Shown: positions 1-64,000 of the stretch, in pieces | Position numbering within the stretch: the stretch's first letter is position 1 | Layout: every line of letters starts with the position of its first letter | DNA from: Opitutia bacterium | Lineage (GTDB): Bacteria > Verrucomicrobiota > Verrucomicrobiia > Opitutales > Seribacteraceae | Length of the DNA: 64,000 bases | NCBI GenBank assembly: GCA_002716045.1 | Contig: PAZC01000020.1 | Span: forward strand, 165,220 to 229,219 | Direction of reading: 5' to 3' | Program-made: the position numbers and the translations under genes | The notes under the pieces: model-generated | The model's database searches: none | What the model was told of the DNA's origin: nothing | What the model saw: the letters and a program-made list of their open reading frames with translations, nothing else

Positions 1-3000
1 ACGACAAGGTGATTTTAGCCTCGGAAGTCGGGGTCTTGAGCTCCATTGAATCAAAGAACGTAATAAAGAAGGGGCGTCTCGAACCAGGTCGCATGTTCCT
101 CATCGACATGAAAGCTGGTCGCATTGTGGATGACACTGAACTGAAGGAGGAAGTGGCCAAGGGTGCTCCCTACGGCAAATGGCTCGAAGATGGATTGCTC
201 GAGGCAAGCGAACTATCTCCCTCCAACAATAACCGACTTGACGATTTCGACTCCATTTTAGCCAAGCAAAAGGCTTTTGGCTATACCTTCGAGGACATGC
301 GTTTCCTCATCGGGCCGAGCGCCGGATCAGGAAAGCAACCGCTTGGCTCGATGGGAAATGACTCACCCTTGGCCGTGCTATCCGATCAGACGCAACATCT
401 ATACAACTATTTCAAGCAACTATTTGCCCAAGTGACAAATCCTCCCATCGACCCCATTCGGGAGGAACTCATCACTGCCACCATAAGTTTCGTGGGATCG
501 GAAGGCGACCTAACCAATCCCGGCCCCGAGAGTTGCCGAATGATCAAGTTCGATTCACCTCTGGTAGAAGATGCCGTAATCGAGCAACTGCGCGAAATCG
601 AACTGGAGCATTATCGCTCGAGCACCTTGCCCATTTTATTTGAGCCCAATGCCGTTTCCAGAGGCGAAGACCTTGAATCCGCCTTAAACAAGCTCTTTGC
701 AAAAGCTGACGAGGCAATTGCCAATGGAGTCAACCTATTGATTCTCTCAGACCGTGAAGTGGGACCCGAACAAGCTGCCATACCTGCCTTACTCGCCGTG
801 GCTGGCTTGCATCATCATCTCATTCGGCAAGGAACCCGCACTCGAAGCTCGATTATTCTGGAATCAGGCGATCCTCGTGAAGTGCAGCACTTCGCACTCC
901 TCTTGGGTTACGGCGCCGACTTAATCAACCCATACCTTGCCTTGGAGACCGTGCGCCATCTCATCCACGAAGGTGACATTGAGCTAGACCCTGGGAAAGC
1001 TTGCAAGAACTTCCTTAAGGCAAACATAAATGGCGTGGTAAAAACCATGTCGAAAATGGGCATTTCCACCATTGCCTCCTATCGCGGCGCTCAAATATTC
1101 GAGGCCATAGGACTCAACCGTGAGGTCGTGGACAATTACTTTACCAACACCTCGTCACGAGTCGAAGGAATCGGCTTGGAGACCATATCTGAGGAAGCAC
1201 GCAGGCGGCACGAAAACGCCTTTGCCCCGCGGACGGATGAAAAGGCCGCCCCGCTCGATCCCGGAGGAATATACCAGTGGCGAGCAAATGGGGAAAAACA
1301 CCTCTTCAATCCGGCAACCATTCACAATCTCCAAAAGTCCACTCGTCTGGGCAATTACGAAGTGTTCAAGGAATACTCGGACGCAATCAACGACCAGTCC
1401 CGCGAAATGTTTACCTTGCGAGGATTAATGGAATTCAAGTTGGATGAAAACCAATCCATTCCGTTGGAGGAAGTGGAGCCCGCGTCAGAGATCATGAAGC
1501 GCTTCAAGACAGGGGCCATGTCTTATGGATCCATTTCAAAGGAAGCCCACGAATCTCTCGCAATTGCAATGAATAGGATTGGAGGAAAGTCCAACACCGG
1601 CGAAGGTGGAGAGGACAAGGATCGCTTCACGCCAGATCCCAACGGAGATAGTCGGCGTTCCGCCATCAAGCAGGTGGCTAGCGGACGCTTTGGCGTAACC
1701 AGCTATTACTTGGTAAACTCGGATGAGCTTCAGATCAAGATCGTTCAGGGAGCCAAACCCGGAGAAGGTGGAGAATTACCTGGGCACAAGGTATTGCCTC
1801 CAATCGCCAAAACCCGAGGAACCACTCCCGGGGTAGGCCTGATTTCCCCCCCGCCCCACCACGACATTTATTCAATTGAGGACCTAGCTGAGCTAATTCA
1901 TGACCTAAAGAATTCGAATGTTCACGCCCGCATAAACGTAAAGCTCGTATCCGCAGTTGGCGTAGGCACTATTGCCGCGGGGGTAGCCAAGGCCAAAGCC
2001 GACGTAATATTGGTGTCGGGATATGACGGGGGCACCGGGGCCTCACCCCGCTCCTCTATACAACACGCTGGGGCTCCCTGGGAGTTGGGCGTGGCCGAAA
2101 CTAACCAAACCCTTTTGTTGAATGACTTGCGCAGCCGCGTGGTCATCGAGACGGACGGTCAGCTGAAGACCGGTCGAGACGTCGCCATTGCCTGTCTGCT
2201 TGGGGCCGAGGAATTCGGATTCGCCACCACCGCTCTCGTGACCCTGGGATGCCTTATGATGCGTGTTTGCCACAAGAACACCTGCCCGGTGGGGGTGGCA
2301 ACACAGGATCCCGTCCTTCGTGAAAAATTCATGGGTGGTCCTGACGCTGTAGTTAACTTCATGCAATATGTCGCGGAAGAGCTTCGTGAAACCATGGCGA
2401 CACTGGGCTTTCGTACCATCAATGAAATGGTTGGGCGAGTGGACAAACTCGAATTACGCAAAGCAATCGATCACTGGAAAGCAAAAGGGCTGGATTACTC
2501 GAATATCTTGCACAAACCAGAAGTAGGCCCAGAAGTAGGCACTTATTGCCAAATGGACCAGGACCACCTGCTCGACAAAGCCTTGGACAACCGGGAAATT
2601 CTTCGCCAAGCTGAACCCACCCTGAAAGATGGCACCCCCGTCGAAATCAATCTGCCCATAGTTAACACTGACCGCGTGGTTGGAACGATAACTGGAGCAG
2701 AACTCTCTCGCCGTCACGGAGACGAAGGCCTACCGGAAGATACCCTTCGTCTTAACTTCACGGGTTCGGCAGGACAAAGCTTTGGCGCATTCTGCCCTCA
2801 AGGCATGACTCTTTCCGTAACCGGAGACACCAATGACTATTGTGGCAAAGGATTGTCAGGAGCCAAGGTAATCGTTCGCCCACCCGAGGACTCGCCTTTC
2901 GTTGCTCACGAGAACATAATCACCGGAAACGTTTGCTTCTATGGCGCCACTGGGGGCAAAGCCTACGTAGCAGGTGTGGCAGGAGAACGTTTCTGTGTTC

Positions 3001-3452
3001 GCAACTCGGGAGTTCATGCGGTCATCGAGGGAATGGGTGATCATGGTTGCGAATACATGACAGGCGGACAAGTGATTTGCCTGGGGCTGACCGGCCGCAA
3101 TTTCGGAGCCGGCATGTCTGGAGGCATCGTCTATGTCTTGGACGAGGAAGGCGACTTCGTGAACAAACGACTCAACCATGAAATGGTGAAGGTCTATCCC
3201 TTGGTTGAATGTGACGACGATGAAATCGCCGCGATACGCTCGGAGATCGAACAACACGTCGAATATACAGGCTCCAAGCGCGGCCAAATGATTCTCGAAC
3301 AATGGGAGGCCTTCCTCGACAAATTCATCAAAGTGATGCCGGAGGACTACGAACGCGTATTGGTCGCCATGCAGCGAGCAAAGGAACGAGGCCTTGAGGG
3401 AGACGAGGCCATCCAGGCCGCCTTCGAGGAAAACGTCAAGGCAGGTCACTAA
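1..3452 (+). CDS. gltB: Glutamate synthase large subunit, 5' end cut by window edge
   Basis: Frame 3 is open from nt 3 with no upstream stop, so the N-terminal amidotransferase domain lies outside the window. The translation shows the GltS central and FMN/3Fe-4S region ([44 protein letters not shown]) and the C-terminal GXGXG beta-helix ([11 protein letters not shown]). The small-subunit gene follows 36 nt downstream. Confidence 0.95.
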
Positions 3453-3488
3453 AAGAGATCCCTGTCGCGCCAAACCATTTACACATCC

Positions 3489-4970
3489 ATGGGCAAACCA
3501 ACTGGCTTTCTAGAATTCGAACGCAATCCAATCCCCGATCGCCCTCCGCTCGAGCGCATCAAGGACTGGGACGAAATCCACGAGCCGTTCGACGAATCCA
3601 AGTTGCGAGACCAAGGGGCTCGCTGCATGGATTGCGGAACACCTTATTGTCACACCGGCATGCTGATCAGCAACATGGCAAGCGGATGCCCGGTCAACAA
3701 CTTGGTTCCGGAATGGAACGATCTCGTCTACAGGGGAAAGTGGAGAGAAGCCCTAGAACGATTGCACAAGACGAATAACTTCCCTGAGTTCACTGGGCGC
3801 GTATGCCCGGCTCCATGCGAAGGTTCCTGTGTCCTCGGTGTAATCGAGCCACCTGTAACCATCAAGAGCATCGAATGCTCCATCATCGACAAGGGCTTCG
3901 AGGAAGGTTGGGTAGTTCCGGATCCTCCAAAGACGCGAACCGATAAAAAAATCGCAGTGGTAGGTTCGGGTCCCTCGGGTATGGCAGCCGCGGACCAGCT
4001 CAACAAGACAGGTCATTCTGTTACTGTATTCGAACGAGCAGATCGTATAGGTGGCCTTCTCACTTACGGCATACCGAACATGAAGCTGGAGAAATGGATC
4101 GTTCAGCGCAGAGTCGACCTGATGGCGGCCGAAGGTATCGAATTCAAGACCTCAGTGGAAATCGGCAAGGATCTGTCTGCCAAACAATTAATGGATGACT
4201 TCGACTCCGTCGTTCTTTGCTGTGGAGCCACCAAACCTCGAGATCTGCCCATCGAAGGCAGAAAGTTGGAAGGGGTTCACTTTGCAATGGACTTCCTGAC
4301 GCGCAACACGAAGGGCCTCCTTGAGGCAAAGGACGTCACCGCTTTTGAAATGGCTGCCAAGAAAAAAGACGTCGTCGTTATCGGTGGAGGTGACACGGGA
4401 ACCGATTGCGTTGGAACCTCAATAAGACACGGTTGCCGTAGCATCACGCAGCTAGAGATCATGCCTCGTCCTCCCGACGAAAGAGCTGACAACAATCCCT
4501 GGCCGGAATGGCCCAAAGTATATGGACTCGATTACGGGCAAGAAGAGGCCAAAGAGTTGTTCGGCCAAGACCCGCGACAATATCTTGTTTCGACCAAGAA
4601 ATTCATTGGTGACGACGACGGCAATCTGCAAGGCTTACTCGTCCATGACATCGAATGGCAGGAAAAGGACGGACGGTTCACGCCAGTGGAGGTAGCAGGT
4701 AGCGAGCGTGAAATTCCTGCCCAGCTCGCCCTCTTGGCAATGGGATTCCTTGGCCCCGAAGACACCATTGTCGAAGAACTCGGGTTGGAAAGAGACGGAC
4801 GTTCCAACGTGCAAGCTGAATACGGAAAATTTTCCACTAGCATGGAAGGCGTCTTCGCCGCCGGCGACATGCGTCGCGGACAATCCCTGATCGTTTGGGC
4901 CATCAACGAAGGTCGAGCCGCAGCCCGCGAGTGTGATCGCTTCCTGATGGGAGAAACCACTCTTCCCTAA
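3489..4970 (+). CDS. gltD: Glutamate synthase small (NADPH) subunit
   Basis: 493 aa with an ATG start. It has N-terminal Fe-S cysteine clusters ([19 protein letters not shown]) and two dinucleotide-binding motifs ([23 protein letters not shown]), and sits immediately after gltB. Confidence 0.93.
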
Positions 4971-4981
4971 ATCAATTAAGC

Positions 4982-5584
4982 ATGCAAATCCTCTGCCTCG
5001 ACCTCGAGGGCGTGCTCGTCCCGGAGATATGGATCGCTTTCGCGAAGAAGACGGGAGTAGAGGCCCTGCGTCGAACCACTCGTGACGAACCCGATTACGA
5101 CGTTCTCATGCGTTATCGGTTGGACATCCTAAACCAACACGGCTTCAAGCTTCCGCAAATACAGGAAGTAATCGCATCCCTAGAACCCTTGCAAGGAGCT
5201 ATCCCCTTCGTAAAAAAAGTTCGGGAGTGGGGTGAGCTAATCGTACTCTCCGACACCTTCACCCAATTCGCGGGCCCCCTCATGAAACAATTGGGGCACC
5301 CCACCCTCTTCTGCCATGAACTAGACGTGGAACCAAATGGCAAGATCACCGACTATCGGCTTCGCTCAACCGACCACAAAACAAAGACCGTGCATGCCCT
5401 TCAGGGCCTAAACTACAAGGTGATCGCAGCAGGCGACAGTTACAATGACCTCGGCATGCTCGACGCCGCAGATCACGCCTTGCTTTTCCGGCCACCAGAA
5501 TCTTTGATCTCGGAACGGACGGACTTGGAAGTGGCCCAAGAATACGATGAACTTTACGCCAAAATCAAAGCCTTCTCTCAATGA
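4982..5584 (+). CDS. thrH: HAD-family phosphoserine phosphatase / homoserine phosphotransferase (ThrH-like)
   Basis: 200 aa. It has the HAD nucleophile motif near the N-terminus (CLDLEGVLVPEIWIAFA) and a C-terminal AAGDSYND motif. It is collinear over its whole length with Pseudomonas ThrH as I remember that sequence. It lies 11 nt after gltD. Confidence 0.75.
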   Translation: MQILCLDLEGVLVPEIWIAFAKKTGVEALRRTTRDEPDYDVLMRYRLDILNQHGFKLPQIQEVIASLEPLQGAIPFVKKVREWGELIVLSDTFTQFAGPLMKQLGHPTLFCHELDVEPNGKITDYRLRSTDHKTKTVHALQGLNYKVIAAGDSYNDLGMLDAADHALLFRPPESLISERTDLEVAQEYDELYAKIKAFSQ

Positions 5585-6129
5585 TTACTATAATTATAGG
5601 AACCAACCGAGCTGGTAGCGTGTCGGCCCAAGTCGCCTCCTTCTTGTCCACCGTCTACGATGAGATCGGAATAAAGAACCAAACACTAGACCTTGCCGAG
5701 CTTCCTCCCGAGACCTTTTCTCCAGATGCCTACGCCGAGAAACCGGCTCGCGTAATCGAGTTCACCGAGCAAATACTGGCTTCCTCCGGACTTGTCGTGA
5801 TCGCTCCCGAATACAATGGCAGCATGGCAGGCGCCCTCAAGCTTTTCATAGATATGCTGCCCTTTCCCGAGAGCTTCGAGGATCGCCCCGTCTCATATAT
5901 TGGCATTGCAGCCGGACAATTCGGTGGTCTCCGCCCCGTCGAACACCTGCAACAAGTCTTCGGCTACCGTAACGCCTTGAACTATCCCCGTCGCGTATTC
6001 ATACCCGCCGTCGGCTCTGTCGTCCAAGCCGAGGGCGGACTCGGCAAACACGAGTTCGGCGAGCGGCTTCGCGAACAAGCCAAAGGCTTCGCTGACTATT
6101 GTCGTTCCCTCGGCAAGCTTGCCGACTAG
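5581..6129 (+). CDS. NAD(P)H-dependent FMN reductase family oxidoreductase
   Basis: 182 aa flavodoxin-like fold with IIGTNRAGS and APEYNGS motifs typical of the FMN_red family. Its start overlaps the thrH stop (ATGA). Confidence 0.7.
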   Translation: MITIIIGTNRAGSVSAQVASFLSTVYDEIGIKNQTLDLAELPPETFSPDAYAEKPARVIEFTEQILASSGLVVIAPEYNGSMAGALKLFIDMLPFPESFEDRPVSYIGIAAGQFGGLRPVEHLQQVFGYRNALNYPRRVFIPAVGSVVQAEGGLGKHEFGERLREQAKGFADYCRSLGKLAD

Positions 6130-6989
6130 GTATGAAAGGCTCGCTCGGTAAATTCGCCTGCCAAACAAAAGTCGATTTGCTCGTATAAATTGGGGCGAAT
6201 CGAGCTACGAAACTCACTATACAAGCAGCAGAACTCCTTGCCGCGTCTGCCTGCCTCTCTCGCCAACGCTGCTGTCAAGGCACTGGCAAAGCCTCGTCCA
6301 CGATAATTTTTGGGCGTGAAGACCATGTTGATGACCAAGCCATTGGGAGTTTCACGCCCAAAGCCTCCCATGGCCCTTATCTGTTCATTCTCCTCCCAGA
6401 CAAACAAATTTCCCTGACCCAACATGCGTTGGCTTAACCTAGTTAGCGAACGAGGATCCATCGGCCTCGGAGATTCGGCGCCAAAATCAATTGCCCAACC
6501 ACGAAGTAACTCTGCCTCTTGCTGGCAAGCTTTCCTCAAGAACCCCTGTTGGCTATTTTTTTGCTCTGCATTTGTAGAAGACGAATAAAAAGACAAGGAG
6601 GCTCCCAATTTCACAGACACTCCAACAATATCTTGCCAAACTTCCGCAAATGAACTGGCAACGGGTTCGGGACCACTCGCTCCATTAAGTGAAATGCTCG
6701 AAGCAGACAAGTGATTCGCCAAAGCAGAACAGGCCGAATCTTTTCCCGCAGACAATATCAGATATCCTGTCACCGAGGGCAAAGCAGCAAGCAGCGGCTT
6801 GCCATCCCCTTCCACCAACCACCCGGACCAAGACCGTGCCGCGCTAGTGTTTTGAGCGGAAACTCGCCCCACCTCCCAAATCAAATTACTTTCAGCCTCA
6901 TTCTCGAGCAGGAGCGGGTGAGCCTCTTCCAGAAAGGATTGCCAGTTTGAGAAAGTCTCTACACGAAAAGACATTGTCTCCTTGCTCAT
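6126..6989 (-). CDS. GNAT family N-acetyltransferase with N-terminal extension
   Basis: 287 aa. The C-terminal third has the acetyl-CoA-binding motif R/Q-x-x-G-x-G/A (RGRGFASALTAALAREA). It is convergent with the previous gene, overlapping by 4 nt. An alternative ATG is at 6974. Confidence 0.65.
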   Translation of the reverse strand: MSKETMSFRVETFSNWQSFLEEAHPLLLENEAESNLIWEVGRVSAQNTSAARSWSGWLVEGDGKPLLAALPSVTGYLILSAGKDSACSALANHLSASSISLNGASGPEPVASSFAEVWQDIVGVSVKLGASLSFYSSSTNAEQKNSQQGFLRKACQQEAELLRGWAIDFGAESPRPMDPRSLTRLSQRMLGQGNLFVWEENEQIRAMGGFGRETPNGLVINMVFTPKNYRGRGFASALTAALAREAGRRGKEFCCLYSEFRSSIRPNLYEQIDFCLAGEFTERAFHT

Positions 6990-7027
6990 TGCATTTCGTT
7001 CTCTAGGCGCGCAAAATATGTGGCTTT

Positions 7028-8230
7028 ATGGTTACCTCCGAAATATCCGACCGTTACCGTCAACGTGGAGTTTCTTCTTCAAAGGAAGAAGTACACGCAG
7101 TAGTCGACGGTCTCGACCAAGGACTCTTTCCTGGCGCTTTTTGCAAAATCACCGAGGATTACCTCACCGGCAATCCGGAAAAGTGCAACGTCATTCATGC
7201 CGATGGCGCCGGCACAAAATCAATCCTCGCCTACCTATGGTACAGGGAAACGGGGGATGCCTCGGTCTTTCGGGGGACCTCCCAAGACAGCTTGGTCATG
7301 AACTTGGATGACCTGGCATGCGTGGGTGCCACCGACGACGTAGTGGTTTCCAGCACAGTCAACCGTAATGCGCGTAACTTCCCAGGCGAAGCTCTAGCCG
7401 AGTTGATTGCGGGAACCGAAGAGTTTCTCGAGGGACTACGTGATCTTGGTGTGCGGGTCACCTCCTGCGGTGGCGAAACCGCGGACGTGGGAGACCTTAC
7501 GGGAACTGTCATCGTAGATTCCTGCGCAGTGGCCACCCTTGACCGAGGCAAAGTGGTGGACAATGCAGCCATAGAACCAGGATTAGCCATAGTGGGATTT
7601 TCTTCGTCCGGCCAAGCGATTCACGAAAAATTTGAGAACAGTGGGATTGGAAGCAACGGCTTGACCAGTGCCAGGCATGATCTACTCGCTCCCGTTTACA
7701 AGGAAAAGTACCCCGAAACGCGCGACCCACAAACACCCGAGGAACTCGCCTATTGCGGTCCCTACCAAATGAACGAGCCTTTGCCTGGCTCCAATCTCAC
7801 TGTGGGACAAGCCCTTCTCAGTCCCACCAGATGCTACGTGCCGTTGGTCAAGGCCATCCTCTCCGAGCACAGAAGTCAGGTAAGCGGACTCGTACACTGC
7901 TCCGGCGGTGGGCAAACCAAATGCCTGCGTTTTGGAACTGGGGTGAAACACGTAAAAGACAACCTAATGCCTACCTCTCCCGTGTTCGAGGCTATCCAGA
8001 AAGCCAGCGGTACAAGCGACGAGGAAATGTACCGCGTATATAATATGGGGCATCGCCTGGAGGCCTACTGCGAACCATCGATAGTCGACGATGTAGTCAC
8101 CATAGCCGATGGTTTCGGCATAGATGCGCAAGTGGTCGGACGCACCGAGCCCTCCGAGCGCTCCGATGGTTCCAACCATTTGATCATTCGCCGTGGGGAT
8201 CTTGCCCTTACCTACGACACCTCATCCTAG
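7028..8230 (+). CDS. AIR synthase (PurM) family protein, long form
   Basis: 400 aa with PurM-superfamily motifs [17 protein letters not shown] and CSGGGQTK. Its length and N-terminus resemble the roughly 390-aa PurM-like proteins of Bacteroidota/PVC rather than classical 345-aa PurM. Confidence 0.65.
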
Positions 8231-8237
8231 TATAGCA

Positions 8238-9146
8238 ATGTCAGCTTCGCCCGCCATTCTCGCAGGAGATTCACCCGCCATTGACGAAGTGGGCGTGAAG
8301 GAAAGGGTGGCCCGGTTCCGAACCCGCAGCATAAAAAAGGAGTCCAAGATACAGGCTCTGGAGCTCATCCTCTCGATGATCGACCTGACTACCCTCGAGG
8401 GGAAAGACACTGAGGACAAGGTGCGGCGTCTTTGCCAAAAAGCCACTCACTTGCACGATGCCCTGCCGGGACTGCCCAAGGTAGCAGCAATTTGCGTCTA
8501 TCCCTCCATGGTCAAAACTGCTCGCTCCGCCCTCGAAGGCAGTGGCGTGAAAACTGCATCTGTATCTACCGCCTTCCCCAGTGGTCAAGACGACTTGAAG
8601 CAAAGGATCAACCAGACGAAAAGAGCCGTGCGCGATGGAGCCGAGGAAATTGACATGGTGATTTCGCGGGGGCGCTTCCTCGCAGGAGATCATGACTTCG
8701 TGACCGAGGAAATCAAGGCCGTCAAGGAGGCCTGCGGAAACGCTCATTTGAAGGTCATTCTGGAGACCGGAGAACTACATACCTTGGACAACGTGAGAAA
8801 AGCAAGCGATCTCGCCATCCGAGCGGGGACCGACTTCATAAAGACCTCCACCGGCAAGGTGCAGCCAGCTGCCACCATGGAGGTCACCTTGGTTATGCTT
8901 GAGGCAATTCGCGATCATTACTATGAAACCGGTCAACGCATAGGCATGAAACCGGCCGGTGGCATTTCCAAAGCCAAGCTCGCCGTTCAATATCTCGTCA
9001 TGCTGCGAGAAACCCTAGGAATCGAATGGCTCACGCCAGATCTCTTCCGTTTCGGGGCAAGCAGTCTTGCCAATGACGTTCTCATGCAGCTTGTCAAACA
9101 AAGCACTGGCGTGTATCAATCCTCTAATTATTTCTCGCTCGACTGA
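8238..9146 (+). CDS. deoC: Deoxyribose-phosphate aldolase (long, DERA-like)
   Basis: Motifs IDLTTLEG, AAICVYP and the Schiff-base lysine context FIKTSTGK. I moved the start to the ATG at 8238, which follows the stop of the upstream gene (8230). The ORF-track start at 8193 overlaps that gene. Confidence 0.85.
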   Translation: MSASPAILAGDSPAIDEVGVKERVARFRTRSIKKESKIQALELILSMIDLTTLEGKDTEDKVRRLCQKATHLHDALPGLPKVAAICVYPSMVKTARSALEGSGVKTASVSTAFPSGQDDLKQRINQTKRAVRDGAEEIDMVISRGRFLAGDHDFVTEEIKAVKEACGNAHLKVILETGELHTLDNVRKASDLAIRAGTDFIKTSTGKVQPAATMEVTLVMLEAIRDHYYETGQRIGMKPAGGISKAKLAVQYLVMLRETLGIEWLTPDLFRFGASSLANDVLMQLVKQSTGVYQSSNYFSLD

Positions 9147-9159
9147 ACGTAACACTGCG

Positions 9160-10662
9160 ATGGCGAAATCAAGAAAGAAGAGCCCACCTCCTCTCAATTT
9201 CAAGGGGAATTGGGATTATGCGCCGGCTCCCGAGTCGACTGAACCCGTGCAGTTGAAAGACCATTACGAACTGTTCATCGACAACAAGTTCGTCCCGGCC
9301 ACCTCCGGCAATGCCTTTCCCTCCATAAATCCAGCCACTGAGAAAACCCTTGCCACGGTATCTGAAGCCAATTCCAAAGACGTTAACCGCGCCGTGCGAG
9401 CTGCCCGCAAGGCATACGAGAGTGTTTGGTCCAAGACCAAGCCCGCGGAACGCGGCAAATATCTCTTCCGAATCGCTCGTCTGATTCAGGAGAGGTCAAG
9501 AGAACTGGCGATCCTCGAATCGATGGACGGCGGCAAACCGATCCGTGAATCCCGAGACATAGACTTGCCCTTGGTCGCAGCCCATTTCTTTTACTATGCG
9601 GGTTGGGCAGACAAACTGGACTATGCATTCCCTGGCAAAACCACAGTTCCATTAGGGGTGGCGGCCCAAGTGATCCCGTGGAACTTTCCTCTCCTTATGG
9701 CAGCTTGGAAGATCGCGCCCGCTCTCGCCACCGGTAACACAGTGGTTTTAAAGCCGGCAGAGACCACGTCCCTTTCCGTGCTCAAGCTAGCCGAAATCAT
9801 CCAAGATGCCGATCTTCCTCCCGGTGTAGTTAATTTGGTGACGGGAGCAGGGGAGACAGGAGACGCCCTCGTCCGGCACAAAGAAATCGACAAGGTGGCC
9901 TTCACCGGATCTACCGAGGTCGGCAAGAATATCCGAAAGGCCTTGGCCGGCACCGACAAGCGCTTCACCCTCGAGCTCGGGGGCAAGGCCGCAAACGTAA
10001 TCTTCGAGGACGCGCCCATAGACCAGGCGGTGGAAGGAGTAATAAACGGTATTTTCTTCAATCAGGGACATGTCTGTTGCGCCGGCTCACGCCTGCTACT
10101 TCAAGAATCAATCGCCGACCTGTTTCTGCGCAAGCTGAAGGATCGTATGGAAACCCTGATCGTGGGAGATCCGCTGGACAAGAACACCGACATCGGCGCG
10201 ATCAATTCCAAGGCCCAGTTGAAAACAATTCAGAAATATATTCGAATCGGAGAAAAGGAGGGCGCATCCCTGCACCAAAGCAGTTGCTCGCTTCCCGGCA
10301 AAGGATACTGGTGCCAACCCACTTTGTTCCTCGACGTCGCCCAGTCTCACCGAGTGGCCACCGAGGAAATCTTCGGCCCGGTTCTATCCGTGCTGACCTT
10401 CCGCACCGTGGACGAGGCCATTCAGATGGCCAACAACGTGCCTTATGGCCTCTCCGGAGGTGTATGGACGGACAAGGGATCCAAAATCTTTCGGGTCGGC
10501 AAGAAATTGCGGGCCGGTGTGGTATGGGCAAATACATTCAATAAATTCGACCCGACATCACCCTTCGGTGGATATAAGGAAAGCGGCATGGGCCGCGAGG
10601 GCGGACTGCACGGCCTGTTGCCCTACGTTGATCTAAAGACAACTGGAGGAAGCTCACGATGA
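9160..10662 (+). CDS. NAD(P)-dependent aldehyde dehydrogenase (full length, catalytic Glu and Cys present)
   Basis: ALDH motifs VIPWNFPLLMAAWK, LELGGKAANVIF (catalytic Glu) and GHVCCAGSR (catalytic Cys). Start trimmed to the ATG at 9160 (MAKSRKK...), just after the deoC stop. Confidence 0.85.
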   Translation: MAKSRKKSPPPLNFKGNWDYAPAPESTEPVQLKDHYELFIDNKFVPATSGNAFPSINPATEKTLATVSEANSKDVNRAVRAARKAYESVWSKTKPAERGKYLFRIARLIQERSRELAILESMDGGKPIRESRDIDLPLVAAHFFYYAGWADKLDYAFPGKTTVPLGVAAQVIPWNFPLLMAAWKIAPALATGNTVVLKPAETTSLSVLKLAEIIQDADLPPGVVNLVTGAGETGDALVRHKEIDKVAFTGSTEVGKNIRKALAGTDKRFTLELGGKAANVIFEDAPIDQAVEGVINGIFFNQGHVCCAGSRLLLQESIADLFLRKLKDRMETLIVGDPLDKNTDIGAINSKAQLKTIQKYIRIGEKEGASLHQSSCSLPGKGYWCQPTLFLDVAQSHRVATEEIFGPVLSVLTFRTVDEAIQMANNVPYGLSGGVWTDKGSKIFRVGKKLRAGVVWANTFNKFDPTSPFGGYKESGMGREGGLHGLLPYVDLKTTGGSSR

Positions 10663-11534
10663 AGGGGGCGGATCAGGACCGCCTGCTGGTGGCCAAGACT
10701 TACAAACTGTATCTCGGGGGAGCCTTTCCACGAACTGAGTCAGGAAGAACGATCAAGGTTCTTGATACAAAGGGCAACCTGTTGGCCAATACCTGTCGAG
10801 CTTCCCGAAAAGATTGCAGGGAAGCCGTCGTCGCCGCCCGCGGAGCGGCCGAGGGATGGGCTGCTCGTTCGGGATATAATCGCGGTCAGATTCTTTATCG
10901 GGCGGCCGAGATGCTGGAAGGACGCAGCGAACAGTTCATCGAGGAACTCCGTTCCAGTGGATCCACCGAAGCCAAAGCCAGAAAAGAAGTCGCCTCCAGC
11001 GTGGACCGCCTCGTTCATTACGCCGGATGGACCGACAAGTACCATCAAATATTCGGTGGCGTGAACCCCGTTGCATCCTCACACTTCAATTTCTCACTGC
11101 CCGAGGCATCAGGTGTGACAGTGATCATCGCATCCAATGAAAATCCATTGCTGGGTTTGGTATCTATGATAGCCCCTGCCATCGCCGGAGGAAATACAGT
11201 GGTGTGCATTGCTTCCGAAACTTTTCCCCTTTCCGCCATCACCTTTGGTGAAGTGCTCAATGCCTCTGATTTGCCGGGTGGCGTGGTCAATCTACTCACT
11301 GGTCAAAGAGAAGAGCTTATCCCTCCACTCTCCGGCCACATGGACGTCAACGCCTTGGTATACGCCGATCTCGACGAAAAGGAACGTAAACCGCTGGAAG
11401 AAGACGCCGCCCGCAATCTAAAACGAATCGTAAGAATCAAATCTGCAAACTGGTTTTCGGATGAGGCAGAAGGTCCCTACCCCATCCTCGACCTGCAGGA
11501 AATAAAAACCACTTGGCATCCCATAGGGCAATGA
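10659..11534 (+). CDS. Truncated ALDH-like protein (cofactor-binding half only)
   Basis: 291 aa. It aligns by eye to the N-terminal/NAD-binding part of ALDHs (IASNENPLLGLVSMIAPAIAGGNTVV, GGVVNLLTG). It ends at about the position of the ELGGK motif. Its start overlaps the ALDH stop (ATGA) and its stop overlaps the PNP start (ATGA), leaving no room for a catalytic domain. Confidence 0.7.
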   Translation: MKGADQDRLLVAKTYKLYLGGAFPRTESGRTIKVLDTKGNLLANTCRASRKDCREAVVAARGAAEGWAARSGYNRGQILYRAAEMLEGRSEQFIEELRSSGSTEAKARKEVASSVDRLVHYAGWTDKYHQIFGGVNPVASSHFNFSLPEASGVTVIIASNENPLLGLVSMIAPAIAGGNTVVCIASETFPLSAITFGEVLNASDLPGGVVNLLTGQREELIPPLSGHMDVNALVYADLDEKERKPLEEDAARNLKRIVRIKSANWFSDEAEGPYPILDLQEIKTTWHPIGQ

Positions 11535-12364
11535 GCATCGACGCGGATGCCTTGAGCCAAGCGCAGGCGTTCTTGGCCAATACTTGGCCTGGAGCCCAAC
11601 CCTCGACCGCTCTCGTTTGCGGTTCGGGATGGAACGACCTCAACAAAATCTTCACGATACGCGAGACGCTTTCATATGATGAAATCCCGGGGCTTGGAGC
11701 AACTGGGGTCGAAGGCCATGCAGGACAACTCTCATGGGCTGAGCTAGATGGTGTGGAAACTTTTGTATTCCAAGGCCGTCGCCATTTCTATGAAGGCGTG
11801 GGTTGGACACCGATCGCAATACCCGTTCACTTGTCCAAATCCGCGGGAGCAAACTCTATCCTGCTTACCAACGCTGCCGGCGGCATAAACGAAAATTTTG
11901 CAGCAGGTGATCTCATGATGCTACGGGATCATCTCAACTTCATGCCGGGGAACCCTTTGATTGGGCCACATGACAAAGTGTGGGGGTCTCGCTTCCCTGA
12001 TCAAACAAGCGTTTATCACCCCTCCCTTAGGGCTAGTTTGCGAGAAGCCGCCGAACAATGCGGTCATTCCGTGCAGGAAGGTGTCTATGCTGCCTTATCG
12101 GGTCCCACCTTCGAAACTCCAGCCGAAATAAAGGCATTTCGTGCCTTGGGCGCCGATGCCGTAGGGATGTCAACCGTTCCCGAAGCCATTCTAGCCAATG
12201 CTGCCGGAATGAAGGTCGCTGCTCTTTCCTGCATAAGCAACCTCGCTGCGGGAGTAAGTCCGCATCCCCTATCGCACGAGGAAGTAGCGGAAACTGCCTC
12301 AAGAGCCATGCCTAAGATGCAAGCCATCATAGAGGCATTCTGGCCCAAAATAGCCGCAGGGTGA
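11531..12364 (+). CDS. punA: Purine nucleoside phosphorylase (trimeric PNP family)
   Basis: Motifs GSGW, VEGHAGQL and GMSTVPE typical of inosine/guanosine phosphorylases. Start set to the ATG at 11531, which overlaps the previous stop codon. Confidence 0.85.
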   Translation: MSIDADALSQAQAFLANTWPGAQPSTALVCGSGWNDLNKIFTIRETLSYDEIPGLGATGVEGHAGQLSWAELDGVETFVFQGRRHFYEGVGWTPIAIPVHLSKSAGANSILLTNAAGGINENFAAGDLMMLRDHLNFMPGNPLIGPHDKVWGSRFPDQTSVYHPSLRASLREAAEQCGHSVQEGVYAALSGPTFETPAEIKAFRALGADAVGMSTVPEAILANAAGMKVAALSCISNLAAGVSPHPLSHEEVAETASRAMPKMQAIIEAFWPKIAAG

Positions 12365-12366
12365 GC

Positions 12367-13305
12367 CTATTGCTCGACCTCGCTCAGGCGAGGCATGGCG
12401 AGAGCCGACCCTTTTCGCTGAACAGCCAATCCTGCCACTTTGGTAGCAAATGAAACCGCCTCAGGCCATTCCGTCCCGCGAGCCATGGAGGCAGCCAAGC
12501 CTCCCACGAAGGAATCTCCGGCTCCCACTGTATCGATTGCATGAATGCCAGGTTCAGGACGGTAGCGGCCATGTCCCGATGGACTGGACAGGTAGCACCC
12601 CTCCTCGCCTAGTGTAACGATAACTGTGGGAACGGCAATGGACTCGCAGCGCAATCTAAATTCATCGTCCGAAAGCTCAGCGACTTCTTCCGGCGAAACA
12701 GCCAATTCACGGGTTTCTTCGAAGCTCGACAACAAACCGGAAAACTCCGATTCGTTAGGGATCAAAGCATCAACGTAAGGCAGCAAATCAGGTTGAAGCT
12801 TGTTCGTAAAAGGAGCAGGATTGAGGATTGTCACGGCACCGTTCTCACGACCCAAGGATAATGCATGCTCGGTGGATTTCGGGCTAATCTCGCATTGGCA
12901 TACAACTACTTTCGCTTTCGCCAACAAATGCTCGGGAATGCGATAGTATTCCCAGAGGAGGTTTGCGCCGAGATCCACCACTATGCGATTCTGGCCGCTG
13001 GCATCGATTTGAATGGACGCTGTTCCGGTCGGACCATCCACTTCCAGCAGATGGGCCTGAATACCTTCTTCAGCAAACAATTTCTTCGCCCCTTCGCCTA
13101 GGATATCTCGTCCCACGCCTCCTACAAAGGCTGTCGGAATTTCTAATCGAGAAACTGCCACGGCTTGGTTCGTCCCCTTTCCTCCGGGATCATCGTAAAA
13201 GTCTCCAAGCACGGATTCGCCGTCCAAGGGAAATCGTTCGGTGCGCCACTTCATGTCGTGAACGTAACTTCCGACTACCACAACTTGCGGAGTTGGATCA
13301 CTCAT
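12367..13305 (-). CDS. rbsK: Ribokinase (PfkB family)
   Basis: Ribokinase-type motif GGKGTNQAVA and PfkB signature DTVGAGDSFVGG. The ORF-track start at 13317 is a TTG overlapping the upstream gene, so I use the ATG at 13305, 4 nt after the DUF1501 stop codon. Confidence 0.75.
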   Translation of the reverse strand: MSDPTPQVVVVGSYVHDMKWRTERFPLDGESVLGDFYDDPGGKGTNQAVAVSRLEIPTAFVGGVGRDILGEGAKKLFAEEGIQAHLLEVDGPTGTASIQIDASGQNRIVVDLGANLLWEYYRIPEHLLAKAKVVVCQCEISPKSTEHALSLGRENGAVTILNPAPFTNKLQPDLLPYVDALIPNESEFSGLLSSFEETRELAVSPEEVAELSDDEFRLRCESIAVPTVIVTLGEEGCYLSSPSGHGRYRPEPGIHAIDTVGAGDSFVGGLAASMARGTEWPEAVSFATKVAGLAVQRKGSALAMPRLSEVEQ

Positions 13306-13309
13306 GGAA

Positions 13310-14734
13310 TCAGGCAATCAAGTCAGTTACCAATTTGCCATGAACGTCGGTCAAGCGAAAGTCTCGACCCGCATAGCGATAGGTAAATTCTTCGTGATCG
13401 AAACCTAGCAAATGCAACATGGTGGCATGAAGATCATGAACGTGAACGGGATTTTCCACCGCTCGAAACCCAAATTCATCGGTGGCCCCATGGACGTAGC
13501 CGGCTTTAACCCCACCGCCCGCCATCCACATGGAAAAACCATGATGATTGTGATCCCGTCCATTCACCTTACCCCCATTGGATCCGGGCTTTGGCAACTC
13601 AACCGTGGGCGTACGACCAAATTCACCACCCCATAGGACCAATGTTTCCTCCAGCAAACCAGATCGCTTGAGGTCAGTCAGTAAAGCACCTATGGCTTGG
13701 TCGCATTCACTGGCCAAACGCCTATGATTCTTTTCGATTTCATCGTGACTGTCCCAAGGCTGATCCTTGCCATGCCACAACTGAACAAAGCGAACGCCTC
13801 GTTCAACCAAACGGCGAGCGATGAGACATTGCTTGGCATGAATGCCAGGGCCATACAACTCGCGCACTTTGGCCGGTTCCTTGGAAACGTCAAATGCGTC
13901 ACTAGCCTCCATTTGCATGCGGTAAGCTAATTCGAATGATTGAATGCGAGCCTCGAGACGAGGGTCCGAGCCACGTATTTCGGCGTGTTGGTGATTAAGT
14001 TCGCGGAGTATGGCGAGTTGCCGAGCTTGACGATCAGGGCTCCGAGAAGGCTTGAGGTTGGCAATGACATCATTGGGACCTCCCTTTGTTGGATCAACGT
14101 AAGTACCTTGATAGATGCCTGGCAAAAAAGCCGATCTCCAATTACTGGTTTCTGTGATCGGATACCCGTTCGGACAAAGCACCACGAAACCAGGCAGGTT
14201 CTCGTTCTCCGTGCCGAGGCCATAGGTAACCCAAGACCCCATACTCGGTCGCGGGAGGCGCGCATCGCCACAATTCATGAGCATAAGTGATGGCTCGTGG
14301 TTGGGTAAATCAGCTTGCATTGAACGAATAACGCACAACTCGTCGGCGTGAGCTGCAACATGCGGAAAAATTTCGCTGACCTGAAGGCCGCTCTTGCCGT
14401 AACGATTAAAACGGAAAGGGGATCCGAAAGCGGCCCCGGTCTTACGTTCGGTTGCGAGTCGACGCCCTTCCGGCAAAGCATTGCCAGACCATTTGGTTAG
14501 TTCCGGCTTGGGATCGAAGGTATCCATATGAGCCGGACCACCGTTCATGAAAAGATGTATGACGCGTTTCGCTTTTGGAGCAAAATGCGGTCCACGAGGC
14601 GACATGGGATTCGTCGATGCCGCACCAAGAACGTCTCGTCCGCAAAGAGCACTCAAAGCGGTCATGCCCAAGCCCATTCCGCAACGAGAAAGAAAATCGC
14701 GTCGAGCAAAAGGCAATTCCCGAAAAGATGACAT
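13310..14734 (-). CDS. DUF1501 domain protein (Tat-exported, sulfatase/alkaline-phosphatase superfamily)
   Basis: Twin-arginine leader (RRDFLSRCGMGLG) and the family motif NGRDHNHHGFSMWMAGGG. The start lies 2 nt after the stop of the DUF1553 gene. Confidence 0.85.
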   Translation of the reverse strand: MSSFRELPFARRDFLSRCGMGLGMTALSALCGRDVLGAASTNPMSPRGPHFAPKAKRVIHLFMNGGPAHMDTFDPKPELTKWSGNALPEGRRLATERKTGAAFGSPFRFNRYGKSGLQVSEIFPHVAAHADELCVIRSMQADLPNHEPSLMLMNCGDARLPRPSMGSWVTYGLGTENENLPGFVVLCPNGYPITETSNWRSAFLPGIYQGTYVDPTKGGPNDVIANLKPSRSPDRQARQLAILRELNHQHAEIRGSDPRLEARIQSFELAYRMQMEASDAFDVSKEPAKVRELYGPGIHAKQCLIARRLVERGVRFVQLWHGKDQPWDSHDEIEKNHRRLASECDQAIGALLTDLKRSGLLEETLVLWGGEFGRTPTVELPKPGSNGGKVNGRDHNHHGFSMWMAGGGVKAGYVHGATDEFGFRAVENPVHVHDLHATMLHLLGFDHEEFTYRYAGRDFRLTDVHGKLVTDLIA

Positions 14735-14736
14735 AA

Positions 14737-17082
14737 TTAGTCGATAAAGAAGAATTCGTTGGAAACTAGCAAGGCTTGGGCTAAATCTACCAATTCTGGC
14801 AAAGTCGACTCCTGACCCAAAAAAACACGGGCAGATGTTAGTTCTCGCGGAGAAGGGTCTCTTGATAAAATCCGCCGATACAGGGAACGAATAGCAACCT
14901 CCGGGGATTGCGCTGCCGAGGAACCGCCCAAGGTCTCCGCCCGGGCCAAAACAAAAGGATCATTCAACGCGAACAAGGCTTGTTGAGGCACTGTGGTTTC
15001 AGGGCGGGCGGGTGTATGGATGTTTGGATTGGAGAAATCGAAAGTACGCAACAAGGCCGGAATATTCTGTCGATCCACATAACCATAAGCAGCGCGCCGA
15101 AAAGAATAAGGCTTCTCATTCAACTTCACGGAGCGTCCGCCAACGGTCAAATCAAGATCACCCGATACAAACAGCATGGCATCTCTCATTGCCTCGAAAT
15201 CGAGTCGCTTTCGATTCATGACTGATAAAAAGCGGTTGGAGGAATCACTTGCTGGGGGAGTACCACTGGATCGGCCATAAACTTCACTCAACGCAATGCG
15301 TCGAAGGAGACGCTTTAGGTCCCAAGAATCAGCTTGGAAAGAGGAGGAAAGATGATCGAGAAGACGGGGATGAGAAGGAGAATCGCCACGCAGGCCGAAG
15401 TCACTTGTGGTACGCACAATGCCCTCTCCCATAACTTGCTGCCAAACTCGATTCACGAAGACACGAACTGTCAATGGATTGCCAGGAGAAAGAATGGATT
15501 GAGCAAGTTCCAGGCGACCACTTCCTTTGCCATAAGATTTGCGTACAGCTTCAGGTGAAAGCGCAGCGAGGAAACGACGGGGCACTTCACGGCCAGGAGC
15601 ACTAGGGTTACCTCGTTCAAGAATTCGAGGGTTCCTTGCATGACTTTCGTCCAACAGGATCATGGCTCTAGGCGGCGAACCAGGATGCTCCGCATGATGC
15701 TTGGTAACCTTGGCGCGCAACGAATTGGTTTTATTGCGGACTTCGGTGTCAAAATAGCGCTCAAGCTCAGCGGAAGAGAAAGAAACGGGGAAAGCGGAAG
15801 ATGCCAAGATAGTCCCAATTCCCTTGGTCGAATTTCCTTTTTCAATTTGGGCCAAAACCTGAGCAAACTCACTGGCATACCAAGAAATCACCTCGGAAAA
15901 TTTCTTGGGAGAACTTTTCTTCAAGTTTTGAACGACGAAAACCGGAATTCCATCTCTTGAGGACAGCAAATCAGCTGAAACTTTCGGGTAATTATTGGCG
16001 GAGGTTTGGGCAAAGGCACGCCATGCTCGGAAAAGGCGATCGCCGGATTTATCCTTGTTCGCCAAAAACTTTCGCCACCGAATAGCCAACTTCGGGTAAA
16101 GTTTTCGCTTGGATGCAAGGGCATCCAATCGATCGTCCGACAAATCATAACCATCATGAACAACCTGAAGGTAAGCTCGCAAACCATTCTCCGATCGGAG
16201 GAATCTCCATTTAGAGATGAGGTGGTCTTCAACTGCTTTCTCCAAAGCCCGAAGCTTGGCTTCAAATGCCTTGTAGTCGGGAGAAGATGGATCAGGTCGG
16301 CCAATAACTGGCAATTCCTCAGGTTCCTTGGTTAAGTCAAATACACCGTAAAGCGAATAATAGTCCTCTTGGGGAACAGGATCATAAAAATGATCGTGGC
16401 AACGGGCGCAACCAACGGTAAATCCCATGAGACCTCGCGTAACAACATCAATGCGATCATCGATTATGAGATGCCTGCGATTCAAAAAACGAGGACCGAT
16501 GGTAAGAAAACCCAAAGCTGCGAGATCAGGATGATTCGGGGAATCCAAAAGTAGATCAGCCGCCAGCTGTTTTCTGATAAAAGAATCGAAAGGCATTCCG
16601 GCATTGAGTGAACGGAACACCCAATCTCGGTACGAGTAGGCAAAGGGATAACTTCTACTTGCTCCGCCGACCAGATATCCCTTGGTGTCAGAATATCGTG
16701 CGAGATCCAACCAATGACGTCCCCAACGCTCGCCAAAACGAGGCGATGCAAGCAACTTGTCCAGTTTTCGCTCAAGGGCATCGGGGCGAAGATCATTCTC
16801 GAATTCCAAAACCTCCTGATAGGTAGCGGGAAGGCCTGTAAGATCAAACGAGACCCTGCCTAAAAGAGTGGACTTGGATGCCGGCAATCCAGGTTGAAGT
16901 TTCTTCTCTTGAAGTTTGTCCAAAACGAAAGAATCGATCGCTGAAAGAGAGTGAAGAACCTGTGGCGTAGCAGGTTGGCCAATGCTTTGAAAAGCCCAGT
17001 GATCTCGAGTTTGATCAACAGTCGGCCTCTGCCCGTAAGCAAAAAACGGGCAGAGGAAACAAGCAAGTCTGCCTAACCTCAT
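14737..17082 (-). CDS. DUF1549/DUF1553 (PSCyt2/PSD1) domain protein
   Basis: CARCHDHFYDP motif (16396-16410) of DUF1549 and the VNRVWQQVMGEGIV...PSHPRLLDHL block of DUF1553. Start trimmed to the ATG at 17082 (MRLGRLACFLCPFFAYG, signal-like). Confidence 0.85.
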   Translation of the reverse strand: MRLGRLACFLCPFFAYGQRPTVDQTRDHWAFQSIGQPATPQVLHSLSAIDSFVLDKLQEKKLQPGLPASKSTLLGRVSFDLTGLPATYQEVLEFENDLRPDALERKLDKLLASPRFGERWGRHWLDLARYSDTKGYLVGGASRSYPFAYSYRDWVFRSLNAGMPFDSFIRKQLAADLLLDSPNHPDLAALGFLTIGPRFLNRRHLIIDDRIDVVTRGLMGFTVGCARCHDHFYDPVPQEDYYSLYGVFDLTKEPEELPVIGRPDPSSPDYKAFEAKLRALEKAVEDHLISKWRFLRSENGLRAYLQVVHDGYDLSDDRLDALASKRKLYPKLAIRWRKFLANKDKSGDRLFRAWRAFAQTSANNYPKVSADLLSSRDGIPVFVVQNLKKSSPKKFSEVISWYASEFAQVLAQIEKGNSTKGIGTILASSAFPVSFSSAELERYFDTEVRNKTNSLRAKVTKHHAEHPGSPPRAMILLDESHARNPRILERGNPSAPGREVPRRFLAALSPEAVRKSYGKGSGRLELAQSILSPGNPLTVRVFVNRVWQQVMGEGIVRTTSDFGLRGDSPSHPRLLDHLSSSFQADSWDLKRLLRRIALSEVYGRSSGTPPASDSSNRFLSVMNRKRLDFEAMRDAMLFVSGDLDLTVGGRSVKLNEKPYSFRRAAYGYVDRQNIPALLRTFDFSNPNIHTPARPETTVPQQALFALNDPFVLARAETLGGSSAAQSPEVAIRSLYRRILSRDPSPRELTSARVFLGQESTLPELVDLAQALLVSNEFFFID

Positions 17083-17177
17083 AAACTCAAATATCTCTAT
17101 CGAAGAAGTCGTGGCAACAAACAATCACTCTAATTCGCAGATCACCCTGCACCGAGCATTGCCAATCTAGAGAAGGT

Positions 17178-18848
17178 TCAAGGGAGACGATCCAATCGAG
17201 GCATCGAGAAAGGGCGCCCTATCTCGTAAAGTTCTCGCACTTCCTCAGCACCTAAGGCATCGCGGAAAACCAGAAATTCGTCAATGGCTCCACGTATACT
17301 TTGACCATCCGATACAACTTTATCTTCTGTATTGGCATTGCCAAGTTCGCCACCGTCCAAAGTAAGGCCTGTCTTGCCTTGCATAGCTTCCCTGCTAAAT
17401 GGGCGGCCATCAAGATAATGAGTAACTTTCCCCTGCCTGGAATCAAAAGTGGTAGCCAGGTGCACCCATTGTCCAAATTGGTTAGAGCGAAAAACCACCG
17501 GGGATACATACTCAGTGGACCCGGCTTCTCCTCGAGTTCGAAGCAACATACGCCCTCTGCCATCAAAACCCCATGAAACGGCCCCTTTCCTGGATGAAGC
17601 AAGATGCAAGATGGGATTGAATTCCTTGCGCAATCTATCCAAGCGAACCCATGACATGAAGGTGGCATTGGATAAACGTCCTTTTAACTTAAGCCGAACG
17701 CGATCATTGGATCCTGAAAAACGCAATGCCCCTTTGCCTGGCCAACGACCCTCTATCCATTTGCAACCAACAATGGCACCGTCCTCTCTCTTCTTCTTGT
17801 GATTCACTTCGTCGCGAAGGGCTCGGGCCCAAGAACGATGATCATCAAAGGTGAAATAAAGTGCCATCCGCTTGTCTTCAGCCAACTCCTGACTCAAGGC
17901 AACCCATCCTGCATAACGTCGCTGGGCTTCCTCCATAGATCGATAGGCAACGTCAGCTGCGCCGATAAATGGTTCGGAAGGCATATCTATCCATTCGATT
18001 TCCCCCTGCGCGTCAACAAATACACTTTGACCGGCCTCCAGTTCGGCAAAGGCTCGTTCAGTGTCCCGTTCCTTTCCTTCAAACACTACCTTGCCGGCAT
18101 AAACGAAAATCTCGGCCGAACCATTCTCCCAGGCATGCAGGCCAAACTCAGTACCTAGATCGATCACCTTGCCTTTCGTCATGACGACAGTAAAGCCTGC
18201 AGCGGCTTGCGGAACGATGGCGCGAAGCTTTCCCTTGGTCAGAGAAACTTCGTTGGGTGACAATAGCCTGAAATCGGCAGGTCCTTCAATGACCAACGTG
18301 GCTCCGTGACGCAATTCGACTTGAGCAAGGCCAGCTGCAAGTTTCATAGGAATGCCTCGCAGTGAGTCTCCTCTAACGGGACGCAGCTCGGAATCAGATG
18401 CCCACTCAACACCCAACGCACTTGTAAGTTGTCCCCATGCATTCACAGATGGTTGAGTAATTGAGCTTCGAGAGCCCTCGGCCATTTGGGAATTCAAGCT
18501 TGCTGAAGCATTCTGCGAGCGCTGGTAAGACTTATATCCAAAAAAGCAAAGAGCCACTACCGCAGCAACTGCGGCAACGGATCGAAAGATCCCCAAGAGA
18601 TCTTGGGGTTTAGTCTCGAATGGAACAAGCTTTTCGCCTACTTCGTCATCCTCTTCGTTGAAACATTCTTCGGCATAGTGGCGAAGGCTGGAGGACAAAT
18701 CCATGAACCTGACGTACCGCCGGCGAACAGCTTCGCTTTCAGCTATCCATTCCTCCAACCGGCGAAGACGTTCTCCAGCAAGGTTGTTCTCCACGAGATC
18801 ATCGAGGAGCTCGTGAAGCTCAAGAATTTCTTTGTCTGTCAAACCCAT
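17178..18848 (-). CDS. Anti-sigma factor, FecR-like with C-terminal LamG (concanavalin-like) domain
   Basis: N-terminal helical anti-sigma segment, one TM (AAVAAVVALCFFGY), a FecR-type beta domain (GATLVIEGPADFRLL...GTEFGL) and a Laminin_G_3-like C-terminus (ALRFSGSNDRVRL...GAIDEFLVFRDALGAEEVRELY). It lies 9 nt downstream of the ECF sigma gene. Confidence 0.75.
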   Translation of the reverse strand: MGLTDKEILELHELLDDLVENNLAGERLRRLEEWIAESEAVRRRYVRFMDLSSSLRHYAEECFNEEDDEVGEKLVPFETKPQDLLGIFRSVAAVAAVVALCFFGYKSYQRSQNASASLNSQMAEGSRSSITQPSVNAWGQLTSALGVEWASDSELRPVRGDSLRGIPMKLAAGLAQVELRHGATLVIEGPADFRLLSPNEVSLTKGKLRAIVPQAAAGFTVVMTKGKVIDLGTEFGLHAWENGSAEIFVYAGKVVFEGKERDTERAFAELEAGQSVFVDAQGEIEWIDMPSEPFIGAADVAYRSMEEAQRRYAGWVALSQELAEDKRMALYFTFDDHRSWARALRDEVNHKKKREDGAIVGCKWIEGRWPGKGALRFSGSNDRVRLKLKGRLSNATFMSWVRLDRLRKEFNPILHLASSRKGAVSWGFDGRGRMLLRTRGEAGSTEYVSPVVFRSNQFGQWVHLATTFDSRQGKVTHYLDGRPFSREAMQGKTGLTLDGGELGNANTEDKVVSDGQSIRGAIDEFLVFRDALGAEEVRELYEIGRPFSMPRLDRLP

Positions 18849-18857
18849 GACAATTCC

Positions 18858-19418
18858 TTATGCATTTCCTTCAAGGGAAACCTGGAAGGTAACGCAATCG
18901 TGCAAAACCTTACGAATGCGAGTGAGGGCTTTGTAAGCACCCTGAATTGTTCGCCCACAGGCTTGAGCTGCCTGAGACACACTGTTGCCAGGCTCATAAC
19001 GGGTAAGAATCATACGGCGATCCCGAGGGTTGAGCTTTTCCAAACAATGGGAAAGCGCATCATGACGATAGTCCAGTTCATGCTCCATCTTGACTCGGGT
19101 TTCAGCCACAACGTCCAACACTTCCTGATTAAATATCACCTTGGAAGTTGCGAACTTTTTACGGGCAGCCTTGACCTTCCAATATGCGACTTGGCACGCC
19201 CAAGAATAAAAATTGGTACCAGGAGTGAACTCGTCGAATTTCTCACAAATAGTCAGGCAAGACTCCTGCAAAATATCTTCGGCATCACTACGATAAGGCA
19301 CAAGTGTATGGATGTAAGCAAAGATACGCCGCTGATACTTCATCATCAGTTGAACCAATTCCGCAGGAACTTCCTTGGAGGAGGAAGGTATGGAACTCTG
19401 CTTATCGGAAGCTTTCAT
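18858..19418 (-). CDS. ECF-type sigma-70 family RNA polymerase sigma factor
   Basis: 186 aa with region 2 (DAEDILQESCL...YSWACQVAYW) and a region 4 helix-turn-helix (ILTRYEPGNSVSQAAQACGRTIQGAYKALTRIR). Confidence 0.85.
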   Translation of the reverse strand: MKASDKQSSIPSSSKEVPAELVQLMMKYQRRIFAYIHTLVPYRSDAEDILQESCLTICEKFDEFTPGTNFYSWACQVAYWKVKAARKKFATSKVIFNQEVLDVVAETRVKMEHELDYRHDALSHCLEKLNPRDRRMILTRYEPGNSVSQAAQACGRTIQGAYKALTRIRKVLHDCVTFQVSLEGNA

Positions 19419-19520
19419 CTAATTGAGCTGAATAAATGAAATAAAATTAGGCTTTCTTGCCCATAGGTCAAAGCGGCAAACACCGCGGAGCTCAAAAATA
19501 TTTTGGCAGGCAAGCCAGCT

Positions 19521-20156
19521 TTAGGCTGCGACTTTCTTGTCCAAACCGCGACGTTCTACTTCACGAAGGGCTTTCTCCAAGGTTTTGGAGGCGAGCTTGA
19601 CGTTGCGCATCTTGCGACGGCAAACCACCTTGCCGTCTTTGGATTTCTGCGAGGCCTCGGTCATGCGGTAATAAATGGTGCCACCAGGTGATTGCAAAAG
19701 ACGAGGTGCTATTACAACGTTCTTTTTGCGACGACGCTTGATCCGACGAACACTATTAGGCGGATGATGCTCAGTTCCTTCGCGCTCATCACGGACGAGA
19801 TCGCCATCGGATTCTTCGATGACTCGCTCAATGGTAGCCTGATCGAGGTACTTGTTACCAAGATCGTTGCAGGCAAAATCATCATCATAATCGACTTCAC
19901 CGTATGGATCATTGACCTCCATCACCTTATGAGCCGGACCAATCAATCCCTTGAATTCCTTCCAATACCATTGAACTGCCTTGTTAACAGCTTTCTTCCT
20001 GCTGTTGCCATAGATCGATTTCTTGGCAATGAATTGGCGATTCGCATCTAACCTGGCTTCCAACAAATATCGGGTTCCATAAATCAGCCGGAAGTAGTCA
20101 TCGTAATCGATTTTGAGCGAAATTTCATAGCGAAGGAAATCATTTAGCTTCATCAT
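19521..20156 (-). CDS. Hypothetical protein, acidic centre and highly basic C-terminal third
   Basis: Start trimmed to the ATGATG at 20156 (MMKLNDFL). The upstream part of the ORF-track ORF runs through an AT-rich, promoter-like region. I recognise no domain. The gene sits between a terminator and the ECF sigma gene. Confidence 0.5.
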   Translation of the reverse strand: MMKLNDFLRYEISLKIDYDDYFRLIYGTRYLLEARLDANRQFIAKKSIYGNSRKKAVNKAVQWYWKEFKGLIGPAHKVMEVNDPYGEVDYDDDFACNDLGNKYLDQATIERVIEESDGDLVRDEREGTEHHPPNSVRRIKRRRKKNVVIAPRLLQSPGGTIYYRMTEASQKSKDGKVVCRRKMRNVKLASKTLEKALREVERRGLDKKVAA

Positions 20157-20344
20157 GATGTTGGTCCCCTGAAAGGCGTTTTGGTTGTTGCGTTGAAATG
20201 AATGTTCAGGAGCCAATAGAAAAACCACTACCATTTTTGGACATTTTTCTGTAAATTTTATCCCAATTTCACATAAAAGTTTATTTGTCAGCATCTTATG
20301 CCATCAATTATTTCATCTTCCTCACTCGCTTCAAATCGGGTCAC

Positions 20345-20372
20345 AAAAAAGGGACCCCGCTTGGGGTCCCCT
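20345..20372 (-). terminator. Rho-independent terminator after the redoxin gene
   Basis: Perfect 8-bp GC-rich stem (gggacccc / ggggtccc, 20351-20358 and 20363-20370) with a 4-nt loop. On the minus strand it is followed by TTTTTT (20345-20350). It lies 50 nt downstream of the stop at 20423. Confidence 0.75.
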
Positions 20373-20422
20373 TTCCTGAAAGCCTCGTAGGCTAAAGAAA
20401 ATCGGTACAGCAGTAAGCCGGA

Positions 20423-22009
20423 TTAGTCGGCGTTCAAGATTTCGTTAAGTTCACCAAGAAGCCGCTTTTCCAAGCCAGGCCCATATCCGACGTGAATTTC
20501 GCGAATGATACCCTTCTTATCGATGATGACGGTTTGAGGAATGCCCTCCACACCGTATTTGTCGGCAATTTCACCTTCTGGGTCCAAACCGACGGTCAGG
20601 CCATCCCATTTTCTTTTCTTGAGGAATTTCTGGATGGTTGCCGGGCGTTCTCCCTGATTAACCGCGACAAGCACAACACCCTTCGCCTTGAGAGCATCGG
20701 TAGCCGCCTTGACCTCGGGCATGGCTTTCACGCATGGACCGCACCAAGTAGCCCAAAAATCTAGGACCACGACTTGTTTCCCTTCGGACGCGCTCAGCTT
20801 GAAATCATTGCCATCGAGCAAAGCAGTCTTGAAATCAGGGGCTTCTTCTCCGATCAAGTCCTCGGTGCCACCTTCCTCTAGATTTTCCAAAGGGTCTTGG
20901 CCGGGTATGCCCCCACCAATGCCATCCATCATGAAGCCTATATCCTCCATCGTCATCTCGGTGGAAAAAACAACGGATTTCTCTTTGGCCGCACTGGTAA
21001 GCTTTTGCACGAAGGGCGGCATGCCGGCACCTTCGCCGGCAGCGGCTAACTTAGCCATTGCCATAAGACCTTGGGAGAGCGTCCAGATTTGGACAGCGGA
21101 CTGCGCATCCGCGCAAGCTATGCCCACGTTGAGGCTCATCGTCTCGTCCTTGAAATGAAGACCAACCCCTAGTTCCTGCATCTTACCCATTACTTGAGCA
21201 AGACCGGCCATCATGGGGTTTTCGCTAAGCTCCTCGGTCGCTTGATCCAAGGCTTCCTCGGGCAGTGGAAGAGAAAACCACATCTGACTCGCTTCGGGAA
21301 GCGCCTTGCGCGCCTCAGAAGAAAAGCCTGCTCCTGCCTTGGCTTTAGCTCCAGAGAAAAAACGTTTTACGTCGGCAGTTTTGCCAATGGCAAAGAAACC
21401 TTCCTTGCCCAATGAACGAAGACCGAAAGACATAGGGAACGGGATATCTTCATCTTCGACAATTTCATCGGGCACCTCAAAGAGTGTGGCTCCCTTGAAT
21501 TCGCTCCTCGCATCCTCAAGCATCTTTCGTGTCTCGGGGCCATCCTCTTCCTCGGCTTTGGCCATTACAGTGCCAATCAGCTTTTCCACGTCCATCGGCT
21601 TGGCCATACGTCCAACAACTAAAAAACCGGCATTGGCTCCAAATTCAGGTTCTTCCCCCTGTTGGGCTGCGGTCATCAGATCATCGAGTCCGGTAAAGGA
21701 TATGGCGATTTGAGCCAAGTCATCGGGATCGATGCCAGTTAACTCAGTGAATTCAGCCATTTCCTCCGATGCATCGTCCAAGCCCTCCATGAATTCGGGA
21801 AACTTGGCTTCTGCCTTTTTGACAAAGCCACTTTTCTTTATGCCGCTCAGATCCAGGTACATGGCCATTTCGGTCTTTGGACCGAAAGCCGACTCAATGG
21901 AAAGAGCCTTGGGGGCATTTCCTTGAGAGAAAGCCACAAAAGGCATGGAAAAGATAAAACCAAGAACAAGTGATGTCTTGGACAGATTACGGGAGAACAA
22001 CGAATTCAT
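20423..22009 (-). CDS. Secreted TlpA-like thioredoxin-fold protein with a ~400-aa N-terminal domain of unknown function
   Basis: C-terminal redoxin domain with FWATWCGPC (CGPC at 20732-20743). Start trimmed to the ATG at 22009 (MNSLFSRNLSKTSLVLGFIFSMPFVAFS, signal peptide), which removes the overlap with the A2M gene. Confidence 0.75.
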   Translation of the reverse strand: MNSLFSRNLSKTSLVLGFIFSMPFVAFSQGNAPKALSIESAFGPKTEMAMYLDLSGIKKSGFVKKAEAKFPEFMEGLDDASEEMAEFTELTGIDPDDLAQIAISFTGLDDLMTAAQQGEEPEFGANAGFLVVGRMAKPMDVEKLIGTVMAKAEEEDGPETRKMLEDARSEFKGATLFEVPDEIVEDEDIPFPMSFGLRSLGKEGFFAIGKTADVKRFFSGAKAKAGAGFSSEARKALPEASQMWFSLPLPEEALDQATEELSENPMMAGLAQVMGKMQELGVGLHFKDETMSLNVGIACADAQSAVQIWTLSQGLMAMAKLAAAGEGAGMPPFVQKLTSAAKEKSVVFSTEMTMEDIGFMMDGIGGGIPGQDPLENLEEGGTEDLIGEEAPDFKTALLDGNDFKLSASEGKQVVVLDFWATWCGPCVKAMPEVKAATDALKAKGVVLVAVNQGERPATIQKFLKKRKWDGLTVGLDPEGEIADKYGVEGIPQTVIIDKKGIIREIHVGYGPGLEKRLLGELNEILNAD

Positions 22010-22089
22010 GATGAGAGGGGAATGAAAAAGAAAAAGGCAAACTTCACCGAACAAAGCAAAAGGGCAAGAGAGAAAAGGTATTAAAAACC

Positions 22090-25000
22090 CTATTCCACAA
22101 CCAAGCCAATGCTCTGGGAGTGACTGTTGAATTCGGGCGCATACATGCACTGAACGTTGGTCATGCCTGTTTGATATTGGCCACGGTGCTGCACGCGCAC
22201 GGAGTATTCAAATACATAGACCCCTTTCGGCAAGTAATCCAAATAGAAGTGCGAAGCCGTGTCGCGGGTGGACTCGTAATAACCCAAGCCATCCTGATAC
22301 TTGTAGCGTGATAACACGTTGGTGGGCTCGGTGCCACTGCCTCGATGATCCTTCATGTGGATGTACTCCATGTCACGATCCGTGCGGAGCTCGATGCGAA
22401 CGACCAACTCGTCGCCCACCTTGACTGCGCCGCGAACCGGAGAAATGACTGGGCCCTTCTTGGTGTATTCCTTGACGAAAAGACTCTTCTTCAGCTTCAA
22501 GGGAGTGGCTTCGTGCGGAGTAATCTTGGAGATATCTTCCATGTACTGCCAATGCACACTGCCCCAAGCAACGCCTTCATCGACCTTCTTAACCGTCACT
22601 TTGCCAAAGTCGGACTTGATTTCGGCTCCGGCAAAACGCTTTTCGTAGAATCCGGTGCCCGCTTCAACGTTCTCCGGCTTGATCTCCATGTTTGCCAAGG
22701 AAACCTTGACCAGTTCGTCGGAAGCCAGAAGGTCGCTGCCCCGCAAAAGAAGAGCGTAGACGGCGTCGGCGGTCGCCTTGGTGGTTTTCCAATCCTGCGT
22801 CTGCTTCTGCTTAAGCATCCACACCTTGCAGTCCTCCACCGCCTTTTGGTCGTTCATGACCTCGTCAAAGGCTTCGATCATGACGGCTTGCGTCTCGATC
22901 GGGGCGCGGTACCACCACCATGAGAATTCGAGGTCACGCCAGAACATGCCGAGTTCCTCGTCACTGACAGAGCGCTCCTTGAGAGACTTCATGATGGCCT
23001 TGGGGGTTTCCTTGTCCGTGCCGAAACGGGTCAGGGCGAGGGCAATGTGGCCTTCGGATTGTCGGTTGCCAACCTTTAGCCAGTGCTTCGCGGCTTGATC
23101 CAAGAAGTAATCGACCGCTTCCTTGGCCTGTGGATTGATCTTCTGGTCCTTGAGAAAGAAGCTTCGCCCGTAGAGGTAAAGGGCGATGGTCGAACTCATG
23201 TTGTTGTTTTCCTTGTTACCGTGCTTGAGGATGTTTCGGTAGGTCTTGTTGATCCACATGTCCAAGCGGTTGAGGGACTTGATCGCCAAGGAAGGATCGA
23301 CGTCTACACCAAGATGCCGAAGCCGGCCGAAGCCAGTCGTGATATAGAGCGTGATGTAATCGTTGGGGCGACCACCGGGGAACCAAGACCAAGCTCCACT
23401 GCCGTGCTGCAGTTCCTTCAATTTGCGGAAGGCCCGGGCCTGCTCGTCGTTGAGGCGGTTGTCGTCGAAGAGAATACCGACGTTGCGGCGGGCTTCGCTC
23501 TCCTTCTTGGCTTGGCGCACCCACGGGGTTTCCATCAAGGCGACGGACTTCAGGTCCTCGTTCTTCTCCAATGGACTGTCCAATGTCTTGGTACCTTTCC
23601 ATTGGTCGAACACCCGACGAATCTTGGGGTCGGAGTTAGCTATCTCGCGAGCCAGAGAATTGGCATAGAGTCGATTGAAGATTTGCTCCGAACACTCATG
23701 CGGGTATTCCATGAGATAAGGCAAAGCCATGACGGCATACCAAGCGGGATTCGAAACCATCTGAACGGTCAAGTTCTTGTGCTTGATGGTGTTGGACTTG
23801 CCCGACGCCAGAAGCTTGGCGAAATTGAATTGCTTGGTCTGTGCCCCTCGAATGGGAAGAGGCATGGACTCGGTGACGTAGATACGGCGTGACAAAACGG
23901 GAAGATATCCTTCCTCACCATCGGTAACCTTGCCTGTGCCACCCAAGGCGGTGTAGGTCAAAAAGCCGATGTCGTCGGGCACCTTGATTTTCCAGGAGAA
24001 GGTGCGGGACTGTTTGGCTGGCACCTCGAAGGCCAAGTCCGTGACCTTGTTACCCAACTTGGAATCCACCCGCTTGTTGGTGCGGGCATCGTTGAAGGTG
24101 AGGCGAACGGCTCCCTTTTGATTGGTGGGTGACTGGTTGGACACCTTGACGGTGAACTCGAGGGCATCCCCTTCCCGCAGGAAACGGGGTGGATTGGGCT
24201 GCACCATGAGGTCCTTGGCCGTGACCATGCTGTCAGTCAGGAAACCGGAACGAAGTTCCTTGTCATGAGCGAACCCGAGGAACTTCCATTGGGTCAAGGC
24301 CTCGGGCATGGTGAATTCCAAACGCACCTCGCCATCCTTGTTGGAAATGAGCTTGGGGAAGAAGAACGCTGTCTCCTGAAGATTCTTGCGCGCAGTCACC
24401 TTGGAGAGATCAGGACCCTTGGGAGCTCCGCCACGGCCTTCTCCACCGCCTCCACCTGATTCCTTGTCGGAAACCCCAGCGGAGGCGTTCAACGTTTTTG
24501 CCATGGCCATATCAGCCATTTCAGCCTGCGGCTCACCGGGTGCCATTGCAGCCATAGGCATGGGCATTCCTTCGGCGACGACACCATCCTCCATTAGCAT
24601 GGGACCTCTGCCATTGAAGAAATGCCTACCCCCATGGCCCCACAATGCGCCGATCATATCGGGACGCCATCCACGGTAATTCCAGTTCACTCGCTTATTG
24701 CTGCGCTTCCAACCACCTTGCAAATGACGGAAATGGAGCACGGCGTTCTCAAAACGTTGCGAGAGGTTGGAGCGGTCGCGTCGAAAAATACTGGAAAAGT
24801 TCTGCCGCCAATTATGGGGTTTGTAGGCGTCCAACGACTCATCGTAGAGAGCGGCGACCATTTCGGCGACTGCCTTGGTGGCGTCATTGCCTGTTATCAC
24901 GGCGGTCCAAGTTTCCTTGGTCGCCGGCTCCAGCTTGGATGTGAAATGTTCCCACTTGACGGACAAATCCTTGTTGGTCCATGGGACGTTGACCTGCCGG

Positions 25001-28000
25001 GTCGTCAGGTAGGCCCGGTTTTCCCTAACGTAGGTGACGTGCAAGGTGAACCCACCACGCATGGACTCGTCCACTTCTTGCTCAATGCTAGCTTGGGTCG
25101 CCTTTGCATCCGTCCAGAAAGCCTTCAGGGACTTGCGGCGGTGAATGATCTCAACGAAGGCACGACCGCGGGCATAGCCCGTGCCCCAGAGCGCTTCCAG
25201 GGATTTGCCGGGCTCCACTGTCCAAGTGGGAGCGGCAACGTGGTTGGGCACCTTGACCGCGAACCGCTTTGCCTTGGGATTAACCACGAGAATAGGCAGA
25301 AGCCCTTTGACCTCCTTGCCGAAGCGATCCTCAGTGGCCAAGACCGCACGATAGGCACCCTCCTTCAGGTCAAAGGAAAATTCCTTGTTACCCTCGGCGT
25401 CAGTGGTGAAGCCCTGAGTGGCAACCACTTCGCCCAACTCCCAGGAACTGGTGTTGGACATATCTGGCTCAGGCTTGATACCTCCGCCCATGCGATGGTC
25501 ATGAAAATGGTGGTGGCGATGCCCGCCGAGCTTGGCTCGCTGAACGCTTTCAGGCTCCTTGAGGCGATGCACCTTGAGAGACCCCTCGGCGATGCGGCCC
25601 TCGCCGTCTAGGGAGGTAGTCTTGAGGGAAACCTTGACGGGGTTGTCGGCAGTCTGCCAATCAGCCGCGGAGAGCGAGGCCTGCAAAGCGACGTAACCGA
25701 CGTTAACGGAGCGGTCTCCGGAGCGGGTCTCACCAGTGGTATCGATCACGTCGGCATGAACGGTATAGCTGAAGGTGGGTTCGTCCTTTTCGGGAACTGA
25801 CAAGTCCGGCTTGGCCATGAACTCGACCTCAAAGGAGCCATCGGCGCCGGTGCGGGCTGTTCCGTGGGAAATTTCCTGAGCTGGTGAAGATGGGAAGGGA
25901 CGCCACCAGTAATGCCACCTCAACCAAGGTGGAAAGCGCACTTGGCGAACCACCCGGTATTTCACCTCGGCGTCGTTCACGGCGGCTCCCGTGTAAGCCA
26001 TCGCGCTACCACGAACCTTCACTTTGCCACCAAGCTTGGCGGCCTCTGCGGGAGCATCGACAGTGACCTTGAATTTCGGGCGCTTGTATTCCTCCACGTT
26101 GACCTGAGTGGACCCACCGGGCGAACCCGCGCCCTCGATCTGAATTCGCATCATGCCCATGAGGCGGTCCCGCGGAGCAGTGAAGCTGCCATCGAAGGAT
26201 CCGTAATCGTTCGTTCGATGAGCATTGCGGGCAATCTCCTGATTGTTGCGATCACGGAAAACCACGGTCAGCAACTTGTTCGGAATCACCTTGTAATTGT
26301 CGTTATGCTGATCGACATGGTAGGAAATTCCCTTGTAGCGAATGGTTTGACCAGGGCGGTAGAGGCTCCGGTCGGTGAAGAACACGGATTGCTCGTAGGG
26401 CCTGCGCTGACTAACTCGGTCGTGCACGTAATAGTCGTTGGCAGTGGCCAAGGTCTGGCCTTGGTGTGAGGCGCGAATCGTCAGGCTGGTCCGATTGCTC
26501 TGCAATTGGAAGAGACCGTTGGCGTCGGTCCGAGTGGCTCGTTGCTCGACCTTGCGGTTGTTGCGTTCCCGTTTCCACGAACGAATGCTAGCTCCAGCAA
26601 TAGGCTCACCGGAAATTGCATTCAGTACAAAGCCCTCGACAGTGCCGGAACCATTGCGGGTCCGCATGACCAAGGACAGATCACTCACCCAAAAGCTAGA
26701 GTAGCTAACACGGTTTTCATCCTCGACGAATTCAGGATGATGACTGGCAAAGAGAAAATAAGAACCTGGCTCGAGACCTTCAGGGGCATCGATTTTCTCT
26801 ACACGCTGCTTGAAATCGTCGGTAGGAGGTAAATCAACGGCCCATTCCTTGAGGGGTTTAATACGCAACCACTCGGCCTTTCGGCGGTGATCAATGTATT
26901 CGGGGTGACGCTGAGTGTCCTCCAAACGCTTGACCCAATCAAAGGGAATAACCCGAAAATAGGCCTTGGTGAGGTTACGATAGTTTAAATCTATTTTCGG
27001 CATGGGCTTGTTCCACACCCGCTCCGAAGTGACCGAAGAGGACTTCGCCTCGATTTGGTTGAGCAAGTTGTGGCACTCGCTGCCTCCCACGCTCTCCGGA
27101 AACAAAGCCGCACCTCGCTTGACCAACTTGTGAGCCTCGGCGAGATCGCCTTCATTGTGAAGCACTTGGGCCCAGCGATACATGGCCCGGGCAGAAAGGT
27201 GATGGTCCGCCCACTCGGTGGTAAAGCGCTTCAATGCGGCCTTGTAGCGAGCATTTTTCTCCTCGCCAAAGGCCTTGTTGTGGCCAAAGCGAAGACGCAA
27301 AAGGTCGAGATCCACGAAGGCATCGGGATTGTCGTCCTCTTGGTGAAACTCGAGAAGGTCTTGGTATAGATTGATCGCTTTGATGGTAGGCGACTCGTCA
27401 TCTTCAGAGTCTATTTCCCAAGCGAGAAAAGCCTTGAGGTTGGCAAATATCGGGCTCTCCGCCATCAACTCGAAAGCATCTTGGGCCTTGGAACCAGCCT
27501 GCTCACCCATGGAATAAAACCGGAGAGCGTCATGGGCCACGAAATCGTAGAGGGTGGGACGAAAACTATCGGGAACCGTGCCTTGGTTCAAAAGGAAATT
27601 GTAGTCTCCCACGGATTCCTTCTTGAGGATATCGTGACTGGCCAATGTTTTTTGAAATTGCTTGTCGATTTCAGCAAGAATTCGAGGCAAATCCCAAGTC
27701 GTGATGTCATCGCCTGGGGCTTCCGCAGTGCGTGTCCTTTGCGTAAAGCGCCAACGGTTACGCTGAAAGTATTGTAAATACCAGTTTGCCAAAACCGCAT
27801 TCATCATGGGAACGAGCTCCTTGGGGGCTTTCGCCATCTCAGCCTCCATTCGAGCAATCTTCTCCTCCGGTTTGTTCCCTTGGATAGCTCCCTCCAAGTT
27901 GATCTTCTGGGCAATGGCCCGAATAGCTACAGCCGGCTCTTTTTCAGCGAGAGCCCGCTTGATAAGCGGATCCAGTTTTTCAATGGCCGTCTTTGGCAGG

Positions 28001-28128
28001 CCTTTCTTGGTGGCCTCCTCCACTTCCTCCCACTGGTCGACCAGTGAAGGCTTGGCGACTTGGGCGATGACCAATGCAGTAAGTGCGACGAATGACGATA
28101 CAAACAGAATACGTAGTGGATTCTTCAT
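22090..28128 (-). CDS. Alpha-2-macroglobulin family protein, 2012 aa, thioester motif present
   Basis: Signal peptide, a helical ~350-aa N-terminal region, repeated MG-like beta domains, and a CxEQ thioester motif YPHECSEQ (C-S-E-Q at 23683-23694) embedded in an alpha/alpha TED-like region. Confidence 0.9.
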   Translation of the reverse strand: MKNPLRILFVSSFVALTALVIAQVAKPSLVDQWEEVEEATKKGLPKTAIEKLDPLIKRALAEKEPAVAIRAIAQKINLEGAIQGNKPEEKIARMEAEMAKAPKELVPMMNAVLANWYLQYFQRNRWRFTQRTRTAEAPGDDITTWDLPRILAEIDKQFQKTLASHDILKKESVGDYNFLLNQGTVPDSFRPTLYDFVAHDALRFYSMGEQAGSKAQDAFELMAESPIFANLKAFLAWEIDSEDDESPTIKAINLYQDLLEFHQEDDNPDAFVDLDLLRLRFGHNKAFGEEKNARYKAALKRFTTEWADHHLSARAMYRWAQVLHNEGDLAEAHKLVKRGAALFPESVGGSECHNLLNQIEAKSSSVTSERVWNKPMPKIDLNYRNLTKAYFRVIPFDWVKRLEDTQRHPEYIDHRRKAEWLRIKPLKEWAVDLPPTDDFKQRVEKIDAPEGLEPGSYFLFASHHPEFVEDENRVSYSSFWVSDLSLVMRTRNGSGTVEGFVLNAISGEPIAGASIRSWKRERNNRKVEQRATRTDANGLFQLQSNRTSLTIRASHQGQTLATANDYYVHDRVSQRRPYEQSVFFTDRSLYRPGQTIRYKGISYHVDQHNDNYKVIPNKLLTVVFRDRNNQEIARNAHRTNDYGSFDGSFTAPRDRLMGMMRIQIEGAGSPGGSTQVNVEEYKRPKFKVTVDAPAEAAKLGGKVKVRGSAMAYTGAAVNDAEVKYRVVRQVRFPPWLRWHYWWRPFPSSPAQEISHGTARTGADGSFEVEFMAKPDLSVPEKDEPTFSYTVHADVIDTTGETRSGDRSVNVGYVALQASLSAADWQTADNPVKVSLKTTSLDGEGRIAEGSLKVHRLKEPESVQRAKLGGHRHHHFHDHRMGGGIKPEPDMSNTSSWELGEVVATQGFTTDAEGNKEFSFDLKEGAYRAVLATEDRFGKEVKGLLPILVVNPKAKRFAVKVPNHVAAPTWTVEPGKSLEALWGTGYARGRAFVEIIHRRKSLKAFWTDAKATQASIEQEVDESMRGGFTLHVTYVRENRAYLTTRQVNVPWTNKDLSVKWEHFTSKLEPATKETWTAVITGNDATKAVAEMVAALYDESLDAYKPHNWRQNFSSIFRRDRSNLSQRFENAVLHFRHLQGGWKRSNKRVNWNYRGWRPDMIGALWGHGGRHFFNGRGPMLMEDGVVAEGMPMPMAAMAPGEPQAEMADMAMAKTLNASAGVSDKESGGGGGEGRGGAPKGPDLSKVTARKNLQETAFFFPKLISNKDGEVRLEFTMPEALTQWKFLGFAHDKELRSGFLTDSMVTAKDLMVQPNPPRFLREGDALEFTVKVSNQSPTNQKGAVRLTFNDARTNKRVDSKLGNKVTDLAFEVPAKQSRTFSWKIKVPDDIGFLTYTALGGTGKVTDGEEGYLPVLSRRIYVTESMPLPIRGAQTKQFNFAKLLASGKSNTIKHKNLTVQMVSNPAWYAVMALPYLMEYPHECSEQIFNRLYANSLAREIANSDPKIRRVFDQWKGTKTLDSPLEKNEDLKSVALMETPWVRQAKKESEARRNVGILFDDNRLNDEQARAFRKLKELQHGSGAWSWFPGGRPNDYITLYITTGFGRLRHLGVDVDPSLAIKSLNRLDMWINKTYRNILKHGNKENNNMSSTIALYLYGRSFFLKDQKINPQAKEAVDYFLDQAAKHWLKVGNRQSEGHIALALTRFGTDKETPKAIMKSLKERSVSDEELGMFWRDLEFSWWWYRAPIETQAVMIEAFDEVMNDQKAVEDCKVWMLKQKQTQDWKTTKATADAVYALLLRGSDLLASDELVKVSLANMEIKPENVEAGTGFYEKRFAGAEIKSDFGKVTVKKVDEGVAWGSVHWQYMEDISKITPHEATPLKLKKSLFVKEYTKKGPVISPVRGAVKVGDELVVRIELRTDRDMEYIHMKDHRGSGTEPTNVLSRYKYQDGLGYYESTRDTASHFYLDYLPKGVYVFEYSVRVQHRGQYQTGMTNVQCMYAPEFNSHSQSIGLVVE

Positions 28129-28297
28129 GGCAGGCTGGTTTTCCGATAGCGGAAGTTAAATAAAGGGAGCTGTATACATAAACCCTAGTGCCCCCTCTTG
28201 GCAAACACCAAGACGCGCGCGAAAGTAACGTATAAAACTCATGTCGGATGTAATGACACTTAGCTGCATGGCTTCTTAGAAAAAAGTTCTCGTCAGA

Positions 28298-29110
28298 TTA
28301 TTGGGCTACCTTATCAACCAGCAACTCGAGCACCAGGGTCTTGCCTTCGGGATTGCCCTCACCCAAGACCACTACGACAGATCGACCAAGCTGAGTTTCC
28401 TGAGCAAATGCATAGCCTCCCCCTTCTAGAGAAATGGTGGCATCGACATCTGAGACCGTTTGTCTCTTGAGGTCCACGCGAGCAAATTGGCCTTCCTTTT
28501 CCAAGATCGCATGAGGGGCTGCATTGCCGGAGTCAACCCGCACCAACTTTATACCGCGTCGAGTCTGCCCGAGTTCGAGCCAAAAGGAACCACCTTCCTT
28601 GAGATGAAGGGAAATCTTTGGAGGTTTGCCCTTGATCTGAAACATTCCGCGCATCTCGACCTCATCCGCAAAGAAAGAATCTTCAGGCTTTGGGCGCAGC
28701 GAGCCCGGCTCTTTCTCTTTTGCGAAAAATGCCAGAGCTTCCCTGACCTTCCCCTCCATGCCGTCATCACCAACGGCTTGTTTGCCAGCGAAGGCGATTC
28801 CTTCCAAAGACACTCCGCCGTCATGGATTGTTGCTTTCAGGGAAAGATAAATGCCATCAAAAGCTGTCCCTTCGTCCACTTCCTTCCCAATCGAAATGGA
28901 GGCTTGCTGTCCTGATTTGGTAGTAATCCTTGGAGCCGAAAGCACATTTGTTCCATGTACCCCCACCTCCAGGAAACGGGCCGAAACCCTAACTTCAGGT
29001 TGGCTTTTCCCATCAACCGCCTGCAATTGGGAGCAAGGCAAAAAAGAGACAAGGGCAAGGGCAAGAAAAAGGGGGGTCTTCATTCGACCGGGTACAATGA
29101 TCCTTTTCAT
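28298..29110 (-). CDS. Hypothetical secreted protein with secretin-core-like N-terminal motif
   Basis: Signal peptide (MKTPLFLALALVSFLPCSQLQA). Possible ATG starts are at 29137, 29110 and 29083. The segment VRVSARFLEV...VLSAPRITTKSGQQASISIGKEV resembles the conserved secretin C-domain signature. The rest is unrecognised. Confidence 0.5.
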   Translation of the reverse strand: MKRIIVPGRMKTPLFLALALVSFLPCSQLQAVDGKSQPEVRVSARFLEVGVHGTNVLSAPRITTKSGQQASISIGKEVDEGTAFDGIYLSLKATIHDGGVSLEGIAFAGKQAVGDDGMEGKVREALAFFAKEKEPGSLRPKPEDSFFADEVEMRGMFQIKGKPPKISLHLKEGGSFWLELGQTRRGIKLVRVDSGNAAPHAILEKEGQFARVDLKRQTVSDVDATISLEGGGYAFAQETQLGRSVVVVLGEGNPEGKTLVLELLVDKVAQ

Positions 29111-29218
29111 ACATTTATAAACCTTTTTATATCCCATTCAAATGACGGCAACTGACAAAAAGACGCCGAAGACGATTTTCCGTTGCCCGTTTGACGACGG
29201 TGATGCAACTTTGAGCCG

Positions 29219-32098
29219 ATGACACCCTTTCGTCTCGTATTGAACGGATTACTTTTCGCCAGTTTTTCGGCGACTGCCTCTCTGGGGAAAAAGCCTGCAT
29301 TGGGATTTCCCGGGGACCGGCCAGATCCGTTGAACGTTCACGCCCTCGTCGGAGGCAAGGTGGTGACGAAACCCGGAGAGATCTTGAAAAAGGCGACCAT
29401 TCTGGTGCGCGACGGACGAATTGAAACCGTGGGGGAAAAGGTTAAAATCCCCAAGGATGCTCGCGTGTGGAACTTGGAAGGGAAAACGGTCTACGCTGGA
29501 TTTGTCGATGCCTACCTGACCCTCGGTGAAAATCGAGGAAAAGCTCTACACCTTGGTCACGAAGCCCATATTGAGGCAACGGCTTCACTTTCCTTCCGCG
29601 GAGTACCCAAGGTAGCGGACGACCCAGGAAACAAAGGGCCCGGTCACGAGATTGACCGTGTAACGCCTCAGAATCGGGTAGTGAAAACCCACGCCCCCAA
29701 GGAGGATGCGCTCAAGCAGTTCAGGGAAATCGGGTTTACCGCGGGCAACGTAGCTCCAGGGAAAGGCATATTCCGCGGTACCAGCGCCTTGGCTCTTCTC
29801 AAGGAAGGCGATCCCAACCACATGATATTGATCCCGGACGTCGCGCAATGTATCTCCTTTGATCCCAGTGACCACGACAATGGCTATCCCCATTCCCTGA
29901 TGGGCGTGATAGCGGTCGTTCGACAAACCTTTCTGGCAGCGCGTCATCAGGCGACCTTCAAGGCATATCTCGCAAAGCATCCGGAGGAAACCTCTCGCCC
30001 CGAATTCAATCCTTCGCTCGACGCCCTCCAATCAACTATTTCAAAGAAAGACGCCATGCCAGTGATTTTCGAGCCTGGCAGTGCCTTGATGATGCACCGA
30101 GCAGGTGTAATAGCCCGGGAAATGAACCTTTTGCCGATCCTTGTAGCCAGCGGCCAAGAGTGGCGCAGACCCGACTTGGCAAAAGCAGCAGCCTCCGCGT
30201 ATATCGTGCCAGTGGATTTCCCATCGATTTCCAAAATGCCCAATGAAGACGACTGGGATCAAGTCCCGTTGGATCAATTGCGGGCTTGGGACTGGGCTCC
30301 GGAAAACCCTATCTTGCTCAATCGAGAAAACAAACAAGTCGCGCTCAGCACTCATGGCCTGTCTAACCTGAACGACTTCCGGAAAAACCTTCGCAAGAGC
30401 CTGGATCGGGGCTTGCCGGAAGAAGACGCCCTTGCCTCCTTGACCACCATCCCTGCAAAAATGTGCGGGGCCGCCAATTTGTTGGGAGAAATCGCCAAAG
30501 GCAAACTAGCTAACTTCGTCGTGGTGGACGGGAACTACTTCGACCCCAAGGCAGAGATCACTGCCACTTGGGTCGAAGGCAAACGCTACCCTAACCGCTC
30601 ACTGGAATCCAAGGAAGAGGAGAAGAACGCAGAAAAGAAGGAGGAGAAGGCAGAAAAAAAACCCGAGAAGGAAAAGAAGCCAATAACCGAGTTGAAGGCC
30701 CGCGCTCCATCGGATCTACGCAAACCCTTGGCCGCTCCCCCGGCGGTGCTTTTTAAAGGAGCCACCCTATGGACCTGCGGCCCCAAAGGAATTCTCAAAG
30801 AAGCGGACGTACTGGTATTAGGCGGCAAAATTGTTCGGGTGGGTCAAAACCTGAAACCACCGCAAGGCACGAAAACAAGAATCGTTGAAGCAAAAGGCAA
30901 GCACCTCACACCGGGAATCATCGACTGCCACAGCCACTCCATGATACTTGGAAAAGTAAATGAGGCCACCCTGCCCTCTTCAGCTATGGTTCGCATTGCG
31001 GACGTGGTGAATTCGGAAAGCGAGAACGTGTTCCGCCAATTGGCCGGTGGTGTGACCGCCGCAAACCTACTTCATGGCTCTGCCAACCCCATCGGCGGAC
31101 AAAACGCTGTGATTAAGCTCCGGCATGGCCAATCGCCAGAGGGCATGCTCTTCGCGGAAGCCCCGTCAGGCATCAAGTTCGCCTTGGGCGAGAACGTAAA
31201 GCAATCGAACTGGAGTGAAAAGCACAGGACCCGGTTCCCACAAAGCCGCATGGGAGTAAAGACCTTCTTTGCCAATCGATTCACAGCGGCAAATAGATAC
31301 CTTGCCGAAAGAAAATTATACGCCGAAGGCAAAGGGCTGCCAGTCAGCCGAAATCTCGAGCTAGAAGCCATTGGTGAAATCATTCGAGGCAAACGTCTCA
31401 TCCATTGCCACTCCTATCGCCAAGACGAAATCCTTGTCCTTCTTCGGCTGATGGAAAGCTTCGGTGTGAAAATCGGCACCTTTCAGCATGTGCTTGAAGG
31501 CTACAAGGTGGCCGATGAAATTGCCGCCCACGGAGCCGGCGGTTCTGCTTTCGCCGATTGGTGGGCATACAAGTTCGAGGTCTACGACGCCATACCGTAC
31601 GCGGGTGCAATCATGCATGAACGAGGCGTCACAGTAAGCTTTAACTCAGACTCCTCGGATCATGCTCGCAGACTCAACCTGGAAGCTGCAAAAGCCGTTA
31701 AATACGGCGGTGTGAGCGAAGAGGAGGCTCTCAAATTCGTCACCCTAAATCCCGCCAAGCAACTAGGCGTCGACAAGTGGACCGGTTCCATCGTGGAAGG
31801 CAAACATGCTGATCTTGCACTGTGGTCAGGCAATCCACTTCACTTTGCTTCTGCCTGCGAGCAGACTTGGATTGATGGCACACTCTACTACCATCGTGAT
31901 GAAGCTCCAGCCAGAGCGGAAAGCCTGCACGAAGAACGGGTTGCTTTGCTCGAGAAAGCCAAGGCTGTCTTGGGAAGTGGCGCCAGCAAAGACGCATCCC
32001 AAGCTTCCAAGGATGCGTTTTTTCGCAGAGCCATCGAGTTTGCAAGCTCACTGAACGTTCACTCCTGCAGAAACCACGCTCACCATCATCACCACTGA
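29219..32098 (+). CDS. Secreted two-module amidohydrolase family protein (959 aa)
   Basis: Signal peptide. The N-terminal amidohydrolase-like module has a degenerate metal motif (GFVDAYLTLG, 29498-29533). A Lys/Glu-rich linker follows. The C-terminal module has an intact HxH motif (PGIIDCHSHSM, 30911-30943). The C-terminus is HAHHHHH. Confidence 0.8.
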   Translation: MTPFRLVLNGLLFASFSATASLGKKPALGFPGDRPDPLNVHALVGGKVVTKPGEILKKATILVRDGRIETVGEKVKIPKDARVWNLEGKTVYAGFVDAYLTLGENRGKALHLGHEAHIEATASLSFRGVPKVADDPGNKGPGHEIDRVTPQNRVVKTHAPKEDALKQFREIGFTAGNVAPGKGIFRGTSALALLKEGDPNHMILIPDVAQCISFDPSDHDNGYPHSLMGVIAVVRQTFLAARHQATFKAYLAKHPEETSRPEFNPSLDALQSTISKKDAMPVIFEPGSALMMHRAGVIAREMNLLPILVASGQEWRRPDLAKAAASAYIVPVDFPSISKMPNEDDWDQVPLDQLRAWDWAPENPILLNRENKQVALSTHGLSNLNDFRKNLRKSLDRGLPEEDALASLTTIPAKMCGAANLLGEIAKGKLANFVVVDGNYFDPKAEITATWVEGKRYPNRSLESKEEEKNAEKKEEKAEKKPEKEKKPITELKARAPSDLRKPLAAPPAVLFKGATLWTCGPKGILKEADVLVLGGKIVRVGQNLKPPQGTKTRIVEAKGKHLTPGIIDCHSHSMILGKVNEATLPSSAMVRIADVVNSESENVFRQLAGGVTAANLLHGSANPIGGQNAVIKLRHGQSPEGMLFAEAPSGIKFALGENVKQSNWSEKHRTRFPQSRMGVKTFFANRFTAANRYLAERKLYAEGKGLPVSRNLELEAIGEIIRGKRLIHCHSYRQDEILVLLRLMESFGVKIGTFQHVLEGYKVADEIAAHGAGGSAFADWWAYKFEVYDAIPYAGAIMHERGVTVSFNSDSSDHARRLNLEAAKAVKYGGVSEEEALKFVTLNPAKQLGVDKWTGSIVEGKHADLALWSGNPLHFASACEQTWIDGTLYYHRDEAPARAESLHEERVALLEKAKAVLGSGASKDASQASKDAFFRRAIEFASSLNVHSCRNHAHHHHH

Positions 32099-33390
32099 TG
32101 AAACCAGTTTCGATCACTCTACTCGCGCTCCTTGCGATCTCGGCCTCGGCTGAGACTGTCTTGTACAAGGCAGCTAGCGTGCATCAAGTTTCAGGCCCTA
32201 CTATTTCTCCGGGTCAAATGTTGGTGAAAGACAGCCGGATCGTATCGGTGGGAAAGCAGGTCAAGGCACCCAAGGGCACGAAAGTGGTAGATCTAGCCAA
32301 ACTCGACCTATATCCCGGACTGATAGCCGCACCCACCTCCCTGGGGCTAACCGAAATTAACGCCGTGCGGGCAACAAGAGATGACAGTGAAGTGGGCGAT
32401 TACACCCCGGACGTGGACGCATGGGTTGCGGTCAACCCAGATTCGGAGTTGATACCTGTAGCTCGGGCCAATGGAATTGCCCATGCATTGGTAATCCCAA
32501 TGGGCGGGCGAATTCCTGGCATCTCAGGTTTGGTTCGACTGCAAGGCTGGGGAGTGGAAGACATGACTGTGGGAAAGGCATCTTGCCTGCATATCTGGTG
32601 GCCGGGCATGAGTCTCGATGCTCGCCCAAAGGAGCAATTGTCCGACCCCTCCAAACGCAAATCACTCGACGAGCAAGACAAGGCCCGCCGACTTCAGGTG
32701 ACTTACCTGGACGAGTTCTTCGACGACGCCGAGGCATATGCCAAGGCAAAGGCCTCCAAGGAAAAGGGATTCTCCGTTGTGCCGGCATGGGAGGCCATGT
32801 TGCCAATCCTGAAAAAGGATATTCCCATAATGATACATGCAGATGAAAACCGCCAAATAAAAACCGCGTTGGCATGGGCCAAGCGCCGAGATTACAAGGT
32901 CATTCTGTCGGGGGGGCGGGATGCTTGGAAAGTAGCGGAACAATTGGCTGGGGAAAAGATCCCCCTGATCTACCATCATGTCTTCTCACTACCCGCTCAA
33001 AACCACCTGCCTCACGATACGAACTTTCGGGCGCCGGGCTTGTTGGTGAAAGCAGGAGTCAAACTAGCCATTGGCTTGCGGCCCGGTTCATGGAGCGCAT
33101 CCAATCTACGCAATCTCCCCTACCATGCGGCCCAAGCTGCTGCCAATGGGCTCAGCAAGGAGGAAGCCATTGCATCGATCACCCTGCGTCCCGCTGAAAT
33201 CCTGGGAGTGGCTGATCGACTCGGTTCACTCACGCCCACGAAAGAAGCAACGTTCATCGCCGTGGAAGGCGACTTGCTAGACATTCGTTCGCAAGTAAAG
33301 CGGATGTGGATTGCAGGAAAAGAAGCATCCCTAGAAAGCCGACACGTGCGATTGTACGAAAAATACCGCAATCGTCCAAAGCCGAACTAA
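32098..33390 (+). CDS. Secreted amidohydrolase-fold protein lacking the HxH motif
   Basis: 430 aa with a signal peptide. It has the composite-domain beta-sandwich start (VSGPTISPGQMLVKDSRIVSVG) and the usual C-terminal ...ATFIAVEGDLLDIRSQVKRMWIAGKE. The HxH position reads PGLIAAPTSLG (32314-32346). Its start overlaps the previous stop by 1 nt. Confidence 0.75.
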   Translation: MKPVSITLLALLAISASAETVLYKAASVHQVSGPTISPGQMLVKDSRIVSVGKQVKAPKGTKVVDLAKLDLYPGLIAAPTSLGLTEINAVRATRDDSEVGDYTPDVDAWVAVNPDSELIPVARANGIAHALVIPMGGRIPGISGLVRLQGWGVEDMTVGKASCLHIWWPGMSLDARPKEQLSDPSKRKSLDEQDKARRLQVTYLDEFFDDAEAYAKAKASKEKGFSVVPAWEAMLPILKKDIPIMIHADENRQIKTALAWAKRRDYKVILSGGRDAWKVAEQLAGEKIPLIYHHVFSLPAQNHLPHDTNFRAPGLLVKAGVKLAIGLRPGSWSASNLRNLPYHAAQAAANGLSKEEAIASITLRPAEILGVADRLGSLTPTKEATFIAVEGDLLDIRSQVKRMWIAGKEASLESRHVRLYEKYRNRPKPN

Positions 33391-33419
33391 AGCAAATCCC
33401 CTCGGTTGAATCGCGGGCT

Positions 33420-34199
33420 TCAATCACTGTCGCTCTCGACCTTGAGCTCCGGGATATTGAGTCTCGCCATGGTCTTGACCAACTCTTGCACCTTTTCCTG
33501 GGGCACTGATTTGGAGGCGCGGATCACAACCTTGGTCGGAAAGCGGGAATTCACTTTGTTGGCAATCTCCTCCAAAGGAATCGGTTGGCCACCTATGCGA
33601 ACGCCGCCGAATTGATCCATCTCAACGGTTACTACGATGGCCTTACCGAAATCCTTGAACATCCACTGGTTATTCAAGGTAAAAACGGAAAACACTTTTT
33701 CCACACCATCGTGAAAAGCCACTACATCGTATTCCTTGACTTTCCCTGTCTCCTTTAGAATGAGGTCCCCACGCGTACGTAATATCTTGAGAAGAGCCTC
33801 CTTTTCCTTGGCCGGCAAAGCTTGAATGGCTGGTGTCTTTCTGATTTTGATTCCACCGACCATATATAGGCGCGCGCCATGATAGTTGTATGTGGGATAA
33901 TGCACGTCGCCAATCCAATGAGTGTCATTTTCCTTTATCCTGACTTTTTTATCGAAAATGGTCCGTTTCATCCACATACCAGCCATCAAGCGATTGGATT
34001 TGATGAATGCGTCCCGATCGATCTTCTCGGGAAGCAGGAAAGTCAATGACACTTTCTTGCCAGCCCTCGCATTGGCCTCGATGGTCTTTGGCTGGATTTT
34101 CTTATCGGCGAAACCAACTGCCACCAAAAGGCAGGAGAAAAACAAGACGAGGAAACTGCGACAGGCATTCATGAATATGTCATTGGTTATCCGTTGCAT
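33420..34199 (-). CDS. Hypothetical exported protein with ExbD/TolR-like C-terminal domain
   Basis: N-terminal hydrophobic segment (FLVLFFSCLLVAVGF). The last ~70 aa (AIVVTVEMDQFGGVRIGGQPIPLEEIANKV...KVVIRASKSVPQEKVQELVKTMARLNIPELKVE) follow the ExbD periplasmic-domain pattern. The start is 3 nt after the vWA gene stop. Confidence 0.55.
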   Translation of the reverse strand: MQRITNDIFMNACRSFLVLFFSCLLVAVGFADKKIQPKTIEANARAGKKVSLTFLLPEKIDRDAFIKSNRLMAGMWMKRTIFDKKVRIKENDTHWIGDVHYPTYNYHGARLYMVGGIKIRKTPAIQALPAKEKEALLKILRTRGDLILKETGKVKEYDVVAFHDGVEKVFSVFTLNNQWMFKDFGKAIVVTVEMDQFGGVRIGGQPIPLEEIANKVNSRFPTKVVIRASKSVPQEKVQELVKTMARLNIPELKVESDSD

Positions 34200-34202
34200 G
34201 AA

Positions 34203-35342
34203 TCAGCGCAATCCTTTGCGGGCAGCCTGCGTTTGGATTATTTCGCTGACCTTGGCGTCGAAGCCATCACCTTTGCCCGCTTCGGCAAGTCGCTTTTTCT
34301 CGGCGAGGACAAAGGTCTGGCGCTTCTTCAGCAAATCGTCCAGCTCGGACTGAACTGCGCGGCGCTCAGTAATTTGCTTCTGCAAATGAGCTTCCCTTTC
34401 CTTCTGCGACATCTTCTTCAGGTTCTCCGGAAGTTTCTTCTCATCGACTTCGTCCCAATTGAGCTTCTTTTCCTCAAAAAGGGCAACCAGGTCCTGATCC
34501 CCAGTTATAACCTTGTAGGAAGATGCTCCATCCAGCTTCTGCATGGAATTGAAAGTCACCCGATCCGCAGCTGCCTCAGCGGGAGCCGACAAAGCCAGAG
34601 AATTCTTCTTCAAGGCGCTTTGCTGTTCCCATGCCGAACCATACACACATACAGTGCCCCCCAGTCGGGCATTACATTTCGAGATAGCTTCATCATAGGG
34701 TGAAGTGATGGCAACCACACCTCCGCTTTGCTGGATGGCAACGTACTCACCTTCGGCCAACTGGGCGATCTTCTTCCAAATGGGGGTGGTCGAACTCATC
34801 GTGCCGCACTGGATGGTATTGATGATAAGGTCTTTCTTGACCGCCATTTTACAGACCGCGGGATACTTGACGTCATCTTGGTAATCCATGTGCGGAGGCG
34901 CATCACCAACGAGGAACACCATCTTAAGCACCTTGCGACTCTTGCTCCATGACATTTTCTCGACCGACTCGTGCAATGCTTGGTTGACCGACTCAGGAGT
35001 GTCACCGCCGCCTTGGGCTTGAAACTTCATGAGCTTGCCGTAGATCTCATCGACGTCGTCAGTCAAATCGTGCACTTGGGTCACGTATTGGTCGCCACGG
35101 TCACGGTAACCGATCAAGCCAAACTTGATGTCAGGGACAGGCTTGGTCGAAATCATCTCGTTCGCGATAGACCAAATCTTTTGTTTTGCGCCTTCGATAA
35201 GGCCTCCCATGGAGCCAGTCGTATCGAGTACGAAACAAACCTCGATCTTCGGTTTTTTCTTTGTTTTCGGTTTATTCGGCTTGGCGACTACGGAGCCGAA
35301 GATAAAAGTAAGTGAAAGGATTGCTAGAGTAATATTTTTCAT
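34203..35342 (-). CDS. Secreted von Willebrand factor A (vWA) domain protein with C-terminal coiled coil
   Basis: Signal peptide from the ATG at 35342 (MKNITLAILSLTFIFGSVVA). MIDAS motif CFVLDTTGSMGG. The C-terminal ~90 aa are Lys/Glu-rich and helical. The ORF-track start at 35372 is a TTG. Confidence 0.8.
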   Translation of the reverse strand: MKNITLAILSLTFIFGSVVAKPNKPKTKKKPKIEVCFVLDTTGSMGGLIEGAKQKIWSIANEMISTKPVPDIKFGLIGYRDRGDQYVTQVHDLTDDVDEIYGKLMKFQAQGGGDTPESVNQALHESVEKMSWSKSRKVLKMVFLVGDAPPHMDYQDDVKYPAVCKMAVKKDLIINTIQCGTMSSTTPIWKKIAQLAEGEYVAIQQSGGVVAITSPYDEAISKCNARLGGTVCVYGSAWEQQSALKKNSLALSAPAEAAADRVTFNSMQKLDGASSYKVITGDQDLVALFEEKKLNWDEVDEKKLPENLKKMSQKEREAHLQKQITERRAVQSELDDLLKKRQTFVLAEKKRLAEAGKGDGFDAKVSEIIQTQAARKGLR

Positions 35343-35487
35343 GATTTCAGTCGGTTTGAAGTGCATTGGCAATTCGGTGGGTTCATGTTTCGATTAATGC
35401 GATTCATGTTAGCGCAAAATGAATTTCAGTTGTCATGGAAACGTAAAAGGGACGTCAAACTTTCAACCGAAAACAAGCATGTGAAAT

Positions 35488-35510
35488 CCTGGAACGAACT
35501 TCGTTTCAGG
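35488..35510 (-). terminator. Possible attenuator/terminator hairpin between orphan gene and vWA gene
   Basis: 10-bp stem with one G-U pair (cctggaacga / tcgtttcagg) and a 3-nt loop, 16 nt downstream of the stop at 35526. The following minus-strand sequence (ATTTCACATGCTTGTTT) is only moderately U-rich. Confidence 0.3.
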
Positions 35511-35525
35511 TCGCCAAAAGGCAAA

Positions 35526-37310
35526 TCACTCGTCAGCCAAAGCTTTCCCGATAGCGCCCATCACTTGAGTGATCACGGAAAAATCAAATTCCTTGCGATC
35601 CTCAAAAGCAAGGTCAGGCCAAACAGCGGGTCGCAACTCGAAAGAATCGCCGCCATAACGTATCTTCCCCACTTCCAGGCGCGACGAACCATCCAACTTC
35701 TTCACTAGAATGGAAGCCAATGCACCAGTTTCATGGACTCCCACAGTTACTCGGAGTCCCAAAGCATTGAATCGCTGCAAGGTACGCACGGACAAGTAAG
35801 TGGTCTTGCCTTCCTGCCTGGGTTTCTCGATCCATCCGCCTATGCGACGCACAGAGTGCTCAAGCAAAGTATTCAAGCCAAGAACGGTAGACAAATAAGG
35901 TGAATCCAAAAGATTGGCTCCACTTTTCCTCGCAGCATCAAGAGAAGAGGCAATGGTTGCCCCACCCTGTAAGTTGAATCCCCCGCCCTCTTCACGCTCC
36001 AAAGTGAAATTGGGAGCAGGCACGGGTCCACTGGTGGCAAAGCGCATGATCTTGTCCGCGCCAGCGAGGTAGAGGCCGGAGGACTTGGCATCGGTTCTGT
36101 AGGCAAACTTGACGCTCTCACCCTCACTGACGTGAAGTTGCAAGAGATTCTTGTTGGGAATCATCCCTAGGTAAGCAGTGTAATTGAAAGTTTTCCCTTC
36201 ATCGTCCTTTTTGGAAAAGGAAATCTCCGCATCTAGTCCAGTGGTGTCTTTGCCAAAAGACTTGGAGATGCCCAAAATACTTTGCACCACAAGAGCTCGA
36301 CGTTCGTCCCAACTCCGCACCCCGTCAGCAAAATCGGTTGCGGTTCGAGACCAAGGTTTTGCGCCGGAGGTGGCCTGTACAAGATCCTTCAAGGCATCTT
36401 CGGCTCTAGATTCAGCCCACAAGACCTTGGCCCGCAAGACACGATACTTGGCATCGGATCGAATAGCCTTGGGCAAAGCATCCAAAAGAACAAGGGCTTG
36501 CTTGCCTCCAGAGCCCCAGACAGCTCGTTCCGCGAGTATCTTGACGATCTCTGGCGAGCTGCGCTCCGACTTGGGCAAAGCTGCGGCAAAAAAATCGATA
36601 CAAAATTCAAGTGTCGCAGATTCCTCGTGTTCCAGCAAGGCATGAAGCCTGCGCAACTTCTCGAGATCAGAAAGCTTGTCGTCCAAGGCAATGGCCAGTT
36701 CGGCAAAGTCCTCTTTGTCATTGGCCAAGTCTTCACGAAGTTGTGGCAAAACGGCGTTTTTGAGGGCATCGTCACCAGCTGTTAGCGAATGAAGATAGCA
36801 ACGTAGTTGAAAATCGGCATCATTGAGAAACTCAGCCCCAAATTGACGAAAGCCCGCTTTCACTACCCGACAAAACCTGCCAGCAAACTCCGACTCGCCG
36901 ACAGGACCCTGGATATCAACCAGAAACTCCCTCAGTTCCTTCGCCTCCTCAAAAGTGGAAACCAGATGAGTGGACTGAACGCTCGCGGGATAATCCAAAA
37001 GCAACCGGCGTTTGGCCTCGACCGCAAGTTGCTCATTTTTCAAGGCAGTGGCAATGATGAGCAAGTCATTGGCAACACGAGGGGCGTAGAGTGATTGAGG
37101 GTTGGCCTCTAAAAATGCCAAAGCTTCCTGAACGTAAGCCGCAACTCTCCCTCCTTGCAGATACTCCTCGAACAAGGGTGCCTTGACTTCGACCGCACGG
37201 GAAAAGGGCGAACAGACGAGCAACAACAAGAACAATCCAAGTGGACTCGAACTAAGGGGACTAGACATGCGAACAGAGTAACTTCTTTTAAGGAGATCGA
37301 AAAGTTTCAT
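35526..37310 (-). CDS. Hypothetical exported protein (~590 aa): helical N-half, beta-rich C-half
   Basis: Long ORF with coding-like composition. Candidate ATG starts at 37310 (MKLFDLLKR...) and 37268 both precede a hydrophobic leader (LGLFLLLLVCSPFSRA). The ORF-track start at 37394 overlaps the upstream gene. No motif recognised. Confidence 0.55.
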   Translation of the reverse strand: MKLFDLLKRSYSVRMSSPLSSSPLGLFLLLLVCSPFSRAVEVKAPLFEEYLQGGRVAAYVQEALAFLEANPQSLYAPRVANDLLIIATALKNEQLAVEAKRRLLLDYPASVQSTHLVSTFEEAKELREFLVDIQGPVGESEFAGRFCRVVKAGFRQFGAEFLNDADFQLRCYLHSLTAGDDALKNAVLPQLREDLANDKEDFAELAIALDDKLSDLEKLRRLHALLEHEESATLEFCIDFFAAALPKSERSSPEIVKILAERAVWGSGGKQALVLLDALPKAIRSDAKYRVLRAKVLWAESRAEDALKDLVQATSGAKPWSRTATDFADGVRSWDERRALVVQSILGISKSFGKDTTGLDAEISFSKKDDEGKTFNYTAYLGMIPNKNLLQLHVSEGESVKFAYRTDAKSSGLYLAGADKIMRFATSGPVPAPNFTLEREEGGGFNLQGGATIASSLDAARKSGANLLDSPYLSTVLGLNTLLEHSVRRIGGWIEKPRQEGKTTYLSVRTLQRFNALGLRVTVGVHETGALASILVKKLDGSSRLEVGKIRYGGDSFELRPAVWPDLAFEDRKEFDFSVITQVMGAIGKALADE

Positions 37311-37365
37311 CCATGGATACAGGTTTATCTCTCTGAATCCCACGAAAAAACAAGAATGGGGAAAG

Positions 37366-39783
37366 CTAGCTAGACGGGTTCTCTTCCGAGGCATCGGAGG
37401 ATGACTCGCGCGCGCTTGACACAGGGTTGCCGAAACCTATCTCCGGCAAGGTGTAGACCTTCATCTCCGTCTTGAGAAACTGGGCATCCTCGAACTTGAA
37501 AAGCTTGTCTAAAATCACCTCCGGGATGCGGCTTTTGGTGGAACGGTAAAGTTCCACACTGTCATTATAACCTGCTCGCATGAGAGCGACCTCGTTTTCC
37601 ATCCGGGTCAAGGAAGTCATCAATTCACGCATGAGTGTCTCCCCCTTTAGTTTCGGATATGCCTCGGCCAATGCGATCAGTCGAGTGGTCAAGGCAATTT
37701 CAACCTGCATGGTGGCTTCGAAGTCACTGGGAGCAAAACTGGTTTTGCCATGCACTGCGTTTCGCAGCTCGGCAATTCCCAGATGCACTTCCTTTTCATG
37801 TTGGAGATAAGCTTGGGCAACGGCTTCGAGATTGGGTATCAAGTCCACTCGCTTCTTCAGAGACACCTCAATGTTGGCCCATGCACGCTTGACCCGATTG
37901 CGAAGGAAAACCAGATCATTGAACATAAGTCCAAAAGTACTGAAAATCAGAAAAAACGGGGCTGTGAAAGAAGAGAAGAGAAAGTCGGTGGCCGCATAAG
38001 AACCAGTGCTGGCGAAAAGGAGCAGCACAAGCATCACTATGCCACTAAAACCGCAACTGACCAGAAACAGCCCCTTGCCGCTTTCCGCCAGCATCGTTTC
38101 CTTTTCCGTGAAGCCGGATATGAGAAAAGGAAAGTCATCGTTGCGACCCTCCGAAAGTTGAAGACTGACCCCTTCCACGGGTTCGACTTCGGCTGACCCC
38201 AGAATATAAAGGTCTTGCTCGGCCAACAAACTCCACTCCTGATAAGTTCGTCGACCGGAGCGGCGCGATTTAACCAGAGGCGCGGAGATTTCGGCTCCCT
38301 TGGGATCAACCAAGGTCGATCCTTCCCTGTCCTTGCAAAAGAAAGGAACCGCGTCTTTCCGATCCTCGATGGTGACAGTCCTCCGATTCTTGCCCGATCC
38401 CCGGGTCTCCGTCACCTTGTAGCGAAAATAGGCGCATTTCTTCTTTGACAGAGGCCCTGTCAGGACTCTGTCCTCAATCAACTCCATTTGCCCCTGAATC
38501 TCAGCTGGACCGTAGGCCAAGCCGGAAGAAAGGGAGGTCGGCACGTTCTCGATGTAGCGCTTGATCTTGATTCGCTTAAACCCATAAACACTGCCCACGC
38601 CACCCACAATCAAGGCCACGGCGCCGCCAATCCAGCCAAGCCAAGCTGAAATAGGACTCGGGATAATCTCTGCTTCAGCGGACCGTTGTTCTCCCGGGGC
38701 CAAAATCGATGGCTTGGGGTCAATGCCCCACATTGGAGCAAGCCAACTCTCGGGAAACCTCTCCCGAATGGCATTGCTTCGCTCAATGGAGGCAGAGAGG
38801 TCATTGCGTATACCGAGCGCTCGAGCTGATTTGGCATTTGGCAAACCTGAGACACGCTGCGGTAGCGAAGACCACTCAAACTTCGATTCCAAAACAGACT
38901 GCACTGCCTCGCGGGCAGATTCCTCATGTCGATCCAAGCGCTCGTAACCGTCCTTCAGGTCGGAGTGCATCATGTTCAACCCCATAAAGAACAAAACCAA
39001 CAGATTCAGGGTTGATACAATCGACAAGAAAATCAGTACGCGATGCACCTTCATCAGGAAACAAATGCAAAGGATGCCAAATATGAAACAAAGAGCGCTC
39101 CCAAGAGTCATCAGGATTCCATTGGTGCCTTGGGCTTTGCGAGCTTGGAGAGCCGTGTATTCAGATAGAATTGGCACATAGGATCCAGATTTCGTGAAAG
39201 TGAGCATCAGGCCTTCGGAAACAGCTGCTGATTTGGATCCCGATGCCGGACTATTCTTTTGACGCGGAGCAGGTCTCTTCTGAGCCAAGGCGAAGGCAAA
39301 GACGTTTTGACCTTCGTCAATTCGCCATTCCGTGTATCGGCGATCGCCCCGATAATTTTTATAATCCTGCTGCAAGTCAGGGGAAACTCCTGAAAGAGAA
39401 ACCAAAATGGCTCCCGTATTGTCCTTCAGCAAAAAATGACCCGCGTGTCGAGAACCTTGGTCTATGGTAGCCCAATAAGTGTCACCCTCCGAATCTGTTC
39501 TGCGCTCTTCCTCCAACCAATAAACAAAAAAACACTCTCTACCGGAGTACTTCCCTTTAATGGTTCTGCCTGCGCTGGCGGCCTGACCCTGCATACTAAC
39601 CTCACCCGGAATAACAGCAATGACATCAACGTGGGGGATGCGTTCCATTTTCCTCATGTCCTGTATTTTATCGAATCCGCTGGATTGAAGAAAAAAGCCG
39701 CCAAAAAGCAAAGTCAGCCCAAGCGGAAGCAAACAAAATTTCAGGCAACCACTTCCACACCCACTGTTGCAACCAAGCTTCAT
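37366..39783 (-). CDS. Polytopic membrane protein: two GIDE-like modules fused to a C-terminal LemA domain
   Basis: 805 aa with hydrophobic segments at about aa 14-33, 222-270, 377-401 and 571-625. Two similar soluble modules carry the GIDE-like signature (G-x-V/I-x-x-Q-G-Q...K-x-S/K-x-x-x-C-x-F/Y-x-x-Y/W). The LemA signature is at aa 620-775 (FNDLVFLRNRVKRAWANIEVSLKKRVDLIPNLEAV...AGYNDSVELYRS; nt 37459-37926). Confidence 0.75.
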   Translation of the reverse strand: MKLGCNSGCGSGCLKFCLLPLGLTLLFGGFFLQSSGFDKIQDMRKMERIPHVDVIAVIPGEVSMQGQAASAGRTIKGKYSGRECFFVYWLEEERRTDSEGDTYWATIDQGSRHAGHFLLKDNTGAILVSLSGVSPDLQQDYKNYRGDRRYTEWRIDEGQNVFAFALAQKRPAPRQKNSPASGSKSAAVSEGLMLTFTKSGSYVPILSEYTALQARKAQGTNGILMTLGSALCFIFGILCICFLMKVHRVLIFLSIVSTLNLLVLFFMGLNMMHSDLKDGYERLDRHEESAREAVQSVLESKFEWSSLPQRVSGLPNAKSARALGIRNDLSASIERSNAIRERFPESWLAPMWGIDPKPSILAPGEQRSAEAEIIPSPISAWLGWIGGAVALIVGGVGSVYGFKRIKIKRYIENVPTSLSSGLAYGPAEIQGQMELIEDRVLTGPLSKKKCAYFRYKVTETRGSGKNRRTVTIEDRKDAVPFFCKDREGSTLVDPKGAEISAPLVKSRRSGRRTYQEWSLLAEQDLYILGSAEVEPVEGVSLQLSEGRNDDFPFLISGFTEKETMLAESGKGLFLVSCGFSGIVMLVLLLFASTGSYAATDFLFSSFTAPFFLIFSTFGLMFNDLVFLRNRVKRAWANIEVSLKKRVDLIPNLEAVAQAYLQHEKEVHLGIAELRNAVHGKTSFAPSDFEATMQVEIALTTRLIALAEAYPKLKGETLMRELMTSLTRMENEVALMRAGYNDSVELYRSTKSRIPEVILDKLFKFEDAQFLKTEMKVYTLPEIGFGNPVSSARESSSDASEENPSS

Positions 39784-39829
39784 TTCGAGTTAATCGAGGC
39801 GATAAGGACAGGCCGAGTCAAGGATCCGC

Positions 39830-39863
39830 AAAAAAAAGCGTGCAACTTGCCCGAGTTGCACGC
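39830..39863 (-). terminator. Rho-independent terminator after the MscS gene
   Basis: Perfect 10-bp stem (gcgtgcaact / agttgcacgc) with a 6-nt loop. On the minus strand it is followed by TTTTTTTT (39830-39837). It separates the MscS gene from the GIDE-LemA gene. Confidence 0.8.
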
Positions 39864-39995
39864 TGACTTGAAAGGGTGAGTCTTTTGTTTGGAATAACTC
39901 ACCGAAAGTTTTTCTAAGACCATGATCTAATAGGATGAATCATCCACTTTAGGACAAATAAGATGAGAAACTTTTCTGCTGTGGCTTGATTTCGT

Positions 39996-41057
39996 TCATT
40001 TCTCGGTTGGAAAGTGTCCATCAGGAAAGCGTATCGTCATGGGCGTGGGCAATTCGACGCCATGCTCTTTTTGCAAATCAAAAGCAGCCTCGCGAATGGC
40101 ATCTTGTGTTTGAATTAAACGGCGAGGAGACACCAGGGTATAGAGAAGTCGCCATCTCACCCCATGGTCATCGCATTCCTTGAGTCCTACGACAAAACCA
40201 CCTTCTTGGTCCACCAAACCTTTCTCCAAGGCCTGTTCCCAAACTGCCTTCAGGTATTCATTGACGGCAGCGCTGGTGACATCGTAACCGATAATGAAAT
40301 CAACGTGGTTTCGAATTCCTCTGGCAAGGTCGGTTTTAAGGACATCCACCCGACTGTTCTGCAATTTGAAATTTGGAAGGATGATGTCGTGTCCGTCCAC
40401 AAGGTCTCGAATCACGGTTTGCAAAGGACGAATCTGGAGCACCACTCCCTCGATGGCCTCGTCCCTGATACGTATCACGTCGCCGCGCTCAAGCCTCCCT
40501 TGGCTAATCAAGATAATGCCACTTAGAAAATCGCCGGCCCAGTACTCCTTGCTGGCAAAGAGAAAAAGGGCGATGAAGCCTATTACACTGGTCGTTTGCA
40601 ACCAATCCTCAAAACCCCAAATATTGATGAGGAGGACGGCAGCCACACAGAAAATAATGGCGCAACAAACCAGCTCCAAGGTACGGGAAGTATGAGTCTC
40701 GGTGGTGCGGGAAAAGTCATCGATGGTGCGGGTCTTGCCATATTTGCGGAGAATAAAGGCTTCCACGAAATGAATGAGCAAGAAACTGCATAAAATAACC
40801 AAAAAGGTCTGGCTAAAGGAAGCCGCCAGATGTTGCTCAAAAATAACCGCGATCAAATAGGTGGCAAAAAGCAGGAAGTTGCCCACGTTTAAGATTCGCA
40901 GGCGAACCAGACTCTGCTCTTCGTCCTTGATTTTTCCGTAACGCGTGGCGAATCGCTTGGAAAAAAGAAGAATGAGCAGGTTGATTCCCAAGGTAAAGTG
41001 GTCGATAGGATCGAGAACACTCAACCGATTGATTGCTTCTTGGTAAAATTCCTCCAT
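39996..41057 (-). CDS. Mechanosensitive ion channel (MscS family)
   Basis: 353 aa with N-terminal TM helices and the MscS beta-domain motif GDVIRIRDEAIEGVVLQIRPLQTVIRD. Confidence 0.85.
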   Translation of the reverse strand: MEEFYQEAINRLSVLDPIDHFTLGINLLILLFSKRFATRYGKIKDEEQSLVRLRILNVGNFLLFATYLIAVIFEQHLAASFSQTFLVILCSFLLIHFVEAFILRKYGKTRTIDDFSRTTETHTSRTLELVCCAIIFCVAAVLLINIWGFEDWLQTTSVIGFIALFLFASKEYWAGDFLSGIILISQGRLERGDVIRIRDEAIEGVVLQIRPLQTVIRDLVDGHDIILPNFKLQNSRVDVLKTDLARGIRNHVDFIIGYDVTSAAVNEYLKAVWEQALEKGLVDQEGGFVVGLKECDDHGVRWRLLYTLVSPRRLIQTQDAIREAAFDLQKEHGVELPTPMTIRFPDGHFPTEK

Positions 41058-41205
41058 GAATAAAGGTATTGTTACCTATGAAAGGGAATGGGTCACTTCT
41101 TTTTCTTTGGTTAGCACGTATTCTTCAAAGTGCATAGACCTCCGGAAATGTTTATTTCGACAACCTGTGTTTTGCGGCCAAGAAACCGGCCTCAACAACC
41201 AAGCT

Positions 41206-44200
41206 CTAGCGAAGTGTGGAGAGAAAGGCGAGCAGGTCACGTATTTCGCGTTTCGACAAAATGCCGCCGGCAGGTGGCATGGGAGAGGTCAGGATTTGCG
41301 AAGCGACAAGATTGCGTTGGAGGGTGAATTGCTTTCCATCTGGCGACTGCAAGGCATAGGTCTCGGCAGTCGCTTCCGTTATAGACCCGGTGACCGTTGA
41401 CCCGTCTTTCAAGGTAGCCACGAGAAGGCCGTATCCCTCGGCCAACTCGGCTTGGGGGTTCACTAAGGACTCAAGTAATTTCTCGGGATTCAAACGAGCA
41501 GACACCTTCGAGAGATCGGGCCCCAAGACACCACCTGACGAGCCCACCTTGTGACAGCGAATGCACTGGGCGGCCGGATGACCAAAAGCGACCTTTCTGC
41601 CAGCCTCCGCATCCCCTCCGCTCAAGGTCGGCAAAAAAGAGCCCCAGGCACCTTTGGCAGCAAGCTCGTCTTGCCTTGCCTTGGCTTTGACTCTAGAAAT
41701 CTTCCCTCTTGCCTCGCCCGCTGCCTCAAGGAGGTCCAATTCGAGCTGAGGATCAAGTTTGGCGAACTGGGCTGCAAGCAAAGCATCCGCCTGAGAATCA
41801 TCGGATTGAGCGAGGTTATGGAGGGCCGACCTTTTTTCCTGCAGGCCCCCGGACTCGAGTGCCTTGGCAAAGACCTCGATCCCGGAAAGACCTGCCGCCC
41901 AAGCTCTTTTTTGGGCAGCGGCCCGCAACCGGGCATCCTTTGATTCCAAGGCAACCTCCACATATTCGCCCAAGGCAGGGTCGCTCAACTCTGCCATTGT
42001 CCCGAGAAGCTGAGCCTGCAGGAAGGCAGTTGCCTTGTCCGAGTCGTAGGCAGCGCGAACAACAGGGAGTAGATCGGTTACCTTGAGTCGCTCTATGGCA
42101 CGGGCCAAGACAGTCAACACCTTGGCCGATGCGCTGCCGACCAACTCATCCGCAACCTTGGACAATGCCTTGGCAGCTGGTTTCGGATCGCGGGGCGGAT
42201 ATTTTCGATAGCGCCCTTCCACGGCATCGAGGACGGGAGGTTGAGGCCAGAGGGCTAGACAGGCCAAGGCGGTGGTACGCATATTCTCGGGAGCATTCGC
42301 TTTGGCAGCATAGCGAGCTAGCCTTGCTGCATCTTCGGGACGACCAACACGGAAATTGGCATTGATGGCCCGACGTAGAAGCGGCTCCCCTTTCAAGTCA
42401 GAGCGATCCAAAACCTCGGCCAAGGCGGGAAGGGCATCGGGAATAGAGAAATCATCGTGAATCGCTCGGGCCACTTCCGTAACGAGATAAAGATCCTCAT
42501 CCTGAAGAAAAGAGGTGATTTCCGGATGAGCGTGCCGGCGAAGAGCAAGAATGGCAGCAAGGCGGATGGAGGTATCACTGGATTTCGATGCATCGACAAG
42601 AGGTTGCGAATTCGCAGTGGTTGCGCCCACTAGTCCCATGACCGCAGCATGGCGAAGAAAAGCATCCTTGTCGTCGTTTTGAGCCAGCAGGGCGAAAAGC
42701 GGCTTCACAGCTTGCGGAACTTGTAGTTTACCAAGTGCAAGAGCAGCATGAAAACGAACACGGATAGAGTTATCGGCAAGTAATTCGATAAGGGCATTGG
42801 CGGCAGGCAAATGCTTGGACTCGCCCAATACCTTTGCCACCTGGGCCCGCACTTCCTCATCCTTATCCGAGAGAAATTCAAAGAGCAAATTGACCGCATC
42901 AGGATTAGCTTTGGCATGAGGAGGCCACCCGCGGACCACCTGACCTAAACCCCATAAGCCATGCAGGCGGGCGAGGCGATGTTCTGTTTGCACGCTTGCT
43001 GCAAGCAATGCCTCCTGCCCTTTTCCACCTCGACGAACCAACTCAAACTGAGCGGCCTTGCGGATTCGAAGATCATTTTCGCGAAGCAGCGTTGCGAGCT
43101 CTTCAACGGAACGCTTTTTCATGCCCTCAGCCAAGATTCGACGAACCCTTTTGCGCACCGGGGAGTCGGCGGTACGCGGATCATCTATTTTCCAGACCCT
43201 ACCTCGTTCGCTCGGCCCGTTCATCCAGTCCGTGACGTAAAGGGCGCCGTCAGGACCAATGGTGAGACCGGTATTGCTGCTACAGCCGGGAACCCTCTGC
43301 TCATCGAACATCTCGAAGGCAGCGCCTTTGGGGCGCACCTTGAACGCCGTGATGCTTCTACCTTGGGCAAGGAAAAAGGATTTGCGGAATTTCTCATTGA
43401 GAGCAGTTCCCGGATCATATACGAACCCACAGGGTCCGTTGGAATAACTCGCAAGAGGCGGCACAATGAAGGCCGCCTGTCCGGGGAAGCGCGGACGAAA
43501 GAGCCCCTCCTCCATCCAAACGTTGTAGGGTTTCTCACCGGACACTTTGGCGAAGTCCTGATAGCCGTACCATTGCCAGTGCAGGCGCCATGCGGTCATT
43601 CCTCCTTCCACAATGTAAATGAAACGCTCGCGCTCGCCTCGATAGTCGCCGTCATTATCCACGCTGAAAAGGTTCCCGAACTCGTCGAATACAGGCTCTT
43701 GTCCGTTGCGTACTCCCAAGGCGAATACCTCCAGACGCGAACCGTCGGGTTCGCATCGCATGATGGCCCCACGGTCAGGGTAAAAGAAGCGCTCGCCGTC
43801 CTTTCCCGTGGCGTTGATGCCCTTGTCGGCGACAGACCAATAGATGCGTCCGTCAGGGCCCATGGTCAGGCCGGACACGTTGTGACCTCCCTGCCCTATG
43901 TGGATGGAGTATCCCCGACTGATGAGCGTTCGCTTGTCGGGAATTCCATCGCCGTTGGAATCGTCGTATTTCCAGATATCGGGCTCAACGGCCGCATAAG
44001 CCGCTCCCTCCGCCCACAAAACACCGGCAGCAATGCCCATCACTGGGGAAGAAAGGTCTTGATCTATCGGCGTCATCTTATCCGCCTTGCCATCTCCATC
44101 CGTATCCTCGATGCGCAAAATCTCTTCCTTTTGCACCCCCAGGTCCCGCCAGTCACGCTTACCGTCGGCATTGCGGTCGGGAGGAGAATAAGGGCGGATG

Positions 44201-44922
44201 TCTGGAAAGGTGTTGGGCCCCATGGCCTTTTGATAAAAAGCGAGCTTGTCTTCCAGACTCCGGATGGAGAGGTCGTGCTTTACCCAAGCACGGTGGTTGC
44301 GAAGATCCAGACTAGAAATCTTTCGGCGCCGGACACGGGTGACGTAGGCCCTCCCCTGCTCGTCGAAACTGATCGCCACCGGACTTGCCACCAGCGGGTT
44401 CTCCGCCCAAACCGAAACCTCCAAGCCACTGGGATCCTTATGAACGGGAGGCGCAGCCTTGACCAATTTTTTGGAAAGCGAAAGCCCTTGGATTCGAAAA
44501 GTATGCAGGTTCACCCATTTATTCTCGTTGTTGCCTTGTGAAACAATGCGCAGAAAACGTCCTGCTGCCGCGGGAGCCGGGAATTTCTTGATTCCATCGC
44601 CTTGGCCATGACTTTTGCCTGAGAAGACCTGGTGCCATTTCTTTCCGTCGGCCGAAGTCTCCAAGGAGAACTCGTACCGCCGGTTGCCCCGGGAAAAGCC
44701 TGCCTCGAACTCAGCAAAGGAAAGCGGGCCATCCAATTCCAACTGCAACCATTGCCCCTTGCCCTCGGATGACCACCGGGTGCCTGGATTGGTGTCAATG
44801 GCATGTACAGGGTCATTTCCCTGCTGGGCGCCCGAAGCGCTGATCTTGGTAATCTCGACTGCGGAAAGAGACGCAGAAAAAAACCAGGCAAACAGAAGAG
44901 GAAGAAGGTAAAGTGTTTTCAT
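41206..44922 (-). CDS. PVC-type giant periplasmic protein: discoidin (F5/8 type C) + SGDH-like beta-propeller + HEAT repeats + C-terminal CxxCH heme-binding domain
   Basis: Signal peptide. Discoidin-like segment (AIDTNPGTRWSSEGKGQWLQLEL...). Propeller repeats with DGDG-type loops. A long HEAT-like helical region (...IRVRFHAALALGKL...). CIRCH at 41551-41565. Its start overlaps the stop of the upstream sulfatase (ATGA). Confidence 0.85.
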   Translation of the reverse strand: MKTLYLLPLLFAWFFSASLSAVEITKISASGAQQGNDPVHAIDTNPGTRWSSEGKGQWLQLELDGPLSFAEFEAGFSRGNRRYEFSLETSADGKKWHQVFSGKSHGQGDGIKKFPAPAAAGRFLRIVSQGNNENKWVNLHTFRIQGLSLSKKLVKAAPPVHKDPSGLEVSVWAENPLVASPVAISFDEQGRAYVTRVRRRKISSLDLRNHRAWVKHDLSIRSLEDKLAFYQKAMGPNTFPDIRPYSPPDRNADGKRDWRDLGVQKEEILRIEDTDGDGKADKMTPIDQDLSSPVMGIAAGVLWAEGAAYAAVEPDIWKYDDSNGDGIPDKRTLISRGYSIHIGQGGHNVSGLTMGPDGRIYWSVADKGINATGKDGERFFYPDRGAIMRCEPDGSRLEVFALGVRNGQEPVFDEFGNLFSVDNDGDYRGERERFIYIVEGGMTAWRLHWQWYGYQDFAKVSGEKPYNVWMEEGLFRPRFPGQAAFIVPPLASYSNGPCGFVYDPGTALNEKFRKSFFLAQGRSITAFKVRPKGAAFEMFDEQRVPGCSSNTGLTIGPDGALYVTDWMNGPSERGRVWKIDDPRTADSPVRKRVRRILAEGMKKRSVEELATLLRENDLRIRKAAQFELVRRGGKGQEALLAASVQTEHRLARLHGLWGLGQVVRGWPPHAKANPDAVNLLFEFLSDKDEEVRAQVAKVLGESKHLPAANALIELLADNSIRVRFHAALALGKLQVPQAVKPLFALLAQNDDKDAFLRHAAVMGLVGATTANSQPLVDASKSSDTSIRLAAILALRRHAHPEITSFLQDEDLYLVTEVARAIHDDFSIPDALPALAEVLDRSDLKGEPLLRRAINANFRVGRPEDAARLARYAAKANAPENMRTTALACLALWPQPPVLDAVEGRYRKYPPRDPKPAAKALSKVADELVGSASAKVLTVLARAIERLKVTDLLPVVRAAYDSDKATAFLQAQLLGTMAELSDPALGEYVEVALESKDARLRAAAQKRAWAAGLSGIEVFAKALESGGLQEKRSALHNLAQSDDSQADALLAAQFAKLDPQLELDLLEAAGEARGKISRVKAKARQDELAAKGAWGSFLPTLSGGDAEAGRKVAFGHPAAQCIRCHKVGSSGGVLGPDLSKVSARLNPEKLLESLVNPQAELAEGYGLLVATLKDGSTVTGSITEATAETYALQSPDGKQFTLQRNLVASQILTSPMPPAGGILSKREIRDLLAFLSTLR

Positions 44923-46292
44923 TTCTTGGGCAACGGCTTGGGTGGTCTCGGCATGGGAGCATTAGTTTCCTTGAGCCATTCAGAGAGCCCGCGGTTCAAC
45001 CGGGCGGCAATCTTAGGGCGTTGCGCGGCCAGATTGTTTTTTTCACTTAGGTCCTTGGACATGTCATATAACTCGAGGGAGTCATCGTCATAGTTGCGAA
45101 TCAATTTCCAGTTAGCCGAACGAACGGCCCCTCCAAGACGGTTCCCCATATGCCAGGCATAGTTGGGGAAATGGAAGAAAATCTCGTTGCGCTTGAGTTT
45201 TCCGGTTTGTCGCAGAAGCGGTAAGATACTTTCCCCGTCAATTGGTTTATCATCAGGTTTCAAGCCGGCGAGTTCTAGGAAAGTGGGATAGAAGTCCATA
45301 CTGACAACTGGCGCGGAGGAGATGGTGCCAGCCTGCACCTTGCCTGGCCATTTGACAATCAGCGGGACGCGGATGCCACCCTCATAGAGATGTCCCTTGG
45401 ACTCCCGCAAGGGGCGACAATCGGAAACTCCAGCGAATCCGCCGTTGTCACTCGTGAAAATGACCAAGGTATCCTCCGCCAATTTCATTTCGTCCAGTGC
45501 CTGCAACAAGCGCCCGACAGCTAAGTCCATCGCCTCGATCATGGCCCCGTAACGGGTGTCATTCAGCCCAGGGCCTTTGCGGTCAGCGTATTTCTCAAGC
45601 AATGACTCCGGTGCCTGCATGGGCCAATGCACGGTATAGAACCACAGGTGAGTCATCCATGGTTTTCCCTTGTTCGCCTGGATGAACCGTACGGTTTCAT
45701 CAACCAATCGGTCAGGCAAATATTCACCCTTGGGGCCATCGGTCAGTTCGGCGTTTCGGTAAGGGGAAAAAAAGCTTGGCGGACCACCGTAAGAAGTGCC
45801 TCCCACGTTCAAGTCAAAGCCCTGTCCGGTGGGAGAAACATCCTCCGCCACCTTTCCTCCGCGCGCCACACTTGGAGCGATGTGCCACTTGCCCAGAAAA
45901 GCGGTAGCATACCCCGCTTCTTTCATACGCTCGGCAATAGTGACGTGTTCGCCATTCAGCTGCGGTGTGAGCTCGGCCGGTTGCGGACGGCCGTCTTTAG
46001 GGAAAAAGCGGCCGGGCAAGTGGGTAGTCAAACCGATGCGAGCCGGAGCTTGCCCCGTGAGCACGGCGCAACGAGTGGGGGAACAAACGGGGGCCGCTGC
46101 ATAGGCATCGGTAAAACGCATGCCCTGCTTGGCCATCTGATCCAAATGAGGCGTTTCAACCAACTTGTTCCCCTGGCAGGCCAAGTCCATCCAGCCGAGA
46201 TCATCAGCCATGATGAATAGAACATTGGGCTTGGCAGGGCAGCTCCCCATCAGGACAAGCAAGAAGATCGAAGACAAAGTGAAGGGTTTCAT
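44919..46292 (-). CDS. Formylglycine-dependent sulfatase
   Basis: FIMADDLGW metal-binding start and the CSPTRCAVLTG active-site motif. Start trimmed to the ATG at 46292 (MKPFTLSSIFLLVLMGSCPA, signal peptide). Confidence 0.9.
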   Translation of the reverse strand: MKPFTLSSIFLLVLMGSCPAKPNVLFIMADDLGWMDLACQGNKLVETPHLDQMAKQGMRFTDAYAAAPVCSPTRCAVLTGQAPARIGLTTHLPGRFFPKDGRPQPAELTPQLNGEHVTIAERMKEAGYATAFLGKWHIAPSVARGGKVAEDVSPTGQGFDLNVGGTSYGGPPSFFSPYRNAELTDGPKGEYLPDRLVDETVRFIQANKGKPWMTHLWFYTVHWPMQAPESLLEKYADRKGPGLNDTRYGAMIEAMDLAVGRLLQALDEMKLAEDTLVIFTSDNGGFAGVSDCRPLRESKGHLYEGGIRVPLIVKWPGKVQAGTISSAPVVSMDFYPTFLELAGLKPDDKPIDGESILPLLRQTGKLKRNEIFFHFPNYAWHMGNRLGGAVRSANWKLIRNYDDDSLELYDMSKDLSEKNNLAAQRPKIAARLNRGLSEWLKETNAPMPRPPKPLPKK

Positions 46293-46462
46293 GTAGATCG
46301 GACAGATTCGAAAACCAGAAATCTCGAGGATGCAACGGTACAATGCAAACTGCCTTGTCACACAAAAGAAGGAAAGTGATGGTTCTTCCAGCTTGAGCCG
46401 CAGCAAGAAATCTTTCATTAAGACAATCTACTGATCTCCAGATAACCCAATCCAATCCTATT

Positions 46463-46942
46463 ATGAAACTATCTAACTACCTCCTTTGCTTCGCGTCCCT
46501 GCTTGCCTTTTGCTTTGCCGCAACCGCCAAGCCGGATGCAAAGAAATTGCCTCGCACGCCATCACCCAAAGGGGCCAAGACCTATATCATCTTGCCCAAG
46601 GACGGCAAAACGGTGAAGCCCAAGTTCAAAGTGATCTTTGGACTCAAGGGAATGGGCGTTTGCCCAGCCGGCATAATAACGCCGGAAGGCAAGTCACCCG
46701 CCAACACGGGGCACCATCACTTGCTCATCGACATGGAGAAATTGCCCCCGATGGACCAGCCTCTGGCCGCCAGCGACAAGCTGAAGCACTTCGGCGGAGG
46801 GCAAACCGAGGCCTTGATTGAACTGAAGCCAGGCAAGCATACCTTGCAGCTGGTCTTCGCCGACTTCGCCCATATTCCGCACGACCCACCGGTGGTATCG
46901 GAAAAGGTAACCATCACGGTGGAAGCTCCGAAAAAGAAATAA
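46463..46942 (+). CDS. DUF4399 domain protein (secreted)
   Basis: 159 aa with a signal peptide and the family-typical GHHHLLID and HFGGGQTE motifs. Confidence 0.7.
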   Translation: MKLSNYLLCFASLLAFCFAATAKPDAKKLPRTPSPKGAKTYIILPKDGKTVKPKFKVIFGLKGMGVCPAGIITPEGKSPANTGHHHLLIDMEKLPPMDQPLAASDKLKHFGGGQTEALIELKPGKHTLQLVFADFAHIPHDPPVVSEKVTITVEAPKKK

Positions 46943-46967
46943 GCTTTAGGCAATTCGCCTTACGAAG

Positions 46968-46994
46968 CCTCCGGCCTCAGGGTCGGAGGTTTTT
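46968..46994 (+). terminator. Rho-independent terminator after the DUF4399 gene
   Basis: Stem cctccggcc / ggtcggagg (one G-U pair) with loop tcag, followed by TTTTT (46990-46994). Confidence 0.65.
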
Positions 46995-48457
46995 CATTTC
47001 TTCTTCGGCTTGCGCTTTTTTGCGGGAGCCTGCGGATCGTAATTCGGGTTGGGCACGGGCATTTTGGCTCTCATTCTCTTTTGCCAAGCAACGAGCTTGC
47101 CTTGCAGTTCCTTTGTTTTTTCGGGATTTGCCTTGGACAGGTCTTTCTTCTCCGAGGGATCCGTTGCCAAATTATATAGCTCGACTGTATCATAGTGGTA
47201 GAAGGCAATCAGTTTCCAGTCACCGTCGCGAATAGAGGCACCCGGCTTCCAAGTCGATCCATGGTAATGAGGATAGTGCCAGTAGAGTGGACGAGGCTTC
47301 CCTGCCCCACCCTTCAACTCGGGCATAAGACTACGGCCATCAGAGTGCAGCTTTGGCTTGAGAGGAAGACCGGCCAAATGAAGCATGGTGGGAAAGAAAT
47401 CCATGCTGACGACAGGTTCGTCGGAACTGCTGCCAGGCTTCGTAATGCCGGGGGCGCGGATGATTGTCGGTTCACGCACGCCGCCTTCATAAAGCCATCC
47501 CTTTCCTGCCCGAAGCGGCGAGTTGCAACCTGGTCCTGGTCCACGCAAAGTACTTAGGCCGCCATTGTCGCTGAAGAATATGACCACCGTGTCATCGGCT
47601 AGCTTGAGCTCGTCCAGCTTGTCCAGCAAAGAGCCCACGCTGTCGTCCACGGCGGCAACCATGGATGCGAGGGCCGCATTGTCCTGACGCATGCGTGTGT
47701 TGCCTTCGTGTTCCTTACTCACGGGGGTAGTTCCCTCAAAGGTCTTCTCAGCCTTGGCCTTGTAGTGGTCGATGCGTTTCTTGTAAGGTTGGATCGGAGT
47801 ATGAATGTTGTAATAGGAGAGATACAGCAGGAAAGGTTTCTTGCTGTTTCGTTTCTCGATGAACTTGATGGATTCCTCGGTCAGGCGTTCAGTAAGATAT
47901 TCGCCAGGCTTCTTGGCTTTGAGGGCGGGATTCGTCCAAGGGGCATAATAACCGCCCGGCGGTGACCCTCTGTGGTGGCCACCGACATTGACGTCGAATC
48001 CCTGGTCCTCGGGCCAGTGACCCTCGCTCCCTAAATGCCACTTGCCGGCAAAGAAAGTCTGGTAGCCATGCCCCTTCAGTTCCTCGGCAATGGTCACTTC
48101 TTCATGAGCCAAGTTATTGCGGTCCTGCGGATGAAGAAGCTTGTTTCGGTTGTTGTTGGACTGGCCGGGAATCCAGTCAGTGATGTCGACCCGCACGGGA
48201 TGCCGTCCCGTCATGATGCTGGACCGGGTAGGCGAACATACGGGACAAGCCGCGTACCCATTGGAGAACTTCATACCGGTGGCAGCCAGTTTGTCGATGT
48301 TGGGCGTCTCATGAAAAGTGCTGCCATTGGCTCCTATGTCTGCCCAACCCATGTCATCGACCAAAAAGAAAACGAAGTTGGTTGGTTTCTTGGCGGCGAA
48401 AGCGGTACAGCTAACGACCAATGAAAGAAGAAAGAAGGATTTGATTAGGTGTTTCAT
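46994..48457 (-). CDS. Formylglycine-dependent sulfatase
   Basis: FFLVDDMGW and [11 protein letters not shown] motifs. Start trimmed to the ATG at 48457 ([21 protein letters not shown]). Confidence 0.9.
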
Positions 48458-48482
48458 GAAATGAGAAGGTGGAAGGCTTGGA

Positions 48483-49976
48483 TTACTGGTTGCCGGCAGG
48501 CTTAGGCTTCTTGGGCTTCGAAATATCTCGAACTTGCGGAACAGGTGGCCTGGAGGGTCGTTGACCGATAAAATCGAAGAAGCGCATGTTCTCTCCAACC
48601 TGATCGAAATCGCCCAAGTCCTTCCGCATGTCCTGAGCCAACCCAAGCAGCTTCTTGACTATATCCGGATGTTGTTCGGCAAGGTTGGTGGTCTCGCCCA
48701 AGTCTTTGTCCAAATCGACGAGGAAAGGATCCTTGAAGCCCACGCGATCAACGGGCGCAATGTGCCGGTTGACGAGAAAAGGCGCTGTGCCGGGTTGCAT
48801 TTTCTGCCGTGGCAAATGCAACTTCCATTTGCCCTGTCGGACGGCCTGCAGGTGCACCCTAAGGTAATAGTGGAATGCCTTGTCCGGATTCGCCTGGTCG
48901 AATTCACCATGAAAAAGGTGGGCGACGTCTTCACCGTCGATGACGCGATCCTGGGGCAACTCAGCCCCGGCCAAGGCCGCGAAGGTGGGCAGAACGTCCA
49001 ATGTGCTGGCAATCTTGTCGCAGGTAACTCCTGCAGGAACCCGCCCGGGTCCCCAAAGGACGGTGGGCACACGCACACCGCCCTCGAAGGTGGAAACTTT
49101 GCCGCTCCTCAAGGGACCTGCCGAGCCGCCATGGTCGCGGGGCAAACTGCCATCTTGATGATCCTTGTTCTTGATCAGCCAAGGACCGTTGTCGCTGGTG
49201 AAGAGAACGTAAGTGTTCTTCGAGAGGCCCATCCCCTCAACCGCATCCAGTATTCGTCCGACGTTGAAGTCTATCTCCTCGATGACGTCGCCGTACAGTC
49301 CCCGCTTGCTCTTTCCCTTGAACTGGGCCGTGGCGTCCAAGCGAGTGTGCGGCATGGTGTGTGGAAGGTAGACAAAGAACGGCTTGTTTTTGTTCTTCTT
49401 CATGAAGGCGATCGCCTCGTCGGTGTAGCGCTTGGTCAAGGGAGCCATATTGGTCTTCGGCTCAATCAGTTTTTCATTCCGATAGAGGTTGACCACGGCA
49501 TCGTTGCTGGTCGGGGTGCCGAAGAAATAATCAAAGCCCTGTCGGGTGGGGAAAAGGTCGATGAAGAAGCCCCTTTGAGCATGCTTGGCCAAATCCCATT
49601 TGCCGAAACAGGCAGTTGCATAATCTTTCGTTTTCAACACTTCGGCGATGGTGATCTCTTTGGCGTGTAGTATGGGGTGGACGTTCTTGACGGTCCCCCG
49701 TTCCGCTACCCGCATGGGTTGACAACCTGTCATGATGGCCGCCCGGGAGGGCCCGCAGATGGGTTGAGCGTAAAAACTTGTGAACCTCATGCCCTCCTTG
49801 GCCATGCCGTCGATGCGGGGAGTCCGAATGTCCTTGGAACCAAAGCAACCCGCGTCGCCGTATCCCATGTCGTCAGCGAAAATCACAACAAAATTGGGCG
49901 GGGCTGACTGGGCGAAGGTAATTCCAGCGACAGTCAGCCATCCGACAAGCCCGAGTGAACGCCATAAGAAGTACAT
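48483..49976 (-). CDS. Formylglycine-dependent sulfatase
   Basis: [11 protein letters not shown] and [11 protein letters not shown] motifs, with a signal peptide from the ATG at 49976. Confidence 0.9.
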
Positions 49977-50049
49977 TTATTCCTTATGCATGAAAGCTTG
50001 CAGGTTGGCTAGCGAAAGCGATGCTCCGAGGAATGTTTGCTGTTTGGGA

Positions 50050-51324
50050 ATGAAGTTGTCGGAGAACAATCCGTTGAGGCGGACTGGGTATCGCTTCTTT
50101 ATGTTGTTTCACTTGGCTACCTCGATTGGAGGTGGCTTTCATTTCGTGGCCAGTCACTGGGTCCTGTATGATGAAACAAAGTCAGCCACGTCGACTGCCT
50201 GGCTAGTTCTCAGTTACCTGATGCCTTCTCTGGTTTTACTTCCTTTTTGCGGGGTACTGGCCGATTGCTGCAATCGCCGCAAGGTTTTGTTGCTTTCGAC
50301 CATCTATGTTTTGGCCTTGGACGTTCTCCTCGTCGTAATGATGGCGTGGGGTGCATTTCACCCTACTCACTTGTATGTTTACGCTGTGCTCATGACTTCG
50401 GGGAGCGCACTGTTCTGGACCACCTTGCCCGCATTTCTGAGAGAGCATTTGTCGAAGGCGGAACTACTCCATGCAAACAGCCTGAACACGGCTCTCATGC
50501 AGGGTGGGTACCTGCTTGGAGCGGGAGTGGCGGGAATATTGTACGGGCATCTCGGAGCAATTGGATCGTTTTCCGTGGCCGCAACAGGATTTGCCATCGC
50601 CGGATTCGGTTGGATTTTCATTCGCAGATGGTTCCCCGATTGCCCGCGCAAACCAAAGGGTAGTGTCGGGCTTCGGAGCTTTTTCAAGGAATTCGCGGAA
50701 GGTGTGGGCTATGCCCGGGCAAACAAACCCCTATTCTTTTATGCCCTGTTCGGATTAGCTCCCGGATATGCCGCCCATATGTCGAACGTATTGCTCGTCG
50801 GATTCAGTAGGGATTCCTTGCGCGCAGGATCGGAGGGATTCGGTCTATTGGACATGTCCTACGGGATCGGCGCCATGCTTTGTGGCTTGGTATTACCACT
50901 CTTTCTAAAAAGGTTCGGAATGCGACCCACTATGCCTACGATCGCATTGTTAGGTATCGCGACAAGCTGCATATTAGTCAGTTTCAGCCACTCCCTAGCT
51001 TTTGCAATGTTGTGTTTCGCGGGATTTGCCTTGTTTGCTCAAGTGGTCGGCATTCTAGCGAACACGACCTTGCAGCGGCAATGCAAGGAAGAGGTCTTGG
51101 GAAGATTGGTCAGTTTGGTCAATGTCGTGCAATACCTGTTGGCTCCCATCCTCGTTTGGGGACTGGGCATCTATGCGGCATCACCAAAAGGTCACCTTCT
51201 TCACGAAGACTCGCTACGCGACGGATTCGTCGCAGTCGCGATCTTCTTTCTACTTCTCGCAGCGGCAAGCCTCTTCGGAGCTTATCCCTTCCTAAAAAAC
51301 CAAAAGGAAGAAACAACGAATTAG
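50050..51324 (+). CDS. MFS transporter
   Basis: About 12 hydrophobic segments with MFS-like loop spacing. Start trimmed to the ATG at 50050 (MKLSENNPLRR...), past the divergent sulfatase gene. The ATG at 49990 is an alternative. Confidence 0.7.
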   Translation: MKLSENNPLRRTGYRFFMLFHLATSIGGGFHFVASHWVLYDETKSATSTAWLVLSYLMPSLVLLPFCGVLADCCNRRKVLLLSTIYVLALDVLLVVMMAWGAFHPTHLYVYAVLMTSGSALFWTTLPAFLREHLSKAELLHANSLNTALMQGGYLLGAGVAGILYGHLGAIGSFSVAATGFAIAGFGWIFIRRWFPDCPRKPKGSVGLRSFFKEFAEGVGYARANKPLFFYALFGLAPGYAAHMSNVLLVGFSRDSLRAGSEGFGLLDMSYGIGAMLCGLVLPLFLKRFGMRPTMPTIALLGIATSCILVSFSHSLAFAMLCFAGFALFAQVVGILANTTLQRQCKEEVLGRLVSLVNVVQYLLAPILVWGLGIYAASPKGHLLHEDSLRDGFVAVAIFFLLLAAASLFGAYPFLKNQKEETTN

Positions 51325-51430
51325 AATTTGCTGGAACCTATCTCGAGATTCAGTGGATTTGAGATCGCCGCTCAATTGATCGGGCGGAGTCCAGTTCTCG
51401 ACAGGATAGCCGTCCATCGCAAAGCGTGAC

Positions 51431-53764
51431 TCAGTCCAGAGGCTTTTGCTCGTAATCGCTTCGGTTGACCCAACCGGTTCCAGGGACTTTTTTGCCACCG
51501 AGATAGTTTTCATAATAGTTGTTCCATGGCCCGATGAAAGGATAGCCATCAAAAACAGCGGCTTTGCCGAACATGCGTGGATCGCCTTGCGCCTTCAACT
51601 CGGCGAAGAGTTGCTCGCGGAGTGATTTCTGCAAGGCCTCCAAGGCCTTTGTCCCAGCCAAGTTGCTCACACAGTCCGGATCTTTCTTTAGATCATAGAG
51701 TTCGTCAGCGGGCCGCTTGCCGAAATTCAACCGCCAGTACTTCGGGTTACCTGCTCGGCGTTGTTCGAGAAGCAAGGTCTTGGTGGGGCTGCCGTCACAG
51801 TTGAGGTAACCGGTTTCCGGATTGCCCCCGGGCCACCGGTCGGGCTCGAAGTTACGCAGATAGAGGATCTCTCCCTTGACGATTCCCCGAATGGGATAAC
51901 CGCCATTGTTCGGCCGGCCCACGTCATGACGCTCCTTTCCGATCAGAACATGGTCACGAGCCGCGATGACACGCCCTGACTTAGGCGAGGCAAAGACATC
52001 GAACAAACTACGACCGGTGGTGGCTTGCATGCCGGCCTGCTTGGCATCGATTCCAGCTGCCTGCAGGAAGGTCGGAGCGAAATCGGCAAAGCTAACGTAA
52101 TCCTCCACAATGCGTTTCTGTCCCTTGATGCCAGCTGGCCAACGGATGGCCAAGGGCACGTGATTGGAATAATCGTAGGCTTGTCCCTTGCACCTGGGAA
52201 AAGGCATGCCGTGATCGGAAGTGGCGACGACGAGCGTGTTCGCCGCTTGGCCACTTTTTTTCAAGGCCTCGAGAATGCGTCCGAGGTGGTGATCGTAGTG
52301 CTCCACCTCGACGGCGTAATCAAGCATGTCGTTTCGGATTTTCTCGGTATCTGGCCAAAAGGCGGGCACACGATCGATGTCGGACAGTTTCTTGCCCCGC
52401 TTCACCCCGATGCCGTATTCGTATCCCCGATGCGGTTCGCTTGTACCAAACCAAAAAGCCCATGGTTTCTCTGCCGGGGCAGCTTTCAGAAAATCCTCGA
52501 AATTGCCTGCATAATCGTTACCCGACATGGCCCGGGCAGGCGGCTTCGCCTTACGCTTGGAAAAGGATTGCCCGGTTAACTGGCGACCCTTGCCTTCCGC
52601 GTTTCGTGCTATGCCAGGCCCCCACCCTTTTCCGGTATAAGCCACGAAATAGCCGTTGTCGGCCAAGCCCTCGACGTAGCCCTTGAACTTGGCTGGAAAA
52701 AAATTCATGTGATTGGCGGCTTGCTCGAGTTGCCAGGAGTTCCTTCCCGTCAAGATAATGGCCCGGCAGGGGGCGCACTTGGCATTGGGGGTGTAGGCCC
52801 GGGTAAAGAGTATACCCTCCTCCGCCAAGCGGTCGAAGGCGGGTGTCTTGATCCATTTGGCACCATAAGCGCCCGCGTGACCGAAACTCCAGTCGTCGGC
52901 GATGGCAAAGAGGATGTTGGGGCGCTTTTGCTTTTTGGAAGCAACTTGTTTGGACGGAGCGAAATTCTCTAGGTAGGTCGCAGCATAACGGTCACCGAAT
53001 TCCCGAAATGCAGCCGCCGAGAAATGAACCTTGTCCCCCTTGTGGCCGAGGGCATCCGAGGAAATGAAGGCCGTTTTCTTCACCTTGTCGGGCAAAGCGC
53101 GGTGGGCAGCATCAACGAGCTTCTTGGCATCGTTCCATGGACGCTCCGCGAACTGCCCCATTTGGCCTGCGATGAATGGGACCTCCGGAGCATTCAATTC
53201 CTTGCGGAAACGAGAGATCAAGTCGTGCAACTTCTTTTCATAAATCTCGGCGAGACCAGGCTTCGAATCGGACTCGCCTTGATGCCAAAGAATGCCCTTC
53301 AGGACGCCATCCTTCATGGCGATCTTGGCTCGCTTGATGGCATCGTCCCATGGATAACTCTTGGTCTGGCCATGATACCCACCCGGCAGCCAAGTCGAAA
53401 TCGGTGAACCTCCTGCGGCGCACGGAATGAGTCCAACCGTCACCTCCGAATTGTTTTCCGCCAAGCGGATGCCGAAAGCTTTGCCTAGCCCGGTGCCAGC
53501 GAACGGTTTGTCAAAGTGCAGGGGATCGACTGCAGGAACCCATGCGTTCCTCTTGTCCAGCATGAGAAGTCGTGGGTGAGGCTTCTTGTCCTCTGCCTCC
53601 ACTTTGCCGCGCCCCGCCATGTTCGACTGCCCAACCAAAAGATAAAGGTGGAACTGTTCCTTGGAGGCAGGTTTGCCTACGTTGTCAGCGAACCCGAATT
53701 GGCTGGTTGCAAGACATCCCAAGAAAAGAAGGATGGATAAGCAGGAACTTGGTAGAATTCTCAT
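51431..53764 (-). CDS. Fusion protein: SASA/DUF303-type (sialate O-acetylesterase-like) esterase + sulfatase
   Basis: Signal peptide. The esterase module has [11 protein letters not shown] and [10 protein letters not shown] (aa ~35-265, nt 52970-53662). The sulfatase module has [11 protein letters not shown] and [11 protein letters not shown] (C-A-P-C-R at 52763-52777). Confidence 0.85.
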
Positions 53765-53994
53765 GACAAGTTAAGGATCATACAAAAATCACTTTTTTTT
53801 CCAAACGAAAGGAAGTACACGCTGCATGAGGTGTATCCTTTCATTGCCATTCTTTAGTTTGGGACCGGGCGTGACTCGACCGTTGGCAACTTGGACGTGG
53901 AGCAAATCGATCAAGCGTTTCATAAAACCGAGGATTGCGCGTTTGAAGGAATCCGCAAAGGGCAATCTTCCAAAAAATTCTCTCCTAACAACAT

Positions 53995-54690
53995 TTAACC
54001 CATGGCCTCGCAAAAGGCTTGGGTCAAAACTTGCGGTCGAGTGATGGCCGTCCCCACCACCACGGCATGGGCGCCGTGCAGCAAAGCCTCGGCGGCTTGA
54101 GCGGGTGTGGATATACGTCCTTCCGCGACAATCGGCCGGGTATCTCCAAAATAACTGGCAAGCCGCTCAACTAAGTCGAAGTCTGGACCGCTATCTTCAG
54201 CGGAGGACTCACCTACGTAGCCCGAAAGTGTGGTGGCCACGAAATCAAAACCTAACTCAGCCGCGTGGACTGCTTCCTCAAAATTGCTCACGTCAGCCAT
54301 TAGCAAAGCGGAACTTTCTGCCCTCGCTTGGCTGAAGATATCATGCAGAGATTGATTACCGGGACGCTGCCGAGCGGTGGCGTCAAGCGCCACGATCTCA
54401 GCACCTGCATCGGAAACTGCGAGAACATCTTCGAGGCGAGGCGTTATATGAATATCGCAATCTGGTAGAGAACGCTTCCAGATACCTATGACCGGAACCT
54501 CGGTCCTTTCGCGAATTGCCCGGACATTATCCGGCCCATCCGCCCGAATCGCCACGGCACCACCCGCAACAACGGCCTCGGCAATCGACGCAAGCACCTC
54601 GGGAGACTCAAGAGAAGGAGAAGGAGGCGCCTGACAGGACACGATCAAGCCGCCTTTCAATTTATCCATCAAGTCACGTTTGCCTGCCAT
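53995..54690 (-). CDS. nanE: N-acetylmannosamine-6-phosphate 2-epimerase
   Basis: NanE-typical N-terminus (KLKGGLIVSCQA) and overall collinearity with E. coli NanE as I recall it. The ORF-track start at 54738 is a TTG, so I use the ATG at 54690. The ATG at 54669 is also possible. Confidence 0.8.
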   Translation of the reverse strand: MAGKRDLMDKLKGGLIVSCQAPPSPSLESPEVLASIAEAVVAGGAVAIRADGPDNVRAIRERTEVPVIGIWKRSLPDCDIHITPRLEDVLAVSDAGAEIVALDATARQRPGNQSLHDIFSQARAESSALLMADVSNFEEAVHAAELGFDFVATTLSGYVGESSAEDSGPDFDLVERLASYFGDTRPIVAEGRISTPAQAAEALLHGAHAVVVGTAITRPQVLTQAFCEAMG

Positions 54691-54757
54691 CGAAGAAATA
54701 GTCTGCGGCGAACTTTGTCGTTGGTCAACGCAAGGCAATGCGTAATCCTAGAATCAA

Positions 54758-55672
54758 ATGACGCGTTTTTTGATTTTTTGCTTACCCTTCGTCTCAACCC
54801 TTGCAGACGATCCACAGCAATTATCCCCGGCACAACCCTCTCCCGAGGCAATGGCCGCAAAGTTGGGCATCCGCCTGCCACCTCGACCATGGCACATGGC
54901 AGACGTGTGGTGGAACTTCCCGAAAACAACCCCCAACTTCAAGAAGCTTGAGGTCGAGGTCACCATCGACCGAGACATACCCGACACCTACAACCTCTAC
55001 GTTGCTCCCATAGGCATAGCTCGAATCAACGGCATCGACTTCTATGGAGGCCTCCAGACAAACGTAAATGGATGGGCCAGCAAAACAAGCCGCACTCGAG
55101 TCCATCCAGGGATGGGCGCTATCTTTTCACGTTGGGCCAAGGATAAAAAAACACCCTTGAGCTTGGATAACGTGCGCACAGTGAAAGGCGGTCTCTGTGA
55201 AAGCGCTGGGTACGAAGGCTCCTTTTGCAGTGTGCGGCGACCATTCAAATGGGGCAAGGGAAGCTACGTCTACTCCATTGAGAAAGGGAAAAAAGAAGGA
55301 GAAAAAACTTGGTTTGATTGCCGCGTACTGGTTAAGGAAACTGGCAAATCAATAGATGTGGGAGGACTGCTCTTCGAGGGTAAGGACTTCACCTTTTGGT
55401 CGACCCATGCCGCGTTCGTGGAAATCTATGCCACCTCCAAGATTCCACGCTCCGGCATCCCCAAAGTCAACGTCACCTTCGGCTATCCTTTGATTAATGG
55501 GAAGAAGCCTGATTTCCGATATGCCAGCGCCTACCATCCAACTACCGGAGGAGCGGGAAGTCCGTCCTGTGCAAAAGCCCGGGCAGAAGGAGACAAAGTG
55601 GTGGTGGAGGTTGGCCCGATCTTTCTTCGCCCCTCTTCAGGAAATCGCTACTCCCTGAAGATCAAGCCGTAA
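54758..55672 (+). CDS. Hypothetical secreted protein (possibly DUF3472-like)
   Basis: 304 aa with a signal peptide (MTRFLIFCLPFVSTLA). The FYGGLQ...IFSRW pattern resembles DUF3472 as I remember it. The family call is tentative. Confidence 0.5.
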   Translation: MTRFLIFCLPFVSTLADDPQQLSPAQPSPEAMAAKLGIRLPPRPWHMADVWWNFPKTTPNFKKLEVEVTIDRDIPDTYNLYVAPIGIARINGIDFYGGLQTNVNGWASKTSRTRVHPGMGAIFSRWAKDKKTPLSLDNVRTVKGGLCESAGYEGSFCSVRRPFKWGKGSYVYSIEKGKKEGEKTWFDCRVLVKETGKSIDVGGLLFEGKDFTFWSTHAAFVEIYATSKIPRSGIPKVNVTFGYPLINGKKPDFRYASAYHPTTGGAGSPSCAKARAEGDKVVVEVGPIFLRPSSGNRYSLKIKP

Positions 55673-55693
55673 AAGGATCCAGCGGGCCGTCGG

Positions 55694-56395
55694 TCAAATA
55701 GGCCCCCAGATCTTGCGCATCAAGGCATAGGTTTCGGGGTCATGCTCCTTGAGCTCGGCACGCACGAAAGGATAGAAGTCGTTTACCCCGAGATAGGACT
55801 CGGTCATCTCGGCGAAGAATTCCTTGTGATTGGTTCGGGCGTAATGTTTGACCTTGCGCCCAGAAAACAAAAGTACCCGCTCGTAAAGTCCCTTTTTCTC
55901 GGATGCCTGATAGACCTTGATGATCTCCTTGTTGTCGAAGCTCAGAATCTGGTCGTGATAGGCGTGAGCCAGTTCGTGCAAAATGACATAAGGATGCTTG
56001 GCCCAAGTACCGCGACTGATCAAGGACTGTGCCCGAGGGAGATGGACACGCTTCTCCAACTTCGGATCATACCCATTAGCAATTAGCCACCTACGACTAG
56101 GATGGTACTGCATGTTGCCAAGCTCGTGTTTCAGGTCGAGGCGAATGGGCAAGGTCTGCAGCACCTTCACTTTGTCTTCATGCAAGATATACTTGATTCG
56201 TTGCAGGTGGTTGGCCAATGCCTTGGTCACTTCTTCATTGAACTCCTTGTTCTCCTCGGTGAGCAACTGGGGGTCGTATTCAATCGTCCAGCCCTCGACG
56301 TCTTTCTCCACTGGGACGTAAAATTTCTTGGCCTCCTTGGAAAAAGACGGAAGGACAAGACAACTGAGAAGAAGTAAGGAGAATAAAGGTTTCAT
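55694..56395 (-). CDS. Secreted putative zinc metallopeptidase (HExxH)
   Basis: Signal peptide from the ATG at 56395 (MKPLFSLLLLSCLVLPSFS). It has the ILHELAHAYHD motif plus a downstream EFFAE that could supply the third ligand (gluzincin-like). The ORF-track start at 56431 is a TTG. Confidence 0.6.
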   Translation of the reverse strand: MKPLFSLLLLSCLVLPSFSKEAKKFYVPVEKDVEGWTIEYDPQLLTEENKEFNEEVTKALANHLQRIKYILHEDKVKVLQTLPIRLDLKHELGNMQYHPSRRWLIANGYDPKLEKRVHLPRAQSLISRGTWAKHPYVILHELAHAYHDQILSFDNKEIIKVYQASEKKGLYERVLLFSGRKVKHYARTNHKEFFAEMTESYLGVNDFYPFVRAELKEHDPETYALMRKIWGPI

Positions 56396-56473
56396 GGGAA
56401 GCAGGATTATGGCGAAGAGGAAAGCGATCAAGAAAAGACCATGGAGAGAGACAAAAAGTTTCTCGAAGGCAGC

Positions 56474-57787
56474 TTATTCTAGCTCGTCGATAATTTCCTT
56501 TATGCGAGCCGCTAACTTGGGATGGTCTTTGGCCACGTCATTTTCCTCGCCCAAATCTTCGTCCAAGTCATAGAGAGCCAAGTCTTTGTTTGTTTGCACT
56601 CCTTTCCATTGGCCCATGCGGACTGCGCGGAACCCGCTCCAGCGCCAAAAGAGGTATTCGTGCTTCTTCTGCTTTGCCTTTTGTCCAAGCAAGGTGGGCG
56701 CGAATGAAATACCATCTATGTCCGTGGGTATTTCAGCGCCGCCCAGTTCACAGGCAGTGGGCAACCAGTCCCAAAAGGCGGAAGGGAGATCCGTGACGCC
56801 CGGTTTCACCGTACCAGGCCACCAAGCGATCATGGGAACACGGATACCGCCGTCGTGGAGAGATCTCTTGTAGCCCTTCAGCTCGCCGTTCGAATTAAAG
56901 AAATCCACCTTGTGTCCACCTTCTTGGTGCGGCCCGTTGTCCGACGTAAAGACCAACAGGGTACGCTTCTCGATTCCTAATTTCTTGAGCAAGTCGATGA
57001 TCTTGCCGGTGTCCTCATCCATCAAAGTGACCATGGCGGCGAAACCCTTCTCGGGATTGGGCCAGTCACGATCCGCGTAGATGCCGTAGTCGGGCACTTC
57101 CTGACCGTCCTTCTCCACTCGCCCGGCCTCGTTGTTTGTGTGAGGAATGGTCCAAGTTAGGTTAAGGTAGAACGGCTTTGCCTTGTTACGTTCGATGAAG
57201 ACGAGTGCCTCCTCCGTGATCCGTGTATGGGCATAGGTTACTTTCTTCGAGGATACGTTCCGTTGCCCGCTGTTGACGTTGCCAGGCAAACGCTCGGCCT
57301 TCTCGTTGCGGAAGAGGAATTCTGGATAATAATCGTGGGCGGCGCCTTGATCGAGATAGCCATAGAAGAAATCGAACCCCTGGTTGTTGGGGTGCCCGCT
57401 GGTGCCAACGTTGCCGAGGGCCCATTTGCCTATCCCCGCGGTTACGTAACCGGCCTCCTTGAGTAGGGAGGTCACGGTCTTGGTTCCCTTGGGCAAGACG
57501 TGCATGTTATTGCCCGCAATCGCCGTGTGTCCCGTGTGCTTGCCCGTGAGGAACACGAGGCGCGAGGGACGGCATACGGTATGACCAGCGTAATGATCGG
57601 TGAAACGCAGGCCTTCCTTGGCCATTTGGTCCAGGCGAGGAGTCTTGACCTCTTTCTGACCATAGCTACCCAAGTCACCGTAACCAAGGTCATCGGAAAC
57701 GATGTATATGATGTTCGGCTTGTCATGCGCGGCATGGAGCGAACCTATCAGGAGGAGGAAAAAGGCAAGGGTTATGATTTTCTTCAT
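56474..57787 (-). CDS. Formylglycine-dependent sulfatase
   Basis: YIVSDDLGYGD and CRPSRLVFLTG motifs. Start trimmed to the ATG at 57787 (MKKIITLAFFLLLIGSLHA). Confidence 0.9.
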   Translation of the reverse strand: MKKIITLAFFLLLIGSLHAAHDKPNIIYIVSDDLGYGDLGSYGQKEVKTPRLDQMAKEGLRFTDHYAGHTVCRPSRLVFLTGKHTGHTAIAGNNMHVLPKGTKTVTSLLKEAGYVTAGIGKWALGNVGTSGHPNNQGFDFFYGYLDQGAAHDYYPEFLFRNEKAERLPGNVNSGQRNVSSKKVTYAHTRITEEALVFIERNKAKPFYLNLTWTIPHTNNEAGRVEKDGQEVPDYGIYADRDWPNPEKGFAAMVTLMDEDTGKIIDLLKKLGIEKRTLLVFTSDNGPHQEGGHKVDFFNSNGELKGYKRSLHDGGIRVPMIAWWPGTVKPGVTDLPSAFWDWLPTACELGGAEIPTDIDGISFAPTLLGQKAKQKKHEYLFWRWSGFRAVRMGQWKGVQTNKDLALYDLDEDLGEENDVAKDHPKLAARIKEIIDELE

Positions 57788-57800
57788 TCGTGAATTTGTT

Positions 57801-59264
57801 TCAGGGTTTAACAAGCCAATTGAGCTTGGTTCCTCCATGGATAAAAAGTTTGGATTCGGCGCTGGCAAGCATGAGGGCAACGGTTGCATTGCCAATGGGG
57901 TGGTAACCAAGATAGGCATCGCCGGCGTAGTTTCTCTTGCTACCAAAATAAGCCGCCGTTCCAACCGAGGTTCGGCAAAGCTCCAAATAAGGAATCCATT
58001 TCCTGATGACTTCCTCATGTGCCTTGGGATCAACCGACTTGATGCCGGCCATACCAAAGATCAAGCCAATCGAGGTCATCGAATGGGCATGACGCATGCG
58101 GTTCTGGTGCCGGATCAGCGAGTTCGCAAGTCCCTTGGTCAGCTCGGATTCCTCGTTCGCAACAGACAAAGCAATCGTCATGGCTCCGGTGCGGGCTGGA
58201 ATGTCTGGATAATCTGGAACCCGCGAGGAATACCCCAATCCTCCCGTCTTGGGGCCAACCGATTTGCGAATCTCAATCATCGATCGATTCCATGCCTTGC
58301 GGTTCACCTTGTAGCCACACTTGGCGGCAAGAGCCCAAGCAAGGTGAGCCTGCACGTTGATAATGACCAAGCCGGTTCCTTCGTAAGGCACCATGTAGTA
58401 ATGGCCCATCCTGCCGTTCCCTGAGACCCGACCGGCAAGCAGGTCGCAACATTTCTGGAGATCGGGGAAAAAGGTTTTGTCCCCCGTTGCCAGTTGGTAT
58501 TCGGCCAAAAGGATTGCAGAAGAGGCTGCCTGCCAGCTCTTCGGGCCCACCTTCGGGTTATTCGGCTTAATCTGGGTGATGCTCTTCTTGCGAATAAAGT
58601 CGATCGCCGCCTTGATCGCGGGCAAGTGGTCCTTATTGCTCGACGAAAGAACGGCCAAGGCGCAAAAAGCCGACATATAAACGTCAGCGTCGCCGCCGAC
58701 GCCAGGTCTCCAACTGCCGCTGTCGAGTTGGACGTCTACGAGATGGTCCACGATACCAGAGAAGTATTTCCGGGTCTTGAGGCATTTTTTGGGGAAAGTG
58801 GAGGCGAAGACAGGCGAAGGTGGCACCTTTAATTGAAGGGGCAGATGTTCCTCGCCACGCTTCACTTTAATTAGAAGAAGGTTCGACTGTGAGGAGCAAG
58901 CCGTCTCGAGAGCTTTACCTAGCATTTCTTGGGGTCCCTCGAGCCCACTGTCGGTGGACATGTCAAATGTTTTTGGCGTTTTGCCGCCAATCGAGAGGAT
59001 TCGGTCCCCAACCTGAAGCCCTCCGCTTTCGGCGACGCTCCCCTTGCCGACGTCACGCACAACAATTTCCTTTTCCCCGTCGTGCAACCTTCCCGTGGCG
59101 GAAAGCACGCCCATGGGAAAATCTTGAAAGTCCGGACTTTTACCATCGGTCAGCTTGGGCTGATACGGTTTCTCCCCATGACAAAATTCTTCTAGGCGGA
59201 GAAGATTGCAAACACAGGCCAAAAACAAAAGGCTTGGTAAAAGACGGATGATTACGAGGTTCAT
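57801..59264 (-). CDS. Secreted PDZ domain + alpha/alpha-toroid-like protein
   Basis: Start trimmed to the ATG at 59264 (MNLVIIRLLPSLLFLACV). It has a PDZ-like segment (GLQVGDRILSIGG). The remaining ~380 aa are helical repeats reminiscent of prenyltransferase/terpene-cyclase-like toroids (possibly the PVC DUF6288 family). The toroid call is tentative. Confidence 0.6.
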   Translation of the reverse strand: MNLVIIRLLPSLLFLACVCNLLRLEEFCHGEKPYQPKLTDGKSPDFQDFPMGVLSATGRLHDGEKEIVVRDVGKGSVAESGGLQVGDRILSIGGKTPKTFDMSTDSGLEGPQEMLGKALETACSSQSNLLLIKVKRGEEHLPLQLKVPPSPVFASTFPKKCLKTRKYFSGIVDHLVDVQLDSGSWRPGVGGDADVYMSAFCALAVLSSSNKDHLPAIKAAIDFIRKKSITQIKPNNPKVGPKSWQAASSAILLAEYQLATGDKTFFPDLQKCCDLLAGRVSGNGRMGHYYMVPYEGTGLVIINVQAHLAWALAAKCGYKVNRKAWNRSMIEIRKSVGPKTGGLGYSSRVPDYPDIPARTGAMTIALSVANEESELTKGLANSLIRHQNRMRHAHSMTSIGLIFGMAGIKSVDPKAHEEVIRKWIPYLELCRTSVGTAAYFGSKRNYAGDAYLGYHPIGNATVALMLASAESKLFIHGGTKLNWLVKP

Positions 59265-59283
59265 GGACAAGGCATCATCAGAC

Positions 59284-60609
59284 TCACTTCTTTTTCTCTT
59301 TGCCAGTGTACTTTCCGTCGTCCTTCTGGCTTCGCGGCTCGCGGTAACCTTCGATGATGTAACGCTTGAACTTGGCCGTAATCTCGGGGTGCTCGGCGGA
59401 GACGTCGTTTTTCTCCGCCATGTCCTTGCTAAGGTCGTAAAGGTACATGTGACCACCCTTCCCTATTCCCTTCCATTTTCCTGAACGGGCGGCCCGCACG
59501 CCAAACTGCCAATACATGTACTCGTGCTGCTTTTGCTCTCCCTTGCCAAGCAAGGTGGGCAAGACGGAGATACCGTCAATGTCCTTGGGCACCTCCTTGG
59601 AAACACCGGCGATCTCCGCAAGAGTCGGCATAACGTCTGGAAAATACCAAGGGTGACCGCTGACCGAACCCGGCTTGATCTTGCCCGGCCAACGGACGAC
59701 CATGGGGACGCGGATGCCGCCCTCGTTCAAAGATCTTTTGTGGCCCTGCATGACGCCGCAGGAGTTGTGGATGCCATCGAAGCGCTTGGCGGCCCCGTTG
59801 TCAGAGGTGAAAAACATCAAGGTGTTGTCGTAGATTCCGAGCTTCTTGAGCAAGGCGGTGATCTCGCCGACCTGACGATCCATCATGGTATCCATTGCGG
59901 CCGCCACCTTGGCGTCTTTGCTTTTCCAAGGTTTGTCCTTGTAGATTTGCCAGGCTGGCTCGTCCTCGGGGATTTGGTAGGCGGCGTGCGGCGGTGTCCA
60001 TGGGCAATAAAGAAAAAACGGTTCGTCCTTGTTGTCCTTGATGAACTGGATCGTCTCGTCGTAGATTGCATGGTGGGTGTAGCGCCCGTTGAGCTCGACC
60101 TTCTTGCTGTTGCGGAAGAGGTGGGTGTAATAGGTGTGGGCATGCCACTGGTTGTAATAACCGTAGAATAGATCGAATCCTTGGCGTTCAGCGGCACCGT
60201 CCTTGCCCTGGTTTCCTAAGCCCCACTTGCCGAAACCGCCCGTGGTATAGCCGGCTTTCTTGAGGACCTCGGCAATGGTAACGTCCTCGGGGAAAAGTGG
60301 AACGCCTCCCGAGTTGCCGCGCACAGGGGTGTGCCCCTTGTGGTATCCGGTCATCAAGGTACTGCGGGCGGAAGCGCACACAGTATCGCCTGAGTAACAA
60401 TCGGTGAAGCGCATGCCTTCCTTGGCCATCCTATCGATATTGGGAGTAAGGATGGTTTTGCTGCCGTAACAACCGAGGTCATGGTAGCCCATGTCGTCCA
60501 CCATGATGAATATCAAGTTGGGTAACTTGGGAGCAGCCACTACTTGCATGGCGGAGAGTAGAATCAAACTGAGGAAGGAAAGGATTGGAGGAAGCAAGAC
60601 AGGTTTCAT
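59284..60609 (-). CDS. Sulfatase family protein with atypical C-A-S-A-R active-site motif
   Basis: FIMVDDMGYHD and CASARSTLMTG. The C-A-S-A-R codons TGC GCT TCC GCC CGC were verified at 60364-60378. Confidence 0.85.
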   Translation of the reverse strand: MKPVLLPPILSFLSLILLSAMQVVAAPKLPNLIFIMVDDMGYHDLGCYGSKTILTPNIDRMAKEGMRFTDCYSGDTVCASARSTLMTGYHKGHTPVRGNSGGVPLFPEDVTIAEVLKKAGYTTGGFGKWGLGNQGKDGAAERQGFDLFYGYYNQWHAHTYYTHLFRNSKKVELNGRYTHHAIYDETIQFIKDNKDEPFFLYCPWTPPHAAYQIPEDEPAWQIYKDKPWKSKDAKVAAAMDTMMDRQVGEITALLKKLGIYDNTLMFFTSDNGAAKRFDGIHNSCGVMQGHKRSLNEGGIRVPMVVRWPGKIKPGSVSGHPWYFPDVMPTLAEIAGVSKEVPKDIDGISVLPTLLGKGEQKQHEYMYWQFGVRAARSGKWKGIGKGGHMYLYDLSKDMAEKNDVSAEHPEITAKFKRYIIEGYREPRSQKDDGKYTGKEKKK

Positions 60610-60654
60610 GGGATTGTGAGGGATTTCCTACCGAGAGAGCATGAAGGCGTTGGT

Positions 60655-63600
60655 TTACTTCGATAGAAAGATTTCGCTCTGAACGACCAAGTGGATGAGG
60701 TCGCGCAACCTATCCTCTTTTTTTGAAAGCTCCGCCGTGATGCGATCAATTTCTCCGCGATCGACGGGTTCCAAATGACGCCCGGTCGCGTAGATGAGCA
60801 TTTTTTTTGTGAGGCAGCGAACGATCAAGTGTTTGCGGTTCATCAACATCTTCTTGAATTCCACGATGTCTGCGATCTTCTCGCCGTTTGCCATGGTGGA
60901 CGAGGTGTCGGTGTCGCCCTTGGCTCCCTTGTACCTGTCGCGCCAGCGACCCACGACGTCAAAGTTTTCAAAGGCAAATCCCATGGGGTCGATCTTTACG
61001 TGACAACTGCGGCAAGCTTCGTTTTTCCGATGCAAGGCAAGTTGCTCTCTTATTGTGCTGGCCTCGCGGGTATCGGTAGGCAACGGCTCGACGTCAGGTG
61101 GAGGCGGCGAAGGTGGAGTGCCCAAAATGTTTTCCAATACCCACACGCCTCGTAAAACGGGTGAAGTATCCACTCCATTGGCAGTGGCTGTCATCAAGCC
61201 GGGCTGGGTGAAGATACCGCCTCGGCGAGGATCGTCCAACTTCACCTTGCGCAGACGTTCGCCTCGAATGCCTTCGCGCCGGTAAATCCATTTGGCCAAA
61301 CTCTGGTTCATGTAGGTGTAATCGGAATCGATGAATTGTTCGATGCGGCCATTGGTCTTCAAGATATCACCAAAATAAGCCGTGACCTGCTTGGCTAACA
61401 TGGGCTCGATCTTTACGTTCTTGTAGAATTGCAAATCTCCACCCGAGGGCGGCATGTCACCCAATTTGTCGAGTCGCAACCAAGCCGATGGGAAATGACG
61501 CACGAATGCCTCTGCCTTGACATCGTTGAGCATGCGTTCGACTTGTCGGCTACGCTCCTTTGGATCGTTTAGCTTACCCGAGCGAGCGGCGGCAAAGAGT
61601 TCTTCGTCGGGCATGGAAGACCACAGGAAATAACTGAGGCGGGACGCTATCCCATAGGCATCCAGGCGACCGGGCTTTTCCTGAAGGTAAAGAAATTGTG
61701 GAGAGCACAAGATAGCAGAATAGCCATCCTGCATGGCTCGCACCAGCAAGGGCACTTCGTTAGCTGGCTTTCTATTGTTATTGCTGGGGTTGCGCAGACT
61801 ATCCACCGAAAGTTGGGAATGAGCCATGCCCAGACCTGCCCAGCCAGCACGGAAGCTGTTCGGTTGGCCATAGCCAAAATACTCTACGAGAATATCACGC
61901 TTGCCGGCCTCGAGCTTGACAGAGCCTTTTTTAAGCTGGGCGCCGTGAAGCCCATCGTGCTCAATGACCTTTTTGCCATCAATCGTCAGACGACCCCCAT
62001 CGTCCGAGGCGATCTCAAAAACGTATTCCCCCGATTTCGGCACATCAAGGTAGCCCGTGAAAACCATGCCGAATTGTTCCTTTTGCTTGGACACCCGTAT
62101 ATCGATTAGACCGCTAGGCAGTAAGCCCTCGTCATAGGGCTCCAACTTGGCAAAATCCGGCAACTTCTCCCACAGACCTTTGTAAGCCCGATATTTCAGG
62201 TTCTTAATACCACCTGGCAGCACAACGACTGGCTCAACCTTCTGCTTCAGGACAAGCTGAACGTAGGGCTCGATTAACTCGGGAGTTACAGGTCGCCTAA
62301 AAGCACGCTCGGCGAAGGTGGTCATGAGTTGACGGATTTCCTTCTCCTCACCTCTACCCGAACCGTACAAGGCGGTATGGCTTGGTGGCGGCCATGCGTC
62401 GAGCAAAGGTTCAACCGTTAGGCTGTAAATTCGAAGGTGCGGTCCCTTGTAGCCATCCTTGACCAAAAGCTTGGCCAAGTTGAATTGCCAACGCTCATGC
62501 CCCGTCTTGTCCTCTTTCTTGTCGGGACGGGGGAAATAGTCATCGGCAAGAAACTTCTCCACCATTTTTTCCGCTCGAAAGGCACGATCGTCCGGTCCGT
62601 TCTCCCAACCAATCCAAGGAGCCCATCTCTTGTCCATCCAGACTTCGTGGGTAAAGGTTCTTTTCTTGCCGTCATCTGGAAGCGACCAGATCGCCAGAGG
62701 CGTGGAAGTCGGGCCCGAAATGCCTCCATTGCCCGTGTCCGAAATATTGAGGCATAATTGGAAATCGGTATCCGGGCCGAAATGAATCATCTCGCCGTAG
62801 GGATGCTTTCCGTTGTGGGCTGACGCTTCGAGCGTGATGCGGTAACGAGCGGCAACCCCTACTCCTTGCCGCAAATTGGTGGGAGAAACGCGGCCATAGC
62901 GCTCATAACCCTTTGCCATCATGTCAAAACCCGGGTTGAATTCGCGGGAAACCGCCTCGACAGGATGCTCCCCTTGCCCCTTGCCCTCAATTAAGTGGCC
63001 CGCGAAACGCCTTTTTTCGACCTTGGGCTTCGGCTCAAGACGAGTAGCTTGTCCAAGCACCTCTTCCACTGCCCCAAGCGTTAGCTTCAAGAGAAAGTCA
63101 GACATAACCAACTTGTCGCCCAAATTATAAAATCCTTCCTCCTCTTCGTCCTCAGGAAAGAAACGAAGGGGGTCATTGCCCGTTCGTTCGACGCTGCCAT
63201 TGCCATTGTTGTCTATCAAACGCGAACCTGCCGCGTCTGGGCTATATTCGGCTCCTTTTAAGTAGAGCAAGTCGCGAAAGGTGTTCCGCAATTCATAACG
63301 GTTAAGCCTGCGCAGCACGGTCTGTCCACCTGTGCTCCTTTGTTTCGCATAAGCTATCTTCAGCCGGGCGGTCAAAGCATCCACCACCTTGTCGACTTCA
63401 GCTCTCGGTGGTTGCTCCTTCTTTTTCGGTGGCATCTCGCCGAGATTCAATTGATCCAGCGCTTCCTGCCAAATCTCCAAGGCACGGTTATCGGAAAGGT
63501 CGGTGCCGAGTGTGTCGAAACGGATGTCGTTCTTTTGCGTCTCGGAACCATGGCATTCGTAGCAGTATTGCTTAAGGAAAGGCTTGAGTTCATCGAGCTC

Positions 63601-63678
63601 ATCATCTCCGCAGGCCAAGCAAAACGGCAGAAAAACCGCGACCGCCCACCAAAGAGCGATGGTCAGCAATCGCGTCAT
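60655..63678 (-). CDS. DUF1592/DUF1588/DUF1595-family protein with N-terminal CxxCH and inserted PA14-like domain
   Basis: CYECH at 63550-63564 and a second CRSCH near the C-terminus. The family block is ASRLSYFLWSSMPDEEL. The PA14-like segment is FTGYLDVPKSGEYVFEIASDDGGRLTIDGKKV...GKRDILVEYFG (about nt 61822-62214). The ATG at 63678 overlaps the DUF1552 stop (ATGA). Confidence 0.85.
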   Translation of the reverse strand: MTRLLTIALWWAVAVFLPFCLACGDDELDELKPFLKQYCYECHGSETQKNDIRFDTLGTDLSDNRALEIWQEALDQLNLGEMPPKKKEQPPRAEVDKVVDALTARLKIAYAKQRSTGGQTVLRRLNRYELRNTFRDLLYLKGAEYSPDAAGSRLIDNNGNGSVERTGNDPLRFFPEDEEEEGFYNLGDKLVMSDFLLKLTLGAVEEVLGQATRLEPKPKVEKRRFAGHLIEGKGQGEHPVEAVSREFNPGFDMMAKGYERYGRVSPTNLRQGVGVAARYRITLEASAHNGKHPYGEMIHFGPDTDFQLCLNISDTGNGGISGPTSTPLAIWSLPDDGKKRTFTHEVWMDKRWAPWIGWENGPDDRAFRAEKMVEKFLADDYFPRPDKKEDKTGHERWQFNLAKLLVKDGYKGPHLRIYSLTVEPLLDAWPPPSHTALYGSGRGEEKEIRQLMTTFAERAFRRPVTPELIEPYVQLVLKQKVEPVVVLPGGIKNLKYRAYKGLWEKLPDFAKLEPYDEGLLPSGLIDIRVSKQKEQFGMVFTGYLDVPKSGEYVFEIASDDGGRLTIDGKKVIEHDGLHGAQLKKGSVKLEAGKRDILVEYFGYGQPNSFRAGWAGLGMAHSQLSVDSLRNPSNNNRKPANEVPLLVRAMQDGYSAILCSPQFLYLQEKPGRLDAYGIASRLSYFLWSSMPDEELFAAARSGKLNDPKERSRQVERMLNDVKAEAFVRHFPSAWLRLDKLGDMPPSGGDLQFYKNVKIEPMLAKQVTAYFGDILKTNGRIEQFIDSDYTYMNQSLAKWIYRREGIRGERLRKVKLDDPRRGGIFTQPGLMTATANGVDTSPVLRGVWVLENILGTPPSPPPPDVEPLPTDTREASTIREQLALHRKNEACRSCHVKIDPMGFAFENFDVVGRWRDRYKGAKGDTDTSSTMANGEKIADIVEFKKMLMNRKHLIVRCLTKKMLIYATGRHLEPVDRGEIDRITAELSKKEDRLRDLIHLVVQSEIFLSK

Positions 63679-64000
63679 GCCTTCCACTCGAGGCCCCTGA
63701 GGGTGCCTGTGCTCGGTCCGAAACGGTCAATTTCCAGACCTGAGTTCTGCAAAACCGAAAGTAGCAAGTTGGCCGCCGGAATGCGTTCGCCGTCGGCTTC
63801 CGGATATACCTTGTGCTCACCATGCTTGTAACCGCCACCGGCCAAGACCAAGGGAAGGTTCTTGGTGGAGTGGGTGCCGGTAGCCATTCCGCAACCGTAA
63901 AGGATTGAGGTATGATCAAACAGAGTACCACCATTGATGGGATCTTCCTGCGCCTTGAGCAAATCGATCAAGTGGGACATCATGGAAATCTGGAAGCCTT
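63675..64000 (-). CDS. DUF1552 domain protein, 3' part only (gene continues beyond right edge)
   Basis: The frame is open to nt 64000. The C-terminal sequence PLVLAGGGYKHGEH...PAANLLLSVLQNSGLEIDRFGPSTG matches my memory of DUF1552 C-termini. It has the canonical partner position upstream of a DUF1592-family gene. Confidence 0.75.
   Translation of the reverse strand, partial: GFQISMMSHLIDLLKAQEDPINGGTLFDHTSILYGCGMATGTHSTKNLPLVLAGGGYKHGEHKVYPEADGERIPAANLLLSVLQNSGLEIDRFGPSTGTLRGLEWKA

Follow-up and report, generated by a model that had tools for sequence, protein, structure and literature searches.

A double GIDE-LemA membrane protein from a marine bacterium: internal duplication of a three-TM unit with a predicted mirrored topology

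Introduction

Canonical proteins of the LemA family are single-TM proteins of about 185–200 aa, and MamQ has been described as the sole member of this family that is linked to a cellular process (PMC4902198). The prokaryotic GIDE/BAM ("beside a membrane") proteins, which are ~250 aa in length, show the arrangement TM-GIDE-TM, with their beta-rich domain placed between the TMs. In the eukaryotic protein MUL1/MAPL this domain faces the mitochondrial intermembrane space, and its conserved role in the human protein has been described as an open question; a RING is reported to be absent from all prokaryotic BAM/GIDE proteins (PMC4457424).

In the present work, we describe an 805 aa protein of a marine bacterium, in which members of these two families are joined; its gene lies in a 64,000-nucleotide stretch of DNA, which we refer to as the window. 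As in other members of PF04011, the C-terminal 155 aa of this protein form a LemA domain directly after a TM helix, and the end of TM6 (M-F-N-D-L-V-F-L) corresponds to the [YF]-N-x-L motif that is found in standalone LemA proteins. However, in contrast to the canonical LemA, the protein has six TMs and contains, besides its two GIDE modules, another LemA copy that has decayed. It is not a MamQ orthologue, as it scores 62.7 bits with the NF040966 profile, for which the cutoff is 250. Its beta-rich domains likewise lie between TMs, as in the GIDE/BAM proteins, and a K-R-x-I-E-N-x-P-T-S stalk following the TM is common to it and the archaeal standalone GIDE proteins, but it contains two copies of the domain in one chain, predicted to be periplasmic and cytoplasmic, together with LemA. 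Unlike MUL1/MAPL, it is devoid of a RING and its C-terminus is formed by LemA.

Internal repeats of inverted topology are known in membrane proteins, e.g. in the aquaporin, TRIC and LeuT folds, where the repeats lie nearly completely within the membrane and form pores or carriers. The present protein likewise has halves that are homologous to one another and odd in their number of TMs, and these halves are predicted to be in opposite orientations. It differs from the above folds in that each repeat carries soluble domains of ~300 aa and no pore-like residues are conserved.

Results and Discussion

The Gene and Its Domains

The gene is a complete ORF with an ATG start codon, which codes for 805 aa followed by a stop codon and contains no internal stop (Table 1). 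Two peptides from the initial annotation, GEVSMQGQ...WLEEE and GPAEIQGQ...KVTE, match aa 60–93 and aa 425–459 of the protein exactly, and MKLGCNSGCGSGCLKFC is an exact match to residues 1–17. Gene callers disagree on the start (805 aa, or 760 aa beginning from Met46), and the 805 aa form is favoured because TM1 is conserved throughout the family. The terminator-like hairpin upstream of the ORF is the 5' limit of the transcription unit.

The presence of LemA and GIDE on a single polypeptide had been noted earlier, together with the caution that a frameshift or an assembly artefact could account for it. However, exactly the same DNA was recovered in independent Tara Oceans assemblies, the reading frame of the ORF is unbroken, and two GIDE modules followed by LemA are present in 220 of the 257 family clusters, which are distributed over three phyla (Verrucomicrobiota, Planctomycetota, and Gammaproteobacteria). 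The fusion is thus genuine. Further, 184 family representatives score below 1e-30, and the gene was single-copy in each of the few genomes that were inspected. Carriers that can be cultured include Tautonia plasticadhaerens, Thalassocella blandensis and a Cellvibrionaceae isolate.

Table 1. Features of the double GIDE-LemA gene and its upstream region in the window.
Feature	Residues (aa)	Position	Strand	Remarks
Double GIDE-LemA membrane protein	1-805	37366..39783	-	ORF; identical protein or DNA in independent assemblies
Acidic, Ser-rich disordered C-terminal tail	785-805	37369..37431	-	pLDDT <50
LemA domain	630-784	37432..37896	-	PF04011, 2ETD; predicted cytoplasmic, net charge +2.6 after TM6
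TM5 - short loop - TM6 hairpin	572-629	37897..38070	-	TM6 is better conserved than any other segment
GIDE-B	403-571	38071..38577	-	K-R-Y-I-E-N-x-P-T-S stalk and beta domain; Pfam GIDE match; predicted cytoplasmic
TM4	379-402	38578..38649	-	Homologous to TM1; predicted outside to inside
LemA'	273-378	38650..38967	-	Degenerate, shortened LemA (hhalign); predicted periplasmic
TM2 - KVHR loop - TM3 hairpin	222-272	38968..39120	-	Loop predicted cytoplasmic, net charge +1.57, no acidic residues
GIDE-A	34-221	39121..39684	-	Stalk helix and beta domain; diverged copy, predicted periplasmic
TM1	17-33	39685..39735	-	Signal-anchor-like; predicted inside to outside; N-tail net charge +2.0 (65 homologues)
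C-x3-C-x3-C-x3-C	Cys5, Cys9, Cys13, Cys17	39733..39771	-	Predicted on the cytoplasmic side of TM1; lineage-specific
Terminator-like hairpin and T8		39837..39864	-	Between the upstream MscS-like gene and the 805 aa ORF

The composition proposed in the initial annotation, viz. two GIDE/BAM modules and a C-terminal LemA, was recovered in the profile searches, with both Pfam families present, although the first module has no Pfam match of its own. The Pfam LemA profile (PF04011) matched aa 634–784 over its entire length (positions 1–149 of 149) with an E value of 4.5e-34 and 117.9 bits (cutoff 26.2), and the family profile matched the LemA protein from Thermotoga maritima (PDB 2ETD) with an E value of 3.7e-44. 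In the AF2 model of the protein (pLDDT 88.2, pTM 0.81), TM6 continues into a helix spanning aa 607–677, which is followed by helices 685–708 and 714–750, so that a TM lies directly N-terminal to LemA. The Pfam GIDE profile (PF12483) matched aa 457–579 (E value of 1.6e-10, 41.1 bits, cutoff 23.6), which corresponds to module 2 only. Module 1 of the window protein on its own is below the detection limit of this profile, but module 1 is matched by it in 20 of 23 orthologues, and the homology of the two modules, for which an alignment had been suggested, is clear from both BLASTP (E value of 4e-10) and profile–profile comparison by hhalign (probability 99.9%, E value of 8e-32). Each module is tethered between TMs, module 1 by TM1 and TM2, and module 2 by TM4 and TM5.

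Foldseek searches against the PDB with the full AF2 model and with GIDE-B alone gave best probabilities of 0.54 and 0.14, respectively, with TM-scores of ≤0.15. None of these matches was significant, and the searches revealed no structure in the PDB to which the GIDE fold could be related. In some relatives, a PDZ domain is present at the site of the GIDE-A loop comprising aa 169–190, and in some GYF_2 and TerB domains are found C-terminal of LemA.

Internal Duplication of the GIDE-LemA Unit

Within the protein, a three-TM unit has been duplicated in tandem; this unit consists of a TM, a GIDE/BAM beta domain, two further TMs and a LemA helical bundle. When the N-terminal half (aa 10–378) was compared with the C-terminal half (aa 379–790) by hhalign, the two aligned over 353 columns with a probability of 100% and an E value of 1.5e-53, and this alignment pairs TM1 with TM4, TM2 with TM5, and TM3 with TM6. 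The repeat thus covers the entire TM-GIDE-TM-TM-LemA unit, and not the GIDE module alone as the initial annotation had supposed. The region between TM3 and TM4 had been read as a charged linker of ~100 aa. This region (LemA') aligns with LemA as a degenerate copy of this domain, with a probability of 94.8%, an E value of 5e-8 and a score of 46.7, whereas the scores of the controls were 9.7 after reversal, 11 ± 1.9 after column shuffling, and 19.8 ± 4.3 (maximum 30) after block shuffling. LemA' contains a conserved R-F-P-E-x-x-L-A-P-x-W-G motif, and helices are present at its position in the AF2 model. A weak second stretch of similarity to the LemA HMM was also detected upstream of the main LemA match in 120 of 246 family proteins; in the listed examples, it corresponds to HMM positions of about 100–145.

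A fused GIDE-LemA intermediate with a single unit was sought among the homologues, and none was found. Candidates such as P0232, P0206, and P0226 were either open at a contig end or started within LemA', and they represent truncated gene calls.

Membrane Topology

The six hydrophobic segments are located where the initial annotation had placed them, and they are conserved throughout the family. The mean net charges of the flanks that are predicted to be inside are +2.0, +1.6, +3.4 (after TM4), +0.1, and +2.6 (after TM6), and those of the predicted outside flanks are +0.75, -0.3, -0.5, -0.9, and -0.9; the sign of this bias is identical in all 65 of the 65 homologues. The flank following TM1 is mildly positive (+0.75) despite its predicted outside position. 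In the homologue from Tautonia, an additional N-terminal hydrophobic segment is followed by RRSR, which in our reading would keep the segment preceding TM1 cytoplasmic. Since each unit has an odd number of membrane crossings, the two units are predicted to be mutually inverted and, based upon the charge bias and the parity of the crossings, unit A is probably periplasmic and unit B cytoplasmic.

The standalone GIDE and standalone LemA proteins are both predicted to be N-out with their domain inside. The C-terminal domain of MamQ/LemA has been described as extracellular or lumenal (PMC3905215), an orientation at odds with the cytoplasmic LemA predicted here.

In an alternative arrangement, which was put forward in the initial annotation, the two GIDE modules would share one side of the membrane and pair within the same chain to give a dimeric sensor, with a charged and flexible linker connecting them. 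The clear homology of the modules and the single, confident and compact AF2 model accord with such a pseudo-dimer. However, TM2, TM3, and TM4 lie between the two modules, so that the number of crossings is odd even if the TM2/TM3 hairpin does not span the membrane, and the charge bias directs the modules to opposite faces in all 65 homologues examined. Because of these two observations a same-side pseudo-dimer is unlikely, and the supposed linker is, in addition, a conserved and folded LemA-like domain.

Inverted TM repeats are typical of channels, transporters, and lipid-handling proteins. The predicted 3+3 inverted repeat could in principle form a TM bundle of this kind, with the GIDE/LemA pairs acting as gates on both faces, and such a function would be consistent with the strong conservation of TM6 and with the residues D600, N622, and D623 in the TM5-TM6 region, which are invariant or nearly so. 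We nevertheless hold a channel, transporter or lipid-handling device to be improbable, as no charged or polar residue is conserved in the cores of the TMs, those polar residues that are conserved are located at the membrane boundaries, and N622-D623 coincide with the site of the [YF]-N-x-L motif in standalone LemA proteins. Further, no similarity to transporter families was observed in Pfam or NCBIfam, and the Foldseek search of the PDB gave no such relative.

The Two-Gene GIDE-LemA Operon and the Gene Neighbourhood

Where GIDE occurs as a standalone protein, its gene is immediately followed by a LemA ORF of the same orientation in 64 of 80 loci, most of them archaeal, with a median gap of ~25 nt, and in a further 8 of these 80 loci LemA is found within 1.5 kb. 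These LemA ORFs extend for about 190–240 codons from stop to stop and are called at 184–194 aa. The carriers of the split pair belong to DPANN, Thermoplasmatota and Methanosarcinales, with a few bacteria. The split operon contains identical domains in the same order, with three TMs per pair, and hence corresponds to one unit of the window protein. It differs in that the genes are separate, each domain is present in one copy and both are predicted to be cytoplasmic, whereas in the window protein they are fused and duplicated.

The proposal of a joint action of GIDE and LemA as a single unit, for which a survey of fused and split forms had been suggested, is strongly backed by this operon. The conserved gene order and the fused, duplicated form together indicate, at the level of sequence, that the GIDE and LemA families are functional partners. 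In the literature that was searched, no studies dealing with GIDE and LemA together were found.

When the neighbours of the fused gene were compared in five distant or close genomes, none was conserved. The overlapping downstream ORF of 622 aa and the VWA and MscS-like genes constitute local synteny only, and even a relative sharing 69% identity has lost part of it. The genes on either side have mostly common metabolic and transport functions, and no integrase or transposase is present among them. These results also bear on the reading that the protein acts at the membrane in anti-phage defence or in a conflict system, as an effector or sensor, as might be suggested by its large size, its membrane location and the variable accessory domains (PDZ, GYF_2, and TerB) of its relatives. 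With no PADLOC match for the protein or for four of its neighbours, no conserved partner genes, a mostly metabolic surrounding and a single copy in the few genomes inspected, this reading is very unlikely.

The N-Terminal Cysteine Run

The four cysteines at four-residue spacing just before TM1 that were pointed out in the initial annotation are present as described (Table 1). However, among 114 full-length homologues the run is restricted to 2, and about a dozen further homologues contain a single K-G-C motif. The run is a lineage-specific elaboration of this juxtamembrane K-G-C motif, and it lies outside the conserved core mechanism. A recent tandem duplication of DNA was considered as its source, but TRF reported no repeat and the 12-nt units are by eye identical in only ~7 of 12 positions. 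A lipoprotein signal was also ruled out, as the cysteines are N-terminal to the hydrophobic segment and not after it.

Proposed Function and Significance

The homologues are named "LemA family protein" by NCBI, and PF12483 is described in Pfam as "E3 Ubiquitin ligase." Together with the UniRef name "RING-type E3 ubiquitin transferase" of the Tautonia homologue, this description would make the protein an E3 ubiquitin ligase of bacteria. This reading, and likewise that of an artefact joining separate genes, can be set aside almost with certainty, because in the Pfam and NCBIfam profile searches no RING (as the initial annotation had also stated), other zinc finger or catalytic domain was found, prokaryotic BAM/GIDE proteins are reported to lack a RING (PMC4457424), and the same ORF is found in independent assemblies, with its architecture in 220 clusters from three phyla.

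We consider it reasonably probable that the protein is a self-contained six-TM inner-membrane protein, in which a duplicated GIDE-LemA unit, mirrored according to the predicted topology, likely serves as a non-enzymatic scaffold or sensor. The domain content, the internal duplication, the conservation in the family, the link to the operon and the absence of conserved partner genes are direct observations, whereas the assignment as a membrane-surface scaffold or sensor is speculative and made by analogy. According to this proposal, the unit would be the joined form of the two-gene GIDE-LemA operon that is widespread in archaea. Unit B (GIDE-B and LemA), the better-conserved half, would have kept the ancestral cytoplasmic position, and unit A (GIDE-A and the decayed LemA'), which is diverging and tolerates inserts such as PDZ, would have been exported to the periplasm. 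The same membrane-hugging pair of domains would in this manner be set on both leaflets, and conditions in the periplasm or envelope could possibly be coupled to the cytoplasmic GIDE-LemA core for the maintenance or remodelling of the membrane. More tentatively, and with some doubt on our part, the protein may be a trans-bilayer "mirror" device, whose module, duplicated in inverted orientation, would hold the inner membrane at both of its leaflets and either sense or control a property of the bilayer or relay periplasmic events to the cytoplasm; the pairing of GIDE with LemA would then represent an ancient, pre-eukaryotic function of BAM/GIDE that survives in human MUL1/MAPL.

The work also corrects the names under which the GIDE-LemA proteins appear in databases, as they are not E3 ligases. 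If true, the mirroring of ~300 aa soluble domains across the bilayer through the doubling of a unit whose TMs are odd in number would be unusual in the evolution of membrane proteins. LemA and GIDE/BAM are two widespread families of membrane proteins that are essentially without a known mechanism, and the GIDE-LemA operon together with the fused duplicate offer a concrete and testable handle on both of them.

Domain architecture of the fused protein

The fused double GIDE-LemA protein is encoded by a single open reading frame (ORF; see table), as had been described in the initial annotation, and the peptides quoted there match it exactly. Pfam searches recovered both of the domain families that had been named, LemA at aa 634–784 (E=4.5e-34) and GIDE at aa 457–579 (E=1.6e-10), and a profile of the family also matched the Thermotoga LemA crystal structure (PDB 2ETD; E=3.7e-44). 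Module 1 (GIDE-A, aa 34–221) of this protein was by itself below the level of Pfam GIDE detection; 20 of the 23 orthologues do give a Pfam GIDE match in this module, and the proposed homology of this module to module 2 (GIDE-B, aa 403–571) was borne out by BLASTP (E=4e-10) as well as profile–profile comparison (probability 99.9%, E=8e-32). The six hydrophobic segments (TM1–TM6) are located where they had been placed and they recur throughout the family. A confident AF2 model built on 65 homologues (pLDDT 88.2, pTM 0.81) contains two predicted all-beta domains.

The region between TM3 and TM4 (aa 273–378) had been regarded as a charged linker. Because a weak LemA-HMM stretch is present within it (aa 328–364), this region was compared with the LemA domain at the profile level, giving a probability of 94.8% (E=5e-8) and a score of 46.7. 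The scores of the controls were 9.7 for the reversed LemA profile, 11.0±1.9 (maximum 15.5) for column shuffles and 19.8±4.3 (maximum 30) for 7-column block shuffles, and the region is thus a decayed LemA domain (LemA') rather than a linker. Its best-aligned part, I-R-x-D-L-x4-E-R-x-N-x-I-x2-R-F-P-E-x2-L-A-P-L-W-G, corresponds to M-R-x-G-Y-N-D-x-V-E-x-Y-N-x-R-I-x3-P-E-V-x-L-A-K-x-F in LemA. In 120 of 246 family proteins the LemA HMM also matched weakly to a second stretch, N-terminal to the main match, which among the examples listed covers HMM positions of about 100–145. Global alignment of aa 10–378 with aa 379–790 (probability 100%, E=1.5e-53, 353 columns) paired TM1 with TM4, GIDE-A with GIDE-B, TM2 with TM5, TM3 with TM6, and LemA' with LemA, and the AF2 model predicts helices at residues 249–298, 304–313 and 316–340 in the LemA' region. 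Based upon the alignment of the two halves, the LemA' profile match and these helices, the protein consists of the unit TM-GIDE-TM-TM-LemA present twice (units A and B). Conservation is higher in unit B, the mean identity to the query being 0.47 for GIDE-B and 0.46 for LemA, versus 0.35 for GIDE-A and 0.34 for LemA'.

Distribution and authenticity of the fusion

A search of 5.8 billion proteins yielded 126 matches, nearly all of 750–860 aa with GIDE plus LemA, from Opitutales, Limisphaerales, Tautonia, Phycisphaerales, Hahellaceae, Cellvibrionaceae and Alteromonadaceae, and the module 2 profile retrieved 184 representatives (50% identity clusters) below E=1e-30. In a census of the family, 220 of 257 proteins contained two GIDE modules plus LemA (length 694–1106 aa), and the others were mostly fragments. 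The gene itself is not new, as the family is already in the databases under a generic NCBI name, "LemA family protein". The 465-aa homologue P0213 runs from TM1 and the initial ~30 residues of GIDE-A straight into TM4-GIDE-B-LemA; the repeats could have recombined with loss of the intervening part, or the assembly could be chimeric.

The initial annotation had raised the question of an artefactual fusion. This is answered by the census and by the occurrence of the same sequence in independent assemblies. The 90% identity cluster contains a second 805-aa copy, from a 303 kb NCBI/Tara contig, and three 760-aa entries, which are the identical protein called from Met46. Over 240 nt of the start region, the window shows 100% identity to three independent Tara Oceans assemblies, and hence the 760-aa calls differ only in the start codon chosen. 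The retention of TM1 in homologues supports the long form. The Met46 start, used in several public calls of the identical sequence, removes both TM1 and the N-terminal Cys ladder (C-x3-C-x3-C-x3-C), and an internal start may yield a TM1-less isoform.

Features of the fused gene and its neighbourhood (window positions)
Feature	Position	Strand	Remarks
259-aa ORF	33420..34199	minus	Downstream; no Pfam match
Secreted VWA-domain protein	34203..35372	minus	Downstream; Lys/Glu-rich C-terminal tail
622-aa ORF	35526..37394	minus	Directly downstream; 29-nt overlap with LemA ORF from first ATG
Fused GIDE-LemA ORF	37366..39783	minus	ATG start, 805 aa, uninterrupted
Region around Met46 of the fused ORF	39648..39670	minus	Met46 preceded by GAGGAAA, Shine-Dalgarno-like
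Cys5, Cys9, Cys13, Cys17	39733-39771	minus	Cys ladder
Hairpin plus T8, terminator-like	39837..39864	minus	Between MscS-like gene and fused gene
MscS-like mechanosensitive-channel gene	39996..41057	minus	Upstream; strong hairpin plus T8 at its end
1238-aa protein (F5/8-type C, DUF7133, HEAT repeats, cytochrome c), then two sulfatases	41206..48646	minus	

Predicted membrane topology

As each unit contains three TMs, the number of membrane crossings between GIDE-A and GIDE-B is odd, and it is odd even if the hairpins are non-spanning. The mean net charge of 15-residue flanks was determined for 65 homologues. The segments predicted to be inside are the N-tail (+2.0), the TM2–3 loop (+1.6, no acidic residues) and the flanks after TM4 (+3.4) and TM6 (+2.6); those predicted to be outside are the flanks after TM1 (+0.75), before TM2 (-0.3), after TM3 (-0.5) and before TM4 (-0.9), and the TM5–6 loop (-0.9). 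The inside-minus-outside net charge was above zero in all 65 sequences. Many homologues have signal-anchor-like N-termini (e.g., MKKTLNILLLLL...), and in Tautonia an additional N-terminal hydrophobic segment is followed by RRSR, which in our reading would hold the pre-TM1 segment in the cytoplasm. We infer from these sequence features that the N-terminus is inside, with GIDE-A and LemA' periplasmic and GIDE-B and LemA cytoplasmic. The accessory domains are consistent with this arrangement: in the homologue P0022, a PDZ domain is nested in a low-confidence GIDE-A loop (~114 aa replacing query aa 169–174), and in some homologues LemA is followed by GYF_2 and by TerB or TerB-like domains. However, the C-terminal domain of MamQ/LemA has been described as extracellular or lumenal (PMC3905215), which is the opposite orientation, and the topology therefore remains a prediction. 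That description conflicts with the charge bias of the fused family and of 74 archaeal LemA partner ORFs, which predicts an N-out orientation and a cytoplasmic domain.

A split GIDE-LemA operon

The module 2 profile search also retrieved standalone GIDE proteins (~250 aa, TM-GIDE-TM). In two of the first three such loci a LemA gene (184–194 aa) is directly downstream, and in the third it lies on the other strand, ~2.8 kb upstream. GTDB species genomes were then scanned with the standalone-GIDE alignment, and the LemA HMM was applied to the 80 loci kept, which were mostly from DPANN, Thermoplasmatota and Methanosarcinales, with a small number from bacteria. In 64 of these loci the next gene downstream on the GIDE strand is a LemA ORF (median gap ~25 nt); eight more have one on that strand within 1.5 kb, and four have one elsewhere in the locus. 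The HMM detected none in the other four. This adjacency supports the earlier suggestion that GIDE and LemA act as one unit, the split operon being mostly archaeal and its gene order the same as the domain order of the fusion. In the standalone GIDE proteins the N-tail is acidic or uncharged and TM1 is followed by a strongly basic segment (K-R-x-I-E-N-x-P-T-S). The N-tails of their LemA partners are ~7 residues long (0.19 K+R), and the net charge following the TM is +3.0. These charges predict a cytoplasmic location for the two soluble domains, as in unit B, and this prediction, together with the operon pairing, identifies unit B as the ancestral arrangement.

Genomic neighbourhood

No conserved neighbours of the fused gene were found across the five genomes/contigs compared. 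Its flanks were unrelated, and often convergent, in an Opitutales-like lagoon contig, Tautonia plasticadhaerens, a Hahellaceae MAG and a 52%-identity relative. Only local synteny is left in a 69%-identity relative, which lacks the 622-aa ORF and the MscS-like gene; the latter adjoins the fused gene in same-species Tara contigs. The 622-aa ORF is without Pfam or PADLOC matches, and its called length in Tara assemblies is either 580 or 622 aa; an internal Met gives it a signal-peptide-like start (MSSPLSSSPLGLFLLLLVCSPFSRA), and a 161-aa gene takes its place in the 69%-identity relative. The position of the VWA gene was kept only in this relative among the genomes checked. Further upstream, the F5/8-type C/DUF7133/HEAT/cytochrome c protein and sulfatases form a set typical of polysaccharide degraders among marine Verrucomicrobiota/Planctomycetota, in keeping with the Opitutales-like affiliation to which the closest named homologues point.

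The N-terminal Cys ladder

At least three Cys at i+4 spacing were present only in the window protein and the homologue P0005 (GCKKGCGKGC). A single K-G-C-[LFY] just before TM1 is found in about a dozen homologues, mostly at least 50% identical to the window protein, and other full-length homologues have neither feature. TRF detected no DNA tandem repeat under the ladder. Residues 10–17 are already helical in the AF2 model, so that the four thiols, which are predicted to be cytoplasmic, would all point to the same side of a helix. They may serve in metal binding, redox, acylation or oligomerisation; the ladder is outside the conserved mechanism.

Identity and possible function

By sequence the window protein belongs to both the LemA and the GIDE domain families; it departs from the canonical architecture of each. 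It is not MamQ, an E3 ligase or a known defence protein. Pfam and NCBIfam revealed no catalytic domain, transporter signature or RING, the last as had been noted earlier, and PADLOC gave no defence-system match. One homologue (P0080, Tautonia sociabilis) is named "RING-type E3 ubiquitin transferase" in UniRef, and Pfam PF12483 is called "E3 Ubiquitin ligase". As RING is absent from every prokaryotic member checked, these E3 names appear to be carried over from the family name. Family variants of 877–1106 aa (P0230, P0228, P0130, P0131, P0138, P0158, P0251) have C-terminal additions after LemA: TerB (two stretches in P0230) or, as judged by eye, TerB-like helical extensions in some, and GYF_2 in others. 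Such additions may point to a connection with TerB, a Pfam-annotated tellurite-resistance protein.

We found no description in the literature of the conserved GIDE-LemA operon, of the whole-unit duplication with a cryptic second LemA, or of the predicted mirror topology of the fused proteins. Foldseek recovered no solved structure related to the GIDE fold, and BAM/GIDE domain function has been given as an open question (PMC4457424). A LemA-like domain is predicted to be an enzyme scaffold at the cytoplasmic membrane face, perhaps perturbing lipid packing (bioRxiv 10.64898/2026.07.15.738315). The TM cores lack conserved polar residues, and D600, N622 and D623 are conserved at the membrane boundaries. 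The best-supported reading, although speculative, is that the protein acts at the membrane surface as a non-enzymatic scaffold or sensor. The cytoplasmic GIDE-B/LemA pair would form its conserved core, and the periplasmic, faster-evolving copy, sometimes with a PDZ domain, would offer a surface facing outward for input or anchoring.
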